64,000 nt of DNA from Candidatus Hydrogenedens sp. (GTDB lineage: Bacteria; Hydrogenedentota; Hydrogenedentia; Hydrogenedentales; Hydrogenedentaceae): assembly GCA_049968235.1 (NCBI GenBank), contig JBMFRC010000012.1, positions 33,366 through 97,365 on the forward strand, read 5' to 3'. How positions within the stretch are numbered: the first letter of the stretch is position 1; each line of letters starts with the position of its first letter. The notes beneath the pieces were generated by a model. The model ran no database searches, was not told the origin of the DNA, and saw only the letters and a list, made by a program, of their open reading frames with translations. The translations under genes and the position numbers were made by a program. Of this stretch, positions 1 to 64,000 are shown piece by piece.

Positions 1-35
1 TGAGATATTTAACTTATTAAGTAGCATTGTAATTA

Positions 36-1016
36 TTAAATAAACATACCTATGACTTCAGCCATGCCTGCATTTACAGGAGGAGTTCCGGCACCAGTTG
101 GGTTTAATGGGTCTTCCGCAACATAACGGATAAATTCCACATGCCCATCCATATATAGAACATTGGAACCTCCGGGGATATGATTAAATCCTTCAGGTTT
201 GGTAGAAACATGGTCAAGCATAATCCATACAGAACTCTGCGCCTGTGCGGAAGATGCTGGATTATTAATATCTGTAATTAAGAATCTTTCAATACCTTCT
301 CTTAGGCGATATACAGTACTACCACCACCATTACCATTACCTGCCGTTACAGTTACATCCTTGTCAACAAGATTAGGCCATTGTGCAGGATTCGCAAAAA
401 CAGGAACGAGGGTATTTAGTGCAAGTTCAATAAATTGACCGGGTCCGGTTACAGGCTGATTAATTAATGGAGGAACTGCAGGTAGTGTCATCGGATTGTC
501 TGTAGTTTTAGCACGGTCTAAAACCCAGCCGATATATACATAACTTTCGTCTATTGCAGCAGCACCATAGTGTTCGTTAGTGCATAGCCAGCCTGCGGTG
601 TTTTCTCCTGTTGCATCATTAGTAATATCTTTGATTGTGCTTTGTGCATCGGATGGACAAAAAATTATTGCCGGATCAGTTAAATATTCCGGATACAAAG
701 TCGTTAAATCGGGACCCATAGCAAGGAATACAGACCTTTGAAAAGTGGTGTATGCTGGATTGGCAACATCACAATCTCTATAAATAGGTTGTGAGCCTTC
801 CCTTACGAGAATTCTTGGGAATCTTTCACCTTTTGATTCCCCACAATACATTTTGAACACTAATCCCCATTGCTTCAAGTTATTTTGACAACTTGACCTT
901 CTTGCCGCTTCGCGAGCCCTTGCTAACGCAGGCAGTAAAATAGCAGCAAGAATTCCGATAATAGCAATGACGACTAACAATTCGATTAAAGTAAAACCTT
1001 TTTTACTTTTCTTCAT
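36..1016 (-). CDS. Prepilin-type N-terminal cleavage/methylation domain protein with DUF1559-like C-terminal domain (type II secretion pseudopilin-like)
   Basis: The N-terminus [26 protein letters not shown] is a class III signal / N-methylation motif. The C-terminal motif [17 protein letters not shown] matches the DUF1559 H-x-GG-x-N-x-L-x-x-DGHV signature. Confidence 0.8.
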
Positions 1017-1288
1017 ATAGGACCTCCTATCGTTAGTTTGTTAATTTTTTAATGAAACTATTTAAGATTAAAAATAGAATTATTATAAGAAGAAAAATAT
1101 GAAAAGTCAAATTTAAATTTTCTTTTCTTTTATAGTTGTATTGTAGATATTATTATTTGTAAAAGTGAAAATAAGTATCTTTTTTGTTGAAGATTCTTAT
1201 TTGTTGTATTTTAATAATATTATTATAAATTGATAAGAATAATGTGTTTTTTGATTATTTTTAATTTAATTAATAGGAAAATTTATTA

Positions 1289-2206
1289 ATGCAAAGAAGA
1301 GAACCTATATATTTAAATATTAATAAAGATAAAGAAGAAGAGTACCTTGAATGGGCAAGAAAATCTCTTCAAAATTGTTATGCATGTCCAAGACACTGTG
1401 GTGTTAATAGATATAAAAATCAATCGGGTCATTGTAAGATAGGTCAGTATGCACGAGTTTCAAGTGCTTTTCCTCACTTTGGGGAGGAATCGTGTTTAGT
1501 CGGTTGGCATGGTTCCGGTACAATTTTTTTTAGCGGATGTAATTTGAATTGTGTTTTTTGTCAAAATTATGAGATTAGCCAGTATCCATCAGGAGCGGAG
1601 TGTTCAGCAGAAATTATTGCAGAGATGATGTTAAACTTACAGTCTTTAGGTTGCCATAATATCAATCTTGTTACTCCTTCTCATGTAATTCCTCAAATTA
1701 TCGAAGTGCTGATTATTGCCAAACGAAGTGGATTACAAATCCCTATTGTTTATAACACAAATGCTTATGATAATATTGAATCATTAAAAATCCTTGAAAA
1801 CTGGATTGATATCTATATGCCTGATATAAAATATTGGGAAGAAGAAACAGCATGTAAATATTCGAATGCTAAAAATTATCCGGATATAGCAAAAGAGTCT
1901 ATAAAAGAGATGCATCGTCAGGTAGGAGATTTAATTATAAATTCTGATGGAATTGCTCAACGGGGATTATTGGTGAGGCATCTTGTGATGCCCGGATTAA
2001 TTCATGAAACGAAAGAGATTCTGAAATGGATAGCATCCGATATTTCTAAAAATACATATATTAATATCATGGGACAATACCGTCCCACATATAAAGTTCC
2101 TCATAATCCCTGTTATCTTAAAATTTCTCGAAGACCAATGCGTGAGGAAATTGAAGAAGTTATTCATTTTTCCAAATTATGTGGATTAACGAGAATTGCA
2201 GAATAA
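1289..2206 (+). CDS. Radical SAM protein, PflX-like (pyruvate formate-lyase activase homolog, COG1313 family)
   Basis: GCNLNCVFCQN gives the CxxxCxxC radical SAM motif. An N-terminal Cys cluster (CYACPRHCG) and a length of about 300 aa fit the PflX family. Confidence 0.65.
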   Translation: MQRREPIYLNINKDKEEEYLEWARKSLQNCYACPRHCGVNRYKNQSGHCKIGQYARVSSAFPHFGEESCLVGWHGSGTIFFSGCNLNCVFCQNYEISQYPSGAECSAEIIAEMMLNLQSLGCHNINLVTPSHVIPQIIEVLIIAKRSGLQIPIVYNTNAYDNIESLKILENWIDIYMPDIKYWEEETACKYSNAKNYPDIAKESIKEMHRQVGDLIINSDGIAQRGLLVRHLVMPGLIHETKEILKWIASDISKNTYINIMGQYRPTYKVPHNPCYLKISRRPMREEIEEVIHFSKLCGLTRIAE

Positions 2207-2247
2207 AAACCCCTTAAACACAAAGTATATTTAAGGGGTTTTTTTTT
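2205..2247. terminator. Bidirectional rho-independent terminator between convergent genes
   Basis: A 9-bp stem CCCCTTAAA (2210-2218) pairs with TTTAAGGGG (2230-2238) across an 11-nt loop. It is flanked by A5 upstream and T9 downstream, so it gives a U-tract on either strand. Confidence 0.7.
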
Positions 2248-2255
2248 CTGATTTT

Positions 2256-4478
2256 TTATCTTACATATTGTTTTCTGATATGTAATGCAGAACAGAAAGT
2301 CATTACACATACAATTAATACAATTGTTAATGTTGAACTAACAGGAACTTCATCTGAAATGATAACATGAAATTCATAAGTAGCATTGGTTTTCTGTCCA
2401 TCATCATATTCACAAATGTATATTCCTGTATCCTCAATTTGTGCGTTGGGAATCCAGAGGGAACGGCAATGAGTATTTAATCCTCTTTCTTCTAAACTAC
2501 CATTTAGTTTGGACCAATTAAATGAAGAATTCATAGATACAGGTTCCGGAACACGCAAGCATATATCAGACCCTGCTTTGAAAATTCCGCCCAATGTTGA
2601 AGAAGAATGGCATTCTTCACAATCCGAACCGGGATATACAACAGGATTTAATGCAGAATTAATATATGCCTGTTTTTTCTCTTCATAACTCATATGTGAA
2701 CGGACAAAATATTCATATTCCTGTTTATTTGTCCAGCCATCCCCATCCGCATCACCATCAGGACCGAAAAATTGAGGTAGAAGTTGATAGAAGGTAGGAA
2801 CAATGATATTTACATGTATATTGAAACTGGGGTCTATAGCCTGTGCTGCTATAGAAATTACAGTCGGTATCATCGTGGATTCTTGATTACCTAAGGTCAT
2901 GTATCCTGCTAACATTTGTGGCAAACCATAAAATATGGTATTTACGATACTTCCTTCACCACCACAGTCTGTAATCATTCGTTGCATGTTTTGGTTGAAA
3001 GCATTCACAGCAATTTGATGACTTATACCGCCATTGGCAGTAAAATCAATAGATGTATTGTTATAACATTCCGTGATAAGTGAAAATTCTAACGAATCTA
3101 ACATGCCATTTCCGGAAATAACAATAGGGTCTATAGATATTTGTCCACCATTCAAATCACATTCTTCAGGACTAAACGAAAGTCCTTCTGCTCCCTGGTC
3201 TCCTAATAAAACATAATATGCACTTAAATTTTCATGTAAATATTGCATACCTGCTACAATTTCATGGTCAGGTTGCCTTATAAAATCATGATACTCCCAA
3301 ACGCCGTTATAACAAAAATCTCCATTGCCTTCTGTATTTCCCGTGCCGGGTCCTCCTAATGGTTTTGAAGTGCTATCTACAATAGTATCATCATCAATTA
3401 CACAAAGTGTAACATTTCCTACTGCCCCTGCAGTATCTACAACCACATTGTAAACTTGATTACCCTGAACATTATTGACAGATAAGATAGAAAGGGGAGA
3501 GGATAAACTATCCTTTGCATTAAAATCAGATGTATCAACATTAGAAACAGGTTCACTAAAAGTTACAGAAAAAGTCATTGTATTTCCGTTAGAAGAAATA
3601 CTATTAATTAAATAAACTTTTGGATAATCCAACCATTGACTAATGAATTCCGACATGCATCTCTGGGCTAATATTTTATAACCTGCTTGAGATAAATGTA
3701 TATCCCCATCAAACAGTCCATCAGGATGAACTAATGAACATGGGTCTCCTCCGGGAAAAGGTGTATAGGTGGGATAATTACCTGGATAAGGGACAGAATG
3801 AGGGGGCAAATTTGTGGGAGTTGATGTCCCAAAATGATATTGCATTAACCCAAGATTATGAACATAATAAACTCGTGGCTTGCTATCTGCCAGAGCCTTT
3901 TTGGCTTGTTCAAATCTTACAAAAGCATTTTGCTGGTCACATATTGAACAACCACCACGGTCTCTGCCTGCAAAAGTATATCCACAAAGAGCAACGCGAA
4001 TATCGGGACGAACTGAAAGAATTTCATCAATAATACCACTCATATAATTTACAATCGTATTAATAATGTATTCTTCCTGGGATGGATTAGAAAGCATATC
4101 ACAATTCCAACGAGATGTTTGTGGAGTTCCTCGAAGGAAATCATTTCCTCCTAATGTTATCAATACAATATCAATTGTAGGATATTTTGCTAATTCTTCC
4201 TTTACATTTTGAATATAATTATATTCTTCAGGGTAAAATTCAAATGCTCGTGCTCCCATAATAGCAGTACGACTACCTATCTCTCTTAAATGTTCCATTC
4301 CAGGTGTTTCGTTAAAAATTTCTTTAAAGGTTCTAAATGCCCACATAAAACCAGTCCAACTATCACCGACTAATAGAACCCGTGGAATTTCCTCTTGAGA
4401 AAATGCAACAGAACTATCTATGAGAATAAGTAAAGATAAGAAACAAATCAAGAATAAACTTAAAATACTATGTTTCAT
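2256..4478 (-). CDS. Secreted multi-domain SGNH/GDSL-like hydrolase with C-terminal Ig-like region and hydrophobic anchor
   Basis: Signal peptide MKHSILSLFLICFLSLLILIDSSVA, then LLVGDSW (GDS block) and ITLGGNDF (GxND block) of SGNH hydrolases. The long C-terminal extension ends in a TM-like segment. Confidence 0.5.
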   Translation of the reverse strand: MKHSILSLFLICFLSLLILIDSSVAFSQEEIPRVLLVGDSWTGFMWAFRTFKEIFNETPGMEHLREIGSRTAIMGARAFEFYPEEYNYIQNVKEELAKYPTIDIVLITLGGNDFLRGTPQTSRWNCDMLSNPSQEEYIINTIVNYMSGIIDEILSVRPDIRVALCGYTFAGRDRGGCSICDQQNAFVRFEQAKKALADSKPRVYYVHNLGLMQYHFGTSTPTNLPPHSVPYPGNYPTYTPFPGGDPCSLVHPDGLFDGDIHLSQAGYKILAQRCMSEFISQWLDYPKVYLINSISSNGNTMTFSVTFSEPVSNVDTSDFNAKDSLSSPLSILSVNNVQGNQVYNVVVDTAGAVGNVTLCVIDDDTIVDSTSKPLGGPGTGNTEGNGDFCYNGVWEYHDFIRQPDHEIVAGMQYLHENLSAYYVLLGDQGAEGLSFSPEECDLNGGQISIDPIVISGNGMLDSLEFSLITECYNNTSIDFTANGGISHQIAVNAFNQNMQRMITDCGGEGSIVNTIFYGLPQMLAGYMTLGNQESTMIPTVISIAAQAIDPSFNIHVNIIVPTFYQLLPQFFGPDGDADGDGWTNKQEYEYFVRSHMSYEEKKQAYINSALNPVVYPGSDCEECHSSSTLGGIFKAGSDICLRVPEPVSMNSSFNWSKLNGSLEERGLNTHCRSLWIPNAQIEDTGIYICEYDDGQKTNATYEFHVIISDEVPVSSTLTIVLIVCVMTFCSALHIRKQYVR

Positions 4479-4628
4479 TTTTGTCTCCTTTTTATTTATG
4501 TTATGTAATAAAAAACAATAATTAAACTAAATAAATTATAGCAATAAAAAAAGAAAAAAATCAATAAAATATACTTAAGAGATATTTTTTTAATAAAAGA
4601 AAAAATTTTAATGAAAAGTATTTTAAAT

Positions 4629-4657
4629 TTGACAAGGAGTAAACAGTGTGCTATAAT
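4629..4657 (+). promoter_or_regulatory. Near-consensus sigma70 promoter (TTGACA-17nt-TATAAT) for rex-hydrogenase operon
   Basis: TTGACA at 4629-4634, a 17-nt spacer, and TATAAT at 4652-4657, lying 80 nt upstream of the rex ATG. Confidence 0.5.
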
Positions 4658-4675
4658 TTGTTCATAAATTCACAA
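4658..4675. promoter_or_regulatory. Rex operator-like inverted repeat 1 (TTGTTCATAAATTCACAA)
   Basis: An 18-nt palindrome-like site resembling the Rex box consensus TTGTGAAnnnnTTCACAA. It sits immediately after the -10 box, where a repressor would overlap the transcription start. Confidence 0.5.
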
Positions 4676-4701
4676 TTATACTTACAGGTAAGTATATAAA
4701 T

Positions 4702-4719
4702 TTGTTTGTAAATTCACAA
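4702..4719. promoter_or_regulatory. Rex operator-like inverted repeat 2 (TTGTTTGTAAATTCACAA)
   Basis: A second 18-nt site sharing the same half-sites (TTGT...TTCACAA), 26 nt downstream of site 1 and 18 nt before the rex ATG. Confidence 0.45.
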
Positions 4720-4736
4720 TTAAAAGTATAAAGTAT

Positions 4737-5432
4737 ATGGTATCTGAGAAAACAGTAGAAAGATTAAGTTTATACCGCCGAATACTTCAACAATTGAGGG
4801 TCGAGAGTAAAGAAACTATAATGTCCCATGAACTTGCGAATATGTTACACATAAAGCCAGCACAGGTACGCAGGGATATTATGCAATTAGGTTATTCAGG
4901 AATACCTAATAGTGGTTATAGAATTCGACCTCTTTTAGAGAGTATTGCAAATTTTTTAGATTCCCCGTTGCCTCAGAGTGCTGTTTTAGTAGGTGTTGGA
5001 CATTTAGGACTTGCGTTATTGGCTAACTTTGCAGGACGATGGAGGCAATTAGCTATTCGTGCCTCTTTTGATAAAGACCCTGCAAAAGTAGGACAGACTT
5101 TTCATGGTTGTCGTTGTTATGCTATGTGTGATTTGCAAAAAGTAATTGCGGAGACAAAAAGTGTAGTAGGCATCCTGGCAATACCGGGTGAAAGTGCCCA
5201 ATCTGTTTGTGACCTTCTTGTTCAGTCAGGTATTAGTGGCGTATTAAATTTTTCCCCATTGCGAATTAAAGTGCCTGATAATGTCTTTATAGAACATGTT
5301 GACCTTTCCGCTACGTTTGAAAAAGTTTCGTTCTTTGCAAGAAGAATGAAACATTATGCAGAAGAAGAAAAACGGAAAGTAGAAAATGAAATTACTGAGG
5401 GTGAATACGAAACATTAACAACCAATCAATAA
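4737..5432 (+). CDS. rex: Redox-sensing transcriptional repressor Rex (NADH/NAD+-responsive)
   Basis: N-terminal winged-helix with LSLYRRIL, then Rossmann GVGHLGLALLANF, then ILAIPGESAQSVCDLLVQSGISGVLNFSP. These are the canonical Rex blocks; the protein also has an acidic C-terminal tail. Confidence 0.85.
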   Translation: MVSEKTVERLSLYRRILQQLRVESKETIMSHELANMLHIKPAQVRRDIMQLGYSGIPNSGYRIRPLLESIANFLDSPLPQSAVLVGVGHLGLALLANFAGRWRQLAIRASFDKDPAKVGQTFHGCRCYAMCDLQKVIAETKSVVGILAIPGESAQSVCDLLVQSGISGVLNFSPLRIKVPDNVFIEHVDLSATFEKVSFFARRMKHYAEEEKRKVENEITEGEYETLTTNQ

Positions 5433-5458
5433 ATAAAAAATTTTGTAGGAGATAGAAT

Positions 5459-5983
5459 ATGAATGAAGAATCAAAGCATGCGTGTATGGAAGAAGCAAGT
5501 GAAGAAGAACTGCTTGCTCGGCTTGATGAAGTAATTGCAGAATATAAGGACAAGCCCGGTGCTCTTATTCCTGTTCTGCAGATTGCTCAGGCTATGTTTG
5601 GTTATCTACCCGAAAGTGCATTAAAAAAGATTAGTTTGGGACTGAACAAACCGTATAGTGAAGTTGCAGGTGTGGTAACATTTTACTCATTCTTTTCAAC
5701 CCAGCCTCGTGGAAAACATATGATTCGTGTCTGTTTAGGAACTGCTTGTTATGTCCGTGGTGGCAAACAGGTTCTTTCTGCAATTAAGGATAAACTCCAT
5801 ATTGATGTTGGAGAGACCACGAAAGACCGTATGTTCTCTTTAGAGGTGGCTCGTTGTTTTGGTGCTTGTGGGCTTGCTCCTGCCATTATGGTGGATAACG
5901 ATGTGCATCAACGGGTAAAACCTGCCCGAATTCAGGCTATTTTAGACCAGTATTTAGACAAAAACACAGAAAAAAATAAATAA
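5459..5983 (+). CDS. hndA: NuoE-like [2Fe-2S] subunit of multimeric [FeFe] hydrogenase (HndA/HydC-like)
   Basis: Thioredoxin-like 2Fe-2S fold with the Cys pattern CLGTACYVRGG ... CFGACGLAPA, typical of NuoE/HoxE/HydC. A good RBS (TAGGAGATAGAAT-ATG) precedes the start. Confidence 0.8.
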   Translation: MNEESKHACMEEASEEELLARLDEVIAEYKDKPGALIPVLQIAQAMFGYLPESALKKISLGLNKPYSEVAGVVTFYSFFSTQPRGKHMIRVCLGTACYVRGGKQVLSAIKDKLHIDVGETTKDRMFSLEVARCFGACGLAPAIMVDNDVHQRVKPARIQAILDQYLDKNTEKNK

Positions 5984-6005
5984 GAAATAAATAAGGAGAA
6001 AAGCC

Positions 6006-6377
6006 ATGTCAAATATTATTCATTCTCCAGAAGACCTTAATGCTTTACGAGAAAAGGCAATTAAGGACATTGAGATTCGTAATTCACATAAAGATTTGGT
6101 GATTACTGTTCACATGGGAACATGTGGTATTGCTGCGGGTGCCAGAGAAGTATTAAAAAATATCATCTCTGAAATTTCTGCTATAGGTATAACCAATGTT
6201 ACAGTCCGTCAATCTGGATGTGCAGGTCTCTGCGACCGTGAACCCATGATTACGGTTACTCATAAATCCTCCGGTTCTGAATATCGTTATGGAAAATTAA
6301 ACACGGAAAAGATACGAGAAATTGTGAAACAGCATATTGCAGAAGGTAAACCTGTGATGGAATATTTAATTTCCTGA
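6006..6377 (+). CDS. hndB: Thioredoxin-like [2Fe-2S] ferredoxin (HndB-like small hydrogenase subunit)
   Basis: 123 aa with cysteine motifs HMGTCGIAAGA and CAGLCDREP of 2Fe-2S Trx-like ferredoxins. It sits between the NuoE-like and NuoF-like genes, as in hnd operons. Confidence 0.7.
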   Translation: MSNIIHSPEDLNALREKAIKDIEIRNSHKDLVITVHMGTCGIAAGAREVLKNIISEISAIGITNVTVRQSGCAGLCDREPMITVTHKSSGSEYRYGKLNTEKIREIVKQHIAEGKPVMEYLIS

Positions 6378-6460
6378 TGAAGAAATACAGGGTAAATTCG
6401 GATTCCCATAAAGTGGTTGAGATGAACATGTATAGCAAAATAAGAAAGAATGATATAGAA

Positions 6461-7906
6461 ATGAAAATGAACATATTACATCTATTTCTTATTTTATTTT
6501 TATGTTCATCCGCAACCTTTACTGAAATATCTGATTGGGAAACCATCTCACTTTCGGATACAGGAGAAGCATTACAAAATCCCGGCATGGGATGGGTATT
6601 ACATTTTTACGATAATGTTCCTGAAAATTATGGTTCTAAATTAGCCCCTTCAGATACTGTTGATGAATTCCCTGCCCTTTCAGTTATTTATTTGCGAATA
6701 GCATGGTCGTTTTTAGAACCTGAAGAAGGAAAGTATAACTGGTCTATATTGGATACTCCTTCTCAACGATGGATTTCTAAAGGGAAACAAATTGCTTTGC
6801 GCATTACCTGTAGTGAAACTCCTATTCCATGGGCGACACCAAAATGGGTTTATGAAGCAGGAGCCAAAGGTAATTTCTTCATTCCTACCCAGGGGATAAA
6901 AGAAAATGGGACACATTGGGAACCCGAATTTGATGACCCTGTTTTCTTGGATAAGTTGGATAATTTTTTAGCAGTGTTAGCAAAGAGATATGATGAAAAT
7001 CCGGAAATAGCCTTCATAGATATGGGTTCATTAGGAGTGTGGGGAGAAGGTCATGTATGGCATTCCACACAAAAACATATTTCGACGGAAACCATAAAAA
7101 AACACATTGATTTGCACATAAAGCACTTTAAAAACACAATAATTGCTCTAAATGATGACCTTATCACAAATGGGCAAAAATTGGATGTAATTCCCGAAGA
7201 GAAAAAAGAACTCCTCAATTATGCTATCAAAAATGGGTTAACACTTCGCGATGATAGTATTCTTGTTCAGGGTGGAGATAATGTATATTTTAGTGCAAGC
7301 CTTGCGGAATACTTCTGGCGAAATAGACCTATCATTTTAGAATCTGAACATTATGGACCATCAAAGGCTGAAAGGCATTGGGGGGACGGAAGTAAATATT
7401 TACAGGCTGTAGAAGATTACCATGCAAGTTATACTTCTATTCATTGGTGGCCAAGGGAGTTTTTACAAGAAAACAAAGATTTGATAGATAAAATCAATCT
7501 TCGTTTGGGGTATCGTATTGTCCCTACCGAAGTTAAATGGCAAAAGACAGTAAAAATATCCGAGAAAAAATGGGATATATCCTACCGTTGGGCAAATAAA
7601 GGAGTGGCACCTTGTTATCGGGATGTATATCCCATTATTACATGGAAAGATGAGAAAGGAGGAATTGTTGCTGTTTTTACAGATGAGACATTTAATCTCA
7701 AACAATTACCAATAGGGAAGCAGGATGAATTAAAAGAAATTGAGGTAAAAAAATCTTTTTTTATTCCTTTTTTATTGAAAGAAGGAAATTATACAGTATT
7801 CATTTCAGCGGGTTCTATTACGGGCACGCCTGAAATTCAATTACCGTTAAACAACACAGACCATGAAAAAAGATATGTTATAGGTAAAGTTAATGTTGTT
7901 TTGTGA
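6461..7906 (+). CDS. Secreted TIM-barrel glycoside hydrolase-like protein (GH42/GH35-like N-terminal motif; DUF4832-like)
   Basis: Signal peptide MNILHLFLILFLCSSATF. AWSFLEPEEGKYNW matches the GH42/GH35 W-x-x-LEP-x-x-G-x-Y motif, and GSLGVWGEGH matches GH42-like blocks. The most likely start is internal, at the MKMNILH methionine at 6461. Confidence 0.5.
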   Translation: MKMNILHLFLILFLCSSATFTEISDWETISLSDTGEALQNPGMGWVLHFYDNVPENYGSKLAPSDTVDEFPALSVIYLRIAWSFLEPEEGKYNWSILDTPSQRWISKGKQIALRITCSETPIPWATPKWVYEAGAKGNFFIPTQGIKENGTHWEPEFDDPVFLDKLDNFLAVLAKRYDENPEIAFIDMGSLGVWGEGHVWHSTQKHISTETIKKHIDLHIKHFKNTIIALNDDLITNGQKLDVIPEEKKELLNYAIKNGLTLRDDSILVQGGDNVYFSASLAEYFWRNRPIILESEHYGPSKAERHWGDGSKYLQAVEDYHASYTSIHWWPREFLQENKDLIDKINLRLGYRIVPTEVKWQKTVKISEKKWDISYRWANKGVAPCYRDVYPIITWKDEKGGIVAVFTDETFNLKQLPIGKQDELKEIEVKKSFFIPFLLKEGNYTVFISAGSITGTPEIQLPLNNTDHEKRYVIGKVNVVL

Positions 7907-7977
7907 AAAAAAATATAAAGATATAAATAAAAACTTCAGAAATGAAGCATACACAAGTTATGGAAAGGAGAAAAAAA

Positions 7978-10900
7978 ATGAGTCCATTTCGAAGTCATGT
8001 ATTAATCTGTGCAGGTGCAGGATGCGTGGCATCAGGTTCGATGGAAGTAAGTTCCGCCTTTTCGGAGGCACTTGCCAAACATGGGCTAAATGAAGAAATT
8101 CAAGTAGTCCATACAGGATGTTTAGGACCCTGTGCTATTGGTCCCGTGGTCGTGATTTATCCAGATGCTATTTTTTATCAAGGTGTTAAAACAACAGATG
8201 TTGAAGATATTGTTGTTGAGCATCTGTTAAAAGGTCGGCCTGTTAGTCGCTTGAATTTCAAATCTACTACCACATCACAAATTATTCCTGCACTGCAGGA
8301 GATTGGTTTTTTCAAGCAACAGACAAAGATAGTTTTAAGGAACTGTGGTATTATAGACCCTACAAAAATTGAGGAGTATATTGCGAGAGATGGGTATCAG
8401 GCTTTAGCAAAAGTACTGACAAAAATGACTCCACAGCAGGTAGTAGAAGAAGTGAAAAAATCTGGACTTCGGGGAAGAGGTGGTGCAGGATTCCCAACAG
8501 GTATAAAGTGGGAGTTAACTCAAAAAGCCCACGGAGATAAGAAATATGTTCTTTGTAATGCTGATGAAGGTGACCCGGGCGCATTTATGGACAGAAGTGT
8601 TTTGGAAGGTGACCCCCATAGTGTTATTGAAGCTATGATTATAGCAGGATATGCCATTGGTTCTGACCAGGGATATATTTATGTTCGAGCAGAATATCCT
8701 TTAGCGGTAGAGAGATTAAATATAGCGATAAAGCAAGCCAGAGAATATGGTTTGTTAGGTAAGAATATTATGGGAACGAATTTTAATTTCGACCTTGAAA
8801 TACGAATGGGTTCAGGTGCTTTTGTGTGTGGAGAAGAAACCGCATTGATGCGTTCTATCGAAGGGAAACGCGGAGAACCCAGACCCCGTCCACCGTTCCC
8901 TGCATATAAAGGTTTATGGGAAAAACCCAGTTTATTAAATAATGTAGAAACCTATGCAAACATCCCTGTAATTATATTAAAAGGTGCTGATTGGTTTGCT
9001 TCCATAGGAACAGGTAAAAGTAAAGGAACAAAAGTGTTTGCCTTAGCAGGTGCTGTAAACAACACAGGATTGGTCGAAATTCCGATTGGTACACCATTAG
9101 GTGAAATTATTTATGATATTGGCGGTGGAATTCCGCGAGGCAAACAATTTAAGGCAGCGCAAATTGGAGGTCCTTCCGGCGGTTGTATTCCAAAACAACA
9201 TCTGAATGTGCCGGTAGATTACGAGTCATTACAGGAATTAGGAGCGATTATGGGTTCCGGTGGATTAATTGTTATGGATGAAGACACATGTATGGTCGAT
9301 ATGGCTCGTTTCTTCCTTGACTTTGTTCAGGATGAGTCATGTGGAAAATGTGTCCCATGCCGGGTCGGAACGAAAAGAATGTTGGAAATTGTGACAAGGA
9401 TTTGTGAGGGTCGGGGAGAAGAAGGCGATATTGAAAAACTTATTGAATTAGGACAACAGATTAAAGATGCATCGTTATGTGGATTAGGGCAGACAGCTCC
9501 AAACCCTGTTCTTTCTGCAATACGGCACTTCCGTGATGAATTTGAAATTCATATTCGTGAACATAAATGTCCGGCGGGTGTCTGTCCATCTCTTGTTCGT
9601 GCTCCTTGTATGAGTGCTTGCCCGGCAAATGTTTACATTCCGGGTTTTGTCTCATTAATATCTGAAAAACGATATGCGGAAGCACTTCGTGTGCATCGTG
9701 ACCAGAACCCCTTTGCATCTGTATGTGCCCGTGTGTGTTTCCATACTTGTGAGGACAAATGTAGAAGAGCTACTCTGGATGAAGCGGTATCCATACGCGG
9801 ATTGAAGCGATTTATGGTAGAGCAAGAAGTTACAATACAACTACCTGAAATTCGTGAAAATGAACAAAATCTTCGCAAAAAGGTGGCTATTATAGGAGCA
9901 GGTCCTGCAGGTCTAACCTGTGCTTATTTCCTTGCACGATTAGGCTATCAACCCCGTGTTTTTGAATCTGCACCCAGGCCCGGCGGTATGTTAGTTCAAA
10001 CAATTCCCGCTTATCGGTTACCCCGAGAAGAATTGGCTCGAGAAATTCGTATGATAGAAAGAATGGGCGTTGTCATAGAAACTGAAAAAGCCTTAGGTCG
10101 TGATTTTACATTACAAAGCCTTCGTGATGATGGATATGAGGCTATTTTTCTCGGAATAGGTGCTCCATCAGGTCAAAAATTGAGAATTCCAGGCGAAGAT
10201 GCGGATGGCGTTGTCGAAGCCATAGACTTCCTTCGTGAATACAATCTCCGTGGTTCTGTTCCTGTAGGGAAAAATGTTGTTATTATAGGAGGTGGTAATG
10301 CAGCTATTGATGCGGCAAGAACTGCCATTCGTTTAGGAGCAAAAAAAGCAACGATTCTTTACCGCAGAACAAGAGAAGAGATGCCTGCGTATAAAGAAGA
10401 GATCGAAGAAGCAGTTAATGAAGGTGTTATTTTAAAAATGTTAGTAACTCCACTGGAGATTTTGACAGAAAACGGAAAAGTTGTTGGTGTAAAATGTCAA
10501 CACATGTGGTTAGGAGAATATGACCGTTCCGGTAGAAGAAGACCTGAAGCCAAAAAGGGTGAAGAACCCTTTGTTGAAGAAGCAGACCAGGTTATTGCAG
10601 CAATAGGGCAAACTGTTGATTTAAAACGTTACCTGGATGGATTAAATGTTAAGTTAACACCTTCTGGTTTCTTGTGGGTAGACCAATTATATGGTCAGAC
10701 CTCTATTGAATGGTTATTTGCAGGTGGTGATATTAGTTCAGGTCCTTCTTCCGTAGCAGAAGCAATCGGTGCTGGTGAAAGAGCTGCAGTTGGAATTGAT
10801 AAGTATCTTACTGGAGAAGAACATGCTTTCTGGCGCGAACCCTATATGGTAGATACAGAATTTGACCCAGATTCCGACCCGGTAGATTTCCCAAGAGCAA

Positions 10901-11049
10901 AAATGAAACTTTTACCTGTTGAAAAGAGGGTACACAACTTTAATGAAGTTGAAATCCCGTTTACGGAAACATTAGCGGTAAGAGAGGCACGCCGTTGCTT
11001 ACGTTGTGATTATCGTGAAACAAAAATAAGTTTAAATACACAACAATAA
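7978..11049 (+). CDS. hndC: Fusion flavoprotein: HndC/HydB (NuoF-like, FMN/NADH, Fe-S) + GltD/NfnB-like FAD/NAD(P)H oxidoreductase domain
   Basis: The N-terminal Trx-like 2Fe-2S domain is CAGAGC...CLGPC. The NuoF blocks are GLRGRGGAGFPTGIKW, CNADEGDPGAF and 4Fe-4S CGKCVPCRVG. From about residue 540 come the GltD-like Fe-S region (CPAGVCP...CMSACP), FAD site VAIIGAGPAGLTCAY and NAD(P)H site VVIIGGGNAAIDAA. I chose the start at MSPFRSH (7978) because it has a GGAAAGGAG RBS. Confidence 0.8.
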   Translation: MSPFRSHVLICAGAGCVASGSMEVSSAFSEALAKHGLNEEIQVVHTGCLGPCAIGPVVVIYPDAIFYQGVKTTDVEDIVVEHLLKGRPVSRLNFKSTTTSQIIPALQEIGFFKQQTKIVLRNCGIIDPTKIEEYIARDGYQALAKVLTKMTPQQVVEEVKKSGLRGRGGAGFPTGIKWELTQKAHGDKKYVLCNADEGDPGAFMDRSVLEGDPHSVIEAMIIAGYAIGSDQGYIYVRAEYPLAVERLNIAIKQAREYGLLGKNIMGTNFNFDLEIRMGSGAFVCGEETALMRSIEGKRGEPRPRPPFPAYKGLWEKPSLLNNVETYANIPVIILKGADWFASIGTGKSKGTKVFALAGAVNNTGLVEIPIGTPLGEIIYDIGGGIPRGKQFKAAQIGGPSGGCIPKQHLNVPVDYESLQELGAIMGSGGLIVMDEDTCMVDMARFFLDFVQDESCGKCVPCRVGTKRMLEIVTRICEGRGEEGDIEKLIELGQQIKDASLCGLGQTAPNPVLSAIRHFRDEFEIHIREHKCPAGVCPSLVRAPCMSACPANVYIPGFVSLISEKRYAEALRVHRDQNPFASVCARVCFHTCEDKCRRATLDEAVSIRGLKRFMVEQEVTIQLPEIRENEQNLRKKVAIIGAGPAGLTCAYFLARLGYQPRVFESAPRPGGMLVQTIPAYRLPREELAREIRMIERMGVVIETEKALGRDFTLQSLRDDGYEAIFLGIGAPSGQKLRIPGEDADGVVEAIDFLREYNLRGSVPVGKNVVIIGGGNAAIDAARTAIRLGAKKATILYRRTREEMPAYKEEIEEAVNEGVILKMLVTPLEILTENGKVVGVKCQHMWLGEYDRSGRRRPEAKKGEEPFVEEADQVIAAIGQTVDLKRYLDGLNVKLTPSGFLWVDQLYGQTSIEWLFAGGDISSGPSSVAEAIGAGERAAVGIDKYLTGEEHAFWREPYMVDTEFDPDSDPVDFPRAKMKLLPVEKRVHNFNEVEIPFTETLAVREARRCLRCDYRETKISLNTQQ

Positions 11050-11066
11050 TAAAAGGAGAATAAGCC

Positions 11067-12839
11067 ATGCCAAAATTAACTATAGATGGAATTCCCGTAG
11101 AAGTTCCGGAAGGAACAACAATACTTCAAGCGGCAAAGCAAATAGGATTAAAAATACCGACACTTTGTTATCTTGAAGAAGTTCAAGCCATCGGTGCCTG
11201 TCGTGTTTGCGTTGTTGAAGTTGAAGGAGCACGAACTTTGGTCGCTTCTTGTGTTGCTCCTGTTGCGGAAGGAATGAAAGTCCATACAAATTCAAAAAGA
11301 GCCCGTGAGGCACGAAAAACAGTTGTAGAATTGTTACTATCCGACCATGATGGCGATTGCCAGATTTGTGTTCGAAATGAAGATTGTGAACTTCAGGAAT
11401 TGGCACGAACACTTGGGATAAAGGAAATTCGCTATCAAGGTGAGAAGAGAAAACGGATTGTGGATGAAAGCACTCCCGCTGTTGTTCGTGATACATCGAA
11501 ATGTGTCTTATGTAGAAGATGTATAACGGTTTGCAATGAGGTTCAGGGTGTTGGCGGACTGTTCCCACAAAATCGTGGCTTTGAAACGGTAATAGGTCCC
11601 GCATTTTGTAGTGATTTGGATGATGTCGTATGTGTTCAGTGTGGTCAATGTAGTGCGGTTTGTCCTGTGGGTGCTATTGTAGAAAGAGACCAGATTGCGG
11701 ATGTCTTTTCTGCATTAGATGACCCGACAAAAACAGTCGTTGTCCAGACAGCCCCTGCAATTCGTGCCGCATTGGGAGAATGTTTTGGTTTACCACCCGG
11801 AACTTTAGTAACAGGGAAGATGGTTACCGCACTTCGTAGACTGGGTTTCCATGCCGTTTTTGATACTAACTTTGCCGCTGACCTTTGTATTATGGAAGAA
11901 GGTACAGAACTGCTAACTCGATTGAAGAAAAAACTGGTAGATGGGGAGAATATTGCTCTTCCTATGTTTACCAGTTGTTCTCCGGGGTGGATTAAGTTTT
12001 TAGAACATTTCTACCCGGATATGATTCCAAATGTATCTACATGCAAATCCCCACAGCAAATGTTTGGTGCTATAGCAAAGACCTATTATTCCAAGAAAAT
12101 TGGTAAGAAACCCGAAGATATTGTTGTTGTTTCTATTATGCCCTGTACAGCGAAGAAATATGAACATCAGCGTCCCGAGATGAACAGTTCCGGTGTTCGT
12201 GATGTGGACTATGTGCTTACAACGCGTGAATTGGGTCGGATGATAAAACAGGCAGGCATTGATTTTGTAAATCTACCCGATGACAAGCAAGACTCACCAT
12301 TAGGACTATCCTCTGGTGCTGCGGATATTTTTGCGAATACCGGGGGTGTTATGGAAGCGGCAATTCGAACTGTTTATGAAATAGTAACAGGACGCGAATT
12401 ACCATTCGATGGACTTCATGTTGCTCCTATCGAAGGATTAGAAGGAATCAAGGAAGCCTCCTTGAAGATAGAAAAATGTGTGCCTGAATGGTCTTTCTTA
12501 GAAGGGGCTACCGTAAATGTTGCTGTGGCTCATGGATTGGGTAATGCCAGAGCATTAATAGAGCGAGTTCGCTCAGGTGAAAAGGCGTATCACTTTATAG
12601 AAATTATGACCTGTCCCGGTGGATGTATTGGTGGAGGAGGACAACCTCGCTTTACAGATAATTCAGTTCGTCTTGCTCGTATTCAGGCCATATACAAAGA
12701 GGATGAAGGGAAACAACTTCGTAAGTCCCATGTAAATCCTGACATACAAAAATTGTATAAGGAATTTTTAGGACATCCGAATAGTGAAGTTTCACATCAT
12801 CTATTACATACGCATTACAATCCGAGAACAAAAGTATAA
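11067..12839 (+). CDS. hydA: [FeFe]-hydrogenase catalytic subunit (HydA/HndD) with N-terminal 2Fe-2S and 4Fe-4S ferredoxin domains; non-canonical L1 motif TSCSPGW
   Basis: The N-terminal plant-type 2Fe-2S is CYLEE...CRVC, and the 4Fe-4S Fd motifs are CVLCRRCITVC and CVQCGQCSAVCP. For the H-cluster, L2 is MPCTAKKYE and L3 is EIMTCPGGCIGGGGQP, both canonical. L1 reads FTSCSPGW where TSCCPxW is expected. Confidence 0.9.
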   Translation: MPKLTIDGIPVEVPEGTTILQAAKQIGLKIPTLCYLEEVQAIGACRVCVVEVEGARTLVASCVAPVAEGMKVHTNSKRAREARKTVVELLLSDHDGDCQICVRNEDCELQELARTLGIKEIRYQGEKRKRIVDESTPAVVRDTSKCVLCRRCITVCNEVQGVGGLFPQNRGFETVIGPAFCSDLDDVVCVQCGQCSAVCPVGAIVERDQIADVFSALDDPTKTVVVQTAPAIRAALGECFGLPPGTLVTGKMVTALRRLGFHAVFDTNFAADLCIMEEGTELLTRLKKKLVDGENIALPMFTSCSPGWIKFLEHFYPDMIPNVSTCKSPQQMFGAIAKTYYSKKIGKKPEDIVVVSIMPCTAKKYEHQRPEMNSSGVRDVDYVLTTRELGRMIKQAGIDFVNLPDDKQDSPLGLSSGAADIFANTGGVMEAAIRTVYEIVTGRELPFDGLHVAPIEGLEGIKEASLKIEKCVPEWSFLEGATVNVAVAHGLGNARALIERVRSGEKAYHFIEIMTCPGGCIGGGGQPRFTDNSVRLARIQAIYKEDEGKQLRKSHVNPDIQKLYKEFLGHPNSEVSHHLLHTHYNPRTKV

Positions 12840-12858
12840 GATAAGATTTAATAATAAA

Positions 12859-12882
12859 GGGGAGTGTGAGTGAGCACTCCCC
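12859..12882 (+). terminator. GC-rich hairpin after hydA (possible weak terminator/attenuator)
   Basis: GGGGAGTG-tgagtgag-CACTCCCC forms an 8-bp stem 20 nt after the hydA stop codon, but no U-tract follows it. Confidence 0.25.
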
Positions 12883-12964
12883 ATACAATCCTATGAAGTT
12901 GTATAATAGGAATATAGGTAGGAGTAAGTAGGTTTATGAGTGTCTAATATTTAGGAAAGAAAAA

Positions 12965-13360
12965 ATGGAAAATAAAATTATAATGGTCGTTGATGATGAT
13001 ATTGATGTTCAGGATTTCTGTAAAATTGTATTAGGAAGAGAGGATTATCAGGTTATAACATTTTCCAACTCAGAGAGTGCACTCGAATATTTATCGTCGA
13101 ACACTCCCTCTGTAATTATTACCGATTTAATGATGGGTGGAATTGATGAGGGTGTCCAATTTGTTAATAAGATTAGAGGATTCGATAATGAGAAGGCAAA
13201 AATTCCAATTATAATGATTACAGGCATAAATTCAAAATTAGGATATGACATCACTCCCCGTTCCGATGAAGAAAAAAAACAAATGAAAATCGATGAATTT
13301 ATATCAAAACCTTTAAATCCAAAACAGTTAATAACAGCACTAAAAAAAGTAATCAAATAG
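12965..13360 (+). CDS. Single-domain response regulator (CheY-like receiver only)
   Basis: 131 aa with acidic pocket VVDDD, a phospho-acceptor in SVIITDLMMGG and a conserved K in FISKP. There is no output domain. Confidence 0.75.
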   Translation: MENKIIMVVDDDIDVQDFCKIVLGREDYQVITFSNSESALEYLSSNTPSVIITDLMMGGIDEGVQFVNKIRGFDNEKAKIPIIMITGINSKLGYDITPRSDEEKKQMKIDEFISKPLNPKQLITALKKVIK

Positions 13361-13412
13361 AAATTTGTTTCGTATAGATACTGTTTAATTTATAAATATA
13401 AGGAAATGAGTT

Positions 13413-14810
13413 ATGAGTTCAAATGTAGAAACTGTTCCTATTAATGAGGAATTTATTTTTGATACTTTAAAAAATAGTGTCAAGAAAGATGCGGTTTACA
13501 TCAAAGAAATTCTTGCAAAAGCCCTTGAATTAAAGGGATTAGATGCGACAGAAGTAGCCACGCTTGCAACAATAAGTGACCCTGACCTGTTAAAAGAACT
13601 TTTCGATACAGCCCGAAAAGTCAAAGAGGAGATTTACGGTAAACGATTAGTTCTTTTTGCCCCACTTTATGTATCAAATCTTTGCAAGAATGAATGCTTA
13701 TATTGTGCTTTCCGTAAAAGTAACAAGATGGTTCGTAGAAAAGCATTGACACAAGAAGAAGTCCGTAGAGAGGTTGAAACATTGGTTGACCAGGGGCATA
13801 AACGCATTCTATTAGTGGCAGGCGAGTCCTATCCTTCCGAAGGATTTGATTATGTTATTCATTGTATCGAAACAATATATAGTGTAAAGCGGGATAGGGG
13901 AGAGATACGACGCGTAAATGTGAATATAGCACCCTTATCGTTAGAGGAATTTAAAAGGCTGAAATCAGCAAAAATTGGGACATATCAGTTATTTCAAGAA
14001 ACATACCACAGAGAAACATACCAAAAAGTCCATGTAGGTGGACTTAAAAAGGATTTTGACTGGAGAATTACCGCTATGGACCGTGCTATGAAAGCTGGCA
14101 TTGATGATGTGGGTGTTGGCGTTCTTTTTGGCTTATTTGATTGGAGATTTGAAATACTTGCTTTAATGCAACATATTAAACATTTAGAAGATACCTTCGG
14201 TGTAGGATGTCACACGATAAGTGTACCTCGCCTTGAACCTGCTATAGGTTCAGACCTGGCTTCACATCCCCCTTATCCGGTATCAGACCTTGATTTCAGA
14301 AAAATTGTAGCTATACTAAGACTTGCTGTGCCCTATACAGGAATAATAATGTCCACTCGTGAAACTCCCAATATACGAAGAGAAACCTTTGCACTGGGTG
14401 TATCACAAATATCAGCAGGCAGTAGAACGAATCCAGGTGGGTATACAGGCAGTGAAGAAGAGGATATGAGCCAATTCTCATTAGGTGACCATCGCAGTCT
14501 GGATGAGGTTATTCGTGATGTTACAAAATTAGGTTATATCCCATCCTTCTGCACGGCTTGTTATCGTTTAGGCAGAACAGGTGCTGACTTTATGGACCTT
14601 GCCAAGCCGGGTCTTATCAAGAACCATTGTGAAGTTAATGCTTTAAGCACTTTTGCTGAATATCTGGAAGATTATGCATCCTCCGAAACAAAACAAATAG
14701 GTTGGGCAAAGATTGAGGAAATTTTAAATACAATGCCTGAAGTTCGGAAAAAACGTACCGAAGGGATGTTGGCTCGTGTAAAAGCCGGTGAACGGGATGT
14801 ATATGTGTAA
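13413..14810 (+). CDS. hydG: [FeFe]-hydrogenase maturase HydG (radical SAM tyrosine lyase)
   Basis: The radical SAM motif is CKNECLYCAF. The C-terminal auxiliary-cluster motif CTACYR...(22)...HC (Cx2Cx22C) separates HydG from ThiH. A length of about 465 aa fits. Confidence 0.9.
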   Translation: MSSNVETVPINEEFIFDTLKNSVKKDAVYIKEILAKALELKGLDATEVATLATISDPDLLKELFDTARKVKEEIYGKRLVLFAPLYVSNLCKNECLYCAFRKSNKMVRRKALTQEEVRREVETLVDQGHKRILLVAGESYPSEGFDYVIHCIETIYSVKRDRGEIRRVNVNIAPLSLEEFKRLKSAKIGTYQLFQETYHRETYQKVHVGGLKKDFDWRITAMDRAMKAGIDDVGVGVLFGLFDWRFEILALMQHIKHLEDTFGVGCHTISVPRLEPAIGSDLASHPPYPVSDLDFRKIVAILRLAVPYTGIIMSTRETPNIRRETFALGVSQISAGSRTNPGGYTGSEEEDMSQFSLGDHRSLDEVIRDVTKLGYIPSFCTACYRLGRTGADFMDLAKPGLIKNHCEVNALSTFAEYLEDYASSETKQIGWAKIEEILNTMPEVRKKRTEGMLARVKAGERDVYV

Positions 14811-14815
14811 ATCTT

Positions 14816-16237
14816 ATGTCAGACTACCGAATTGAAACCGACTTATTGGGTGAAAAAAAGATACCTGCGGATGTCTATTGGGGTATACATACTGCTCGTG
14901 CAGTAGAAAATTTTCCTGTTTCCCGACTCTCGGTTCATTCAGAATTAATCCAATCTTATGGAATTGTAAAACTTGCATGTGCAAAAATAAATTATTCGTT
15001 AGGATACTTATTACATCCTCCTGATAAATCATCTGCCATATTTAACGCTTGCGAAGAAGTAGCAATTGGTAAATGGAATGACCATATTATCGTGGATGCT
15101 CTACAGGGTGGAGCAGGAACCAGCACAAATATGAATATTAATGAGGTTATTGCCAACCGTGCCCTAGAAATATTGGGCTTACCACGGGCAAAATATGACA
15201 TTATTTCCCCATTAGATGATATAAATCTTCACCAATCGACTAACGATACTTATCCTACCGCCCTGAAACTTGCTACGATAAGGATGTTAAGAAAATTAGA
15301 ATCAGAAATTATTCTTCTTTTAGAGACATTTCAAACACTTGAAAAACAATTTTCGGACATAGTAAAAATTGGAAGGACAGAACTTCAAGATGCAACGCCT
15401 ATTACATTAGGTAGGGAGATGGGTGCTTATGCAGATGCCCTAGTAAGAGACCGTTGGCGTATCTATAAGTGTGAAGAAAGATTGCGAGTAGTTAATTTAG
15501 GAGGCACCGCAATAGGAACAGGTTTAGGAGCACCAAGGGATTATATTTTCCGTGTTGTAGATAATCTGCGAGAGTTATCAAATATCGGTTTTTCGCGAGC
15601 AGAAAATTTAGTAGATGCAACTCAAAATCTCGATGTATTTGGGGAAGTATCAGGTATCATTCGTTCCTATGCCATAACGCTTAATAAAATAGCCAATGAT
15701 TTGAGACTAATGTCATCCGGACCCGAAGCAGGTCTCCGTGAAATTCAACTTCCACAATTACAAGCGGGTTCATCTATTATGCCAGGGAAAGTGAACCCTG
15801 TTTTGCCTGAAGCGGTATGCCAGGTTGCAATGCTAACATTTGGATTCGACCAGATTATCACATATGGCTGTTCTTCCGGAAACCTTGAACTAAATCCTTT
15901 TGTCCCTTTGATTGCTCATTGTTTGTTAAATATGATTGAAATGTTAACAAATGTAACAAAATTATTTACGGAAAAATGTATTAAAGGAATTTCGCCGAAC
16001 CGAGAGGTTTGTGTTTCCTATGTGAATAATTCTACAGCAACTCTAACCGCACTTATACAGAAGATAGGATATGAAAAAGCATGTATGATTGCTAAAAAAA
16101 CAAGTAATTTGAAAAAGAGTATTCGAGAAATTGTATTGGAAGAAGGAGTTTTGACTCCTGAAGAATTTGATACTCTTTTAAGTCCTGAGTCCGTTTGTAA
16201 ATTAGGATTTGTTGACACCAGTAATGAGATAGATTAG
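14816..16237 (+). CDS. aspA: Aspartate ammonia-lyase (aspartase/fumarase class II family) homolog embedded in hyd maturase cluster
   Basis: RIETDLLGEKKIPADVYWGIHTARAVENF, QGGAGTSTNMNINEVIAN and the signature GSSIMPGKVNP match aspartase closely and are closer to AspA than to FumC. Confidence 0.8.
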   Translation: MSDYRIETDLLGEKKIPADVYWGIHTARAVENFPVSRLSVHSELIQSYGIVKLACAKINYSLGYLLHPPDKSSAIFNACEEVAIGKWNDHIIVDALQGGAGTSTNMNINEVIANRALEILGLPRAKYDIISPLDDINLHQSTNDTYPTALKLATIRMLRKLESEIILLLETFQTLEKQFSDIVKIGRTELQDATPITLGREMGAYADALVRDRWRIYKCEERLRVVNLGGTAIGTGLGAPRDYIFRVVDNLRELSNIGFSRAENLVDATQNLDVFGEVSGIIRSYAITLNKIANDLRLMSSGPEAGLREIQLPQLQAGSSIMPGKVNPVLPEAVCQVAMLTFGFDQIITYGCSSGNLELNPFVPLIAHCLLNMIEMLTNVTKLFTEKCIKGISPNREVCVSYVNNSTATLTALIQKIGYEKACMIAKKTSNLKKSIREIVLEEGVLTPEEFDTLLSPESVCKLGFVDTSNEID

Positions 16238-16246
16238 GAAGGAAAT

Positions 16247-17500
16247 ATGCTTAGAGCATCACCAAAATCATTTCGACTGCATATTGGTTTTTTTGGTAGA
16301 AGGAATGTTGGAAAATCCAGTTTACTTAATGCAATTACACGACAAAATGTCTCAATTGTTTCTGAATCCGCAGGAACCACAACAGACCCCGTGGAAAAAC
16401 CTATGGAACTACTACCTTTAGGTCCTGTTCTATTCATTGATACTGCGGGCATTGATGATATAGGTGCTTTAGGAGAATTACGGATACAAAAAACAAGACA
16501 AATTTTTGACCGAACCGATGTTGCGGTTGTTGTTACAGAAGCCGGTATATGGGGAGAATTTGAGGAAGGCTTGTGTAATGAGTTTAAGTCAAGAAATGTT
16601 CCTATCGTAGTTGTGTTTAACAAAGTGGACCTGCATGAACCTGATGAAACATTGTGTAATAGGTTGAAAAATGAGAAAATTCTATATGTAAAGACTATTG
16701 CATCAAAGCAGGATGGTATTAGTGAACTCAAAAATGCACTTATTTCTTCAGCCCCCGATGATTTTATAAATAGTCCAACGATTTTAGGAGATTTGGTAGC
16801 TCCTGGTGAATTGGCTGTGCTTGTCGTGCCTATAGATAAAGAAGCACCTAAAGGAAGACTTATTATGCCTCAGGTTCAATCCATCCGTGATTTGTTAGAT
16901 AACGATGCTATGTGTGTTGTCGTAAAAGAAAGAGAACTCCGGCGAATTTTAGAACAATTAAAAATTCTTCCAAAGATTGTTGTTACTGATTCCCAGGCAT
17001 TCTTAAAAGTCGTCGCAGATACTCCTTCCAATGTATGGGTTACAAGTTTTTCAATATTATTTTCAAGATTCCGCGGAGATTTAATTACACAGGTGGAAGG
17101 AACACTTGCTATCGAATCATTGAAACCCGGAGATAAAATACTTATTGCAGAATCATGCTCGCATCACCCTATTGCCGATGATATAGGAAGGGTTAAAATA
17201 CCAAGATGGTTAATGCAATATATCGGTGGAAAATTAGAATTTGATACTGTTCAGGGAAATGATTTTTTTTCAGATTTAACAAAATATAAAATGGTTATAC
17301 ACTGTGGAGCATGCACACTCAATCGCCGTGCTATGTTAAATCGTATTATGCATTGCAAAAAACAAGGGATACCAATAAGTAATTACGGGTTAACTATAGC
17401 CTATTCTTTAGGTATCCTCGAAAGGGCATTAGAACCATTCCCATCCGCATTGGAAATATATAAACAGAAAACAACAAAAAAGTTGCAAAACATTAAATAA
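16247..17500 (+). CDS. hydF: [FeFe]-hydrogenase maturase GTPase HydF
   Basis: The GTPase G1 motif is GRRNVGKSSLLNA and G3 is DTAG. The C-terminal cluster motif is CSHHP...HCGAC (CxHx(n)HCxxC). Confidence 0.85.
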   Translation: MLRASPKSFRLHIGFFGRRNVGKSSLLNAITRQNVSIVSESAGTTTDPVEKPMELLPLGPVLFIDTAGIDDIGALGELRIQKTRQIFDRTDVAVVVTEAGIWGEFEEGLCNEFKSRNVPIVVVFNKVDLHEPDETLCNRLKNEKILYVKTIASKQDGISELKNALISSAPDDFINSPTILGDLVAPGELAVLVVPIDKEAPKGRLIMPQVQSIRDLLDNDAMCVVVKERELRRILEQLKILPKIVVTDSQAFLKVVADTPSNVWVTSFSILFSRFRGDLITQVEGTLAIESLKPGDKILIAESCSHHPIADDIGRVKIPRWLMQYIGGKLEFDTVQGNDFFSDLTKYKMVIHCGACTLNRRAMLNRIMHCKKQGIPISNYGLTIAYSLGILERALEPFPSALEIYKQKTTKKLQNIK

Positions 17501-17508
17501 AATAAAAC

Positions 17509-18561
17509 ATGGATAAAAAAAATATTATTAATTGGCTTCGTGAAAAAAACGAAGATAAATTAAACGAACTATGGGAATTGGCGGATTCTATCCGCAGTAA
17601 ATATGTAGGAGAAGAGGTGCATCTTCGAGGTTTGATAGAAATATCAAACTATTGCAAAAAAAACTGTCTATACTGTGGAATACGAATTTCTAATAGAAAA
17701 TTAACCCGATATAGAATGGAAGACAGCGAGATTTTGGAATGTGTGGAATTTGCCAAAAGAAATGGCTATGGAACAATAGTCCTTCAATCCGGCGAAGACC
17801 CCGATTTTACAAAAGAAAAAATCGCCGAATTAATTAGAAAAATAAAAGAAAATGCAAATGTGGCTATTACATTAAGTTTAGGAGAGCAGGAAAAACACAC
17901 ATTAGAATTATGGAAATCTGCCGGAGCCAATCGTTATCTTCTTCGTTTTGAAACCTCAGATGAAATCCTATTTAAAAGAATCCATTCGTCAGAACAAGCA
18001 AAAAGTTTAGAGAATAGAATTAAACAACTAAAAATACTTAAACAATTAGGCTACGAAGCAGGAAGTGGGATAATGATTGGAATACCCTATCAAACTTATG
18101 AAAGCATCGCTAATGATATCCTACTTTTCAAACAATTAGACCTTGATATGATAGGAATAGGACCATACATTCCTCATCCCGATACACCTTTAGGACAGGA
18201 ATATCTTAATAAATATAAAAAAGATGATGAAAAATTTGTCCCAAACACAGAATTAATGACATATAAAGTCCTTGCATTAACCCGAATTATATGTCCAACC
18301 GTAAACATTCCTGCCACCACTGCCCTTGCAACTGTGAATACACGAGAAGGTCGCATTTTAGCCCTGAAGAGGGGAGCCAATGTTATCATGCCGAATCTCA
18401 CTCCACCAAAATATAAAAAATTGTATGAAATTTATCCAGGTAAATCGTCTGCTGATGAACCTCCAGAAATTATTCATCAAAGTATAATGAAGATTATAGA
18501 AAAGGCAGGAAGAAAAGTAGGAACAGGGATGGGAAATCGCAAAAAAATCATAGATATTTAA
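17509..18561 (+). CDS. hydE: [FeFe]-hydrogenase maturase HydE (radical SAM, BioB-like)
   Basis: CKKNCLYCG radical SAM motif, a BioB-like TIM barrel length of 350 aa, and a position at the end of the hydG-hydF cluster. Confidence 0.85.
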   Translation: MDKKNIINWLREKNEDKLNELWELADSIRSKYVGEEVHLRGLIEISNYCKKNCLYCGIRISNRKLTRYRMEDSEILECVEFAKRNGYGTIVLQSGEDPDFTKEKIAELIRKIKENANVAITLSLGEQEKHTLELWKSAGANRYLLRFETSDEILFKRIHSSEQAKSLENRIKQLKILKQLGYEAGSGIMIGIPYQTYESIANDILLFKQLDLDMIGIGPYIPHPDTPLGQEYLNKYKKDDEKFVPNTELMTYKVLALTRIICPTVNIPATTALATVNTREGRILALKRGANVIMPNLTPPKYKKLYEIYPGKSSADEPPEIIHQSIMKIIEKAGRKVGTGMGNRKKIIDI

Positions 18562-19188
18562 TATAAACATATATTGATTAATCAGCAAAAAATAATTGCT
18601 AACATTCAATAGAATATCTTTCTACGTAACACAAACGCCCTACCTGTTTTTTTTAATGTTCAATTCTTTCCTCCATATCCTCTGTGATTCATTTATTTTC
18701 CAAATGTAAGTGTAGTGGGAGCATCCCTGCTCCCTTAAAAAAATAAACATTGATATGCAATCTATCCATTTGGTAGCAAGGATAAGTCTGTTACATACAT
18801 TCACTCTTCAGGGCAGACGCATGGGTCTGCTACTACAAATAATTCCTCACGGGCAGGAGTGCCTATGGTAATTTATAAGACATAATTTTTTTTAAGTTGT
18901 TAGGAATATCTGTGTTCTTTTTAAGATTAAATTGTCTCAAAACTTTATTCTTCATCTTTTATACATCTACATCCTCCACATAAAGAATTATGCCAAGAAA
19001 TACGCAAATTGTAATATATGAATTACAGAAGAGCTTTGGACATAAAGGATAAAGAGAATTTATGGATAGATAACAAGGTAATTTATAAAAGGAAAGATAT
19101 GATTAAAGTTTGTTATAATATTACCCCTTCTTGATGAAATAAAATTGTAAAGAGTAAGATTATATTTATAAATAAGAAAGGAAATGCA

Positions 19189-20601
19189 ATGCCAAAAAAC
19201 ATTTATGAAAAGATATGGGATGCACATTTGGTTCATACACCTGATGACCAGGACCCTATTATCTATATCGACAGGCACTATATCCATGAAGTAACATCAC
19301 CGCAAGCATTTGAAGGACTAAGAATTACTGGTAGAAAAGTGCGTCGTCCTGATTTGACTTTTGCTACGATGGACCATAATATACCGACAACGAATCGTGA
19401 TAAACCGATTGCAGACCCGATGTCTGCGTTACAGGTAGAGACATTAAAAAATAATTGCAAGGAATTTGGTATCCAGTGTTTTGATATGTATGACCCACGA
19501 AATGGGATAGTTCATGTTGTGGGTCCGGAGTTAGGATTAACACAACCAGGGATGACGATTGTTTGTGGAGATTCTCATACTTCAACACACGGTGCTTTTG
19601 GTGCACTTGCGTTTGGTATTGGAACAAGTGAAGTGGAGCATGTCCTTGCTACGCAAACATTATTGCAAAGAAAATCTAAGACAATGGAAATTCGTATCAC
19701 AGGCAAACTACCTATAGGTGTTACTGCAAAAGACCTTATTATGCATATTATCGGGAAAATAGGAACAGATGGTGGCACGGGTTATGTAATTGAATACACA
19801 GGAGAAGTTGTTAGAAACCTTTCTATGGAAGGTCGTATGACTTTGTGCAATATGACCATAGAGGCAGGTGCACGAGCAGGGCTAATTTCTCCTGATGAGA
19901 CGACTGTGAAATATTTATTAGGAAGACCTTATATTCCAAAACATATCCCCGAAGAAGAACTGATAAAACTCTGGTTGTCATGGGCATCTGACTCTGGCTG
20001 TTCTTATGATAAAACAATAATTATTAATGCTAAGGATGTAGAACCGCAAGTAACATGGGGAACATCTCCCGAAATGGTTGCTCCTATTTCAGGCAGAGTT
20101 CCTGTGTTAAATGAGATACAGGATACAAACCGCAGAAATGCGGTTAACAAAGCCCTCCAATATATGGGTCTTGAAGAAGGAACTCCTATCGAAGCCATCG
20201 AAGTCGATAAGATATTTATTGGTTCCTGTACAAATGGAAGAATTGAAGATTTACGAGAAGTGGCAAAAGTTGTGAAGGGTTATAAAGTTAACCAAAGAAT
20301 AAAGCAGGCAATAATTGTTCCAGGTTCGATGTTAGTAAAGGGACAAGCAGAACAGGAAGGATTACACAATATTTTTATAGAAGCAGGTTTTGAATGGAGA
20401 GAACCAGGTTGCTCCATGTGCCTCGCAATGAACGATGACCGATTAAATCCGGGGGAACGTTGTGCCTCCACTTCAAATCGTAACTTTGAAGGTCGTCAAG
20501 GTAAAGGAGGACGCACACACCTTGTTAGTCCAGCCATGGCTGGAGCCTGTGCTATTACTGGACATTTCGTTGATATTCGCAAATGGAAATTTAATGAATA
20601 A
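19189..20601 (+). CDS. leuC: 3-isopropylmalate dehydratase large subunit
   Basis: The aconitase-family domain with the GSCTNGR and CSMCLAMN Cys ligands, at the typical LeuC length of 470 aa. Confidence 0.9.
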
Positions 20602-20615
20602 AAGGAGATAGAACA

Positions 20616-21215
20616 GTGGAGAAATTTACTGTATTAAAAGGAATTGTCGCACCTTTAGATGCGAGAAATGTGGATACAGACCAGATAGTTCCGAAACAAT
20701 TTTTGAAACGAATACAGAGAACAGGTTATGAAGATGTCCTTTTTTATGATTGGCGTTATCTCAATGATGGGAAAACACTCAATCCGCAATTTGAGATGAA
20801 CGCACTACGTTATAAAGGTGCTACTATTTTATTGACACGTGACAATTTCGGTTGTGGTTCATCACGCGAGCATGCACCATGGGCATTAAAAGATTATGGT
20901 TTCCGTTGTATTCTGGCTATTTCATTTGCTGATATTTTTTACAATAATTGTTTTAACAATGGAATTTTACCCATTACTCTTTCTCTGGAAGTTATTGAAC
21001 AACTTTTTATAGAAGTTCGTTCGCAAGAAAATTATATGTTAGAAATAGATTTAGTAAATCAATTAATTACAAAACCGGATGGAAAACAGATTCATTTTGA
21101 CATCCATTCGTTTCTTAAAGAGCGTTTATTAAATGGATGGGACCAGATAGGTCTTACATTACGATATGAACAATTAATAAGCGAATTTGAACAAAAGCAT
21201 CCACTGAAATTGTGA
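20616..21215 (+). CDS. leuD: 3-isopropylmalate dehydratase small subunit
   Basis: Aconitase swivel domain ([13 protein letters not shown]), 199 aa, immediately downstream of leuC. Confidence 0.9.
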
Positions 21216-21245
21216 AAAACATGATTTAAGAAAGGAGAAAGGAAC

Positions 21246-21545
21246 ATGCCTTTATACACATATCAGGTAATTCACAAAGATGGTAGCGAAGGTGAGATTA
21301 TCGAGGTGTTTCAAAAGGCAGGTGAGCCTCCTTTACAATTTCATCCACAAACAGGCGAAAAAGTAATTCGGATATTTAAGCCTGCACATATTGCAGGTTG
21401 GGCTAATGAACGGATGGCAAAACAAATGTTAAGTGACAAAAACCTTGCTGAAAAAGGTTTTGCAAAGTATGTTCGCTCAGGTAAAGGTTATTATGAAAAG
21501 ACAACAGGAAAAGAAGGACCCCCAACAATCAATATAAATGACTGA
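21246..21545 (+). CDS. Small FmdB-like zinc-ribbon family protein lacking the cysteines
   Basis: MPLYTYQ...HPQTGEKVIRIF follows the FmdB pattern MPIYEYxCxxCG...CPxCGxxVxRl, with all four Cys replaced. Confidence 0.3.
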   Translation: MPLYTYQVIHKDGSEGEIIEVFQKAGEPPLQFHPQTGEKVIRIFKPAHIAGWANERMAKQMLSDKNLAEKGFAKYVRSGKGYYEKTTGKEGPPTININD

Positions 21546-21624
21546 TACTGAGTTTGATTATACACATATTACTTTTATATGCTTTATTAAAATCTACATG
21601 AATACCAATTTAGGAGGATAAAGA

Positions 21625-22128
21625 ATGAAAAGTATAAAAAGATATTTTTCAACAGTAGTAATTATAATGTTGCTTTCTACTTTACTAATGTCTTTGGGAT
21701 GTGGTTCTATGCCATGGAAAAAGAAAAATGAGCAACCTCCTCCTGTCGAATTATTAGATGAAACAAAAACGGAAAACACAAACACATTACCGGGAGAAGG
21801 TACTACTCTTGTTCCGGGACCACAACGATTTAAAGATGTTCCATTACCGGATAAAGTAAAAGAAGATTTTGACCGCTCTTATGTCTATGAATCAAGCACA
21901 TTACAGGTAGGCAGGATGGTGTATTCTATTCGTGCCGATGCCAATGATGTAGCACAATTTTATGTAAAAGAATGTCCCAAATATGGTTGGAAATTAGATA
22001 ATGTAATACAAGGTGATGGAGTGCAGTTAAATTATTCTAAAGAAGGTAAAAAATTACAGGTAAATGTTCGACCTCAGGGAATTGGAAGACCCAAACAGTT
22101 AGTTTTAATTTTAACACCGTCAGAATAA
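21625..22128 (+). CDS. Hypothetical lipoprotein
   Basis: Signal peptide with lipobox LMSLGC. There are no recognisable catalytic motifs. Confidence 0.4.
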   Translation: MKSIKRYFSTVVIIMLLSTLLMSLGCGSMPWKKKNEQPPPVELLDETKTENTNTLPGEGTTLVPGPQRFKDVPLPDKVKEDFDRSYVYESSTLQVGRMVYSIRADANDVAQFYVKECPKYGWKLDNVIQGDGVQLNYSKEGKKLQVNVRPQGIGRPKQLVLILTPSE

Positions 22129-22138
22129 AATTACTTCG

Positions 22139-22648
22139 ATGAAAATAATAAGAAATAGAAAATTAAGAGAATCATATTTTAAAGGTGTTCTATTTGTTTT
22201 TTCTTTACAATTATCTCTTTTTCTTTTCTCCTGTGGAACCATAAAAAAAATAGATATTCCTCTTATAAATAGAAATTCTTCTACGGAGCAGGAAAAAATC
22301 GCTACCATTTTAGATACAGTAGAAAAACTAATAGAGCGGAAACAGGTAAAAAAAATAATGGTTTATGTTTCTCTTGAATATCGAGATGAACAAAATCGAA
22401 AATATAATGATATTAGAGAATATCTTCAAAGTATAGTTAGAGATTACAGAGTAATTCGAATTACAAGAGCAACTCCGGATATAAAAATAGACGGGAACAC
22501 TGCAACGGTTATAGATACCTTTGGAACAGTTGCAGAACCTTATGACCCGGTTCAAGGCGTTCCTGTGAATGTGCAGGGTAAAGTTATTATTTCCCTGCAA
22601 AAAGAGCCTGATGGCTGGAAAATTAAATCGTGGAGTCCACTTTTGTAA
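22139..22648 (+). CDS. Hypothetical lipoprotein (NTF2/SnoaL-like fold possible)
   Basis: Signal peptide with lipobox LFSCG. About 170 aa. Confidence 0.35.
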   Translation: MKIIRNRKLRESYFKGVLFVFSLQLSLFLFSCGTIKKIDIPLINRNSSTEQEKIATILDTVEKLIERKQVKKIMVYVSLEYRDEQNRKYNDIREYLQSIVRDYRVIRITRATPDIKIDGNTATVIDTFGTVAEPYDPVQGVPVNVQGKVIISLQKEPDGWKIKSWSPLL

Positions 22649-22719
22649 TTTTATTCTGACCACTCTTAATTATTATAATCCATAACCTTAGAAACAATAA
22701 AAGAAGGGAATTTGTATCT

Positions 22720-23541
22720 ATGCCTATTCGCAGACAGAAAAAAAGAAAAACGGAAGTAAAAGACATTATACCCAACATTGATGAACCCAAGAATCAACTA
22801 CTTCTTTGGTGGTCACACATTAGAGAAAACTTATATTTATATATCTTTTCAACATTGTTTATCCTTTTATGTGTTGTAATAGGGCTAATTTATGGTTCAT
22901 ACAATAATTGGAAAAGTAAGGACATTATGACCCGCTATGCCAGTGCTGTCCTTAAAGAAGATTTACAGGAAAAATTAGATGCTCTAAAACCTCTTGTGGA
23001 TACAAATTCATCGTTAACCCCAGAAATTCTTTATGTTTACGCAGAGACTGCTTTTACATTGGGAAAAATTGATGAAGCGGAGACTATATGGAAAAAACTT
23101 TGTGATAAATACCCTCAGTCCGAATGGGTTCCCAATGCAAAAGAAGGACTGGGCTATTTAGAAGAATTAAGAAAGAATTATGATAATGCTATAAATATTT
23201 ACAGAGAAATAAAAGAAAAATGGGGTAATTCGTTTATAGCAAAAAGACAATCTTTTAATATTGGACGGGTGTTAGAAGCAAAACAAGATTTACAAGGTGC
23301 TATAGAAGCATATAAAAAACAAGAAGAGGAATTCCCTGAATCATCAATTGGAAACAAGGCAAAATCGGCTCTTGAAAAAATAAAAAGTGAACACCCGGAA
23401 CTATTTCCTGAGGAAAAGAAAGAAGAAACCCCACAAGATACAACAAAGAAAGAGTTAAAAGAAAATACTGCCAGTTTACCAGCAGATACTACTACAAAAG
23501 AACAAGAAAATACTCCACCTCCACAACAAAATCAGCAATAA
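22720..23541 (+). CDS. Membrane-anchored TPR-repeat protein with Pro/Gln/Thr-rich tail
   Basis: N-terminal TM helix, TPR-like helical repeats and a low-complexity C-terminus. Confidence 0.4.
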   Translation: MPIRRQKKRKTEVKDIIPNIDEPKNQLLLWWSHIRENLYLYIFSTLFILLCVVIGLIYGSYNNWKSKDIMTRYASAVLKEDLQEKLDALKPLVDTNSSLTPEILYVYAETAFTLGKIDEAETIWKKLCDKYPQSEWVPNAKEGLGYLEELRKNYDNAINIYREIKEKWGNSFIAKRQSFNIGRVLEAKQDLQGAIEAYKKQEEEFPESSIGNKAKSALEKIKSEHPELFPEEKKEETPQDTTKKELKENTASLPADTTTKEQENTPPPQQNQQ

Positions 23542-23602
23542 AATTAATTTTTCAATATAATCTACATTAAATAAAAACATATCATCAGGGGTCTTTACGA
23601 TT

Positions 23603-26404
23603 ATGAATCAAGAGAAAAAAACTATTCATGTAGTTGTCAACACACATTGGGATAGAGAATGGGTTTATCCATTTGAAGAAACGCGATTATTATTGGTTGA
23701 GTTTATGGACCAATTAATCCAAATTTTAAAAAATGACTCGGATTTCCATTCTTTTACATTGGATTCACAAACGGTGTGTCTTGAAGATTATCTCGAATTG
23801 AGACCTGAGAAAAGAGAAGATATTGTAACCTTGGTTAAATCTGGAAAACTTATAATCGGTCCGTGGTATTCTCTGCCAGAAGAATTTATTGTTAATGGCG
23901 AATCATTAGTTCGTAATCTATTAATTGGGCATCGTGTCGCTCAATCTTTCGGAAAAGTTTCAAAAATTGGATATACTCCTTTCAGTTATGGGCAAACTTC
24001 TCAAATGCCACAAATTTATAACGGGTTTGGTATAGATACCATTATTTTTTATCGCGGGATTAATACCCCTAAAAGCGAATTTATTTTTGAAGGAGCCGAT
24101 GGTTCAAGATTATTAGGGATGCGCTTTGGGTGTTTGAGTCGTTTTAGTTATTACATTTATGTTTATAGAGTGTTGCGATACGGTTCAGACGATGTTTATG
24201 CTTTTTATAATTGGGATAGGGGGGCTGGTCCTTTCCGTCTTGCCTCATCTAACAGACCTCGGGCTCATTATTATATTACAGACCCTTCCAACAAAATGTG
24301 GAATGTAGAACCCATTCGGGAACAACTACAGAAATTAATTAAAGATGAGTCCCAACATTTCACTACGCCTCATATATGTTGTATGGAAGGGTTTGATAGT
24401 TCAGCACCGGATGAAAAAGAGTCCGAAATTATTAAATTATGTCAAAAACTTCTAACAGACCATGAAATTCGTCTATCAAATTTAGAAGAATTTATGAACG
24501 CAATGCGTAAATATGTAAAAAATCCCCCAGTAATTTATGGGGAAAGTAGAGACCCGGGAGCAACAGGGAAATGGACACACCTTATGGGAGATGTTATTAG
24601 TGCCCGATTCCGTGTTAAAAAGGCAAACCACCAATCGGAGATGATTTTACAAAGGGGAGCGGAACCTTGGTGTGCCATATCAAATATATTAGGTAAAGAA
24701 TATTTTAGAAGTGCATTGACAAGAGCATGGAAACTTTTACTACAAAATCATCCCCACGACACAATCACAGGTGGTGGTATAGACCAGATGGAAAAAGATG
24801 CTATATCAAGAGCAGAGCAAGTGTCTATTATAAGTGATGGACTAATGCGTCGAGCACTTCAGCATGTTTATTCCCGTATTAATTTATCTGATATATCACC
24901 TAAAGAAAGTGTTCTGGTTGTTTTTAACTCAAGTCCTTTTGAGCGACAACAAGTCATATCCACATATATTGATATACCAGATAATATGGGTTATGAATCA
25001 TTCCAGATTATAAATCCAGATACTAACACACCATGTAAGTTACAAATACAACAACAATTTGAAACAGGGACACTTGTAAGAAATCTTCAGGATATTTCTA
25101 TTGAATTGAGGTCAAAACGATTCTTAACTTATATAGATGTGGGAAATATACCAGCATTAGGTTATAAAACTTTCTATATTAAGCCTGCTGAAGATACGCC
25201 CGTTACGGAGGACAACAATATCTATAAATCTCCATTTATACTTGAAAATGAATACCTTTTAGTTTCTTTTAATAATGATGGAACTTTTGACCTTCTAAAC
25301 AAAGAAACAAATGATAAGTTTTATAATTTGCATTATTTTGAGGATACCGGAGAAACAGGACATTCTTGGATACACATGGAACCTGATGAAAATGAAACGA
25401 TATATTCTCATGGAAGCCCTGCTAAATTTGTTGTAGAAGTTACGGGTCCCTTATTATCTCGTGTTAGAGTTGATTATGTGTTAATGATACCATCCGGTCT
25501 TGAAAGAGATATAACCGAATTGGACAGAGAAGCAGAGAAAAATCATACGCAAAGAAAAAAAGAAAAAGTAGCATTAGAAATTTCAAGTTATTTTACTTTA
25601 AGAAAAGGTAGTCGTCAATTAGAAATTATCACAAAAGTAAAAAATAATGCTAAAAACCACCGATTAAGAGTTATATTCCCTACAGGTATAAAAAAAGCGA
25701 CACATAGTTTTGCAGAAGTTGCGTATGATGTCGTTAAAAGACCTATTCATATTTCTCCGGAGAATCCCTATTACGGTAAGCCAAATCCCCAATACCCGAT
25801 GCATCGTTTTGTAGATGTATCAGACGAAAGGATGGGGCTTGCAATATTAAATAACTCGGGGTTAAGAGAATATGAAGTTATGGATGAACCTATACATCCA
25901 GTTGCCATAACACTTTTCCGTGCATTTACATTCAGAAATGCACCTATTTTCGGAAGGTGGGATGTCTATCCGGAAATGGAATTATCTCAGTGTTTAGGAG
26001 AACTTGAGTTTTCTTACGCTGTTTACCCACACAAAGGAAACTGGGAAAATGGTGTTATTAAGGAAGCGGAAAAACTAAATGTAAACTTAGAACCTGTTCA
26101 GGCAGGTCCAATAAAAGGAGGTTCATTGCCTCTATCCTATAGTTTTATAGAGATAGAAGGAAGTAATTTACAGGTTAATGCCATAAAAATAGCAGAAGAT
26201 AAAGAGAAAACTTTGATTGTAAGATTCTTTAATCCTTCGGATAAAGAAGTGATAAGCACTATAAAATTCGGTTTTCCTGTGCAAAGTATATGGATGACAA
26301 ATTTGAATGAAGAAGCAATCAAAAAAATCTCAGAAAAGGAACAAACAGTAGAAATAAAAATTAAAGCGAAAAAGATAATTACTTTAGCGATTGAATTTAT
26401 TTAA
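23603..26404 (+). CDS. Glycoside hydrolase family 38 alpha-mannosidase (cytoplasmic)
   Basis: The N-terminal HVVVNTHWDREW motif (GH38 H-x-H-x-D metal site), 933 aa, and no signal peptide. Confidence 0.8.
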   Translation: MNQEKKTIHVVVNTHWDREWVYPFEETRLLLVEFMDQLIQILKNDSDFHSFTLDSQTVCLEDYLELRPEKREDIVTLVKSGKLIIGPWYSLPEEFIVNGESLVRNLLIGHRVAQSFGKVSKIGYTPFSYGQTSQMPQIYNGFGIDTIIFYRGINTPKSEFIFEGADGSRLLGMRFGCLSRFSYYIYVYRVLRYGSDDVYAFYNWDRGAGPFRLASSNRPRAHYYITDPSNKMWNVEPIREQLQKLIKDESQHFTTPHICCMEGFDSSAPDEKESEIIKLCQKLLTDHEIRLSNLEEFMNAMRKYVKNPPVIYGESRDPGATGKWTHLMGDVISARFRVKKANHQSEMILQRGAEPWCAISNILGKEYFRSALTRAWKLLLQNHPHDTITGGGIDQMEKDAISRAEQVSIISDGLMRRALQHVYSRINLSDISPKESVLVVFNSSPFERQQVISTYIDIPDNMGYESFQIINPDTNTPCKLQIQQQFETGTLVRNLQDISIELRSKRFLTYIDVGNIPALGYKTFYIKPAEDTPVTEDNNIYKSPFILENEYLLVSFNNDGTFDLLNKETNDKFYNLHYFEDTGETGHSWIHMEPDENETIYSHGSPAKFVVEVTGPLLSRVRVDYVLMIPSGLERDITELDREAEKNHTQRKKEKVALEISSYFTLRKGSRQLEIITKVKNNAKNHRLRVIFPTGIKKATHSFAEVAYDVVKRPIHISPENPYYGKPNPQYPMHRFVDVSDERMGLAILNNSGLREYEVMDEPIHPVAITLFRAFTFRNAPIFGRWDVYPEMELSQCLGELEFSYAVYPHKGNWENGVIKEAEKLNVNLEPVQAGPIKGGSLPLSYSFIEIEGSNLQVNAIKIAEDKEKTLIVRFFNPSDKEVISTIKFGFPVQSIWMTNLNEEAIKKISEKEQTVEIKIKAKKIITLAIEFI

Positions 26405-26415
26405 TAAAGATATTA

Positions 26416-27516
26416 TTATCCAACTTCTACCTTTTCGGTGATATTCAAACAGTTTAATATTTCCTTTTCATTCGGTTCTACGGTAATGGGCTGTTCAGCC
26501 ACAGCAACGGCATTATCTGGGTCTTTCAACCCATGTCCAGTTAATATACAAACAATTTGCAGTTTCTCGGAGGCAAAAGGTTTCTGATTATCAAAATATC
26601 CATTTTCTGCAAGTTTAATAACTCCTGCAATACTTGCAGCACTTGCAGGTTCTACAAAAACGCCCTCAGTTCGCGCTAATAATTTATAAGCATTGCGAAT
26701 TTGCTGGTCGGTAACCATTCCAATAACGCCACCCGACTCATCCCTTGCGTTTTCTGCACCTTTCCAACTTGCGGGATTCCCTATACGAATAGCCGTTGCA
26801 AATGTTTGAGGATTTTCAACAGGATGTCCGAGGACAATGGGTGCAGAACCTGAAGCTTGAAATCCTAACATTTTAGGTAAGTTTTTTGACCTTCCTGCTT
26901 GATAATATTCTTTATATCCTTTCCAATATGCCGTTATATTCCCTGCATTACCTACGGGCATACATTGAAAATCAGGAGCAAAACCATTAAAAGAGTCAAC
27001 TATTTCAAAAGCACCTGTTTTTTGTCCTTCAATACGGTAGGGATTTACAGAATTTACAAGTGCTATGGGGTGGTCATTACATATTTTACGTACCAATCGT
27101 AACGCATCATCAAAGTTCCCTTTTATCTGTATAACTTTTGCTCCATGTATCATGGCTTGTGATAATTTACCCAGAGCAATTTTCCCTTCAGGTATTAGAA
27201 CTGCACATTGAAGTCCTGCCCGTGCTGAATATGCTGCTGCAGAAGCAGATGTATTTCCGGTGGACGCACACATAACTACTTTGTACCCCTCCTCTCTGGC
27301 TTTTGTAACTGCAACCGTCATACCTCTATCTTTAAATGAGCCTGTTGGGTTCATGCCTTCATATTTTAACCAGATATTTATATGAGGGTGTATCGCAGAA
27401 CTTAATGCAGGAGCCTGGATTAAAGGAGTTCCACCTTCATTTAAGGTAACAATGGGTGTGTTAATTCCTACGGGTAGAAATTCACGATAGCGTTCAATGA
27501 TACCGATGTTTTGCAT
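26416..27516 (-). CDS. thrC: Threonine synthase
   Basis: PLP-lysine motif GSFKDRGM and the ThrC family architecture. Confidence 0.9.
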
Positions 27517-27536
27517 AAAATTACTCCATTATATAT

Positions 27537-28820
27537 TTATTGTAATACTCTTATTACATGTGTCGGTTCAACAATACAATCTAATTGGTCTATATCTGTT
27601 ACAGCACTTTGAAGACTTGATTCAATCGATTCATGAGTCATAATAATCACATGAACAGGAAGTTCTTTATGGTATGATAAAGTCTCTTTTTGGTGACATG
27701 AAGAAATACTGACTTGATGTTTTCCAAGAATCGTGCATATTTGCCCTAATACACCGGGATAGTCCTTAGTTGTGAAACGGAGATAATAGCGACTCCGAAG
27801 CAATCCCATATCACGAACATTGAGATTATGATAATAAATAAAAGGCGGAAGGGAAGGGGATTCTTTACGATAAGCAAGGTCTAACAAATTGCTAATTACC
27901 GCCGTTGCTGTAGGGAATCTTCCTGCTCCTTTGCCATAATATAATGTGGGTCCAGCAGAATCACTTTCAACATAAACTGCGTTAAACTCATTTCGAACCG
28001 ATGCTAATAAATGGTTTTGTGGAACAAGAGTGGGATGGACACGTGCTTCAATTTCCCCATTTACTTTACGGATAATTGCAAGTAGTTTAATGACATATCC
28101 CATTTCGTTGGCATAATCAACATCATTATGGGTAATCTTTGTAATTCCTTCTACATAAATTTTATCAAAGGGTACAGGAGTACCAAAGCATAAACTTGCA
28201 AGAATCTGGCATTTGTGTGCGGTATCAAATCCTTCTATATCCAAATCAGGTGGTGTTTCTGCATACCCATTTGCTTGTGCTTCTTTTAACACAGGTTCAA
28301 AATCCAATCCCTCGTAGGTCATTCGGCTGAGGATATAATTACATGTCCCGTTAACGATTCCATATATAGATTCTATATGAGTAGTGGATAAAACTTCTTT
28401 TAGTGTTTTAATAATTGGAATAACACCGGCTACTGCCGCTTCATATTTCAACTCTTTTCCTGATTCCTGTGCTATTTTACATAATTCATCACCATATTTA
28501 GCCAGAAGCATCTTATTGGCGGTTACTACATGTTTTCCTGATTTTAATGCTTTGATAATAAAAGTTTTTGCAGGTTCCAATCCTCCTATAAGTTCACAAA
28601 CGACATCAATATCCGGGTTGTTTATAAGTGTATCAATATCGGAGGAGACAGTAACATTGCTTAAATCAAAAGGCTTTAACAAATTGGGTTTTATTTCAAC
28701 GATATGTTTTAATTCTAATTCTACCCCTGTTTGATTTTTTATATGTTCATAATGATTCAAAAGAAGGTGGATTACCCCACCTCCTACAGTACCTGCACCA
28801 ATAACACCAATTTTCAGTTT
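27537..28820 (-). CDS. hom: Homoserine dehydrogenase with C-terminal ACT domain
   Basis: NAD-binding IGVIGAGTVGGGV and the catalytic domain. I chose the start at MKLKIG, which is preceded by an AGGAG RBS; the ORF track extends 6 codons further upstream. Confidence 0.85.
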   Translation of the reverse strand, partial: KLKIGVIGAGTVGGGVIHLLLNHYEHIKNQTGVELELKHIVEIKPNLLKPFDLSNVTVSSDIDTLINNPDIDVVCELIGGLEPAKTFIIKALKSGKHVVTANKMLLAKYGDELCKIAQESGKELKYEAAVAGVIPIIKTLKEVLSTTHIESIYGIVNGTCNYILSRMTYEGLDFEPVLKEAQANGYAETPPDLDIEGFDTAHKCQILASLCFGTPVPFDKIYVEGITKITHNDVDYANEMGYVIKLLAIIRKVNGEIEARVHPTLVPQNHLLASVRNEFNAVYVESDSAGPTLYYGKGAGRFPTATAVISNLLDLAYRKESPSLPPFIYYHNLNVRDMGLLRSRYYLRFTTKDYPGVLGQICTILGKHQVSISSCHQKETLSYHKELPVHVIIMTHESIESSLQSAVTDIDQLDCIVEPTHVIRVLQ

Positions 28821-28864
28821 CATTAAACAACTCCTCATTCATAAAGCAATTATTAAAGGCAAAG

Positions 28865-29119
28865 TTATTCTTCTTTAATATTTATTATACATATAGGATT
28901 ATCAGGACTAAAAAACTGCCCCTCCTCAATAAAAACCTTTTTCAGTATTCCGGATACCGGTGCTGTGATAACATATACTGCTTTATCCGTGCATATTTCT
29001 ACAAGTTCCATACCTTTTTCCACAGATTCTCCTACTTTGAACAACCATTGGGATATTTGAACTTGTAAATCATTTTCTTCAGGTTTGGCTTCTTCTGGAA
29101 TATAAACCTTATAATCCAT
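28865..29119 (-). CDS. Stand-alone lipoyl/biotinyl-attachment-domain protein (84 aa)
   Basis: KVGESVEKGMELVEICTDKAVYVITAPVSGIL matches the lipoyl domain core (E/x-TDKA with the modifiable Lys). It lies directly downstream of lipA. Confidence 0.5.
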   Translation of the reverse strand: MDYKVYIPEEAKPEENDLQVQISQWLFKVGESVEKGMELVEICTDKAVYVITAPVSGILKKVFIEEGQFFSPDNPICIINIKEE

Positions 29120-29124
29120 GATTG

Positions 29125-30006
29125 CTATTCCTCTTGTTCTTTACACCAAAAATCGGCATGATACGAACTTCTAACTTCGGGACCTGCAATAACTTTTAAT
29201 GATAGATTCTTTCCTGCCCACTCTTCATAAAAACGAAATTCATCAGGGGATATAAAATTAGATACAGGCAATTGTCGGGGTGTAGGTTGTAGATATTGTC
29301 CAATAGTAACTATTGAACAACCAACACTGTCAAGGTCTTTTAATGTTTGTAAAACTTCATCCTGAGTTTCAGATAAACCTACCATAATACCGGATTTTGT
29401 CTTTGTTACCCGCGATATTTCTTTAACTTTATTCAGGACAGATAAAGAAACCTGATAGGAACATTTTTTATCTCTTACAATAGGGTGTAATCGTTCAACA
29501 GTTTCGAGATTATGAGAAAAAACATCGGGATTTGCTTTAAGAATCGTTTCTAATGAAGACATATTCCCTTGAAAATCAGATACAAGAACTTCAACTTTTC
29601 TTTTGGGGAATACTTTTTTGAGAGATGAGACAATCTCAAAAATATGATTAGCTCCACCATCTAACAAGTCATCTCGAGTTACCATTGTTAAAATAATATA
29701 TTGTAACCCCATTACCTCGACAGCCTTTAATATTTTATCTTTTTCAAAAGGGTCCGGTGATAACGGTTGTCCTTTTTTCACTGCACAAAATGAACATCTG
29801 CGAGAACATATATCACCAAGAAGTAGAAAAGTGGCTGTTTTACGCGACCAGCATTCTGCTCGATTAGGACATAAAGCACTTTTACAAACGGTAGATATTC
29901 CTAACTCTTCTAATAAAGAAGAAACCTGCTTTATTCCATTTGTATCAGGAACTCTAAAACGTATCCATTTAGGAAATGATTTCTTTGTATATGTTTTGCA
30001 GTCCAT
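29125..30006 (-). CDS. lipA: Lipoyl synthase
   Basis: The N-terminal auxiliary cluster is CPNRAECW and the radical SAM motif is CSRRCSFC. 293 aa. Confidence 0.9.
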   Translation of the reverse strand: MDCKTYTKKSFPKWIRFRVPDTNGIKQVSSLLEELGISTVCKSALCPNRAECWSRKTATFLLLGDICSRRCSFCAVKKGQPLSPDPFEKDKILKAVEVMGLQYIILTMVTRDDLLDGGANHIFEIVSSLKKVFPKRKVEVLVSDFQGNMSSLETILKANPDVFSHNLETVERLHPIVRDKKCSYQVSLSVLNKVKEISRVTKTKSGIMVGLSETQDEVLQTLKDLDSVGCSIVTIGQYLQPTPRQLPVSNFISPDEFRFYEEWAGKNLSLKVIAGPEVRSSYHADFWCKEQEE

Positions 30007-30132
30007 AGGTATGTCTCGTGAGTTGAATTGAAAAGGAATTATATCATGAATATGTAAAGATGATAAAATGTTTCATATTTGATATAATTAATATCCATAA
30101 TACAAAATAAATTTAAACTCGTCTAAAAGGAT

Positions 30133-30882
30133 TTGATAATGAGCAAGGACGAGGAAAAAAAAGAATCAAAAAGTTTATTTGGGAAACTACGGTTTGGGAA
30201 TTTAAATGAGGTCTGGTCTGCAAATCGCAAACCTCAAGAAGAGATTGTAAAACCACAGGAAAAAGTAGAAGAGAAAAAGACCGTAGTTCCACAAGAGCCT
30301 ACTCGTCAGATAGTTAAAGAAAATGAATCTATAACAATCTCAAAACCCCAAAAAACAGGACTTAAAATTATGGTTATTCCCGAGAATGTTTATATTGAAG
30401 GTTCCATTAGAGGTGAATGTGATTCGGAAATATATGGAAAAATAAATGGAAATATCCAAATAAAAGGAAATCTCGTGTTGGGGAAAACAGCAGAGGTAAA
30501 GGGAAGTATTAAATCGATGTCCGCTTCTATTGATGGTATTGTCGAAGGAAAAATTGAAACTACCAACGATGTAGAAATTGGTCCTAATAGTAAAATTCAA
30601 GCAGAATTAATATCAGGACAGAAGATAATTGTATCCGGACAGGTCAATGGAAGTATTTGTGCAGAAGTTGGAGTAAAACTTCAACAATCTGCAAAATTAA
30701 ATGGTGATATAATAGCGTTAAAGTGGTTTAGCATTCAGGAAGGGGCTGTTTTTAATGGAAATTGTTCTATGAAGCGAACAGAACAGACCCCAAAACCTCA
30801 ACCAACAGAACAACCTAAAAATATTCAACAATCCAGTCCTTCTGTTCATGTCAATCTACAAAATCAACAAATAAAAAAGTGA
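30133..30882 (+). CDS. Bactofilin-family cytoskeletal protein with N- and C-terminal low-complexity extensions
   Basis: Central beta-helical DUF583 repeats (IEGSIRGECDSEIYGKINGNIQIKGNLVLGKTAEVKGSI...). Confidence 0.75.
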   Translation: MIMSKDEEKKESKSLFGKLRFGNLNEVWSANRKPQEEIVKPQEKVEEKKTVVPQEPTRQIVKENESITISKPQKTGLKIMVIPENVYIEGSIRGECDSEIYGKINGNIQIKGNLVLGKTAEVKGSIKSMSASIDGIVEGKIETTNDVEIGPNSKIQAELISGQKIIVSGQVNGSICAEVGVKLQQSAKLNGDIIALKWFSIQEGAVFNGNCSMKRTEQTPKPQPTEQPKNIQQSSPSVHVNLQNQQIKK

Positions 30883-30960
30883 AATTAGGGGTTACTATTA
30901 ACTTTTTCTATATCTTAATCGTATCTATAATAAAATATAGAAAAAAGAAAGGAGAGAAAT

Positions 30961-31662
30961 ATGCCAATATATATGTTTCATCCTGCTGATTTGTTGATTA
31001 TTCCCGCTGCATTATTTGCAATCTGGGCACAACTAAAAGTAAAAAGTACCTACCAGAAATATGCTTCTATGCCTACACAACGAAAAATAACAGGTCTAGA
31101 TGTAGCACGATGGATACTTCAAAGAGAAAATATCCATGATGTTGATGTCGAAATTACAGAAGGAGAATTAACAGACCATTTTGACCCAATAAGCAAAAAG
31201 GTCCGTTTATCTGAACCTGTATATTATGGTGATAGTATTGCTTCAGTAGGAATTTCTGCCCATGAATTAGGACATGTTATACAGCATGCAAGGAATTATG
31301 CTCCTATGCAGGTTCGACAATTTATTTATCCAGTAAGTTCATTAGGTTCAAACCTCGCTTTCCCGTTAATTATATTTGGTATTCTTTTAACTTATCTAGG
31401 TATTCATGCACAATGGCTAATTAGCGCAGGAATCTATATGTTTTCTTTAGCAGTTTTGTTTACAGTTATTACCTTACCTGTTGAATTCAATGCGAGCAAA
31501 AGAGCCATAAAAATACTATCCGATGGAAGATTACTTACAGAAGAAGAGTTAGATGGAGTTCGTGCAGTATTAAGTGCAGCCGCATTAACTTATGTCGCTG
31601 CAGCCGCAACTGCAATATTACAATTAATTCGACTATTAATAATTTTTAGAGGCCGTGAATGA
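30961..31662 (+). CDS. Membrane zinc metallopeptidase (neutral zinc metallopeptidase family)
   Basis: HExxH motif HELGHVIQH and several TM helices. 233 aa. Confidence 0.7.
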   Translation: MPIYMFHPADLLIIPAALFAIWAQLKVKSTYQKYASMPTQRKITGLDVARWILQRENIHDVDVEITEGELTDHFDPISKKVRLSEPVYYGDSIASVGISAHELGHVIQHARNYAPMQVRQFIYPVSSLGSNLAFPLIIFGILLTYLGIHAQWLISAGIYMFSLAVLFTVITLPVEFNASKRAIKILSDGRLLTEEELDGVRAVLSAAALTYVAAAATAILQLIRLLIIFRGRE

Positions 31663-32813
31663 TATTCCTGCAAAAATGCAGAGAAAAAATAATAATTCTT
31701 CTTACGATTTTAATTTTAACTGCTATTTTTATTCCTGTAATAGGCGAAGAAGTATCCGAAGCTATCCGTATTCGTGCTGAAGGTTATGCAGAAGGTCCTT
31801 CGTATCTGGTTCGACAGATGGCATTAGGGGAAGCACAAAAAAACGCTATAGAAAAGTATCTCCTTTCAATCTTATCTGAAGAGCATCTAAAATATTTAAA
31901 TCCCTTACTTAATAAATCATCTCTTTATATAATATCGTTTAAAATCTTAAACGAAAATACAACAAATGATAAATCTGTTGTCGAATTAGATGTTGAGATA
32001 AATGATGAATTAATAAACAAAGATATTACAACACTATTAATCCCTTACAGAACTGACCTACCCACAATTTCAATGTACATACTTGATTTATATACACAAG
32101 ATAAGAATTCAAATTTTTTAGAGTGTATAAATGCCTATGAAGTTATAGAAAAGAAACTAACTAACCTTAAATTTTCAGTTAAAAAAACAAATATTGAGAA
32201 CAATTATAGTAAAAGTGACATTTTTCAATTAATAGAAGATGGACTGGCAGGGAAAAAAAAGATTGCTATGAGTCAGGATTCTGATGTTTTTGTTCTGGGA
32301 GTAAATCAATACGAAATCATTGGAGATATTTATAATACCCAGATGCAAAAAGTTCGATGTAATCTTACCTTAGAATTATTTAGAGTATCTGATGGGAAAC
32401 TATTGGATGCTTTTACCGTATCTGCCTCTGTTCAAGGTAAAAATTCTTCAGATGCACAGAAACAATCTGCGGAAGATTGTGCCTTAAAATCAATTCAAAA
32501 AATAATTACCTGCTCTTTTTTATCAACACTGAATTGTCCAAAAAACATAAAAGATGTCTTTCTTTATTTTGATAATTTTAACGACAAAAATCTAATAAAG
32601 AAGATTATAGATTATCTGGAAGTAGTTACCTATGGAGGTAAAACAGAACTGATTTTTGAGACACCTAAAAGAACAAAGTATTTATTAATGTTTGATGGTC
32701 CTATAGTTCATATAGTTGATTCCATTTATAATAACAACCAACTAAAGAACAAGATTATTATAAAAAAAGTAGTAGACCGTGATATTTATTTGATAAATTC
32801 TAATAGCAATTAA
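31659..32813 (+). CDS. Hypothetical exported protein
   Basis: N-terminal TM/signal sequence. Its start overlaps the upstream stop (ATGA). No recognisable motifs. Confidence 0.3.
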   Translation: MIFLQKCREKIIILLTILILTAIFIPVIGEEVSEAIRIRAEGYAEGPSYLVRQMALGEAQKNAIEKYLLSILSEEHLKYLNPLLNKSSLYIISFKILNENTTNDKSVVELDVEINDELINKDITTLLIPYRTDLPTISMYILDLYTQDKNSNFLECINAYEVIEKKLTNLKFSVKKTNIENNYSKSDIFQLIEDGLAGKKKIAMSQDSDVFVLGVNQYEIIGDIYNTQMQKVRCNLTLELFRVSDGKLLDAFTVSASVQGKNSSDAQKQSAEDCALKSIQKIITCSFLSTLNCPKNIKDVFLYFDNFNDKNLIKKIIDYLEVVTYGGKTELIFETPKRTKYLLMFDGPIVHIVDSIYNNNQLKNKIIIKKVVDRDIYLINSNSN

Positions 32814-33445
32814 TTTCTATCAAGTTCACTTTCTATGGTTTCAATAACTTTGGAATCGTCAGGCTTTACTTTGGGTTCAAAACGGGCTACTGTTTTACCA
32901 TCTTTGCCAATGAGAAATTTTGTAAAATTCCATTTGATACTTCCGTCAAAAGGAGCATTATCTTTAGATGTAAGAAATTTGTACAGAGGACAAATATCGG
33001 AACCGTCAACAGAAACTTTTTCAAATAAAGGAAATGATATTTTATAGTTAATGTCACAAAACTTTTTAATCTCTTCATTACTTCCAGGTTCTTGATTCAT
33101 AAAATTATTTGCAGGAAATCCAAGAATAACAAAACCACGGTCTTTATATTTCTGATATAGACTTTCTAATTGTTGATATTGCGGTGTAAAACCACACCGC
33201 GACGCAGTATTAACAATCATGACAACTTTCCCTTTATATTGTTGCAAATCTACCTCTTGACCCTCTATGGACTTAACCTTAAATTTAAGAGGTGTGTCTT
33301 GAGACCTTTGTTCTGCAGTTATATTCTTTTGTGGTAGGAAACTAAACACAAAAGAAACTAACAAACTGAATATAAATCTGTAAAGTAAATAAATATTTTT
33401 CATTATTTTTTCTCCTAAAATATTTGACTTCTCATATAGTAACAA
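32810..33445 (-). CDS. Glutathione peroxidase family protein (secreted)
   Basis: GPx blocks VVMIVNTASRCGFT (catalytic Cys) and ILGFPANNF, with an N-terminal signal peptide. Confidence 0.85.
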   Translation of the reverse strand: MLLYEKSNILGEKIMKNIYLLYRFIFSLLVSFVFSFLPQKNITAEQRSQDTPLKFKVKSIEGQEVDLQQYKGKVVMIVNTASRCGFTPQYQQLESLYQKYKDRGFVILGFPANNFMNQEPGSNEEIKKFCDINYKISFPLFEKVSVDGSDICPLYKFLTSKDNAPFDGSIKWNFTKFLIGKDGKTVARFEPKVKPDDSKVIETIESELDRN

Positions 33446-33544
33446 AAAACTTATAACTACTATTTCACAATAAATAGAAAGTTACAAATAACATCAACAC
33501 AAATATAAATGATAAAATTAGATATAAAAAAAGAAGGGAAGAAT

Positions 33545-36031
33545 ATGACAGTTAATAAGAAGACAATACATTTAATTGGACATGCCCATATAGACCCGGT
33601 ATGGTTATGGAGATGGACAGAAGGTTATACTGAAGTCCGAAGTACTTTTCAGAGTGTAATTAACTTAATGAAAGAATACCCCGAATTTAAGTTTACTTCA
33701 AGCAGTTCCTGTTTTTATGAATGGATTGAAGCATCAGAACCAGAATTATTACAAGAAATTAAGAAAAGGGTTGAAGAAAGAAGATGGGAAATTACAGGAG
33801 CTTTTTATGTAGAACCCGATTGTAATATTCCTTCCGGAGAATCATTTGTTCGACATGGTTTATATTCCCAACGATTGTTCCAAAGATTATTTAATAAAAA
33901 ACCAAAAGTTGCATTTGCTCCAGATAGTTTTGGACATGCAGGAACATTGCCCCAAATATTGAGTAAATTAGGAATAAAATACTATATTTATATGAGACCT
34001 TCACCTGGTAAAGAAAAAGAGTATCCTGATGGGACCACATTTAAATGGGTTTCCCCTGATGGCACACATATAATTACATCAGTAATCCCTGAGAGTTATG
34101 GTGGTGAGTATGAAGAAGTATTCCAAAAAATTGAAAATATAGAAAAATATCCGTATTGGAATAAAAACCAACAAGAATTCTTATGCTTTTTTGGAGTTTG
34201 TAATCACGGAGGAGGTCCTACACGAATAACATTAGAAAACATTCAAAACAAACAAAAGAAAATAAAAAAATACAAATCACAATTTTCTACACTTGAAGAA
34301 TATTTCAATCAAATAATAAAAAAACAAAAAAATATACCTGTTATAAAAGATGAACTACAACATCACGCAAGAGGATGTTATAGTGTCCTATCAGATATAA
34401 AAAAATTAAACAGACAATTAGAACATAAAATACTTATGGCAGAAAGATGTGCCACAGCAGGATGGTTATTGAAAGAGACAAAATACCCGGAAACAGTATT
34501 TGAAGCAATCTGGAAAGATTTGTTATTTAATCAATTCCACGATATTTTAGCAGGAACAAGTATTATAGAAGCCTATCAAGATACAAGAGACCAGTTAGGT
34601 GCGGGAAGGCATAGAGCAGATATAATTATCAATCTAACAATACAGAAGATTGCGAAGAGCATCAATACACAAGGTGAAGGAAACGCTATTGTTGTTATAA
34701 ATCCTCTTGCCTGGCCTGTTAAACAACCCGTAATTGTTTCTGAAATAATATCTCGCAATATATGCACCCGGGAGGGAGATATAGAATTGATAAATGATGA
34801 ACAAATCTGCTGTTCTATTCAAACTATACAATCAAGTAGACCTGGTTCAAAGAAGTATGTATTTATCGCAGAAGTTCCTTCTTTGGGGTATAGGGTGTAT
34901 TATGCCCGACAGGAGTGTGAAGAACATAAGAAAATTCACAAATTAAAAATTAAGCCCCATACTATTCCATGTCCACCAATAATAGATAAGAACCGTTTAG
35001 AAAATAATTTTTGGAATATAGAGTTTGATTTTGTTCGTGGAGGTATTTCTCGTTTATATGATAAAACACATAAAATTGATGTAATTAAACATTTAGGAAT
35101 GCCTATTTCTTTAGTAGATGCTTCAGATACATGGAGCCATGATGTATCAGAATATCGTGTAGAAACGGGGAAATTTACTCTTACGGATATGGTAATAAAA
35201 GAAAGAGGTGAGGTCCTTGCCAGTATGGTTCAGGAATTTCAATACAATCAATCAAAGGTTATACAAGAAGTTATATTATATAAAGACATAGAAGATATAG
35301 ATATTCATTTGACTATACTCTGGTTAGAAAAATATAAAGTATTGAAATGGCTTGCGGATACAAATATTCTCAATGGAATAGCTACTTATGAAGTTCCTTA
35401 TGGTATTCAAATTCGTCCTTGTAATGGGGAAGAGGAGGTAGGGCAACAATGGATAGACCTATCTGGAGATATTGATGGGAAATCCTATGGGCTATCAGTT
35501 ATTACCGATAGCAACTATGGTTACGATATTAAAGAAGGTATTATCCGAATAACACTTTTACGTAGTCCTGCTTATGCGCATCATGACCCAGAAAGATATC
35601 ACGTTTCGAGTAATTACCCTATTATAGACCAGGGATGGAAAGAAATGAGACTTAGGCTTATTCCACATACTGGTAGTTGGAAAGATACGAGAGTTATAAA
35701 ATCTGCATGGGAACTTAATGTTCCTCTAATAGCACAATATGAGCATTCCCATCCGGGGAGAAGAGGTCTTCAAGCCACATTATTAGGAACAGAAGCAGAG
35801 AACATTCTTATTTCTGTTGTTAAGAAAAGTGAAGATGGCAATGACTTAATCATAAGGGCTTATGAAACTCATGGTAAAGAAACATTTACAAACTTACACC
35901 TTACCTTTGCACAATTTGTTCATCCGCTCAAATTCAGCCCTTTTGAAATTAAAACAGTGAGGATTAATCTCAGCAAGAAAGAAGTAATAGAAACAAACCT
36001 TTTGGAAGAGATAAACAATGGAGAAGATTGA
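33545..36031 (+). CDS. Glycoside hydrolase family 38 alpha-mannosidase (second copy)
   Basis: HLIGHAHIDPVWLWRW GH38 motif. I chose the start at MTVNKK, which is preceded by an AAGGGAAG RBS. Confidence 0.8.
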   Translation: MTVNKKTIHLIGHAHIDPVWLWRWTEGYTEVRSTFQSVINLMKEYPEFKFTSSSSCFYEWIEASEPELLQEIKKRVEERRWEITGAFYVEPDCNIPSGESFVRHGLYSQRLFQRLFNKKPKVAFAPDSFGHAGTLPQILSKLGIKYYIYMRPSPGKEKEYPDGTTFKWVSPDGTHIITSVIPESYGGEYEEVFQKIENIEKYPYWNKNQQEFLCFFGVCNHGGGPTRITLENIQNKQKKIKKYKSQFSTLEEYFNQIIKKQKNIPVIKDELQHHARGCYSVLSDIKKLNRQLEHKILMAERCATAGWLLKETKYPETVFEAIWKDLLFNQFHDILAGTSIIEAYQDTRDQLGAGRHRADIIINLTIQKIAKSINTQGEGNAIVVINPLAWPVKQPVIVSEIISRNICTREGDIELINDEQICCSIQTIQSSRPGSKKYVFIAEVPSLGYRVYYARQECEEHKKIHKLKIKPHTIPCPPIIDKNRLENNFWNIEFDFVRGGISRLYDKTHKIDVIKHLGMPISLVDASDTWSHDVSEYRVETGKFTLTDMVIKERGEVLASMVQEFQYNQSKVIQEVILYKDIEDIDIHLTILWLEKYKVLKWLADTNILNGIATYEVPYGIQIRPCNGEEEVGQQWIDLSGDIDGKSYGLSVITDSNYGYDIKEGIIRITLLRSPAYAHHDPERYHVSSNYPIIDQGWKEMRLRLIPHTGSWKDTRVIKSAWELNVPLIAQYEHSHPGRRGLQATLLGTEAENILISVVKKSEDGNDLIIRAYETHGKETFTNLHLTFAQFVHPLKFSPFEIKTVRINLSKKEVIETNLLEEINNGED

Positions 36032-36470
36032 AAGAATTGAAGAAATATGCTTATCTGTTCTTAAAGAAAGCCAGGACCCCTGGGTTCCCTTAGATATATT
36101 GATTCAGAAATGTAAGGAAATGATAGGAGAAGATAGAGTTGATGAATCGATAATTGTTTCATTTCTAAAAAATCATCCTGAAGTAAAGATATTTGCCCCG
36201 CTTTTTCCGGATATTCAAGAAATGAAAAGTGTATTGGTAGAGAAGGGATTAAAAATACAACCCATAGTTATCTTAAAAAGGCGATTACCTGACGAAAAAG
36301 ATATTTTTTTATGGATGTATAAACATTTAGAAAATTTATTGGTTATGCTTGGGAATATGGAAAAAGAAGCAAGAACAGAAACAAAAAAACAACAAATCGG
36401 TATAGTTATAGATAAAACAAAAAAATTATTAGAAAAACTGAAAAATTTAGCCAGTAGAAAAAATACATAG
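36018..36470 (+). CDS. Hypothetical protein
   Basis: 150 aa with no motif. It overlaps the GH38 stop by 14 nt. Confidence 0.3.
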   Translation: MEKIERIEEICLSVLKESQDPWVPLDILIQKCKEMIGEDRVDESIIVSFLKNHPEVKIFAPLFPDIQEMKSVLVEKGLKIQPIVILKRRLPDEKDIFLWMYKHLENLLVMLGNMEKEARTETKKQQIGIVIDKTKKLLEKLKNLASRKNT

Positions 36471-36473
36471 AAT

Positions 36474-37829
36474 ATGTTATTAATGGGTTTTTTATATACA
36501 TTTATTTTCATGGAACCGGAAGTAATAACCTTGAATTTGTCTCCAGTAATTCGTGATATTATTGTAGAAGATATAAATGGGGATGATAAGAAAGATTTGA
36601 TTGTCTTTTCTTCAGAAGAAGATGGATACGAAAAGAAATTAACAATTTATTATCAGCGAACAGAGACGCCCAAATTTGATAAAAACTATTCATTCAGTTC
36701 CCGGATAAATGTGCCATGTTCTGTGATATTTCCAACAAAAATAAAAAACAATCATAATTTTCTCGTTATTGCAAATAGTGAAAATCTTCATGTTTACAAG
36801 TTTGAAAAAGATGTAATGTCGTTGGAGGACACAGTACAGTATCTCAATGCCTTTTCATATAACGCAAAAGAGCCTGTAGTTATGCGTGATATATCGTTTG
36901 ATTTAGATAATGATGGTACTGATGAATGGTTTATTCCAACTTCAAAAGGGGTTACAATATTTAAAGATTTATCACCAATTTCAGAAATAGATTTCCATAT
37001 ATTCCATGAAATCTATTCAGGTAATAACATGACACTTTTTTATCAATTTCCTGTAATATATCCACTAAAAAAGAGTAAAGAAAATCCAAAACCGGTCAGT
37101 TTTTTAGGTGATAAAGAAATAACGTTTGCATACGGAGAAAATTGGAAGTTAACAAAAAAAATAAAGATAGAAAGAAAAAATCCAGAAAAGTGGGATTCAA
37201 CATATAGATTGGGAGATATAAATAATGATGGGTTCCCCGATATTTTATTTACCGAAACACAAGGTACAATAAATTTAAAGACAATACTTTACATATATAT
37301 ATCAGAGGGAGCGTATAAATATCCAGCAAATCCACAATTTGAATATAAAATAAAAGGTGCAGTTTCTTTGCCTATTATAAAAGATATAAATAATGACGGT
37401 AAAGATGATTTAATACTTTTCAATATTCCTTTAGGTTTGACAAATTTCATAAACTTCTTTTTGAGAGGTAAAATGTCTGTTGAGACAAAGGTATTTTTAG
37501 CAAATACTAATTATCTCTCTTCAAAACCTGATTACCAGACAACGATGACTATGGATGCTCCGGACGGAAAAGACCAGATTGCTTACGCAATAGATGACTT
37601 TTCAGGTGATGGTATTCTTGATATTGCCTATGGACAATCTCAAAATACAATACAAATCAACATAGGTCTGCAAGAGGGAAATTTGAAAACGAAACAATGG
37701 ACAAAAGTGAGTGTTCCTGCATTCGGTATTATAAGAACAAGTTATATAAATGATAATAAGAGTAAAGATATAATTATATACCGTCCAACAGGTAAAAATA
37801 AGGAACGAGTAGATATTATCCTTTTTTAA
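36474..37829 (+). CDS. FG-GAP/VCBS-like repeat protein
   Basis: Repeated D-x-N-x-D-G-x-x-D loops (DINGDDKKDLIV, DLDNDGTDEW, DINNDGFPDILF, DINNDGKDDLILF, DFSGDGILDIAYG). Confidence 0.4.
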   Translation: MLLMGFLYTFIFMEPEVITLNLSPVIRDIIVEDINGDDKKDLIVFSSEEDGYEKKLTIYYQRTETPKFDKNYSFSSRINVPCSVIFPTKIKNNHNFLVIANSENLHVYKFEKDVMSLEDTVQYLNAFSYNAKEPVVMRDISFDLDNDGTDEWFIPTSKGVTIFKDLSPISEIDFHIFHEIYSGNNMTLFYQFPVIYPLKKSKENPKPVSFLGDKEITFAYGENWKLTKKIKIERKNPEKWDSTYRLGDINNDGFPDILFTETQGTINLKTILYIYISEGAYKYPANPQFEYKIKGAVSLPIIKDINNDGKDDLILFNIPLGLTNFINFFLRGKMSVETKVFLANTNYLSSKPDYQTTMTMDAPDGKDQIAYAIDDFSGDGILDIAYGQSQNTIQINIGLQEGNLKTKQWTKVSVPAFGIIRTSYINDNKSKDIIIYRPTGKNKERVDIILF

Positions 37830-37852
37830 AGCTCGTAATAAACCATAGTTAG

Positions 37853-40980
<3,128 letters not shown>

Positions 40981-40992
40981 AAGGAAAAGACG

Positions 40993-41760
40993 GTGTCAAA
41001 AGAAGTTATTCTTAAAGTAGAGTCACTGCAGGTACAATACGGAGATAGAGTAATCTTAAAAGATGTATCCTTTGAAGTCTACTCAGGAGAAATATTTTTA
41101 ATCGTAGGGGGTAGTGGTTGCGGGAAAACAACATTACTAAAAGCAATATGTGGCTTACTGAAACCAACAAATGGTAATGTCTATATCCAGGGACAAAATA
41201 TAACTTTGCTGGACGAAGAAGAATTACAAAAAATACAGCAGAATATTGGTATCGCCTTTCAATCAAGTGGTTTAATTAATTCTATTACTATAGGTGATAA
41301 TGTAGCATTACCGCTTAGAGAATATGGTATGGTTGACCCACATATTCTTAATGAAGTAGTCCGCATTAAGTTAAGTTTAGTTGGATTGGCAGGAATTGAA
41401 GATAGGATGCCCGAAGAATTATCAGGTGGAATGAAAAAACGAGCAGGATTAGCACGTGCATTAGCATTAGACCCCCCCTTGGTGTTTTTCGATGAACCTT
41501 CGGCAGGTTTAGACCCTATTATTGCCTGCGAATTAGATGAATTGATTATAAATTTAAGAAATCTTTTAGGAATAACCTTTATTATTGTAAGTCATGAACT
41601 TGAGTCCATTAAGAAAATTGCTGATCGTATTCTAATGCTTGATGAAGGACATGCAATTTTTTGTGGTACTATGGAAGAAGTAAAATATACTTCTATACCA
41701 AAAGTTAAACAGTTTTTTGAAAGAAAACCTAATGAACAAAAATATGTATTTATACACTAA
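40993..41760 (+). CDS. mlaF: ABC transporter ATP-binding protein MlaF-like
   Basis: Walker A GGSGCGKTT, signature LSGGMKKRAGLARAL and Walker B LVFFDEP. Confidence 0.85.
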   Translation: MSKEVILKVESLQVQYGDRVILKDVSFEVYSGEIFLIVGGSGCGKTTLLKAICGLLKPTNGNVYIQGQNITLLDEEELQKIQQNIGIAFQSSGLINSITIGDNVALPLREYGMVDPHILNEVVRIKLSLVGLAGIEDRMPEELSGGMKKRAGLARALALDPPLVFFDEPSAGLDPIIACELDELIINLRNLLGITFIIVSHELESIKKIADRILMLDEGHAIFCGTMEEVKYTSIPKVKQFFERKPNEQKYVFIH

Positions 41761-41795
41761 TTATTATTCATATAAAAAATCACAAGGATAAAACA

Positions 41796-42785
41796 GTGGC
41801 TACCCGTAAACAAAAATTTCAGGTATTTATATTTCTCTTTGTTTGTTTGTTAATAACTCTTATGATTATTTATTTCGTCTCAGGTATGTACAGTAATTAT
41901 GGCATTCAATACTGGATTGAATTTGACGAGTCGGTATTAGGGGTGTATGAGGGTGGAGTTGTTGAATATTTAGGTGTGCCTGTCGGTAAAGTGGAAGAAA
42001 TTAGAGTAAGTTCTGAAGGCAAACCAATTGTTGTAGTTAACATAGACAGCAAAAAAGTAACGCTTCATGAGGGAGTTGAAGCCAATATCGTGATTTATAG
42101 TCTTGCAGCAGGAACAATGGCAATTTCACTCAGTGGAGGAAATCCTCAATCCCCAATCCTTCCGCCGGGGAGCAAAATACCTGCACGCCGTTCTACAATT
42201 TCAGCAGTGAGTTCGAGAATTGAAGAACTTATGGATGACATGAAAAATATATTGTCACCATTAAAAACAGGCCTTGAAGGGATAAAATCAGGGGATATAA
42301 CAGAGATAGCAAAAAAGGTAGATAAAGTATTAGAAAAAGGAGAAACTCTTTTAGATGATTTACAAAAGACAGTGAAAAATATTAATGCAACGATAGAAAA
42401 AATAGAACCCCAAATAAGTCAAACGATGAATAGCGGAGAACAGACTGTCCATAAAATCAAACAACTTTCTGAAAAGGCAGATAAACTTGTTACCGTTATT
42501 ACAGAAAAAACGGAACAATTAGATATCCAAAAGATGCAGAATAATCTGAACTCAACAATTGAGAGAATAAAAAATCTTTCCGATAATGTCGATGGATTAG
42601 TCTCTGAATTAAAGGATATTACAAATACAGCCTCTTATAAGGCAGATAACATAGAATTTTCTTTCCAAAAAACCTTGCAGGAGATTAACTATACATTAGA
42701 ATCGCTTAGAAATTTACTCGAATCAATTCGCAAAAATCCTTCTTCTCTCGTTAGAGGTAAGGTAGTAGATAAGGAGGGAAAATAA
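41796..42785 (+). CDS. mlaD: MCE-domain protein (MlaD-like) with long C-terminal coiled coil
   Basis: N-terminal TM, then an MCE domain (GVYEGGVVEYLGVPVGKV), then about 180 aa of heptad-like coiled coil. Confidence 0.75.
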   Translation: MATRKQKFQVFIFLFVCLLITLMIIYFVSGMYSNYGIQYWIEFDESVLGVYEGGVVEYLGVPVGKVEEIRVSSEGKPIVVVNIDSKKVTLHEGVEANIVIYSLAAGTMAISLSGGNPQSPILPPGSKIPARRSTISAVSSRIEELMDDMKNILSPLKTGLEGIKSGDITEIAKKVDKVLEKGETLLDDLQKTVKNINATIEKIEPQISQTMNSGEQTVHKIKQLSEKADKLVTVITEKTEQLDIQKMQNNLNSTIERIKNLSDNVDGLVSELKDITNTASYKADNIEFSFQKTLQEINYTLESLRNLLESIRKNPSSLVRGKVVDKEGK

Positions 42786-42787
42786 TC

Positions 42788-43393
42788 ATGAAAAAGAAAA
42801 TACCTTATAATTTTATTTTAGTGACCCTTTTTTCTATAGGGTTTAGTGGATGTTTAACACCCGTAAAAACAGAATATTCTATTAAATATTATATCAATCC
42901 TAATATAGGTGAAATGAAAGGGGAGTATACAGGGCTAATTCTTGCAATTCGAGGATTAGGATATACAAGGTCGATTACAAATTATGTGACATTTTTAGAA
43001 CAAGGAAAATTATATTATAGAGAAGGATTGGAATGGGCAGAACACCCTGTTGAAGTTATTGAAAGACTTTTAATTAAAACTATCGAAAAAACAGGTAGAT
43101 TTCAAGATGTATCCAACAGTATAGAAATTAAAAATCCAGACCTAATTTTAACAGGAGAGATAGAACAGTTTTACTGTGTGAGAGAAAATAATTCAGAAAA
43201 AGTTCTTGTATCCTTAAATATAAGAATAAGGGATAGAAAAACAAATAAGATTGCATTTAGCAAAGAATTTGTAGTCGAAAGACTATTTGATAGCAAAAAT
43301 GAGTATATTAATGATGCAATAAACAATGCTCTTGCGGAATTGTCCCAAAAGATACAGGAAGAAATTAATAAGGCAGAATTTGAAAGAATATAA
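42788..43393 (+). CDS. ABC-transport auxiliary lipoprotein (PF03886-like)
   Basis: Lipobox FSGC, about 200 aa, immediately downstream of the MCE gene as is typical. Confidence 0.5.
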   Translation: MKKKIPYNFILVTLFSIGFSGCLTPVKTEYSIKYYINPNIGEMKGEYTGLILAIRGLGYTRSITNYVTFLEQGKLYYREGLEWAEHPVEVIERLLIKTIEKTGRFQDVSNSIEIKNPDLILTGEIEQFYCVRENNSEKVLVSLNIRIRDRKTNKIAFSKEFVVERLFDSKNEYINDAINNALAELSQKIQEEINKAEFERI

Positions 43394-43449
43394 TCGGATA
43401 ATTATTTGTTTAATTATAAAAGTTAATAATTGTTTGAGAAAGAATAGTA

Positions 43450-44760
43450 ATGTTATTTGTTTATAATTTTATATATATTATTAGTGAAATGGCTCCTTAC
43501 CTGCTATTTGGATTTTTAGTAGCCGGCGTTCTGTCTCAAATTATCCCAACTTCATGGGTCCAACAACATCTGGCAGGTAGAGGATATTCACCTATAATAA
43601 AAAGTGCAATGATAGGAATCCCTTTACCACTCTGTTCCTGTGGAGTAATCCCTGTAATGGCTTCATTACGAAAGCAAGGTGCTAATATTCCCGCAATGCT
43701 ATCCTTTATCTTATCCACACCCCAGACAGGTGTGGATTCCATACTGGCTACCTATGCTTTATTAGGTTTACCTATGGCGATATACCGACCCTTTATAGCA
43801 TTAATAACAGCCCTTTTAGGTGGTTCTATTTACTACTGGACAAGCAAAAAAGAAATAGAACAAGAAACAGAAAAATTAGAGATGGAAAAAGAAACAATCC
43901 GTAAAGATACATATATAAAATACAAAGCCAATATAATTCATATCCTATCTGAAAGTATCCATTATGGCTTTATCACCTTACCCCATGAAATTTCTCGGAC
44001 GCTTCTCTTTGGTATTTTTATAGCAGGTATAATAACTACCTTTATTCCACCCGGCATTATTACTAATTTTTTGAATATTGGAGTATTGCAAATATTTATA
44101 GCAATATTAGTAGGTATTCCTATTTATGTTTGTGCAACAGCATCCATTCCAGTTGCACTTAGTCTCATTTATTTAGGGGCTTCTCCCGGTTCGGCACTTG
44201 CTTTTCTTATCGCAGGACCTGCAACAAATATTGCAACCATCTCCGTAGTTAAACAGTTTTTAGGTAATAAAGCAGTAGTAATATATATACTTACTATGGT
44301 TTTTTCTGCCCTATTTTTTGGTATTACATTTGATTATTTAGTTGATTTATTCCCATTTTTTAATATTTCACATATACAACATATTCAACATTCGAGTGAA
44401 ATATTTCATCATCCATTAAAAATATCATCATTGATATTGTTTGTTCTTATACTCATATTAAGTCTTCTCAACATAGACCCATGGGTCTATATAAAAAAAG
44501 CAACAAAGGAAAATTCACAGACAAACGGTTATATAAAAGTAAAAATCAACGGAATGACATGTAACCATTGTGTTCAAAGAATTTCTACATTAATAAAAAA
44601 TATTTCTAATGTTGTGGATATAAATATATCTCTTGAGGATAAAACAGCAATTATTTATGGAAATCCATCATTAGAAGAGGTTAATCGCGTTCTTAATCTA
44701 GAAGGGTATTCCGCCGAAATAGATGAAAATAAAATAGCATGTGATTGCAATTGCCACTAA
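43450..44760 (+). CDS. DUF318/COG0701 permease fused to C-terminal heavy-metal-associated (HMA) domain; putative Cu/Zn efflux transporter
   Basis: Multiple TM helices with LPLCSCGVIP, a C-terminal HMA fold containing GMTCNHC, and a terminal CDCNCH. Confidence 0.6.
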   Translation: MLFVYNFIYIISEMAPYLLFGFLVAGVLSQIIPTSWVQQHLAGRGYSPIIKSAMIGIPLPLCSCGVIPVMASLRKQGANIPAMLSFILSTPQTGVDSILATYALLGLPMAIYRPFIALITALLGGSIYYWTSKKEIEQETEKLEMEKETIRKDTYIKYKANIIHILSESIHYGFITLPHEISRTLLFGIFIAGIITTFIPPGIITNFLNIGVLQIFIAILVGIPIYVCATASIPVALSLIYLGASPGSALAFLIAGPATNIATISVVKQFLGNKAVVIYILTMVFSALFFGITFDYLVDLFPFFNISHIQHIQHSSEIFHHPLKISSLILFVLILILSLLNIDPWVYIKKATKENSQTNGYIKVKINGMTCNHCVQRISTLIKNISNVVDINISLEDKTAIIYGNPSLEEVNRVLNLEGYSAEIDENKIACDCNCH

Positions 44761-44771
44761 ATATAAAATTC

Positions 44772-46244
44772 TTATTTCACTTCTAAGATATTCGGAGGAA
44801 GTTCCTGCAATATAGATTTAACGCCACTTTGAAAACTATTGTTTATAGTTTCTTTAATAAGAATATTTGAAATTTCATTATTTATCTGATTTAATGAATT
44901 TAATAAATCAAAATTAGGGTACTTTCCGGAAAAATTCTTTGCACTCTCCAGTAATTGCCCTTTCAGTTCTTGAATTCTTGCATTAACAATACGAATTCCC
45001 TTATTTTTTTGCTGATTTTCTAAAGGAAATTCATCAGATACTTCATCATAAGTAGCTAAAGCTTGCCTTAGAAGAACGATAGATTCAGCAATTCTTCCAG
45101 TTAATGCCTCTTGTTCTGCTGTGCTTTGTAGTTTTTCTGCTCTTTCCAGTGCATCTTTTGTTTGTGCTAATCGTGCATCTCGTTCTTTTATACTATGTTC
45201 TGCTTCCAGTCGTAGTCTTTCTGCTTCAGGATGTAATGGGTCTGCAGAAATAGCATTATTAAATAATTCTAAAGCCTCTTCTAATTTTTTGGTTTCCAAC
45301 GCTTTATTCCCCCGCTCCACATAGAAATCCGCTATTTTCCTTGAAATATCTTTCCGATTTGGATTTAAAGCCAGAGCATTTTTGTATAGTTCAATAGCAA
45401 GTTCATTAATATCCATTCCAATAAGAACATCCGCTATCTGGATATACATATCTTCTGTAAAAGGCACTAAATCATTCAATTTTTGCATATTTGCTTTTAT
45501 CTCTTCCTCATTTCCCCTTTTAGCATAAAACAGTCCACCCTGTAAGGCATAATCCCTGAGGGTTACCTCACTTACATTACTTACTACCTGCCCCGGAATT
45601 AATATAGTAAACCATACATCCGCTACAGCATTTAATGATATACTAACGCATTCAGAAAGGGTAGTAGATGCTGTTCCCTTAAATCCAATATTGGATTTAT
45701 ATTCCTGTTCAAATATCTTATCTCTTGATAGAATTTGCCGTTTAAGCTGGGAAAAATATACAGGAGGGTTTACTTTTTGTCGGGCAGTTGTACGTAATGA
45801 AACATTTTCTATCATTTTTTCGACATCAGAATTGTAAAGGATTCTAATGGTTGGGTCTGCATCTTGTAGAGGAGATGTAGCCTGTACTATCAGTTTCCCC
45901 AAAACACCAAGGCGGAATGCATAATAGGGGTCAATTCTTTTCGGTTTAACTGCAATTAATAAATTCATTTCTGATTCAATGGCTTGAATAAGGTTTGTTT
46001 TTGCAGTTGGGACAATCATATAAAAAGTCTCATCTGTAATAGCCGCTCCATTTTTTATTTCATTTTCCAATTTTTTTAACGACGCATTTAACTCTTTATC
46101 AATTAAATGTATTGCATTACTGACTATTGATATTTGAGAAGTGGGACCCCATGAATAACATGTAAAAGAAATAAGAAAGAAAATAAAGAAAAAATTATAT
46201 TTTATTTTTTTCATAATTCTACAATCCTTATTGTGTTGTAGCAT
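44772..46244 (-). CDS. Secreted TPR/coiled-coil protein
   Basis: Signal peptide and TPR-like repeats. It is the last gene of a three-gene minus-strand unit. Confidence 0.35.
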   Translation of the reverse strand: MLQHNKDCRIMKKIKYNFFFIFFLISFTCYSWGPTSQISIVSNAIHLIDKELNASLKKLENEIKNGAAITDETFYMIVPTAKTNLIQAIESEMNLLIAVKPKRIDPYYAFRLGVLGKLIVQATSPLQDADPTIRILYNSDVEKMIENVSLRTTARQKVNPPVYFSQLKRQILSRDKIFEQEYKSNIGFKGTASTTLSECVSISLNAVADVWFTILIPGQVVSNVSEVTLRDYALQGGLFYAKRGNEEEIKANMQKLNDLVPFTEDMYIQIADVLIGMDINELAIELYKNALALNPNRKDISRKIADFYVERGNKALETKKLEEALELFNNAISADPLHPEAERLRLEAEHSIKERDARLAQTKDALERAEKLQSTAEQEALTGRIAESIVLLRQALATYDEVSDEFPLENQQKNKGIRIVNARIQELKGQLLESAKNFSGKYPNFDLLNSLNQINNEISNILIKETINNSFQSGVKSILQELPPNILEVK

Positions 46245-47766
46245 TTGTTTGAGATGGAGTGGGATTATTTACAAGGGTTTGTTCTATTTGTTCAATTAAA
46301 ACTTCGATTTCTGCAGTTGAATAATTGGGAACTGTATTTTTAACAATCTGAATATATGTCTTTAAGTGTTTTAATCCTTCTGAAAGAACACCCTTTTGGA
46401 TATAAAGCAAACCATTTTCTAAATAAGCCGGTGCATAGTTGGGGTCTTTTTGAATTGCATTCGCAAAACATTGTTGAGCAAAGGTGGAGTCGTTATTTAC
46501 CAATGCAATTCTACCCTCAATAAGATAACACCGGGGAGTTTGTTGTCCCTTATTCTTTATACTTTGTATCAATTCAGTCGCTTTACTTATATTATCCTGC
46601 TGGAAATATATTAACGCCAGGTCTAAAGAGGCATCATTGGAATAATTTCCTTCCGAATTTTTTATTTTTTCTAATTCTATAATAGCTTCCGTTGTAAGTC
46701 CTGAATTAAGCAATGTTAAAGCATATAAATAATTGAGTACGGATGGAAGTTTTTCCCTATTTTTTAATGACTGTAATATTTGTAAGGTTTTATTGTTATC
46801 ACCCGATTTTAATACCTGACACGCAAGAAGAGCCTTTTCCGTATCACTTAATTCCTGAATATTTTTTTCAATTGTTACAAGATATTCTTGTCTATTCTGT
46901 TCATTTTTCATTTTTTCAGATAAAATCAAAAGAAGTAATGCAGTTCTGGGAGATATGTCCTTATCCCTGATTAAATTTAATACTTCACTATAGTTACCTT
47001 GAGAAAGTAATAAAGCAATAATACCACTTTTGTTTATTTCTGAACCAGCGGATAACGAAAATAATTGTTCAAAATTAGTGATATTTGAGATATTTCCTTC
47101 TCCGAGAAGATTTAGAAGTTTTAAATCATTTCTTTCCGGATATTTCTCAATTAATTTTTTTATATATTTTAATTGTTGTTCCTTATCATTCTTCTTTGTT
47201 GAAGCAAGCAAAGCGAGCCAGATAACATCATTGTCTTTATCATTTATAGTTATAACCTTATCAAATTCTGTCAATGCCTCATCTATTTGATTGTTATTCA
47301 GATAAAGTTTTCCTAAAACCAGATGTGCACGAAGACTTTGAGGATTTTTAGCAATGTATTTCTGCAAAATATCAATAGCACCTAATACATTTGTTTGACT
47401 GAGGTTTATCGCACTTGCGATAGGGTCGTAAGTAATGTAGATAATCCCAAAACCTACGATTAGTAATAAAAAAATAACAACAAGTCCATATAAGAAATAT
47501 TTTTTGTTGATAGATGGTAAGATATTCTTTTTATCCTTAGGCGGTTCTGCTAATATTTTTGTTCCTGTAAGAAGGTTTGTCCCGCAGTAGATACAAATTA
47601 TATCTGTTTTATTAACGGGTGATTTACAATTGGGGCAGATACCCTGCAACTTAGGTTCGGTATTGGTTTGAATAGGTATTGTAGATGCTTTGATAGGTGC
47701 TCCACAGTGGGGGCATTGTGTTGTGTTTTCATTTATTGGTTTTTCGCAAAACGGACATTGGGACAT
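46228..47766 (-). CDS. Double zinc-ribbon / single-TM / TPR-repeat membrane protein
   Basis: N-terminal CPFCEKPI...CPHCGAPI and CPNCKSP...CIYCG, a TM helix, then long TPR repeats. Confidence 0.4.
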   Translation of the reverse strand: MSQCPFCEKPINENTTQCPHCGAPIKASTIPIQTNTEPKLQGICPNCKSPVNKTDIICIYCGTNLLTGTKILAEPPKDKKNILPSINKKYFLYGLVVIFLLLIVGFGIIYITYDPIASAINLSQTNVLGAIDILQKYIAKNPQSLRAHLVLGKLYLNNNQIDEALTEFDKVITINDKDNDVIWLALLASTKKNDKEQQLKYIKKLIEKYPERNDLKLLNLLGEGNISNITNFEQLFSLSAGSEINKSGIIALLLSQGNYSEVLNLIRDKDISPRTALLLLILSEKMKNEQNRQEYLVTIEKNIQELSDTEKALLACQVLKSGDNNKTLQILQSLKNREKLPSVLNYLYALTLLNSGLTTEAIIELEKIKNSEGNYSNDASLDLALIYFQQDNISKATELIQSIKNKGQQTPRCYLIEGRIALVNNDSTFAQQCFANAIQKDPNYAPAYLENGLLYIQKGVLSEGLKHLKTYIQIVKNTVPNYSTAEIEVLIEQIEQTLVNNPTPSQTNATTQ

Positions 47767-47769
47767 AAG

Positions 47770-47982
47770 TTATTCCTTTAAATCTTTGTGAGAATGTTCT
47801 GTTTGATGAAGCATAGAAGTATAATCTTGTTCAATCCTTTTATCACAGTGTTTACAATATGTCCTGCTAATAACATTACGCTTTCCACAAAACTTGCACT
47901 TAGGGAAGAAAAGAGAAGGTACAGTTATAAAGGTAATGAATAAAGTAATGCTAACCATTATAAACAAGTAACCTAAACGCAT
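47770..47982 (-). CDS. Small TM protein with C-terminal zinc ribbon
   Basis: TM helix followed by CKFCGKRNV...CKHCDKRI. 70 aa. Confidence 0.3.
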   Translation of the reverse strand: MRLGYLFIMVSITLFITFITVPSLFFPKCKFCGKRNVISRTYCKHCDKRIEQDYTSMLHQTEHSHKDLKE

Positions 47983-48064
47983 TTCTACATTTATTCTCCT
48001 TTTATATTCTATAAAATCTCTTTACAGAATTATAACTCTATATGTATATATCAAATATAAATAT

Positions 48065-48844
48065 TCAGGGAATTATTTCCTCAACAGAATTAACAATTCG
48101 TGTTGGGAGATATGGATATTTCTCTACATCTTCGATTTTTGTTACCCCTGTAAGAACAAGTATTGTCTCTACACCTGTTTGAATACCAGCAACAATATCC
48201 GTATCCATGCGGTCTCCGATAATTACTGTATTTTCTGAATGCACCCCCAGGTAATTCATAGCACTTCTCATCATAAATGGATTGGGTTTACCTATGTAAA
48301 AAGGCGCCCTACCCGATGCTTTTTCTATAAGTGCGGCCATAGCCCCACAAGCAGGAACAATCCCCGATTCCGTCGGACCTAAAGGGTCGGGATTGGTCGC
48401 TATAAACTTTGCTCCATTGCGTATCAATCGGACAGCCCATGTAATTTGGTCAAAATTAAAGTTGGAGGATTCACCCAGAATTACATAATCGGGATTATAT
48501 TCCGTAATAACATATCCTGCCTGGTGTATCGCAGTAGTAAGTCCACTTTCACCCAATACATAAGCAGTTCCATTGGGTTTCTGCATTTTTAAAAACATAC
48601 CTACCGCCATAGCGGATGTAAAAATGTTGGTAGAAGGTATTTCAAGTTTATGAACTTTTAACCGGTGAGATAAGTCCTCAGGTGTAAATTTAGGATTGTT
48701 TGTGAGAACCAAAAATTTACATTTATTTTCAATTAATCGTTCTATAAATTGATTGGCACCTGGTATAATTGTATTTCCCTTTACTAAAACACCATCCATA
48801 TCAATAAGATAGTTTTTTGTAACTTTATTTGTGATATTACTCAT
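48065..48844 (-). CDS. HAD-IIA family sugar-phosphatase-like hydrolase (NagD-like)
   Basis: Motif I LIDMDGVL, motif II LTNN, and a motif III/IV GDRMDTD-like region. Confidence 0.7.
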
Positions 48845-48958
48845 TTATGAACTCCAGTTATATTTTAATAAGACATTTGATATAATCAATAAAAAAAGAT
48901 GATGATATATTACCAAATTTTCACTATAACACCAAAAGTTTTTGTGGGAGATAGAAAA

Positions 48959-49396
48959 ATGAAAGTAATAAATATATCAGCTTTGATAAGTATAGGAATA
49001 ATCCTACTTTTATGCTGTTCTGCTTGTAGAACTATCGCAGGACAACCCTCTATAAAAACTGCTGAGATTATCCCAGTGGAAATATCTCCTGGAGAGAATG
49101 CAATCATACAGACAGTTATAAAAGATAAGCATCATTTAATACAAAAAGTAGAAGCAGTAATAAAAGAAGACCCCAGAATAAAACTTAAACTTAGAGATGA
49201 TGGCGTTGAACCAGATAAAAAAGCAAATGATGGAATATGGGTTTTGAAAGTAGATGTTCCTCAAGAAGCACCGTTAGGAAATTATAAATTAGAAATTATG
49301 ACCTATACGAAAGATGGTTCACCAGTTAAAATAAAAAATAAAAATGGAGAAGTAGTAAATTTAGCGACAGAAATACCTGTAATCATAAAAAAATGA
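48959..49396 (+). CDS. Hypothetical lipoprotein
   Basis: MKVINISALISIGIILLLCCSAC lipobox. The ORF-track start at 48899 lacks a signal peptide, so I chose this one. Confidence 0.35.
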   Translation: MKVINISALISIGIILLLCCSACRTIAGQPSIKTAEIIPVEISPGENAIIQTVIKDKHHLIQKVEAVIKEDPRIKLKLRDDGVEPDKKANDGIWVLKVDVPQEAPLGNYKLEIMTYTKDGSPVKIKNKNGEVVNLATEIPVIIKK

Positions 49397-49414
49397 AGAA
49401 TATAAACATATCGG

Positions 49415-50704
49415 ATGTATATTAGTCTTATTATATACTTTTGTGTATTTGCTCAAAATGCAGGGAATACTACTTGTTGCCCAAACATATTAATCATATC
49501 TGTAGATACCCTTAGGGCAAACCACTTATCTTGTTATGGTTATGAATATCTCACTTCACCCAATATAGACAAACTTGCCCAGGAAGGAGTTGTATTCGAT
49601 AATTGCATTACTGAAGTTCCTCTTACATGTCCTTCTTTTTCTGCAATGTTTACCTCTAAATTCCCCAGAACAATCGGTGTAACAAGGAATGGATTAGGCA
49701 TTTCAAAGGGTGAAATAACCATCACAGAACTATTTAAAGAAAAAGGGTATTTCACTTTTTGTGTGCAGAGTAATTGGACATTAAAAGCAAAGTTAAGCGG
49801 ATTAAATAAAGGTTTTGATGTTTATGATGATGATTTCCATGTAAAAAGGTGGGGAATTTTTTCACCGGAACGAATCGCTGACGAAGTAACTCGGAAATCT
49901 ATTGATATTCTAAACAAACTTCCTGAAAATAAACCCTTTTTCGGTTGGGTCCATTATAGTGACCCTCATGCTCCGTATCATTTCCATAAGGAGTATAATG
50001 TCCACCGTGAGAAAAAGGAAAAAATAAGTGATAAGAAATATAATAAAGTAAAATCTTATGATTCAGAAATAAGGTTTACAGATGAACAAATCGGCGTTTT
50101 ACTTAAACACATTCCTGAAAATACAACAATTGTCTTTGTTGCAGACCATGGTGAAAGTTTATACGAACATAATTATCTGGGACATGGGAGAAAACTGTAT
50201 CAGAACGAAGTAAGAATACCTTTTATAATCGTTTCTTCGAAGATTAAAGCAAGACGGACAGATATACCTGTAAGAGGAATTGATATAGGTCCTACAATTT
50301 TAGGTATAGCAGGTATACACAAAACTAAAAGTATGTTAGGAAAGGATGTGCTTAATGAAAATATAAATAAAGAAAGAGTTAGGGTAATTGAGACTTATGG
50401 TGGTGCAGTTCCCAAGATACCTATTTTAAGGTCTTTAATGAAAAAATCCGGTCCAATTATGCAATCGGTTATAGTTGAAAATTGGAAGTTAATCGTAAAA
50501 AATGACAGAAAAGAACTCTATAATATTGCAGAAGACCCCGAAGAACTCAACAATATAGGGAAAAAATATCCAGAAAAAGTTTTGGAACTTCAAAAAGTAA
50601 TTAAAAAATGGACAGAAAACACACCTATAAATACAAGAAAAGATGAACAAAAGTTATCAGAGGAAGATTTAGAAGTTCTTCGTTCTATGGGTTATTTACA
50701 ATAA
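49415..50704 (+). CDS. Alkaline-phosphatase-superfamily sulfatase/NPP-like metalloenzyme
   Basis: PNILIISVDTLRANHL is the N-terminal metal-site block. The TCPSFSAMFTS nucleophile region does not match the canonical sulfatase C-x-P-x-R. Confidence 0.55.
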   Translation: MYISLIIYFCVFAQNAGNTTCCPNILIISVDTLRANHLSCYGYEYLTSPNIDKLAQEGVVFDNCITEVPLTCPSFSAMFTSKFPRTIGVTRNGLGISKGEITITELFKEKGYFTFCVQSNWTLKAKLSGLNKGFDVYDDDFHVKRWGIFSPERIADEVTRKSIDILNKLPENKPFFGWVHYSDPHAPYHFHKEYNVHREKKEKISDKKYNKVKSYDSEIRFTDEQIGVLLKHIPENTTIVFVADHGESLYEHNYLGHGRKLYQNEVRIPFIIVSSKIKARRTDIPVRGIDIGPTILGIAGIHKTKSMLGKDVLNENINKERVRVIETYGGAVPKIPILRSLMKKSGPIMQSVIVENWKLIVKNDRKELYNIAEDPEELNNIGKKYPEKVLELQKVIKKWTENTPINTRKDEQKLSEEDLEVLRSMGYLQ

Positions 50705-50712
50705 AAGACTCT

Positions 50713-53700
50713 TTATTTGCCTCGCCACCCTTTATCCGGGATACTACAAGCAGACCATTTGTTCACATATGTCCCTTCTTTCTCTCTTGCACGAATCCAG
50801 TAATAGTAAACGACAGGGATTATTTTACTCCCTGAGCAGGAAAAGCCTTTTTTAATCACAGGGATTTCTGCTGTATAGTCACAATAATAGGGGAGAGAGG
50901 ATATTCCAAGGGAGATAGCGGTATTACAATTATCTTCCTTGTTTCTTAAAACTTCAAACTCATATTTACTTTTATCATTATCTATTTCCCACTCTATTAA
51001 TACATATTCAGAGTATTTGCCATCGGATGCAGTAACATGATACGGAACAGGAATAACAGAAGGGACTTCCCCTTCTTTTTCCCCTTCTGAAATTCCTTCC
51101 AACTCACCTTCTTTAAGAATAGTTCCTTCACCTGAACTATCTCCTTCCATAACTCCTTCATTTATCCCTTCATATATCCCTTCACCTATACCTTCAAATA
51201 CACCTTCGGTTATTCCCTCATGCGTTCCTTCCCATATCCCTTCTCCCTCGTTTATTCCTTCATTTATTCCTTCTATTACTCCTTCTTCGGGACCTTCGGT
51301 TATACCTTCATATCCACCTTCCACTGAACCTTCTCCATCTGGATTCCCTTCTTCAATTACAGGCTCTGGGTCAATATAATCCGGAATACCATTGTTATTT
51401 TTATCTTCGGTCCCTTCTATATAATCCGGAATACCATCATTATCACTATCGATATCGAGAAGATTAGGTATGTTATCACCATCGGTGTCGTCAATTCCCT
51501 CTACAATGTCAGGAATTCCATCTTTATCTGTGTCTTCAGATGTAATAATAGGTATAAATTGTAATCTATTATTTTTAGGATTATGCGTGATAAAAGAAAG
51601 TAAACCATAAGTATTGTATTTAAAATAATTTTCATTAATGATGGATATATAAGCAAATAGGTTATTATGTGCGAAGGAAAATACATTTGATATATATTCT
51701 GATTTAATTTGAAAAGACTTTTCTTTTAGGTTATATATAAATCTCTTTTTAGGTTGGCTGGGTATTTGCTCCGGTACCTGGTCAATATTTACAGGTATAT
51801 CTTTAATAAATCTTGATTCACAAAAAAATCCGATAGTGCTATTATCGTTATCTAATTTTAAATCGCTTGCTTTAACACCGAGAACCATTACATTAGATTT
51901 AAATAAATTAACATCAAATTCGGAAGCATTAAAAATATTTAATGGATATTGGACTTTAGCATCATCTTTTAAATTGGAAAGGACAGAAACAAACACATCA
52001 GAAGAAAGGGGAGGACTATCCCCGGAATAGGTTGTGGAATTATAAAGAGAATAGTCTGTTTTTCCGTCATTGTCGGCATCAATATAAATTATAAAATGAA
52101 CCTGATTCGGAGAACTCCATGATGAATAAGTAGAAACTAAAAAGTAAATTGAGGCATCTTCAATATTTCTCCCCTCAGGTAAATAAAATAAATTATCAGT
52201 AACTCCTAAATATTGAATATCTGCACAGGACATATATACAGGAAGATAATTTTGTCTTTTACTTATACCTTTTGATTCAAAAAAAGATATAAATGCACTT
52301 AAATCATAAGGGAAATTTTCACCTGTATATAATTCTCTACCCTCAACAGATAAGGATGCTGTATTTGATGTAGATAAATCTAAATAGGATGGATATAAAT
52401 TCAGGTTGGCAGTAGGTTGAATTTGAGCATATAGCGGAAGATATAAGATATTGTTGTTGGTTGTATCTTTTAAAGAAAGTATTCCACTCAATTCACTAAT
52501 CCACGAGCGATTGGGTTCATTATAACGGAAATCCAGAGAAGGGTCTCTATCATGTTTTAGCAACGATATATTTATATTTAGTAGAACCGGTAGGTCGGCA
52601 AACGAACCTGGACTTATAGTTGAGGAGATATTTTGGGGTAAAACAATATCTACACCTGAGATTGTTGTTCTTGGTAAATAAGATAATTCAAAACTTTTAG
52701 GTTGCATTGAACGATTTTCAATACGAATCCATCTCTCTTCCGACATTGACTCATAGACCTCCTGAGTATCAAATGTAAGAGAGACTAAATAAGGATTATC
52801 TTTGTCATAAAATAAAAAATCTGTGATTATACCATTAGAAAAATTGTTTCTACCTGCTCCTCCTATTTGTGGAGGAGCATAAATAGTCTCTCCTGTTTTA
52901 TATAAATAAGTATCATATGTCGCATTATTTATCAATATCGTTTTTATATTCTGGGCAGTTAATTCAGGTTTAATTTCCATTAACAAAGCGGAAAGTCCCG
53001 AGATATGTGGGGCAGACATGGATGTTCCCGAACTTAAACGATTAATAGGGTTAGAACCTAAATTTGCCGAATAAATATGTAACCCGGGAGCAGATATATC
53101 CGGTTTTAATACGATTTTCCCTGTGGAATACATAGCAGGTCCGCGTGAAGAAAAATAGGCAATTCGCGAAGGGATATTTCCTGTTAAACTTGTATCAGCA
53201 TCTTCACATGCGGAAACTGCAATAACACTTTCTGCCGAAGCGGGTGTCCCGAGTGAAAAGAAAGCATCCCCTCGATTTCCTGCAGAGACAACAATTAAAA
53301 TGCCTACTTTTGACGCATTATTACAAGCAACTGCCTCAGGAGTATCCGAAAAACCGAAGTCTTCACCTAAAGATAAATTTAATACATCTAAATGGTCTGA
53401 GAAATCATTATCCTGATTAGGGTCAATAGCCCATTCAATAGCAGGTATCAATATTTCGCTTTTAGGTGCATTAGAGAATATTTTTAAAGCATAGAGTTCT
53501 GTTTGGGGTGCAACACCGGGATAGACAGAAAAAGGACAATTGATAACTTGTTGTGTGTATCCTGATGTATAAGTTATACCATTCAATACGCCGTAACCAC
53601 CAATGATGCCAGCGACATGTGTCCCATGTCCATGTTGGTCAAAAGGGTCAGGGTCGGGAATAGGTATATTTTTCCCATATACTTCAGGGTCATAATCTTC

Positions 53701-54330
53701 CCCTACAAAATCGTATCCACCTGCTATTTTCTTTGTAGGAAATGGCACATCCCCTATGATAGTTGGGTCGTTGTTCCTATAATCTTGCTGTATCCCAGAG
53801 CCTCCAAAATCTTTATGTATATAATCAATTCCCGTGTCAATAATACCGACCTTTATCCCTTTTCCTGTGGCTCTATAATTACTCCATACCGTAGGTGCCC
53901 CTGTAAAAGGCAAACTCTTTGATAAACTAATACTTACACGGGATAAAGGATAAATTGCTTTTATATCGTTATCTGATTGCAATTTTTGAACATGGTCTAA
54001 TTCCAGATATGCACCAATTCCGTTAAATACTTTTTGAACAGTAAAAAGTATATTTTCTTCAACACTTTTCTTTTTTGTAATTTTGTTTATAAATGCCTTT
54101 TGTTCGTCTTCGATTTTTTTTATATATTCTTTAATCTGTATAGAATTTTCAGTTGATAATGTTTTGTCCATTTTTAATTGAGAAAAATATTCGACGCCAC
54201 ATGGAGTATTTAACTCAATAATAACGGGGATACGATCTGTAGATGAAGCGTTATATATACTAAAAAAAAGTACTAATATAAAAGCAATAATTAAGATTTT
54301 TGCTTTTGAGAATAAGCAGTGGTTTTTCAT
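50713..54330 (-). CDS. Large secreted subtilisin-like serine protease (peptidase S8) with PA-like insert, Asp-rich Ca-binding-like repeats and EG-rich repeat tail
   Basis: The catalytic triad blocks are VGIIDTGID (Asp), HGTHVAGII (His) and [11 protein letters not shown] (Ser). I chose the start at MKNHC, which has a signal peptide. Confidence 0.85.
51067..51354 (-). repeat. In-frame tandem EG-x-x repeat region (about 24 copies of E-G-[ITV]-x, 12-nt period) inside the S8 protease gene
   Basis: The protein reads [56 protein letters not shown]. On the plus strand, ccttc-containing 12-mers recur. Confidence 0.7.
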
Positions 54331-54390
54331 GCTATAATAAAAAATTCTATTTATTGTAATTATATAAACAATAACTATCACTTCTACATT

Positions 54391-55293
54391 ATGCCACAAA
54401 TTCACTATGATAAGAATTATAAAAAACAGTTAACACAAGTTACATTATTAGGTTTAATACTTAATATAACACTGGTTGCTTTCAAGGTTTGTGTAGGTTA
54501 TATTACACGAAGTCAAGCCCTTATTGCGGATGGTATACACAGTCTTTCCGACGCAATAACAGACCTCGCTGTGATACTGGGAGAACCTTTTTGGACAGCA
54601 CCTGCTGATATGGACCATCCCCATGGACATGGAAGAATAGAGATGATAATCACAATACTCATTGGCCTTTTACTTGGGGCAGTTGGTCTATTATTGGGTT
54701 TTCAGGCTATAAAATCTATTATTTCGTTTGAAAAAGAAAAAATTATATACTCTTTACCTATGACGATTGTTGCATTTATATCTGTAGTTACAAAAGAAGC
54801 ATTATATCAGTATACCGTCTTTGTAGGTAAAAGGATACATTCTTCGGCGGTTATAGCAAATGCATGGCATCATCGTTCTGATAGTCTGAGTTCAATCCCT
54901 GTGGTAATTGCAGGGATTGCAATTATGGTTAATCCTGCATATAGTATTTTAGACTCCATAGGTGCTTTAATAGTCTGTGTTCTAATTATATACTCTGCAT
55001 ATCGGATAATTATTCCCATGTTGAATATTTTGGTGGATAGCGGTATTACAGAGGAAGAAATGTCACGATTAAACGATATTGCTTCATCTATAGATGGAGT
55101 AAAAAGTATCCATGCAATAAGAAGTCGTAATATCGGCGGGGGATTTGCTATAGATTTGCATGTATTGGTTGACCCCCAGATGTCAGTCTTTGATGGGCAT
55201 ATCATAGCAGGAAAGGTAAAACATGCACTTTTAGAAAAAGGTCAAGATATTGTAGATGTTCTTATTCATATTGAACCTTATGAAAAAAAATAA
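54391..55293 (+). CDS. Cation diffusion facilitator (CDF) family metal efflux transporter
   Basis: CDF signature [10 protein letters not shown] and a second site HHRSDSLSS. Six TM helices plus a C-terminal cytoplasmic domain. I chose the start at MPQIHY (54391). Confidence 0.85.
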
Positions 55294-55314
55294 CAATATA
55301 TTGATAAGTAAAGA

Positions 55315-56450
55315 TTAAAATACTTGAAAAATAGCACATTTAAGATATGATAATTCAGGCATGATTAAAATTTCGGGATGGTCCGGTGAAGCACCATGCT
55401 GTTCTAATAACCGTATATCTCTCGACTCATTTCTCGATGCCCTTTTAATAATCTCACGAAAATCGGAAAATGAAATAAAATGAGAACAAGAACAAGTAAT
55501 AAGAAACCCTCCCTTTTTTATATGTTTCATTGCTATAGAATTAATTCTCTGATATTTCAAGAATGCTTTTTTAAAATCGTTTTTTTTCTTTGCATAAGCA
55601 GGTGGGTCTAATATAATTACATCAAAATCTTCTTTCAAATTTTGTTGGAAATATTCCTCAACATCAATATTATAAAAATCTGCATAATGGATATATTTGT
55701 TAATTTCTAAATTTTTTTTTGCTATATCAATGGCTTCTTTAGAAGAATCTACTCCTATAACATATTTTGCGCCCGCCTGAATACTATGACATGTCCACAA
55801 TCCCACATAACAAAAACAATCAAGAATTTTTGCTTCTTTTGTATATTTTTGTGAATAGAGGTAATTAAGTCTCTGGTCAAGAAAAAGCCCCGTTTTTTGT
55901 GCCTTTTTGATAGGAACAATAATATTGAGTTTATTTATATTGCATACAATCTCATTGGGGATATCTGGGAATAAGTCTTCTTGTAGTTTGTTGTATACAT
56001 GTTGGATACCCTCGAATTTTTTTATTGCTTCTAATAAATAATGACTATAGACATTGTAAAACTTACATTGAGAATTTATAATGACTATCGATTGGTATCT
56101 ATCAACAATAAGCCCTGGCAGTTTGTCACTTTCTGCATGTATCCAGCGATAAATATCGGAATTACTGAATAATTTGTTTCTAAGGTGTAGAGCGGTAGAT
56201 AATCGCTTTAAGAAAAAATGGGTATTTATTTCTTCTTGATGATAGGTTAATACGCGGGCAAAAATATTTCCTTCTGCCTGGTAAAACCCTCTACAAATGA
56301 AACGACCCTTCAAATTATATATATCAACAATATCTCCGTCATTAACAGGTTCATATTTTAATATTTCATTTTTATATACCCATAAATGTCCGCGCAATAT
56401 TCTTTTTTCTTCATTTTCTTTTATACAAGCAGTTGGTATATGTTTATTCA

Positions 56451-56451
<1 letters not shown>
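55315..56451 (-). CDS. rlmI: Class I SAM-dependent rRNA methyltransferase, RlmI/RlmK-like (PUA-like N-terminus)
   Basis: SAM-binding ILDCFCYVGLWT...VIGVDSS and an N-terminal PUA-like region. Its start overlaps the atpC stop. Confidence 0.7.
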
Positions 56452-58270
<1,819 letters not shown>

Positions 58271-58277
58271 TTAAATC

Positions 58278-59153
58278 CTATTCCATTGATTCTGTCCCAC
58301 TTATTACTTCCAACATCTCTTTCGTGATAAGTTCTTGCCTGGTTTTATTAAAAACTACTCTCAGATTTTGTAAAGTTTCCTCTGCATTTTTAGTTGCAAC
58401 TTCCATGGCTTGCCTTCGGGCTAATTGCTCGCAGGCTAATGATTCATGAAAAATACGATGCATCTCGGAAATCAAAAATAATTCACAAGTTCGCGTTACG
58501 ACATCATCGATATGGGGTTCTATAAGCCAATTATATTGCTTTATATTTTCAGGATTATCCTGATTTCCCTTAATAGTGAGAGGTAGTAATTGCTCCATTT
58601 CTATTTTTGTAGTATAAGAAAGACCTAATTTTGTATAAATAATAAATACAGAATCGGTAACACCATTTATAACATACCTTGATAATTCATGAACCAAAGA
58701 TGAGACTTTATCCAGAGAATAATCTTCAAAAAAATTACGATATGATTTCTTTACGGATATATGGTGGTATTTAAATGCGTCATTACCTTTATTACCTAAA
58801 GAAATTAAATCTATATTTTTACCGTGAAACATATTTTTTAATATATCTTTTGTCTTTTGGACAATAGCAGTATTAAAACCACCGCATAAACCGTGGTCAC
58901 TTGTGATTACCAGAATGGATATATTTTGAATTGTTTTTCGGGGCGAAATTAGAGGATGATTGGGTTGAAAGTCAGATAAAGTATTAAGATATTGCCATAA
59001 TTTATTTAATTCATCAGGAAGAATCCGACTTACAATAAGGGCGTTTTGGGCTCGTTTGAGCCGAACCGTCGCAACCATTTTAATTGCTTTTGTTATTTTC
59101 TGGGTGTTTTCGATTGTATTTATTTTGTTCCGTAACTCTTGGATGCTACTCAT
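58278..59153 (-). CDS. atpG: F-type ATP synthase gamma subunit
   Basis: [28 protein letters not shown] is the canonical gamma N-terminus. I chose this start because it overlaps the atpA stop. Confidence 0.9.
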
Positions 59154-60679
59154 AAATGTGCACCTTCTTTCCATTTCTCAGAAAGGAAACGATGAATAAG
59201 GTTATCCATCTGATTTTGAATTTCATCTGTCCATTTGTTATTTGTTCCGAGATATTCATAAAGAGAGGGATTTTCTGTTTTTATATAGGCAATTAATTCC
59301 TTTTCAAATCGAGGTAATGCATTCACTGATATATTATCAAGCATTCCGGAAATACCAGCATGAATAATAATAATTTCATCGGCTAATGGAAGGGTTTCAA
59401 AACGATTTTGAACCAAAATTTTTGTAAGCCTTTTACCCCTTTCCAATTGAGCCTTTGAGGATTCATCAAGTTCACTTCCAAATTGAGCAAATACCTCTAA
59501 TTCACGGTACTGTGCCATTAAAACACGCAATGTTCCCGCAATCTTTTTCATAATAGGGGTTTGTGCAGAACCACCTACACGGGATACACTAATTCCAGGA
59601 TTTATCGCTGGTCGTATCCCTGAATGAAATAGAGATGATTCCAAGTATATTTGTCCATCTGTTATCGAAATCACATTTGTTGGAATGTAGGCAGAAACAT
59701 CTCCTTCCTGGGTTTCAATAATAGGAAGAGCAGTTAAAGTTCCCCCCCCTAAAGAAGGGTGAAGACAAGCAGATCTTTCCAGTAAACGGCTGTGTAAATA
59801 GAAAATATCACCCGGGTAAGCTTCCCTTCCCGGTGGTCTCCTTAGTAATAGAGATATTTGACGATAAGCACTTGCATGTTTTGATAAATCATCATAAACA
59901 ATAAGAACATGCTTACCTTTATCACGAAAATACTCTCCAATCGCACAACCTGAAAAAGGAGCCAAATATTGCATTGGGGCAGGTTCTGAAGCCGTTGCGG
60001 AAACAACAACTGTATATTTCATTGCACCGTAGTTTATAAGGTCACTTACAATTTGTGCCACTGTTGAACGCTTTTGTCCTATAGCCACATAGATACAAAT
60101 AATATCTTTATCTTTTTGATGTATGATAGTATCGATGGCTATGGATGTTTTACCTGTTTGTCTATCTCCAATTATTAATTCACGTTGTCCTCTACCGATA
60201 GGTACCATAGAATCAATGGCTTTTATACCTGTATGTAGGGGTACAGTTACGGGTGTTCTATCAATAATGCCCGGGGCAATTCTTTCAACTGGATAATGTT
60301 CTTCCGCTTGAATAGGTCCTCCAGTATCAACAGGCTCACCAATGGCATTAACTACACGACCCAAAATGGATTCTCCAACAGGAACAGAGGATATTCTCCA
60401 TGTTCTTTTAGCAACATCACCTTCTTTTATTAGTTCGTAATCGCCGAGAAGTATAATCCCTACATGGTCTTCTTCTAAACTAAAAACAATTCCTTTCACT
60501 CCATGGGGCAAAACAATTAATTCCCCTATAAAAGCATTTTCTAATCCAAATACACGAGCAATCCCATCACCGCTTTGAATAACTGTTCCTGTTTCTGAAA
60601 CATCAATAGCACTCGAATATAGACTTATTTGTTGTTTGATAAGGTTGGTAATCTCATCAATTCGCGGATTATATGACAT
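59150..60679 (-). CDS. atpA: F-type ATP synthase alpha subunit
   Basis: P-loop GDRQTGKT and a length of 509 aa. Confidence 0.95.
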
Positions 60680-61241
60680 GGATAGAAATTTCCTTTTTCA
60701 TAATTTCTTCTTTTAACTTTTCCAATTGCGTCCTATAACTAAAATCGAAAGAAAAACCATAGAAATGGATAATAATTCCTCCTAATATACCCGGATTAAT
60801 ATGCTTTATCAGTCGCACTTTTTTTTCAGTAAATCGTTCCAGTGTTTTAATAAGCGATTTTTCAGATTCTTCAGGTAAATGTGTTGCAGTTGTAACTTCA
60901 ACTTCAATTCTATTTAACCAGGGGTCAATTTTATCTGAAAATACTTTTGATATTTCTCTTATTATTCCGACACGATTATGTTTTACAAGAAAGTTAGCAA
61001 AATTTCTAAAATATTCAGGAGAATCAGTAATGTCAAGAATTTGATTTAGTACCTTCTTTTTTAGTTCAAAAGGAATAACTGGATTAGTTAGAAAAGTAAG
61101 GAGTTTCGGTTCTCTTTTTAATAAATATGTAAGTAGCTGATAAGTTTTATTCACTTTAATGAGGTCTTTTTCGTCTTTTATAAAAGACTTCAGAGCCTCT
61201 GCATATCTTTGGGCTAATCTATTTCGTACTGTAAAGTTCAT
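60669..61241 (-). CDS. atpH: F-type ATP synthase delta (OSCP) subunit
   Basis: 190 aa, helical OSCP-like, sitting between atpF and atpA. Confidence 0.75.
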
Positions 61242-61256
61242 TTCCTTTTCCCAAAT

Positions 61257-62042
61257 TTATGAAATCATAGTTATCAAAAAATTGAATTTTTCAACGGTCT
61301 GTGCCAATCGTTCTGGTGTCTCTGTTGCCATTAATTCTTGTTCAGCCTTTTTTATTGATTCTTCTATGAGTTGCTTTTTTACTTCATTAATACAATGCAA
61401 GATTGCTTCTCGTTTTCTTGTTTCCAATAAAAATTTAATTTGTTCTAAAGCCTGTTGGTTTTGAGTTTCAATTTCAGATAGTCGTTGAGCCAGAAAGGAT
61501 TCTTTGTAATACTCCTTTTCTTTTATTACTGATGGTAGCGTTTGGTAAACATTCTTTGCCTCTTCCATTTCTTTACTACTTTGTCGTATACGATTATCAA
61601 TTTCATTTTGTTTGTCTAATATATGCCTCTGGTAGGTATGTATGTAATCCAGTAAAGGTTTCCAGCCAAAGTGAAAAACAATAAAAATAATAATAAAAAA
61701 ATCTAATGTTTTGAACCACAATGTGTAATAAAAAATTCTGTTTTTCTCTTTAAGAAAATCAGGACTTTTTTCATAGTTTAATGCAAAATGAAATTTATCC
61801 AATTCTTCAGGTGTCCCTTTATATAAATGGGGTCTCTGTAAAAATTTGTAATAATTAGCATTTTTACGAATTTCTTTATAAATACCATGTTCCTTTTCAT
61901 ATTTTTGCAAATAATTTTTTGATAAATTAGGTGAATGAAAAAAATAAATTCCCCCTATTATACCTATAAGGTAAAATATTAAAATCCTTATAAAGAATTT
62001 CTTATGTTGACCTAAAAAATTCGTTTTTGTTGTAACAGGCAT
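61257..62042 (-). CDS. atpF: F-type ATP synthase b subunit with ~100-aa N-terminal extension containing an extra TM helix
   Basis: The C-terminal 150 aa form a TM helix plus a long coiled coil, typical of b. The N-terminal 100 aa have no counterpart in standard b subunits. Confidence 0.55.
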   Translation of the reverse strand: MPVTTKTNFLGQHKKFFIRILIFYLIGIIGGIYFFHSPNLSKNYLQKYEKEHGIYKEIRKNANYYKFLQRPHLYKGTPEELDKFHFALNYEKSPDFLKEKNRIFYYTLWFKTLDFFIIIFIVFHFGWKPLLDYIHTYQRHILDKQNEIDNRIRQSSKEMEEAKNVYQTLPSVIKEKEYYKESFLAQRLSEIETQNQQALEQIKFLLETRKREAILHCINEVKKQLIEESIKKAEQELMATETPERLAQTVEKFNFLITMIS

Positions 62043-62443
62043 TGGATTATCTTCTCTGATAACATTTCTGCATGTGTTTTAATCTCTATATTATTCATAC
62101 AAAATTGTTTTTCTAATTCATTTCGGAAAAGGATTAGTTGCTCATGTGCTTTTTTTTGTTCCTTTTCAATTAATGCTCTTTGTTGAATGTAGGCATCATG
62201 TATCGTATTATCTATTTTGAGATCAAGTGCTTTTTGAACCTGTTCTATTTTTCTTTTGTAATCTTCCCTAAACTCTTTTGTCTTCTGATTTATACTTTCA
62301 ATTTCAGTTTCTTTTTTTTGGAAATAATCTTCTCGTTCTTTAATTGTTCGCAAAAGGGGCTTCCAGATATATTTCCTTGCAACAATAAAAAATAGAAGGA
62401 ATAAAATAAATTCAATGAATAATGTTAAGTTTATACTAATCAT
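62012..62443 (-). CDS. F-type ATP synthase b-prime subunit
   Basis: 143 aa with a single N-terminal TM (FILFLLFFIVARKYIWKPL) and a charged coiled coil. Confidence 0.65.
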   Translation of the reverse strand: MISINLTLFIEFILFLLFFIVARKYIWKPLLRTIKEREDYFQKKETEIESINQKTKEFREDYKRKIEQVQKALDLKIDNTIHDAYIQQRALIEKEQKKAHEQLILFRNELEKQFCMNNIEIKTHAEMLSEKIIQCLLQQKRIF

Positions 62444-62454
62444 ATATCACAGAT

Positions 62455-62760
62455 TTACACCATAAAGAAAAGGATAATAATTGCTATTACCAATGCATAT
62501 ATAACAACCGATTCTGTAACGGCTTGACCTATTATCATTGTTCGTGTTACAAGTCCCGTTGCTTCAGGATTCCGTGCTACTCCTTCACACGCCTTTCCTG
62601 CTGCATAGCCTTCGGAAAGAGCTGCTCCTAAACCTGCCACTGCAATAGTCAAACCCGCAGATATGCACGCAAATATTACTCGTAAATCTTCCCCTGTAAT
62701 AGGAATAGCAGAATTCTGTTGGGCTGTTTCTGCCGTTTGGACGAAAACAAAATCTAGCAT
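62455..62760 (-). CDS. atpE: F-type ATP synthase c subunit (proteolipid)
   Basis: Two-TM hairpin GLGAALSEGYAAGKACEGVARNPEA...IIGQAVTESVVIYALVIA with the conserved carboxylate. I chose the start at MLDFVF. Confidence 0.85.
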   Translation of the reverse strand: MLDFVFVQTAETAQQNSAIPITGEDLRVIFACISAGLTIAVAGLGAALSEGYAAGKACEGVARNPEATGLVTRTMIIGQAVTESVVIYALVIAIIILFFMV

Positions 62761-62801
62761 GTTATACCATGTGTGAATACCCATAAATTATCTCCTTATA
62801 G

Positions 62802-63566
62802 TTAATTATTTTCTGCTAAGTAAGATGAAATATATACTGTTGTTAAAGAAGCAAAAACAAATGCTTGAATAAATGCCTCAAAACCGGTTAATAACATATT
62901 AAAAATAATAGGTACAAAAATATAGAAAGTGAGTGTCGCAATAACAACACTTACAATGCCTGAACCTAAAGTGTTTCCAAAAAGACGACATGAGAGGGAA
63001 ATCACCTTAGAAATTTCCTCTATAATTTTGAAAGGGAAGAAAAAGAGGACAGAAAGTTTCTGTAATGTACTTTTTTGAGAACCCTCACTTTCATCATTAT
63101 ATAAAGGTCCTTGAAATTCGCGAATAAATCCACGCATTCCTTTATATTTTAGAGCAGTAATCCAACTATAAATAAGAGAGAAGAGAGCCAGAGCCACGGT
63201 GCAATTCAAATCGCTTGTTGGTTCTTCCATATAGGGAAGGGGAATTAAAGAAAATAAGATAGCAAAAAATATAAAAGAGAAGAGGGAAGAGACAAATGGT
63301 AATACTTCGTATAAAATATTAGCGTTGGAGGTTTCTAAAATTGGTTCAATTAAAGACTTAAACCATAGAATAACTATTTCAAGTAATGACTGTGTTCTTG
63401 TAGGAATGTGTTGAAAACGATGAGAAAACATATAACTTATAAAGAGTAAAGTCAATACTATAAAAAATGAAGATAGCACAGTAAAGACATGTATTCCCCC
63501 ACCCGGTATCAATATATCCGTACCGGGTATGTAATACAGAACCCATCGTCTTCCTATTTCTTCCAT
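62802..63566 (-). CDS. atpB: F-type ATP synthase a subunit
   Basis: Conserved R in LSCRLFGNTLGSGIV, 5-6 TM helices, 254 aa. Confidence 0.85.
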   Translation of the reverse strand: MEEIGRRWVLYYIPGTDILIPGGGIHVFTVLSSFFIVLTLLFISYMFSHRFQHIPTRTQSLLEIVILWFKSLIEPILETSNANILYEVLPFVSSLFSFIFFAILFSLIPLPYMEEPTSDLNCTVALALFSLIYSWITALKYKGMRGFIREFQGPLYNDESEGSQKSTLQKLSVLFFFPFKIIEEISKVISLSCRLFGNTLGSGIVSVVIATLTFYIFVPIIFNMLLTGFEAFIQAFVFASLTTVYISSYLAENN

Positions 63567-63637
63567 TATAAATGCCTGCTAATGTAATAATATATAAAAA
63601 TACATCAGATATTTCTACAATATGTAATCACAATAAT

Positions 63638-63997
63638 TTATGGTAAACTTGTATAATATGATACAACTCTTATTGTAATAGGTGCAATGAGTAGCCCTAA
63701 AAAAATTAAAAAAACCGTTGAAATTTCTCTTTCAGAAAAGTAAATCGTTAATGTAAAAAAAGATGTAATAAGAAACAATTTCATAACGCTACATAAAACA
63801 AAAAAGTTAACTTTTTTTGACAACAAATAAGATTCAAGATATGTATTATAAAGAACGGTTAAAGTTATATTAAATAAAGATGAAGTAGCAAAATAAATCG
63901 TTTTCAGTCCCAAAAAAATAGAAAAAAATATCGTAAAAAGAAATGATATAAATATCCCGGTAATAAAAAATGTCGAAATAAATTTTTGCCTACTCAT
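63638..63997 (-). CDS. Small hydrophobic protein upstream of atpB (AtpI-like)
   Basis: 119 aa with four predicted TM helices, in the atpI position. Confidence 0.4.
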   Translation of the reverse strand: MSRQKFISTFFITGIFISFLFTIFFSIFLGLKTIYFATSSLFNITLTVLYNTYLESYLLSKKVNFFVLCSVMKLFLITSFFTLTIYFSEREISTVFLIFLGLLIAPITIRVVSYYTSLP

Positions 63998-64000
63998 TTT

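What the first reader, a model, noticed from the sequence alone, without database searches (positions are those of the whole stretch)
11940..12010. HydA H-cluster motif L1 reads TSCSPGW instead of TSCCPxW (single-base TGT to TCT)
The DNA at 11968-11991 reads ttt acc agt tgt tct ccg ggg tgg, which translates FTSCSPGW. L2 (MPCTAKKYE) and L3 (EIMTCPGGCIGGGGQP) are canonical. In CpI numbering the second Cys of L1 (C300) is a ligand of the H-cluster [4Fe-4S] cubane and the first (C299) is the proton-relay Cys. If that mapping holds, a Ser at the C300 position is a substitution in a cluster ligand, which is rare and would affect cluster potential or function. Because the full maturase set is adjacent, the enzyme is presumably functional. 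This could be a lineage-specific variant, such as a sensory or otherwise atypical group, or an assembly error.
Basis: partly seen in the sequence, partly recalled or inferred. Interest (0 to 1): 0.65.

Follow-up and report, generated by a model that had tools for sequence, protein, structure and literature searches.

The report
Known serine variant of hydrogenase H-cluster ligand
The [FeFe]-hydrogenase gene in this window really does encode serine where textbooks show a cluster-binding cysteine, but this is a common, conserved and already published natural variant found in an active, structurally solved enzyme, so it is neither an error nor a new discovery.

Summary
HydA (11067..12839, +) reads F301-T-S-C304-S305-P-G-W308, and Ser305 is encoded by tct at 11979-11981.

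Ungapped alignments to CpI, T. kivui HydA and A. woodii HydA1 place Ser305 at CpI C300, the cubane ligand. They place Cys304 at C299, the proton relay.

The variant is not rare and not an artefact:
- The best PDB hit, A. woodii HydA1 (7Q4V), has the same TSCSPGW.
- Katsyv et al. 2023 describe its Ser301 as replacing a cubane Cys ligand in an active enzyme with a normal infrared signature.
- Kertess et al. 2017 note Ser at this position in about 20% of putative hydrogenase sequences.
- Here, 112 of 120 close homologues, 25 of 150 diverse cluster representatives (against 90 TSCCP) and 71 motifs in 80 genomic loci from more than 10 phyla read TSCSP.
- All six Ser codons are used.

The other three Cys ligands, the proton pathway and the H-cluster pocket are invariant, and HydG, HydF and HydE lie adjacent. 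The protein passes the NCBIfam cut-off for group A6, and nothing suggests a sensory type.

Ser is coupled to Gly at +2 and usually to a non-Ala residue before C499 (Thr in this window). The partner HydB is fused to a GltD-like module, a widespread architecture for which I found no description.

The parts
11067..12839 (+). hydA: 590-aa M3-type [FeFe]-hydrogenase catalytic subunit ([2Fe-2S] domain, NuoG-type 4Fe-4S region, 4Fe-4S ferredoxin-type domain, H-domain, small-subunit-like tail)
   Evidence: Pfam PF13510, PF10588, PF12838, PF02906 (1.1e-98) and PF02256. NCBIfam NF040763 scores 907 bits against a cut-off of 765. PDB 7q4v_A matches at E 2.5e-194.
11967..11990 (+). L1 motif FTSCSPGW (F301-W308)
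   Evidence: The alignment to CpI FTSCCPGW, T. kivui FTSCCPSW and A. woodii ITSCSPGW has no gap here.
11976..11978 (+). Cys304 (tgt), equivalent to CpI C299, the proton-relay cysteine
   Evidence: Alignment. Cys is invariant at this position in the 95 Ser-type and 107 Cys-type sequences, which were selected to carry it.
11979..11981 (+). Ser305 (tct), equivalent to CpI C300, CrHydA1 C115, T. kivui C299 and A. woodii S301: the fourth ligand position of the [4Fe-4S]H cubane
   Evidence: The position is Ser in 71 motifs from 80 related loci, using TCG, TCT, TCC, TCA, AGC and AGT.
11985..11987 (+). Gly307 (CpI G302), coupled to the Ser
   Evidence: Gly in 93 of 95 Ser-type sequences against 42 of 107 Cys-type sequences. 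The Ser side has Gly in 13 of 14 sister-lineage contrasts.
12138..12164 (+). L2 motif MPCTAKKYE (Cys360 = CpI C355 ligand; Met358 = M353; Lys363 = K358)
12600..12647 (+). L3 motif EIMTCPGGCIGGGGQP (Cys516 = C499; Cys520 = C503, the bridging Cys; Met514 = M497)
12609..12611 (+). Thr515 (CpI A498), the residue before ligand C499 and the column most strongly associated with the Ser state
   Evidence: Ser-type: T 61, A 13, G 11, C 10 of 95. Cys-type: A 91 of 107. The 7-tip Cys 'revertant' clade has Ala here.
7942..11049 (+). hydB: 1035-aa fusion of a NuoF-like flavoprotein (2Fe-2S thioredoxin-like domain, FMN domain, SLBB, 4Fe-4S) with a C-terminal GltD/NfnB-like module (Fer4_20 and Pyr_redox_2)
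   Evidence: The fusion is present in 54 related loci.
5459..5983 (+). hydC (NuoE-like, thioredoxin-like [2Fe-2S])
   Evidence: PF01257 at 1.9e-51. Present in 39 of 40 full-length loci.
6006..6377 (+). Small 2Fe-2S thioredoxin-like protein (HndB-like)
   Evidence: Marginal PF01257 match, 24.4 bits against a cut-off of 24.8. Present in 16 of 40 loci.
4737..5432 (+). Rex-like redox-sensing regulator upstream of the operon
   Evidence: PF06971 and PF02629.
13413..14810 (+). hydG maturase
   Evidence: TIGR03955, 539.8 bits against a cut-off of 312.
14816..16237 (+). Aspartate ammonia-lyase-like gene inside the maturase cluster
   Evidence: NF008909, 629 bits against a cut-off of 510. The association of ammonia-lyase genes with hyd operons is published (PMC11736057).
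16247..17500 (+). hydF maturase GTPase
   Evidence: TIGR03918, 556.7 bits against a cut-off of 325.
17509..18561 (+). hydE maturase
   Evidence: TIGR03956, 330.9 bits against a cut-off of 254.

Best explanation
This is a genuine, selectively maintained 'Ser-type' [FeFe]-hydrogenase. HydA is a group A, M3-architecture catalytic subunit of a HydABC-like NAD(P)-linked complex. The fourth ligand position of the H-cluster [4Fe-4S] cubane (CpI C300) is serine instead of cysteine.

Shown here or in the cited papers:
- The residue mapping.
- The wide, ancient and recurrent occurrence of the Ser.
- Complete conservation of the other three Cys ligands, the proton-relay Cys and the proton pathway.
- The published activity and normal infrared signature of the A. 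woodii enzyme that carries the same Ser.

Inferred:
- In this protein Ser305 O-gamma, probably as serinate, coordinates the fourth cubane iron. Cys304 keeps its proton-relay role, and the enzyme turns over H2 normally.
- The shorter Ser side chain and Fe-O bond are accommodated by a flexible L1 loop (Gly307 at +2) and, in most members, by a changed residue before ligand C499 (Thr515 here). These changes may fine-tune the cluster rather than disable it.
For: - Sequence and frame.
- Ungapped alignments to CpI, T. kivui HydA and A. woodii HydA1, the last reading ITSCSPGW.
- Kertess 2017 (PMC5855289): Ser at this position in about 20% of sequences. The numbering C115 = second L1 Cys was verified against the PDB sequence.
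- 112 of 120 close homologues are TSCSPxW. Among 150 diverse representatives, 25 are TSCSP and 90 TSCCP.
- 71 TSCSP motifs in 80 loci from more than 10 phyla, using all six Ser codons.
- The window falls in a 95-tip clade that is 87% Ser.
- E279, E282, R286, C299, S319, C355, C499, C503, M353, K358 and M497 are invariant or nearly so in Ser-type sequences.
- NF040763 and the HydG, HydF and HydE models all score above cut-off.
- Coupling with G302 and position 498.
Against: - No coordinates or spectroscopy exist for this protein.
- The A. woodii map is at 3.4 A, which fixes the residue position but not an Fe-O bond.
- Engineered C115S in CrHydA1 lost the cubane and all activity. CrHydA1 already has Gly at 302 and Ala at 498, the same combination as A. 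woodii, so the coupled residues I found cannot be a sufficient explanation for tolerance.
- The covariation is partly confounded by phylogeny, and the tree is a simple NJ tree without support values.
- I could not measure the 3D distance between residues 498 and 300.
Confidence: 0.85

Rival explanations
1. Three-cysteine cubane. Ser305 does not bind iron. The fourth iron is ligated by water or hydroxide, or is only hydrogen-bonded to Ser, giving a site-differentiated [4Fe-4S]H.
For: The 3.4 A map cannot distinguish this from direct ligation. Kertess 2017 discuss solvent coordination for Ala variants and state that natural Ser coordination of [4Fe-4S] clusters was unknown at that time. Engineered C115S did not hold the cluster.
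Against: Katsyv 2023 model and describe Ser301 as the ligand. Among sequences that keep Cys299, I saw only Ser as the alternative to Cys at this position. Ser is strictly maintained through all six codons, which argues for a specific role of the hydroxyl.
Confidence: 0.1
2. Ligand shift. The neighbouring Cys304 (the C299 position) takes over as cubane ligand, and the proton relay is rewired.
For: [quoted passage not shown]
Against: The whole proton pathway (E279, E282, R286, S319 and C299) is as conserved in Ser-type as in Cys-type sequences. That would not be expected if the relay Cys had been diverted. A. woodii HydABC has activities and infrared bands similar to the Cys-type T. kivui enzyme. 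No indel accompanies the change.
Confidence: 0.04
3. Sequencing or assembly error, or a recent inactivating point mutation (TGT to TCT).
For: The change is a single base away from Cys. The exact protein is not on record elsewhere, and reads are not available.
Against: The nearest relatives (91-96% identity: L066, L006, L044, L047) carry TCT or TCC. 71 motifs in 80 loci and 112 of 120 homologues have Ser. The ORF is intact, with all other motifs and the maturases present.
Confidence: 0.01

Closest known systems
Acetobacterium woodii HydA1 of the electron-bifurcating HydABC complex (PDB 7Q4V, 7Q4W, 8A5E; Katsyv et al. 2023)
   Same: Best PDB match (E 2.5e-194, full length). Same M3 domain architecture and the same L1 core TSCSPGW, with Ser at the cubane-ligand position and Gly at +2. 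L2, L3 and the proton pathway are intact, and NuoF-like and NuoE-like partner genes are present.
   Different: A. woodii has Ala before C499 (ELMACPGGC), whereas the window has Thr (EIMTCPGGC). In the window, HydB carries a C-terminal GltD/NfnB-like module; the published descriptions of HydABC that I read mention none. The window operon also carries Rex, a small HndB-like protein and a glycosidase-like ORF.
Cys-type group A hydrogenases: Clostridium pasteurianum CpI (3C8Y) and Thermoanaerobacter kivui HydA (8A6T)
   Same: Same fold, same accessory-cluster domains, the same L2 and L3 patterns and the same proton pathway. The alignments are collinear.
   Different: They have Cys at the fourth ligand position (TSCCP) and Ala at position 498.
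Engineered CrHydA1 C115S (Kertess et al. 2017)
   Same: The same chemical substitution at the same ligand position. The numbering was verified.
   Different: The engineered variant lost most of the [4Fe-4S] cluster and had no detectable [2Fe] insertion or activity. Natural Ser-type enzymes are maintained by selection, and the A. woodii one is active.
NCBIfam NF040763, 'NADH-dependent [FeFe] hydrogenase, group A6'
   Same: The window HydA scores 907 bits against a cut-off of 765 over the full model. Many close homologues carry this name.
   Different: The name predicts NADH dependence from HydA alone. The fused NADPH-type GltD module in HydB suggests that the cofactor specificity may differ. 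This was not tested.
Stn / NfnABC (Nfn-Bfu) transhydrogenases. This comparison concerns only the side observation on HydB.
   Same: They combine NuoE-like and NuoF-like subunits with a GltD/NfnB-like NADPH module.
   Different: There the GltD-like module is fused to the NuoG-like subunit. Here it is fused to the NuoF-like subunit, and the NuoG-like HydA keeps a complete H-domain.

Membership tests
[FeFe]-hydrogenase catalytic subunit, group A (M3 type) | H-domain (PF02906) with a small-subunit-like C-terminus (PF02256) and N-terminal F-cluster domains | tested here: met
   PF02906 at 1.1e-98, PF02256 at 8.6e-26, plus PF13510, PF10588 and PF12838. TIGR02512 scores 532.6 bits against a cut-off of 406.
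[FeFe]-hydrogenase catalytic subunit, group A (M3 type) | Strict L1 consensus TSCCPxW (both cysteines) | tested here: not met
   The window reads TSCSPGW. This strict consensus is not truly defining. The solved, active A. woodii HydA1 has the same Ser, and about 20% of sequences do. Membership therefore stands.
[FeFe]-hydrogenase catalytic subunit, group A (M3 type) | L2 MPCxxKxxE and L3 ExMxCxxGCxxGGGxP, which carry the three other Cys ligands | tested here: met
   MPCTAKKYE and EIMTCPGGCIGGGGQP. C355, C499 and C503 align.
[FeFe]-hydrogenase catalytic subunit, group A (M3 type) | Catalytic proton-transfer pathway (CpI C299, E279, S319, E282, R286) | tested here: met
   All five residues are present in the window, and they are at least 99% conserved in Ser-type sequences.
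[FeFe]-hydrogenase catalytic subunit, group A (M3 type) | HydE, HydF and HydG maturases available | tested here: met
   TIGR03956, TIGR03918 and TIGR03955 all score above cut-off, and the genes lie immediately downstream.
[FeFe]-hydrogenase catalytic subunit, group A (M3 type) | H2 oxidation or evolution activity | not testable with these tools
   This needs purified enzyme.
NCBIfam NF040763 (group A6) | Full-length score above the curated cut-off | tested here: met
   907.2 bits against 765; model positions 2-571 of 571 matched.
Ser-type H-cluster (A. woodii HydA1-like) | Ser aligned without gaps to the L1 cubane-ligand Cys | tested here: met
Ser-type H-cluster (A. woodii HydA1-like) | Direct Fe-O(Ser) coordination | not testable with these tools
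   No coordinates can be obtained with these tools, and the published map is at 3.4 A.
Putative sensory [FeFe]-hydrogenases (groups C and D) | PAS or other signalling domain, and loss of the proton-relay Cys or proton pathway | tested here: not met
   Pfam finds no PAS or signalling domain. The proton pathway is intact.
Electron-bifurcating HydABC (HydDB group A3) | Adjacent NuoF-like HydB and NuoE-like HydC | tested here: met
   The HydDB rule is quoted.
Electron-bifurcating HydABC (HydDB group A3) | HydB C-terminal 2x[4Fe-4S] domain, proposed as the ferredoxin branch, and ferredoxin-coupled bifurcation | tested here: inconclusive
   After the NuoF core comes a Fer4_20 (DPD-type dicluster) domain plus a Pyr_redox_2 GltD-like module, not a plain ferredoxin domain. 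Whether ferredoxin is a substrate is unknown.

The most novel reading that the evidence does not exclude
Ser300, Gly302 and Thr498 (CpI numbering) form a co-evolved first- and second-sphere package that retunes the [4Fe-4S]H subcluster. The package characterises a large, uncharacterised, multi-phylum clade of hybrid Hyd/Nfn-like complexes: HydC, HydB fused to GltD, and HydA. These complexes may couple H2 to NADP(H) as well as, or instead of, NAD(H) and ferredoxin. If so, the Ser is an adaptive tuning element that could be transplanted to engineer catalytic bias, which would explain why the bare C-to-S swap failed in CrHydA1.
Probability: 0.12. Interest if true: 0.55.

Novelty: already known. 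Interest (0 to 1): 0.2.

Why it matters
As a discovery it matters little. The Cys-to-Ser ligand variant is documented in the literature, present in a solved structure and widespread in databases, and this protein is 94-96% identical to proteins already deposited.

Two points keep some residual value:

1. The chemistry of a serine-ligated H-cluster has barely been studied. I found one remark in a 3.4 A cryo-EM paper, while the engineered equivalent fails. The survey here offers concrete hypotheses for why nature tolerates the Ser: all six Ser codons are used, Cys and Ser have interconverted repeatedly, Gly at +2 is near-obligatory, and position 498 is usually not Ala.

2. For annotation pipelines, TSCSPxW should not be treated as a broken L1 motif.

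Tried and rejected
- A full-text search for the string 'TSCSP' found nothing relevant to hydrogenases.
- The supplement of Katsyv 2023 (Fig. S4i) is not held, so I could not read any Ser-Fe distance.
- An exact-sequence look-up of the window HydA, used as a proxy for read support, found no record. Close relatives were used instead.
- I considered Cys326 (CpI position 321, STCKSPQQ) as a compensating thiolate. I rejected it because Cys is common there in both classes, 92% against 65%.
- I considered Gly302 plus residue 498 as a sufficient explanation for Ser tolerance. I rejected it because CrHydA1 already has Gly and Ala at these positions, like A. woodii, yet C115S fails.
- I looked for a second, canonical HydA paralogue in the window and found none.
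- An Rfam scan of the window gave no hits.
- I did not run AlphaFold. The tool returns no coordinates and does not model metal clusters, so it could not answer whether Ser reaches the iron.
- Four searches for a published HydB-GltD fusion found nothing.

Full report
OBSERVATION. The DNA reads ttt acc agt tgt tct ccg ggg tgg. It lies in frame in a 590-aa ORF at 11067..12839 on the + strand. The Ser codon tct is at 11979-11981. L2 (MPCTAKKYE, from 12138) and L3 (EIMTCPGGCIGGGGQP, from 12600) are present. The protein has the full M3 architecture: a [2Fe-2S] domain, a NuoG-type 4Fe-4S region, a ferredoxin-type 4Fe-4S domain, the H-domain (PF02906, 1.1e-98) and a small-subunit-like tail.

MAPPING. 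phmmer against PDB sequences aligns the protein end to end with A. woodii HydA1 (7q4v_A, E 2.5e-194), T. kivui HydA1 (8a6t_A) and C. pasteurianum CpI. There is no gap within or immediately flanking L1. CpI FTSCCP ends at P301, so window Cys304 is C299 and Ser305 is C300. Two papers confirm which Cys is the ligand. Katsyv et al. 2023 name the second L1 Cys of T. kivui (Cys299Tk) as a cubane ligand. Kertess et al. 2017 treat C115 as the ligand and 'neighbouring cysteine 114' as the other. I verified on the PDB sequence 2n0s_A that C114 and C115 are the L1 pair, C170 is the L2 Cys, and C362 and C366 are the L3 pair.

THE VARIANT IS ALREADY KNOWN. The best PDB hit itself reads ITSCSPGW. [quoted passage not shown] They found this surprising because their engineered C115S, C115D and C115A variants of CrHydA1 lost most of the cubane and all activity.

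DISTRIBUTION MEASURED HERE. Of the 120 closest homologues (76-94% identity), 111 read TSCSPGW, 1 reads TSCSPAW and 7 read TSCCPAW. Among the best 150 representatives of 50%-identity clusters, 25 read TSCSP and 90 read TSCCP. That sample is ranked by similarity to a Ser-type query, so it is biased towards Ser, but it agrees with the published figure of about 20%. In 80 genomic loci I found 71 TSCSP motifs. The record titles name Hydrogenedentota, Planctomycetota, Lentisphaerota, Verrucomicrobiota, Spirochaetota, Bacteroidota, Bacillota, Synergistaceae, Omnitrophica, Fibrobacterota and others. The Ser is encoded by all six codons: TCG 38, TCT 10, AGC 8, TCC 7, TCA 6 and AGT 2. The nearest relatives (91-96% identity) use TCT or TCC. 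This excludes an assembly error and shows long-term purifying selection for Ser.

PHYLOGENY. An NJ tree of 221 H-domains places the window in a 95-tip clade that is 87% Ser. That clade contains nested Cys lineages, which look like reversions, and further Ser lineages lie outside it. Parsimony requires about 18 Cys-Ser changes. This is a rough tree without support values, so I take only the qualitative point that the exchange happened repeatedly and in both directions.

FUNCTIONAL STATE. In the 95 Ser-type sequences, the other three ligands (C355, C499, C503) and the pocket residues M353, K358, M497 and P231 are 100% conserved. The proton pathway residues E279, E282, R286 and S319 are 99-100% conserved. 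All of these residues are present in the window. HydG, HydF and HydE lie directly downstream and score above the equivalog cut-offs. The protein passes the curated cut-off of NF040763, 'NADH-dependent [FeFe] hydrogenase, group A6'. There is no PAS or other signalling domain, so the 'sensory group' idea is not supported.

MECHANISM. The best-supported reading is that Ser305 O-gamma occupies the fourth cubane coordination site, while Cys304 remains the proton relay. This is inferred from the A. woodii structure and spectroscopy and from the conservation pattern. It is not proven at atomic level, because the A. woodii map is at 3.4 A.

COVARIATION. Comparing Ser-type and Cys-type sequences column by column, the strongest association is with the residue before ligand C499 (CpI A498). 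In the Ser type it is T 61, A 13, G 11 and C 10 of 95. In the Cys type it is Ala in 91 of 107. A second association is with +2 in L1 (CpI G302), which is Gly in 93 of 95 Ser-type sequences against 42 of 107 Cys-type sequences. In 14 sister-lineage contrasts the Ser side has Gly302 in 13. A 7-tip Cys 'revertant' clade nested among Ser/Gly/Thr sequences is Cys/Ala/Ala, so all three positions switched together. The window has the majority Ser/Gly/Thr combination, while A. woodii has Ser/Gly/Ala.

INTERPRETATION OF THE COVARIATION. A plausible reading is that the shorter Ser side chain and Fe-O bond require the L1 loop to move closer to the cluster, which Gly at +2 would permit. This is inference only. 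The coupling is also not sufficient to explain tolerance: CrHydA1 already has Gly302 and Ala498, so C115S recreates the A. woodii combination and still fails. I could not measure 3D distances with these tools. Cys326 (CpI position 321) is not a specific compensation, because Cys is common there in both classes.

CONTEXT. The operon is: a Rex-like regulator (4737..5432), HydC (5459..5983), a small 2Fe-2S protein (6006..6377), a 509-aa ORF with weak glycosidase-like matches (6377..7906), HydB (7942..11049), HydA, a response regulator (12965..13360), HydG, an AspA-like lyase, HydF and HydE.

THE HydB FUSION. HydB is a 1035-aa fusion of a NuoF-like flavoprotein with a C-terminal GltD/NfnB-like module made of Fer4_20 and Pyr_redox_2. 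The fusion is present in 54 related loci, and the HydC, HydB-GltD and HydA core occurs in 39-40 of 40 full-length loci. It is not strictly linked to the Ser. Seven Ser-type loci have a plain NuoF-like HydB and three Cys-type loci have the fusion. HydDB's rule would classify the enzyme as group A3 because NuoF is present, although it also carries the group A2 hallmark. In the characterised Stn and NfnABC enzymes the GltD-like module is fused to the NuoG-like subunit instead. Four searches found no description of the HydB-GltD fusion. This is the most interesting thing in the neighbourhood, but it is not the finding under review.

VERDICT. The variant is a common, conserved and published natural alternative, not a rare anomaly, a sensory-type feature or an error. 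Novelty: already known. Interest is low (0.2). The residual value lies in the barely studied chemistry of the serine-ligated H-cluster and in the coupled-residue pattern reported here.

Noticed in passing
window 7942-11049 (+): HydB is a 1035-aa fusion of a NuoF-like flavoprotein with a C-terminal GltD/NfnB-like NADPH/FAD module (Fer4_20 and Pyr_redox_2). The fusion is conserved in 54 related loci across many phyla. It combines the HydDB group A3 (NuoF) and A2 (GltD) hallmarks. Four literature searches found no description of it. It may define an uncharacterised NADP(H)-linked Hyd/Nfn hybrid.
   Followed up: partly
window 6377-7906 (+): A 509-aa ORF with weak GH42 and DUF4832 matches is inserted between the hndB-like gene and hydB. 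It is found only in the window's closest relatives (3 of 40 full-length loci: L066, L006, L044). Its role in a hydrogenase operon is unexplained.
   Followed up: partly
window 14816-16237 (+): An aspartate ammonia-lyase-like gene sits between hydG and hydF. This fits the published association of ammonia-lyases with hyd maturase operons, where they supply nitrogen for the dithiomethylamine bridge (PMC11736057).
   Followed up: partly
window 4737-5432 (+) and 12965-13360 (+): A Rex-like redox-sensing regulator lies upstream of hydC, and a stand-alone response-regulator receiver protein lies between hydA and hydG. The receiver is conserved in the closest relatives, L066 and L006 (82% identity).
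   Followed up: no
L007, L017, L018, L020, L022, L046, L076; P0126, P0129, P0175: Ten Ser-type HydA sequences carry Cys at the CpI-498 position, immediately before ligand C499 (a Cys-Cys pair in L3). This could provide a substitute thiolate for the missing L1 Cys. The window itself does not have it.
   Followed up: no
P0229, P0243, P0195, P0201 (diverse representatives): These HydA-like proteins have L1 reading TSFSP, TSYSP, SSASP or SSSSP, so both the proton-relay Cys and the ligand Cys are missing. They may be non-catalytic HydA-like subunits.
   Followed up: no
L029, L033, L038, L040, L068: Several related loci encode a second HydA within about 6 kb. It reads ITTCCPSW in L029, L033 and L038, and ITSCSPGW in L040 and L068. 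Ser-type and Cys-type hydrogenases can therefore coexist side by side in one genome.
   Followed up: no
window 1-64000: The window has 34.6% G+C and no Rfam hit at gathering thresholds. It also encodes two GH38 mannosidase-like proteins (23603-26404 and 33509-36031), LigA (37862-39901), a 1205-aa subtilase (50713-54330, minus strand) and ATP synthase alpha/beta-family subunits (56867-60679, minus strand). The closest genomes are uncultured MAGs, several labelled Hydrogenedentota.
   Followed up: partly

What the first reader, a model, noticed from the sequence alone, without database searches (positions are those of the whole stretch)
14816..16237. Aspartate ammonia-lyase homolog embedded between hydG and hydF
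The sequence shows a full-length aspartase-type protein (GSSIMPGKVNP, QGGAGTSTNMN, an AspA-like N-terminus) in tight spacing between hydG and hydF: 5 nt after hydG and 9 nt before hydF. The azadithiolate bridge of the H-cluster needs a nitrogen source. An ammonia-releasing lyase co-transcribed with the maturases is a plausible, still poorly characterised accessory factor. I recall reports of aspartase/fumarase-family genes recurring near hydEFG but cannot verify them here.
Basis: inference. Interest (0 to 1): 0.55.

Follow-up and report, generated by a model that had tools for sequence, protein, structure and literature searches.

The report
Hydrogenase-maturation-linked aspartase gene, already described
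This is a real aspartate ammonia-lyase-type gene sitting between the [FeFe]-hydrogenase maturase genes hydG and hydF, an arrangement already published (2012-2024) as a likely ammonia source for the hydrogenase cofactor; the one modest addition here is that such copies form their own conserved branch, separate from the housekeeping enzyme that was actually tested.

Summary
ORF 14816-16237 (+) encodes a full-length, 473-aa aspartase-type lyase, 5 nt after hydG and 9 nt before hydF, in a Candidatus Hydrogenedens MAG.

Pagnier et al. 2024 (JBC 300:107760) reported that aspA associates with hyd operons, almost always beside hydF. They also showed that E. coli AspA plus 15N-aspartate labels the bridgehead N of the dithiomethylamine ligand in vitro. 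The hydG-aspA-hydF order was noted in 2012 (Pelobacter), and a hydG-aspA-hydE-hydF cluster in 2016 (Sulfurospirillum).

What I add:
- The linkage is very strong. 76 of the 80 closest homologues, from more than 10 phyla, have a hyd maturase gene within 10 kb.
- The linked copies form a distinct branch. Identity is at least 56% within the core clade but only about 42-44% to E. coli AspA or Bacillus AspB. NJ bootstrap support is 95-96/100.
- Outside the core clade, 7 of 8 sampled members of this branch are hyd-linked, against 0 of 4 sampled members outside the branch.
- All known aspartase catalytic and substrate-binding residues are kept.
- The branch has its own signature (RDRWR.YK.EERLR, H139, E176) and scores below NCBI's aspA equivalog cut-off.
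- No member of this branch has been assayed.

Verdict: already known in concept, with low-to-moderate interest.

The parts
14816..16237 (+). Aspartate ammonia-lyase-type gene of the hyd-linked branch (473 aa), here called AspX
   Evidence: Pfam Lyase_1 plus FumaraseC_C. NF008909 scores 629 bits (cut-off 510), but TIGR00839 aspA equivalog scores 516, below its 681 cut-off. Best PDB hit is AspB 1j3u, E = 4e-129. 100% identical to P0001, 'MAG: aspartate ammonia-lyase [Candidatus Hydrogenedens sp.]'.
15104..15136 (+). Conserved region QGGAGTSTNMN, holding T102/S103 (AspB T101/S102)
   Evidence: Translation. T102 and S103 are invariant in all 81 core-clade sequences. The motif is the aspartase type (GGAGTS), not the fumarase type (SGSGTQ).
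15767..15799 (+). SS loop GSSIMPGKVNP: catalytic Ser319, Ser320, Met322, Lys325, Asn327 (AspB S318, S319, M321, K324, N326)
   Evidence: Alignment to AspB. S319, S320, M322, K325 and N327 are invariant in the clade. The roles of these residues are described in PMC11744663.
15446..15490 (+). Branch signature RDRWRIYKCEERLRV (residues 211-225)
   Evidence: R213, W214, K218, C219, R222 and R224 are 100% conserved in the 81 core sequences and absent from E. coli AspA, AspB and FumC. R213/W214/K218/R222 are also kept in 83-97% of the more distant hyd-branch representatives and are at most 11% in the canonical branch. YKCEERLR was one of the two patterns that retrieved at least 600 genomic stretches.
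13413..14810 (+). hydG (radical SAM maturase, 465 aa)
   Evidence: TIGR03955 scores 540 bits, cut-off 312.
16247..17500 (+). hydF (GTPase scaffold maturase, 417 aa)
   Evidence: TIGR03918 scores 557 bits, cut-off 326. Pfam finds HydF_dimer and HydF_tetramer.
17509..18561 (+). hydE (radical SAM maturase, 350 aa)
   Evidence: TIGR03956 scores 331 bits, cut-off 255.
11067..12839 (+). hydA, [FeFe]-hydrogenase catalytic subunit (590 aa)
   Evidence: NF040763 'NADH-dependent [FeFe] hydrogenase, group A6' scores 907 bits, cut-off 765. Pfam finds Fe_hyd_lg_C and Fe_hyd_SSU.
12965..13360 (+). Receiver-only response regulator between hydA and hydG (131 aa)
   Evidence: Pfam Response_reg only. The same gene sits in the same position in L001 and L009.
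7942..11049 (+). NuoF-like / GltD-like fusion flavoprotein (1035 aa), the likely diaphorase subunit of the hydrogenase
   Evidence: NCBIfam nuoF_fam matches residues 139-538 and NF009410/GltD-type matches residues 506-1022. It precedes hydA in many related loci.
5459..5983 (+). NuoE/HydC-like thioredoxin-like [2Fe-2S] ferredoxin
   Evidence: Pfam 2Fe-2S_thioredx, 174 bits.

Best explanation
The gene encodes a functional aspartate ammonia-lyase (L-aspartate -> fumarate + NH4+). It belongs to a branch of the aspartase family that travels with the [FeFe]-hydrogenase maturation genes. It is co-transcribed with hydG, hydF and hydE.

Proposed mechanism:
- The SS-loop serine (Ser319) abstracts the C-beta proton of aspartate.
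- The beta-carboxylate is held by T102/S141/T142, and the alpha-carboxylate by T188/M322/K325/N327.
- Ammonia is eliminated.
- The released NH4+ feeds the route established in vitro: NH4+ plus methylene-THF plus reduced lipoyl-H-protein, acted on by the T-protein, gives aminomethyl-lipoyl-H-protein. HydF then uses this to build the dithiomethylamine bridge of the [2Fe] subcluster.

Shown here: gene, family, conserved catalytic residues, operon position, conserved synteny, separate branch.
Shown by others in vitro: an aspartase can supply the DTMA nitrogen.
Inferred: that this branch has aspartase activity, and that supplying ammonia for maturation is its physiological role.
For: - Every residue that defines aspartase chemistry is invariant in all 81 core-clade sequences: R28, T102, S103, S141, T142, N143, T188, S319, S320, M322, K325, N327. 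Each is kept in 24-29 of the 29 more distant branch representatives. The pocket residues are as defined for AspB in PMC11744663.
- The sequence is aspartase-type rather than fumarase-type: GGAGTS and QSTND motifs, and TIGR00979 fumC scores only 420 bits against a 665 cut-off.
- The 5-nt and 9-nt gaps, the shared strand and the lack of an intervening terminator on the + strand indicate co-transcription.
- 76 of the 80 closest homologues, across more than 10 phyla, have a hyd maturase gene within 10 kb. Outside the core clade, 7 of 8 sampled branch members are hyd-linked and 0 of 4 sampled non-branch members are. E. coli aspA lies next to dcuA instead.
- Some loci carry only the lyase and hydF within about 20 kb (L041, L056), or only the lyase, hydF and a TM1266-like gene within the 6-kb flanks read (L094). 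This ties the lyase to the maturase rather than to the hydrogenase.
- The lyase is as conserved as the maturases: 58-70% identity to the window protein, against HydF 60-79%, HydG 47-82% and HydE 36-60%.
- Published biochemistry: AspA plus 15N-aspartate labels the DTMA nitrogen, and maturation depends on aspartate concentration (PMC11736057). The role is restated in PNAS 2025 (PMC12501116).
Against: - No hyd-linked copy has been assayed. The published experiment used E. coli housekeeping AspA, which is only about 42% identical to this branch.
- Free ammonium, or SdaA plus serine, also supports maturation in vitro. A dedicated aspartase is therefore not chemically required, and some hyd operons lack it.
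- The protein scores below the curated aspA equivalog cut-off, 516 against 681.
- Near the active site, the branch has its own changes. H139 is branch-wide. R200 is invariant in the core clade, and L195 is in 79 of its 81 sequences (the window protein keeps Pro). Position 189 (AspB H188) is Glu in the window protein and Gln in most members. Altered kinetics or substrate cannot be excluded.
- No glycine-cleavage or glyA gene is co-located in the window or in any locus examined. Gene neighbourhood therefore supports the link to HydF/HydG but not the downstream route.
- A few branch members are not hyd-linked: L066, L079 and P0150.
Confidence: 0.62

Rival explanations
1. The gene has a catabolic or redox role rather than a maturation role. 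The aspartase feeds aspartate into energy metabolism, with fumarate used as an electron sink or carbon source. It is co-regulated with hydrogen production. Any ammonia it provides for the cofactor is incidental.
For: This was proposed for Pelobacter carbinolicus, where aspA also lies between hydG and hydF (PMC3543383). Pagnier et al. themselves invoke fumarate as an anaerobic electron acceptor to explain why aspA, rather than sdaA, is conserved. The catalytic residues predict an ordinary aspartase reaction.
Against: The gene is tied to the maturases, not to the structural hydrogenase genes. Loci exist with only the lyase plus hydF (L041, L056, L094), and the hydrogenase type and position vary while hydG-lyase-hydF stays constant. 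A catabolic enzyme needed in bulk would not be expected to form a dedicated branch that co-occurs with low-abundance assembly factors in more than 10 phyla. No aspartate or C4-dicarboxylate transporter or fumarate reductase was seen next to it in the window, whereas E. coli aspA lies beside dcuA.
Confidence: 0.15
2. The protein is a specialised partner of HydF, not just a bulk ammonia source. It docks on HydF or the T/H-protein and delivers ammonia locally, or uses NH4+ to gate the cation-dependent HydF GTPase. The branch-specific Arg/Trp-rich signature would be the interaction surface.
For: The branch-wide signature residues H139, Q173, E176, R213, W214, K218, R222, R261 and E277 are conserved across phyla and absent from canonical aspartases. 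Across the 68 core-clade loci with testable downstream flank, hydF lies within 700 bp downstream in 49. Lyase-hydF pairs occur on their own. NH4+ stimulates HydF GTP hydrolysis, as cited in PMC11736057.
Against: There is no direct evidence of contact. No lyase-Hyd fusion protein was found: the one long representative, P0121, is a tandem aspartase. I could not place the signature residues in 3D with these tools. E. coli AspA, which lacks the signature, works in vitro. In Bacteroidota, 1-3.5 kb separate the lyase from hydF; in L020 the gap holds a two-component system.
Confidence: 0.15
3. The protein is a lyase-superfamily enzyme with a different substrate. It might be a fumarase, or act on another amino- or N-substituted succinate connected with the radical-SAM by-products of HydG or HydE. 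In that case 'aspartase' would be a misannotation.
For: It fails the aspA equivalog cut-off, 516 against 681. The branch is nearly as far from AspA/AspB (42-44%) as from FumC (39%). There are branch-specific or core-clade changes next to the C1 and C2 active-site regions: H139, L195 and R200.
Against: All residues that contact the alpha-carboxylate, beta-carboxylate and amino group of L-aspartate in AspB are conserved. The exception is position 188, where Gln (as in E. coli AspA) or Glu occurs. The fumarase-specific residues are absent: TQS in region 1, SSND, H188. It passes the NF008909 aspartase subfamily cut-off.
Confidence: 0.06

Closest known systems
aspA genes of hyd operons, as described by Pagnier et al. 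2024 (JBC 300:107760). Earlier notes: Pelobacter carbinolicus (hydG-aspA-hydF, 2012) and Sulfurospirillum cavolei (hydG-aspA-hydE-hydF, 2016, which also mentions Desulfovibrio vulgaris).
   Same: The gene family, the position between or next to the maturase genes (especially hydF) and the proposed role as ammonia donor for the DTMA ligand are all the same.
   Different: This instance is in a Candidatus Hydrogenedens MAG, a lineage that none of the passages I read from these papers mention. The published work identified the neighbours by Pfam domain only and made no phylogeny of the lyase. The separate branch and its signature are shown here.
Canonical aspartate ammonia-lyases: E. coli AspA (PDB 1jsw) and Bacillus sp. 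YM55-1 AspB (PDB 1j3u, 3r6v)
   Same: Same three-domain Lyase_1 plus FumaraseC_C architecture, full-length alignment, SS loop GSSIMPGKVNP, and all substrate-binding residues T101, S140, T141, N142, T187, M321, K324, N326.
   Different: Identity is only 42-44%, whereas AspA and AspB share 49%. The window protein lies on a separate NJ branch and below the TIGR00839 cut-off. It carries branch-specific residues. Its genomic context is hyd maturases, not dcuA or catabolic genes.
Class II fumarase (FumC)
   Same: Same superfamily and fold, with a shared SS loop and Lys/Asn pair.
   Different: The fumarase-specific residues are absent and the score is below the fumC cut-off, 420 against 665.
Serine ammonia-lyase SdaA as an alternative ammonia source for DTMA
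   Same: The proposed physiological role is the same: release of NH4+ for the T-protein/H-protein/HydF route.
   Different: SdaA is an unrelated [4Fe-4S] enzyme with a different substrate. By the published statistics it is much less tightly linked to hydF.

Membership tests
Aspartase/fumarase superfamily (Pfam Lyase_1 + FumaraseC_C) | Full-length Lyase_1 domain followed by the FumaraseC_C domain | tested here: met
   PF00206 scores 269 bits over residues 12-339. PF10415 scores 60 bits over residues 411-460.
Aspartase/fumarase superfamily | SS-loop signature GSSxMPxKxN with the catalytic serine | tested here: met
   GSSIMPGKVNP at residues 318-328. S319, S320, K325 and N327 are invariant in all 81 clade members.
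Aspartate ammonia-lyase (EC 4.3.1.1) | Aspartate-binding residues of AspB: T101, S140, T141, N142, T187, M321, K324, N326 (H188 variable; Gln in E. coli AspA) | tested here: met
   All are conserved. Position 188 is Glu in the window protein, Gln in 58 and Glu in 23 of the 81 clade members. The residue roles are from PMC11744663.
Aspartate ammonia-lyase (EC 4.3.1.1) | NCBIfam subfamily model NF008909 above its cut-off | tested here: met
   629 bits against 510.
Aspartate ammonia-lyase (EC 4.3.1.1) | NCBIfam equivalog TIGR00839 (aspA) above its cut-off, meaning orthology to characterised AspA | tested here: not met
   516 bits against 681.2. The tree places it on a sister branch to the one holding E. 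coli AspA and AspB.
Aspartate ammonia-lyase (EC 4.3.1.1) | Measured deamination of L-aspartate to fumarate and ammonia | not testable with these tools
   This needs an enzyme assay. I found no paper that assays a hyd-linked copy.
Class II fumarase | fumC equivalog score and fumarase-type residues (GSGTQS, SSND, catalytic His188) | tested here: not met
   TIGR00979 scores 420 against 664.75. The sequence has GAGTS, STND and Glu189 instead.
hyd-operon-associated ammonia-lyase (Pagnier et al. 2024) | Lyase gene within a few ORFs of hydF/hydG/hydE | tested here: met
   It is directly flanked by hydG (5-nt gap) and hydF (9-nt gap). The same holds for relatives.
hyd-operon-associated ammonia-lyase (Pagnier et al. 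2024) | Supplies the DTMA bridgehead nitrogen during maturation | not testable with these tools
   This has been shown in vitro only for E. coli AspA. It has not been shown for this branch, or in vivo.

The most novel reading that the evidence does not exclude
The hyd-linked branch may be a dedicated fourth maturation factor rather than a housekeeping aspartase placed conveniently. Its conserved Arg/Trp-rich signature (RDRWR.YK.EERLR, plus H139, E176, R261, E277) would mediate docking to HydF or to the T/H-protein. Ammonia would then be handed over locally, or would gate the HydF GTPase, giving a requirement in vivo that bulk ammonium cannot fully replace.
Probability: 0.15. Interest if true: 0.6.

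Novelty: already known. Interest (0 to 1): 0.27.

Why it matters
[quoted passage not shown] That point has been published.

What remains open is whether the hyd-linked enzymes are specialised. They form a separate, strongly conserved branch that has never been assayed, and the in vitro work used the E. coli housekeeping enzyme. Testing a member of this branch could show whether nitrogen delivery to HydF is channelled. Candidates are this protein or an orthologue from cultured Maribellus/Draconibacterium strains or from Desulfovibrio. A positive result could also improve heterologous or cell-free production of active hydrogenase.

Tried and rejected
1. Fe-S or metal site in the lyase. A 12-sequence alignment showed seven invariant cysteines. 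With 81 sequences and references, only C55 and C219 are both branch-specific and conserved. C79, C388 and C399 are shared with E. coli AspA, and the rest vary. There is no cluster-binding pattern, so I rejected this.

2. Glu189 as a branch-defining active-site change. It replaces His188 of AspB. Most members have Gln, as E. coli AspA does, so I rejected this.

3. Gene fusion between the lyase and a Hyd protein. The 1420-aa top representative P0121 is a tandem aspartase. Other long hits are fusions to PepE, to malic enzyme, or to unidentified extensions. None is fused to a Hyd protein.

4. Co-location of glycine-cleavage genes (gcvT/H/P) or glyA with the module. None was found in the window or in any locus examined.

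5. Clean score gap between the hyd-linked and canonical enzymes. The 50%-identity representative library shows a continuum (595, 547, 523... bits). The separation appears in the tree and in gene context, not in raw scores.

6. Accessory genes in the 1-3.5 kb between the lyase and hydF in Bacteroidota. In the two loci examined, the gap holds a two-component system and unassigned ORFs in L020 and only unassigned ORFs in L016.

7. Rfam scan of the window. No hits.

8. Structure prediction. Not run, because the tools return no coordinates, so the signature residues could not have been placed in 3D.

Full report
**Observation**

The ORF at 14816-16237 (+) encodes 473 aa and starts with ATG. It begins 5 nt after the stop of the upstream ORF (13413-14810) and ends 9 nt before the next ORF (16247-17500).
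- The flanking ORFs pass NCBI's equivalog cut-offs for HydG (540 bits, cut-off 312) and HydF (557 bits, cut-off 326). HydE follows at 17509-18561 (331 bits, cut-off 255).
- The central ORF carries Pfam Lyase_1 and FumaraseC_C.
- It aligns end to end with Bacillus YM55-1 aspartase AspB (1j3u), E = 4e-129.

The protein is 100% identical to an NCBI entry from a Candidatus Hydrogenedens MAG annotated as aspartate ammonia-lyase.

**Context in the window**

The gene sits in a long same-strand cluster:
- a Rex-like regulator (4737-5432), preceded by a perfect sigma-70-type consensus promoter match (4629-4657)
- a NuoE-like [2Fe-2S] protein (5459-5983)
- a GH42/DUF4832-like ORF (6377-7906)
- a 1035-aa NuoF/GltD-type fusion (7942-11049)
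- a group A6 [FeFe]-hydrogenase HydA (11067-12839)
- a receiver-only response regulator (12965-13360)
- then hydG, the lyase, hydF and hydE

No terminator-like site on the + strand separates hydG, the lyase, hydF and hydE except inside coding sequence. I therefore take them as co-transcribed. This is an inference.

**What the enzyme is**

It passes the NCBIfam aspartate ammonia-lyase subfamily model NF008909 (629 bits, cut-off 510). It fails the aspA equivalog TIGR00839 (516 bits, cut-off 681), and it is well below the fumC model (420 bits, cut-off 665).

I aligned the window protein and the 80 closest genomic homologues with E. coli AspA, AspB and E. coli FumC. Every residue that binds aspartate or performs catalysis in AspB is invariant in all 81 sequences: R29, T101, S102, S140, T141, N142, T187, S318, S319, M321, K324, N326. 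The residue roles are those given in PMC11744663.

Position 188 is the exception. It is His in AspB and FumC, and Gln in E. coli AspA. In the clade it is Gln in 58 sequences and Glu in 23, including the window protein. The region-1 and QSTND motifs are aspartase-type, not fumarase-type. The sequence therefore predicts ordinary aspartase chemistry.

**Is the association conserved?**

A scan of one genome per species (GTDB) used two peptide patterns taken from the alignment, N[LR]HQSTND and YKCEERLR. The best 80 were returned, at 58-70% identity. They come from Hydrogenedentota, Bacteroidota (Prolixibacteraceae), Planctomycetota, Verrucomicrobiota, Acidobacteriota, Desulfobacterota/Myxococcota, Actinomycetota, Nitrospirota, Armatimonadota and Poribacteria.

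I ran tblastn with the window's Hyd proteins against these loci:
- 76 of 80 have a hyd maturase gene within 10 kb.
- hydG is directly upstream in 59 of 72 loci with enough flank.
- hydF is within 700 bp downstream in 49 of 68, and within 5 kb in 62 of 68.
- Among the four exceptions, two are on short contigs (L029, L063) and two are real (L066, L079).

The order of hydE and the position and type of hydrogenase genes vary, but the hydG-lyase-hydF core is constant. Some loci have only the lyase and hydF: L041 and L056 within about 20 kb, and L094 (with a TM1266-like gene) within the 6-kb flanks read. The lyase is as conserved across these loci (58-70%) as HydF (60-79%) and HydG (47-82%), and more than HydE (36-60%).

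**Is it a separate clade?**

- Within the 81 sequences, identity is at least 56% (median 66%).
- Identity to E. coli AspA is 39-44% and to AspB 41-48%, while AspA and AspB share 49%. Identity to FumC is about 39%.
- A HMMER search of the 50%-identity representative library gave a continuum of scores rather than a gap.
- In an NJ tree of 219 sequences, the 81 sequences are monophyletic (bootstrap 95/100). They are nested in a wider branch of 29 further representatives. That branch is sister to the one holding E. coli AspA and AspB. The separation of the wider branch from the references was recovered in 96 of 100 replicates when up to eight extra leaves were allowed, and in 31-68 for the exact sets.

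Gene context follows the tree:
- In the wider branch, 7 of 8 sampled representatives are next to hydG and/or hydF: P0123, P0124, P0125, P0127, P0131, P0134 and P0137. P0150 is not.
- Outside the branch, 0 of 4 are: P0174, P0135, P0148 and P0139.
- E. coli aspA lies next to dcuA.

Branch-wide signature residues are H139, Q173, E176, R213, W214, K218, R222, R261 and E277. Core-clade extras include R200, C219, R224, G230, F245 and N264.

**Comparison with what is known**

The idea is published. Pagnier et al. 2024 (PMC11736057) reported the following:
- E. coli AspA plus 15N-aspartate gives 15N-DTMA by ENDOR in a defined lysate-free maturation.
- Maturation depends on aspartate concentration.

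The route is NH4+ to aminomethyl-lipoyl-H-protein (through T-protein and SHMT), then to HydF. The role is restated in a 2025 PNAS paper. The arrangement hydG-aspA-hydF was noted for Pelobacter carbinolicus in 2012, with a catabolic interpretation. For Sulfurospirillum cavolei in 2016 the order was hydG-aspA-hydE-hydF, with mention of Desulfovibrio vulgaris.

The published bioinformatics built networks for HydE and HydF and recognised neighbours by Pfam domain. It included no phylogeny of the lyase. The enzyme assayed was the E. coli housekeeping AspA. As far as I could find, the distinct, never-assayed branch shown here is a small addition rather than a new discovery.

**Mechanism and rivals**

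Most likely (about 0.6), this is a working aspartase whose co-expression with HydG, HydF and HydE supplies NH4+ for the DTMA bridge. Three rivals remain:
- A mainly catabolic or redox role for the fumarate and ammonia produced (about 0.15). The linkage to maturases rather than to hydrogenase genes weakens this.
- A specialised HydF partner that channels or signals with ammonia (about 0.15). The branch signature and lyase-hydF pairs support it, but there is no direct evidence.
- A different substrate (about 0.06). The fully conserved aspartate pocket weakens this.

No glycine-cleavage or glyA genes are co-located anywhere in my sample. Neighbourhood evidence therefore does not extend to the downstream steps.

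**Limits**

- The tree is NJ on Kimura-corrected identities, not maximum likelihood.
- Context sampling outside the core clade is small (12 proteins).
- I could not check whether these genomes also carry a canonical aspA.
- I could not place the signature residues in three dimensions.

**Verdict**

This is an already known kind of gene in a new lineage, with a modest open question about specialisation of the hyd-linked branch. Interest is about 0.27.

Noticed in passing
window 12965-13360 (+): A receiver-only response regulator (131 aa, no output domain) sits between hydA and hydG. A homologue occupies the same position in L001 and L009. Its role is unknown; it might regulate hydrogenase or maturation.
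   Followed up: partly
window 6377-7906 (+): A 509-aa ORF with weak GH42 / DUF4832 (glycoside-hydrolase-like) matches lies between the NuoE-like and the NuoF/GltD-like hydrogenase subunit genes. This is an odd passenger in a hydrogenase operon.
   Followed up: no
window 4629-4657 and 4737-5432 (+): A perfect sigma-70-type consensus match (TTGACA-17-TATAAT with an upstream TG) precedes a Rex-like gene (Put_DNA-bind_N plus CoA_binding). This suggests NADH/NAD+-responsive control of the whole hydrogenase/maturase cluster.
   Followed up: no
window 7942-11049 (+): The hydrogenase flavoprotein subunit is a 1035-aa fusion of a [2Fe-2S] domain, a NuoF-like module and a GltD-like (glutamate synthase small subunit type) module. 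The same fusion precedes hydA in many related loci (for example L009, L022, L026, L044).
   Followed up: partly
window 18562-19188: A 628-bp gap with no ORF of 60 aa or more on the + strand (only two short minus-strand ORFs, 83 and 75 aa, overlap its ends) lies between hydE and the leuC/leuD-like genes (19189-21215). There is no Rfam hit at gathering threshold, and I did not examine it further.
   Followed up: no
P0121 (1420 aa, representative library): The 50%-identity cluster representative closest to the window protein is a 1420-aa protein with two full aspartase-type domains in tandem plus an N-terminal extension. It may be a gene-call or assembly chimera, or a real tandem fusion.
   Followed up: partly
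L066 10001-11398; L079 10001-11386; L101 5001-6377: A few members of the otherwise hyd-linked branch have no hyd gene nearby (within 10 kb in L066 and L079, within the 5-kb flanks read in L101). In L066 the neighbours are a Kup K+ transporter, a PLP-dependent (PALP) enzyme and phosphoglycerate kinase. In L101 they are FtsY and a nucleoside deoxyribosyltransferase. These may be secondary relocations or copies with a different role.
   Followed up: partly
L094 8704-8982: A small TM1266-like gene ('iron-only hydrogenase system regulator, putative') directly follows hydF in a locus that holds only the lyase and hydF within the 6-kb flanks read, with no hydG, hydE or hydA.
   Followed up: no
L020 11387-14811; also L012, L021, L036, L048: In many Prolixibacteraceae/Bacteroidota loci, hydF is separated from the lyase by 1-3.5 kb. 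In L020 this gap holds an oppositely oriented two-component system (histidine kinase plus OmpR-type regulator) and two ORFs with no Pfam match. hydE is on the opposite strand upstream of hydG.
   Followed up: partly
window 15398-15400 (residue P195) and 15380-15382 (residue E189): The window protein has Pro195 where 79 of 81 clade members have Leu; canonical aspartases have Pro. It has Glu189 where most members have Gln. The Hydrogenedens copy is therefore slightly atypical of its own clade near conserved region 2.
   Followed up: partly
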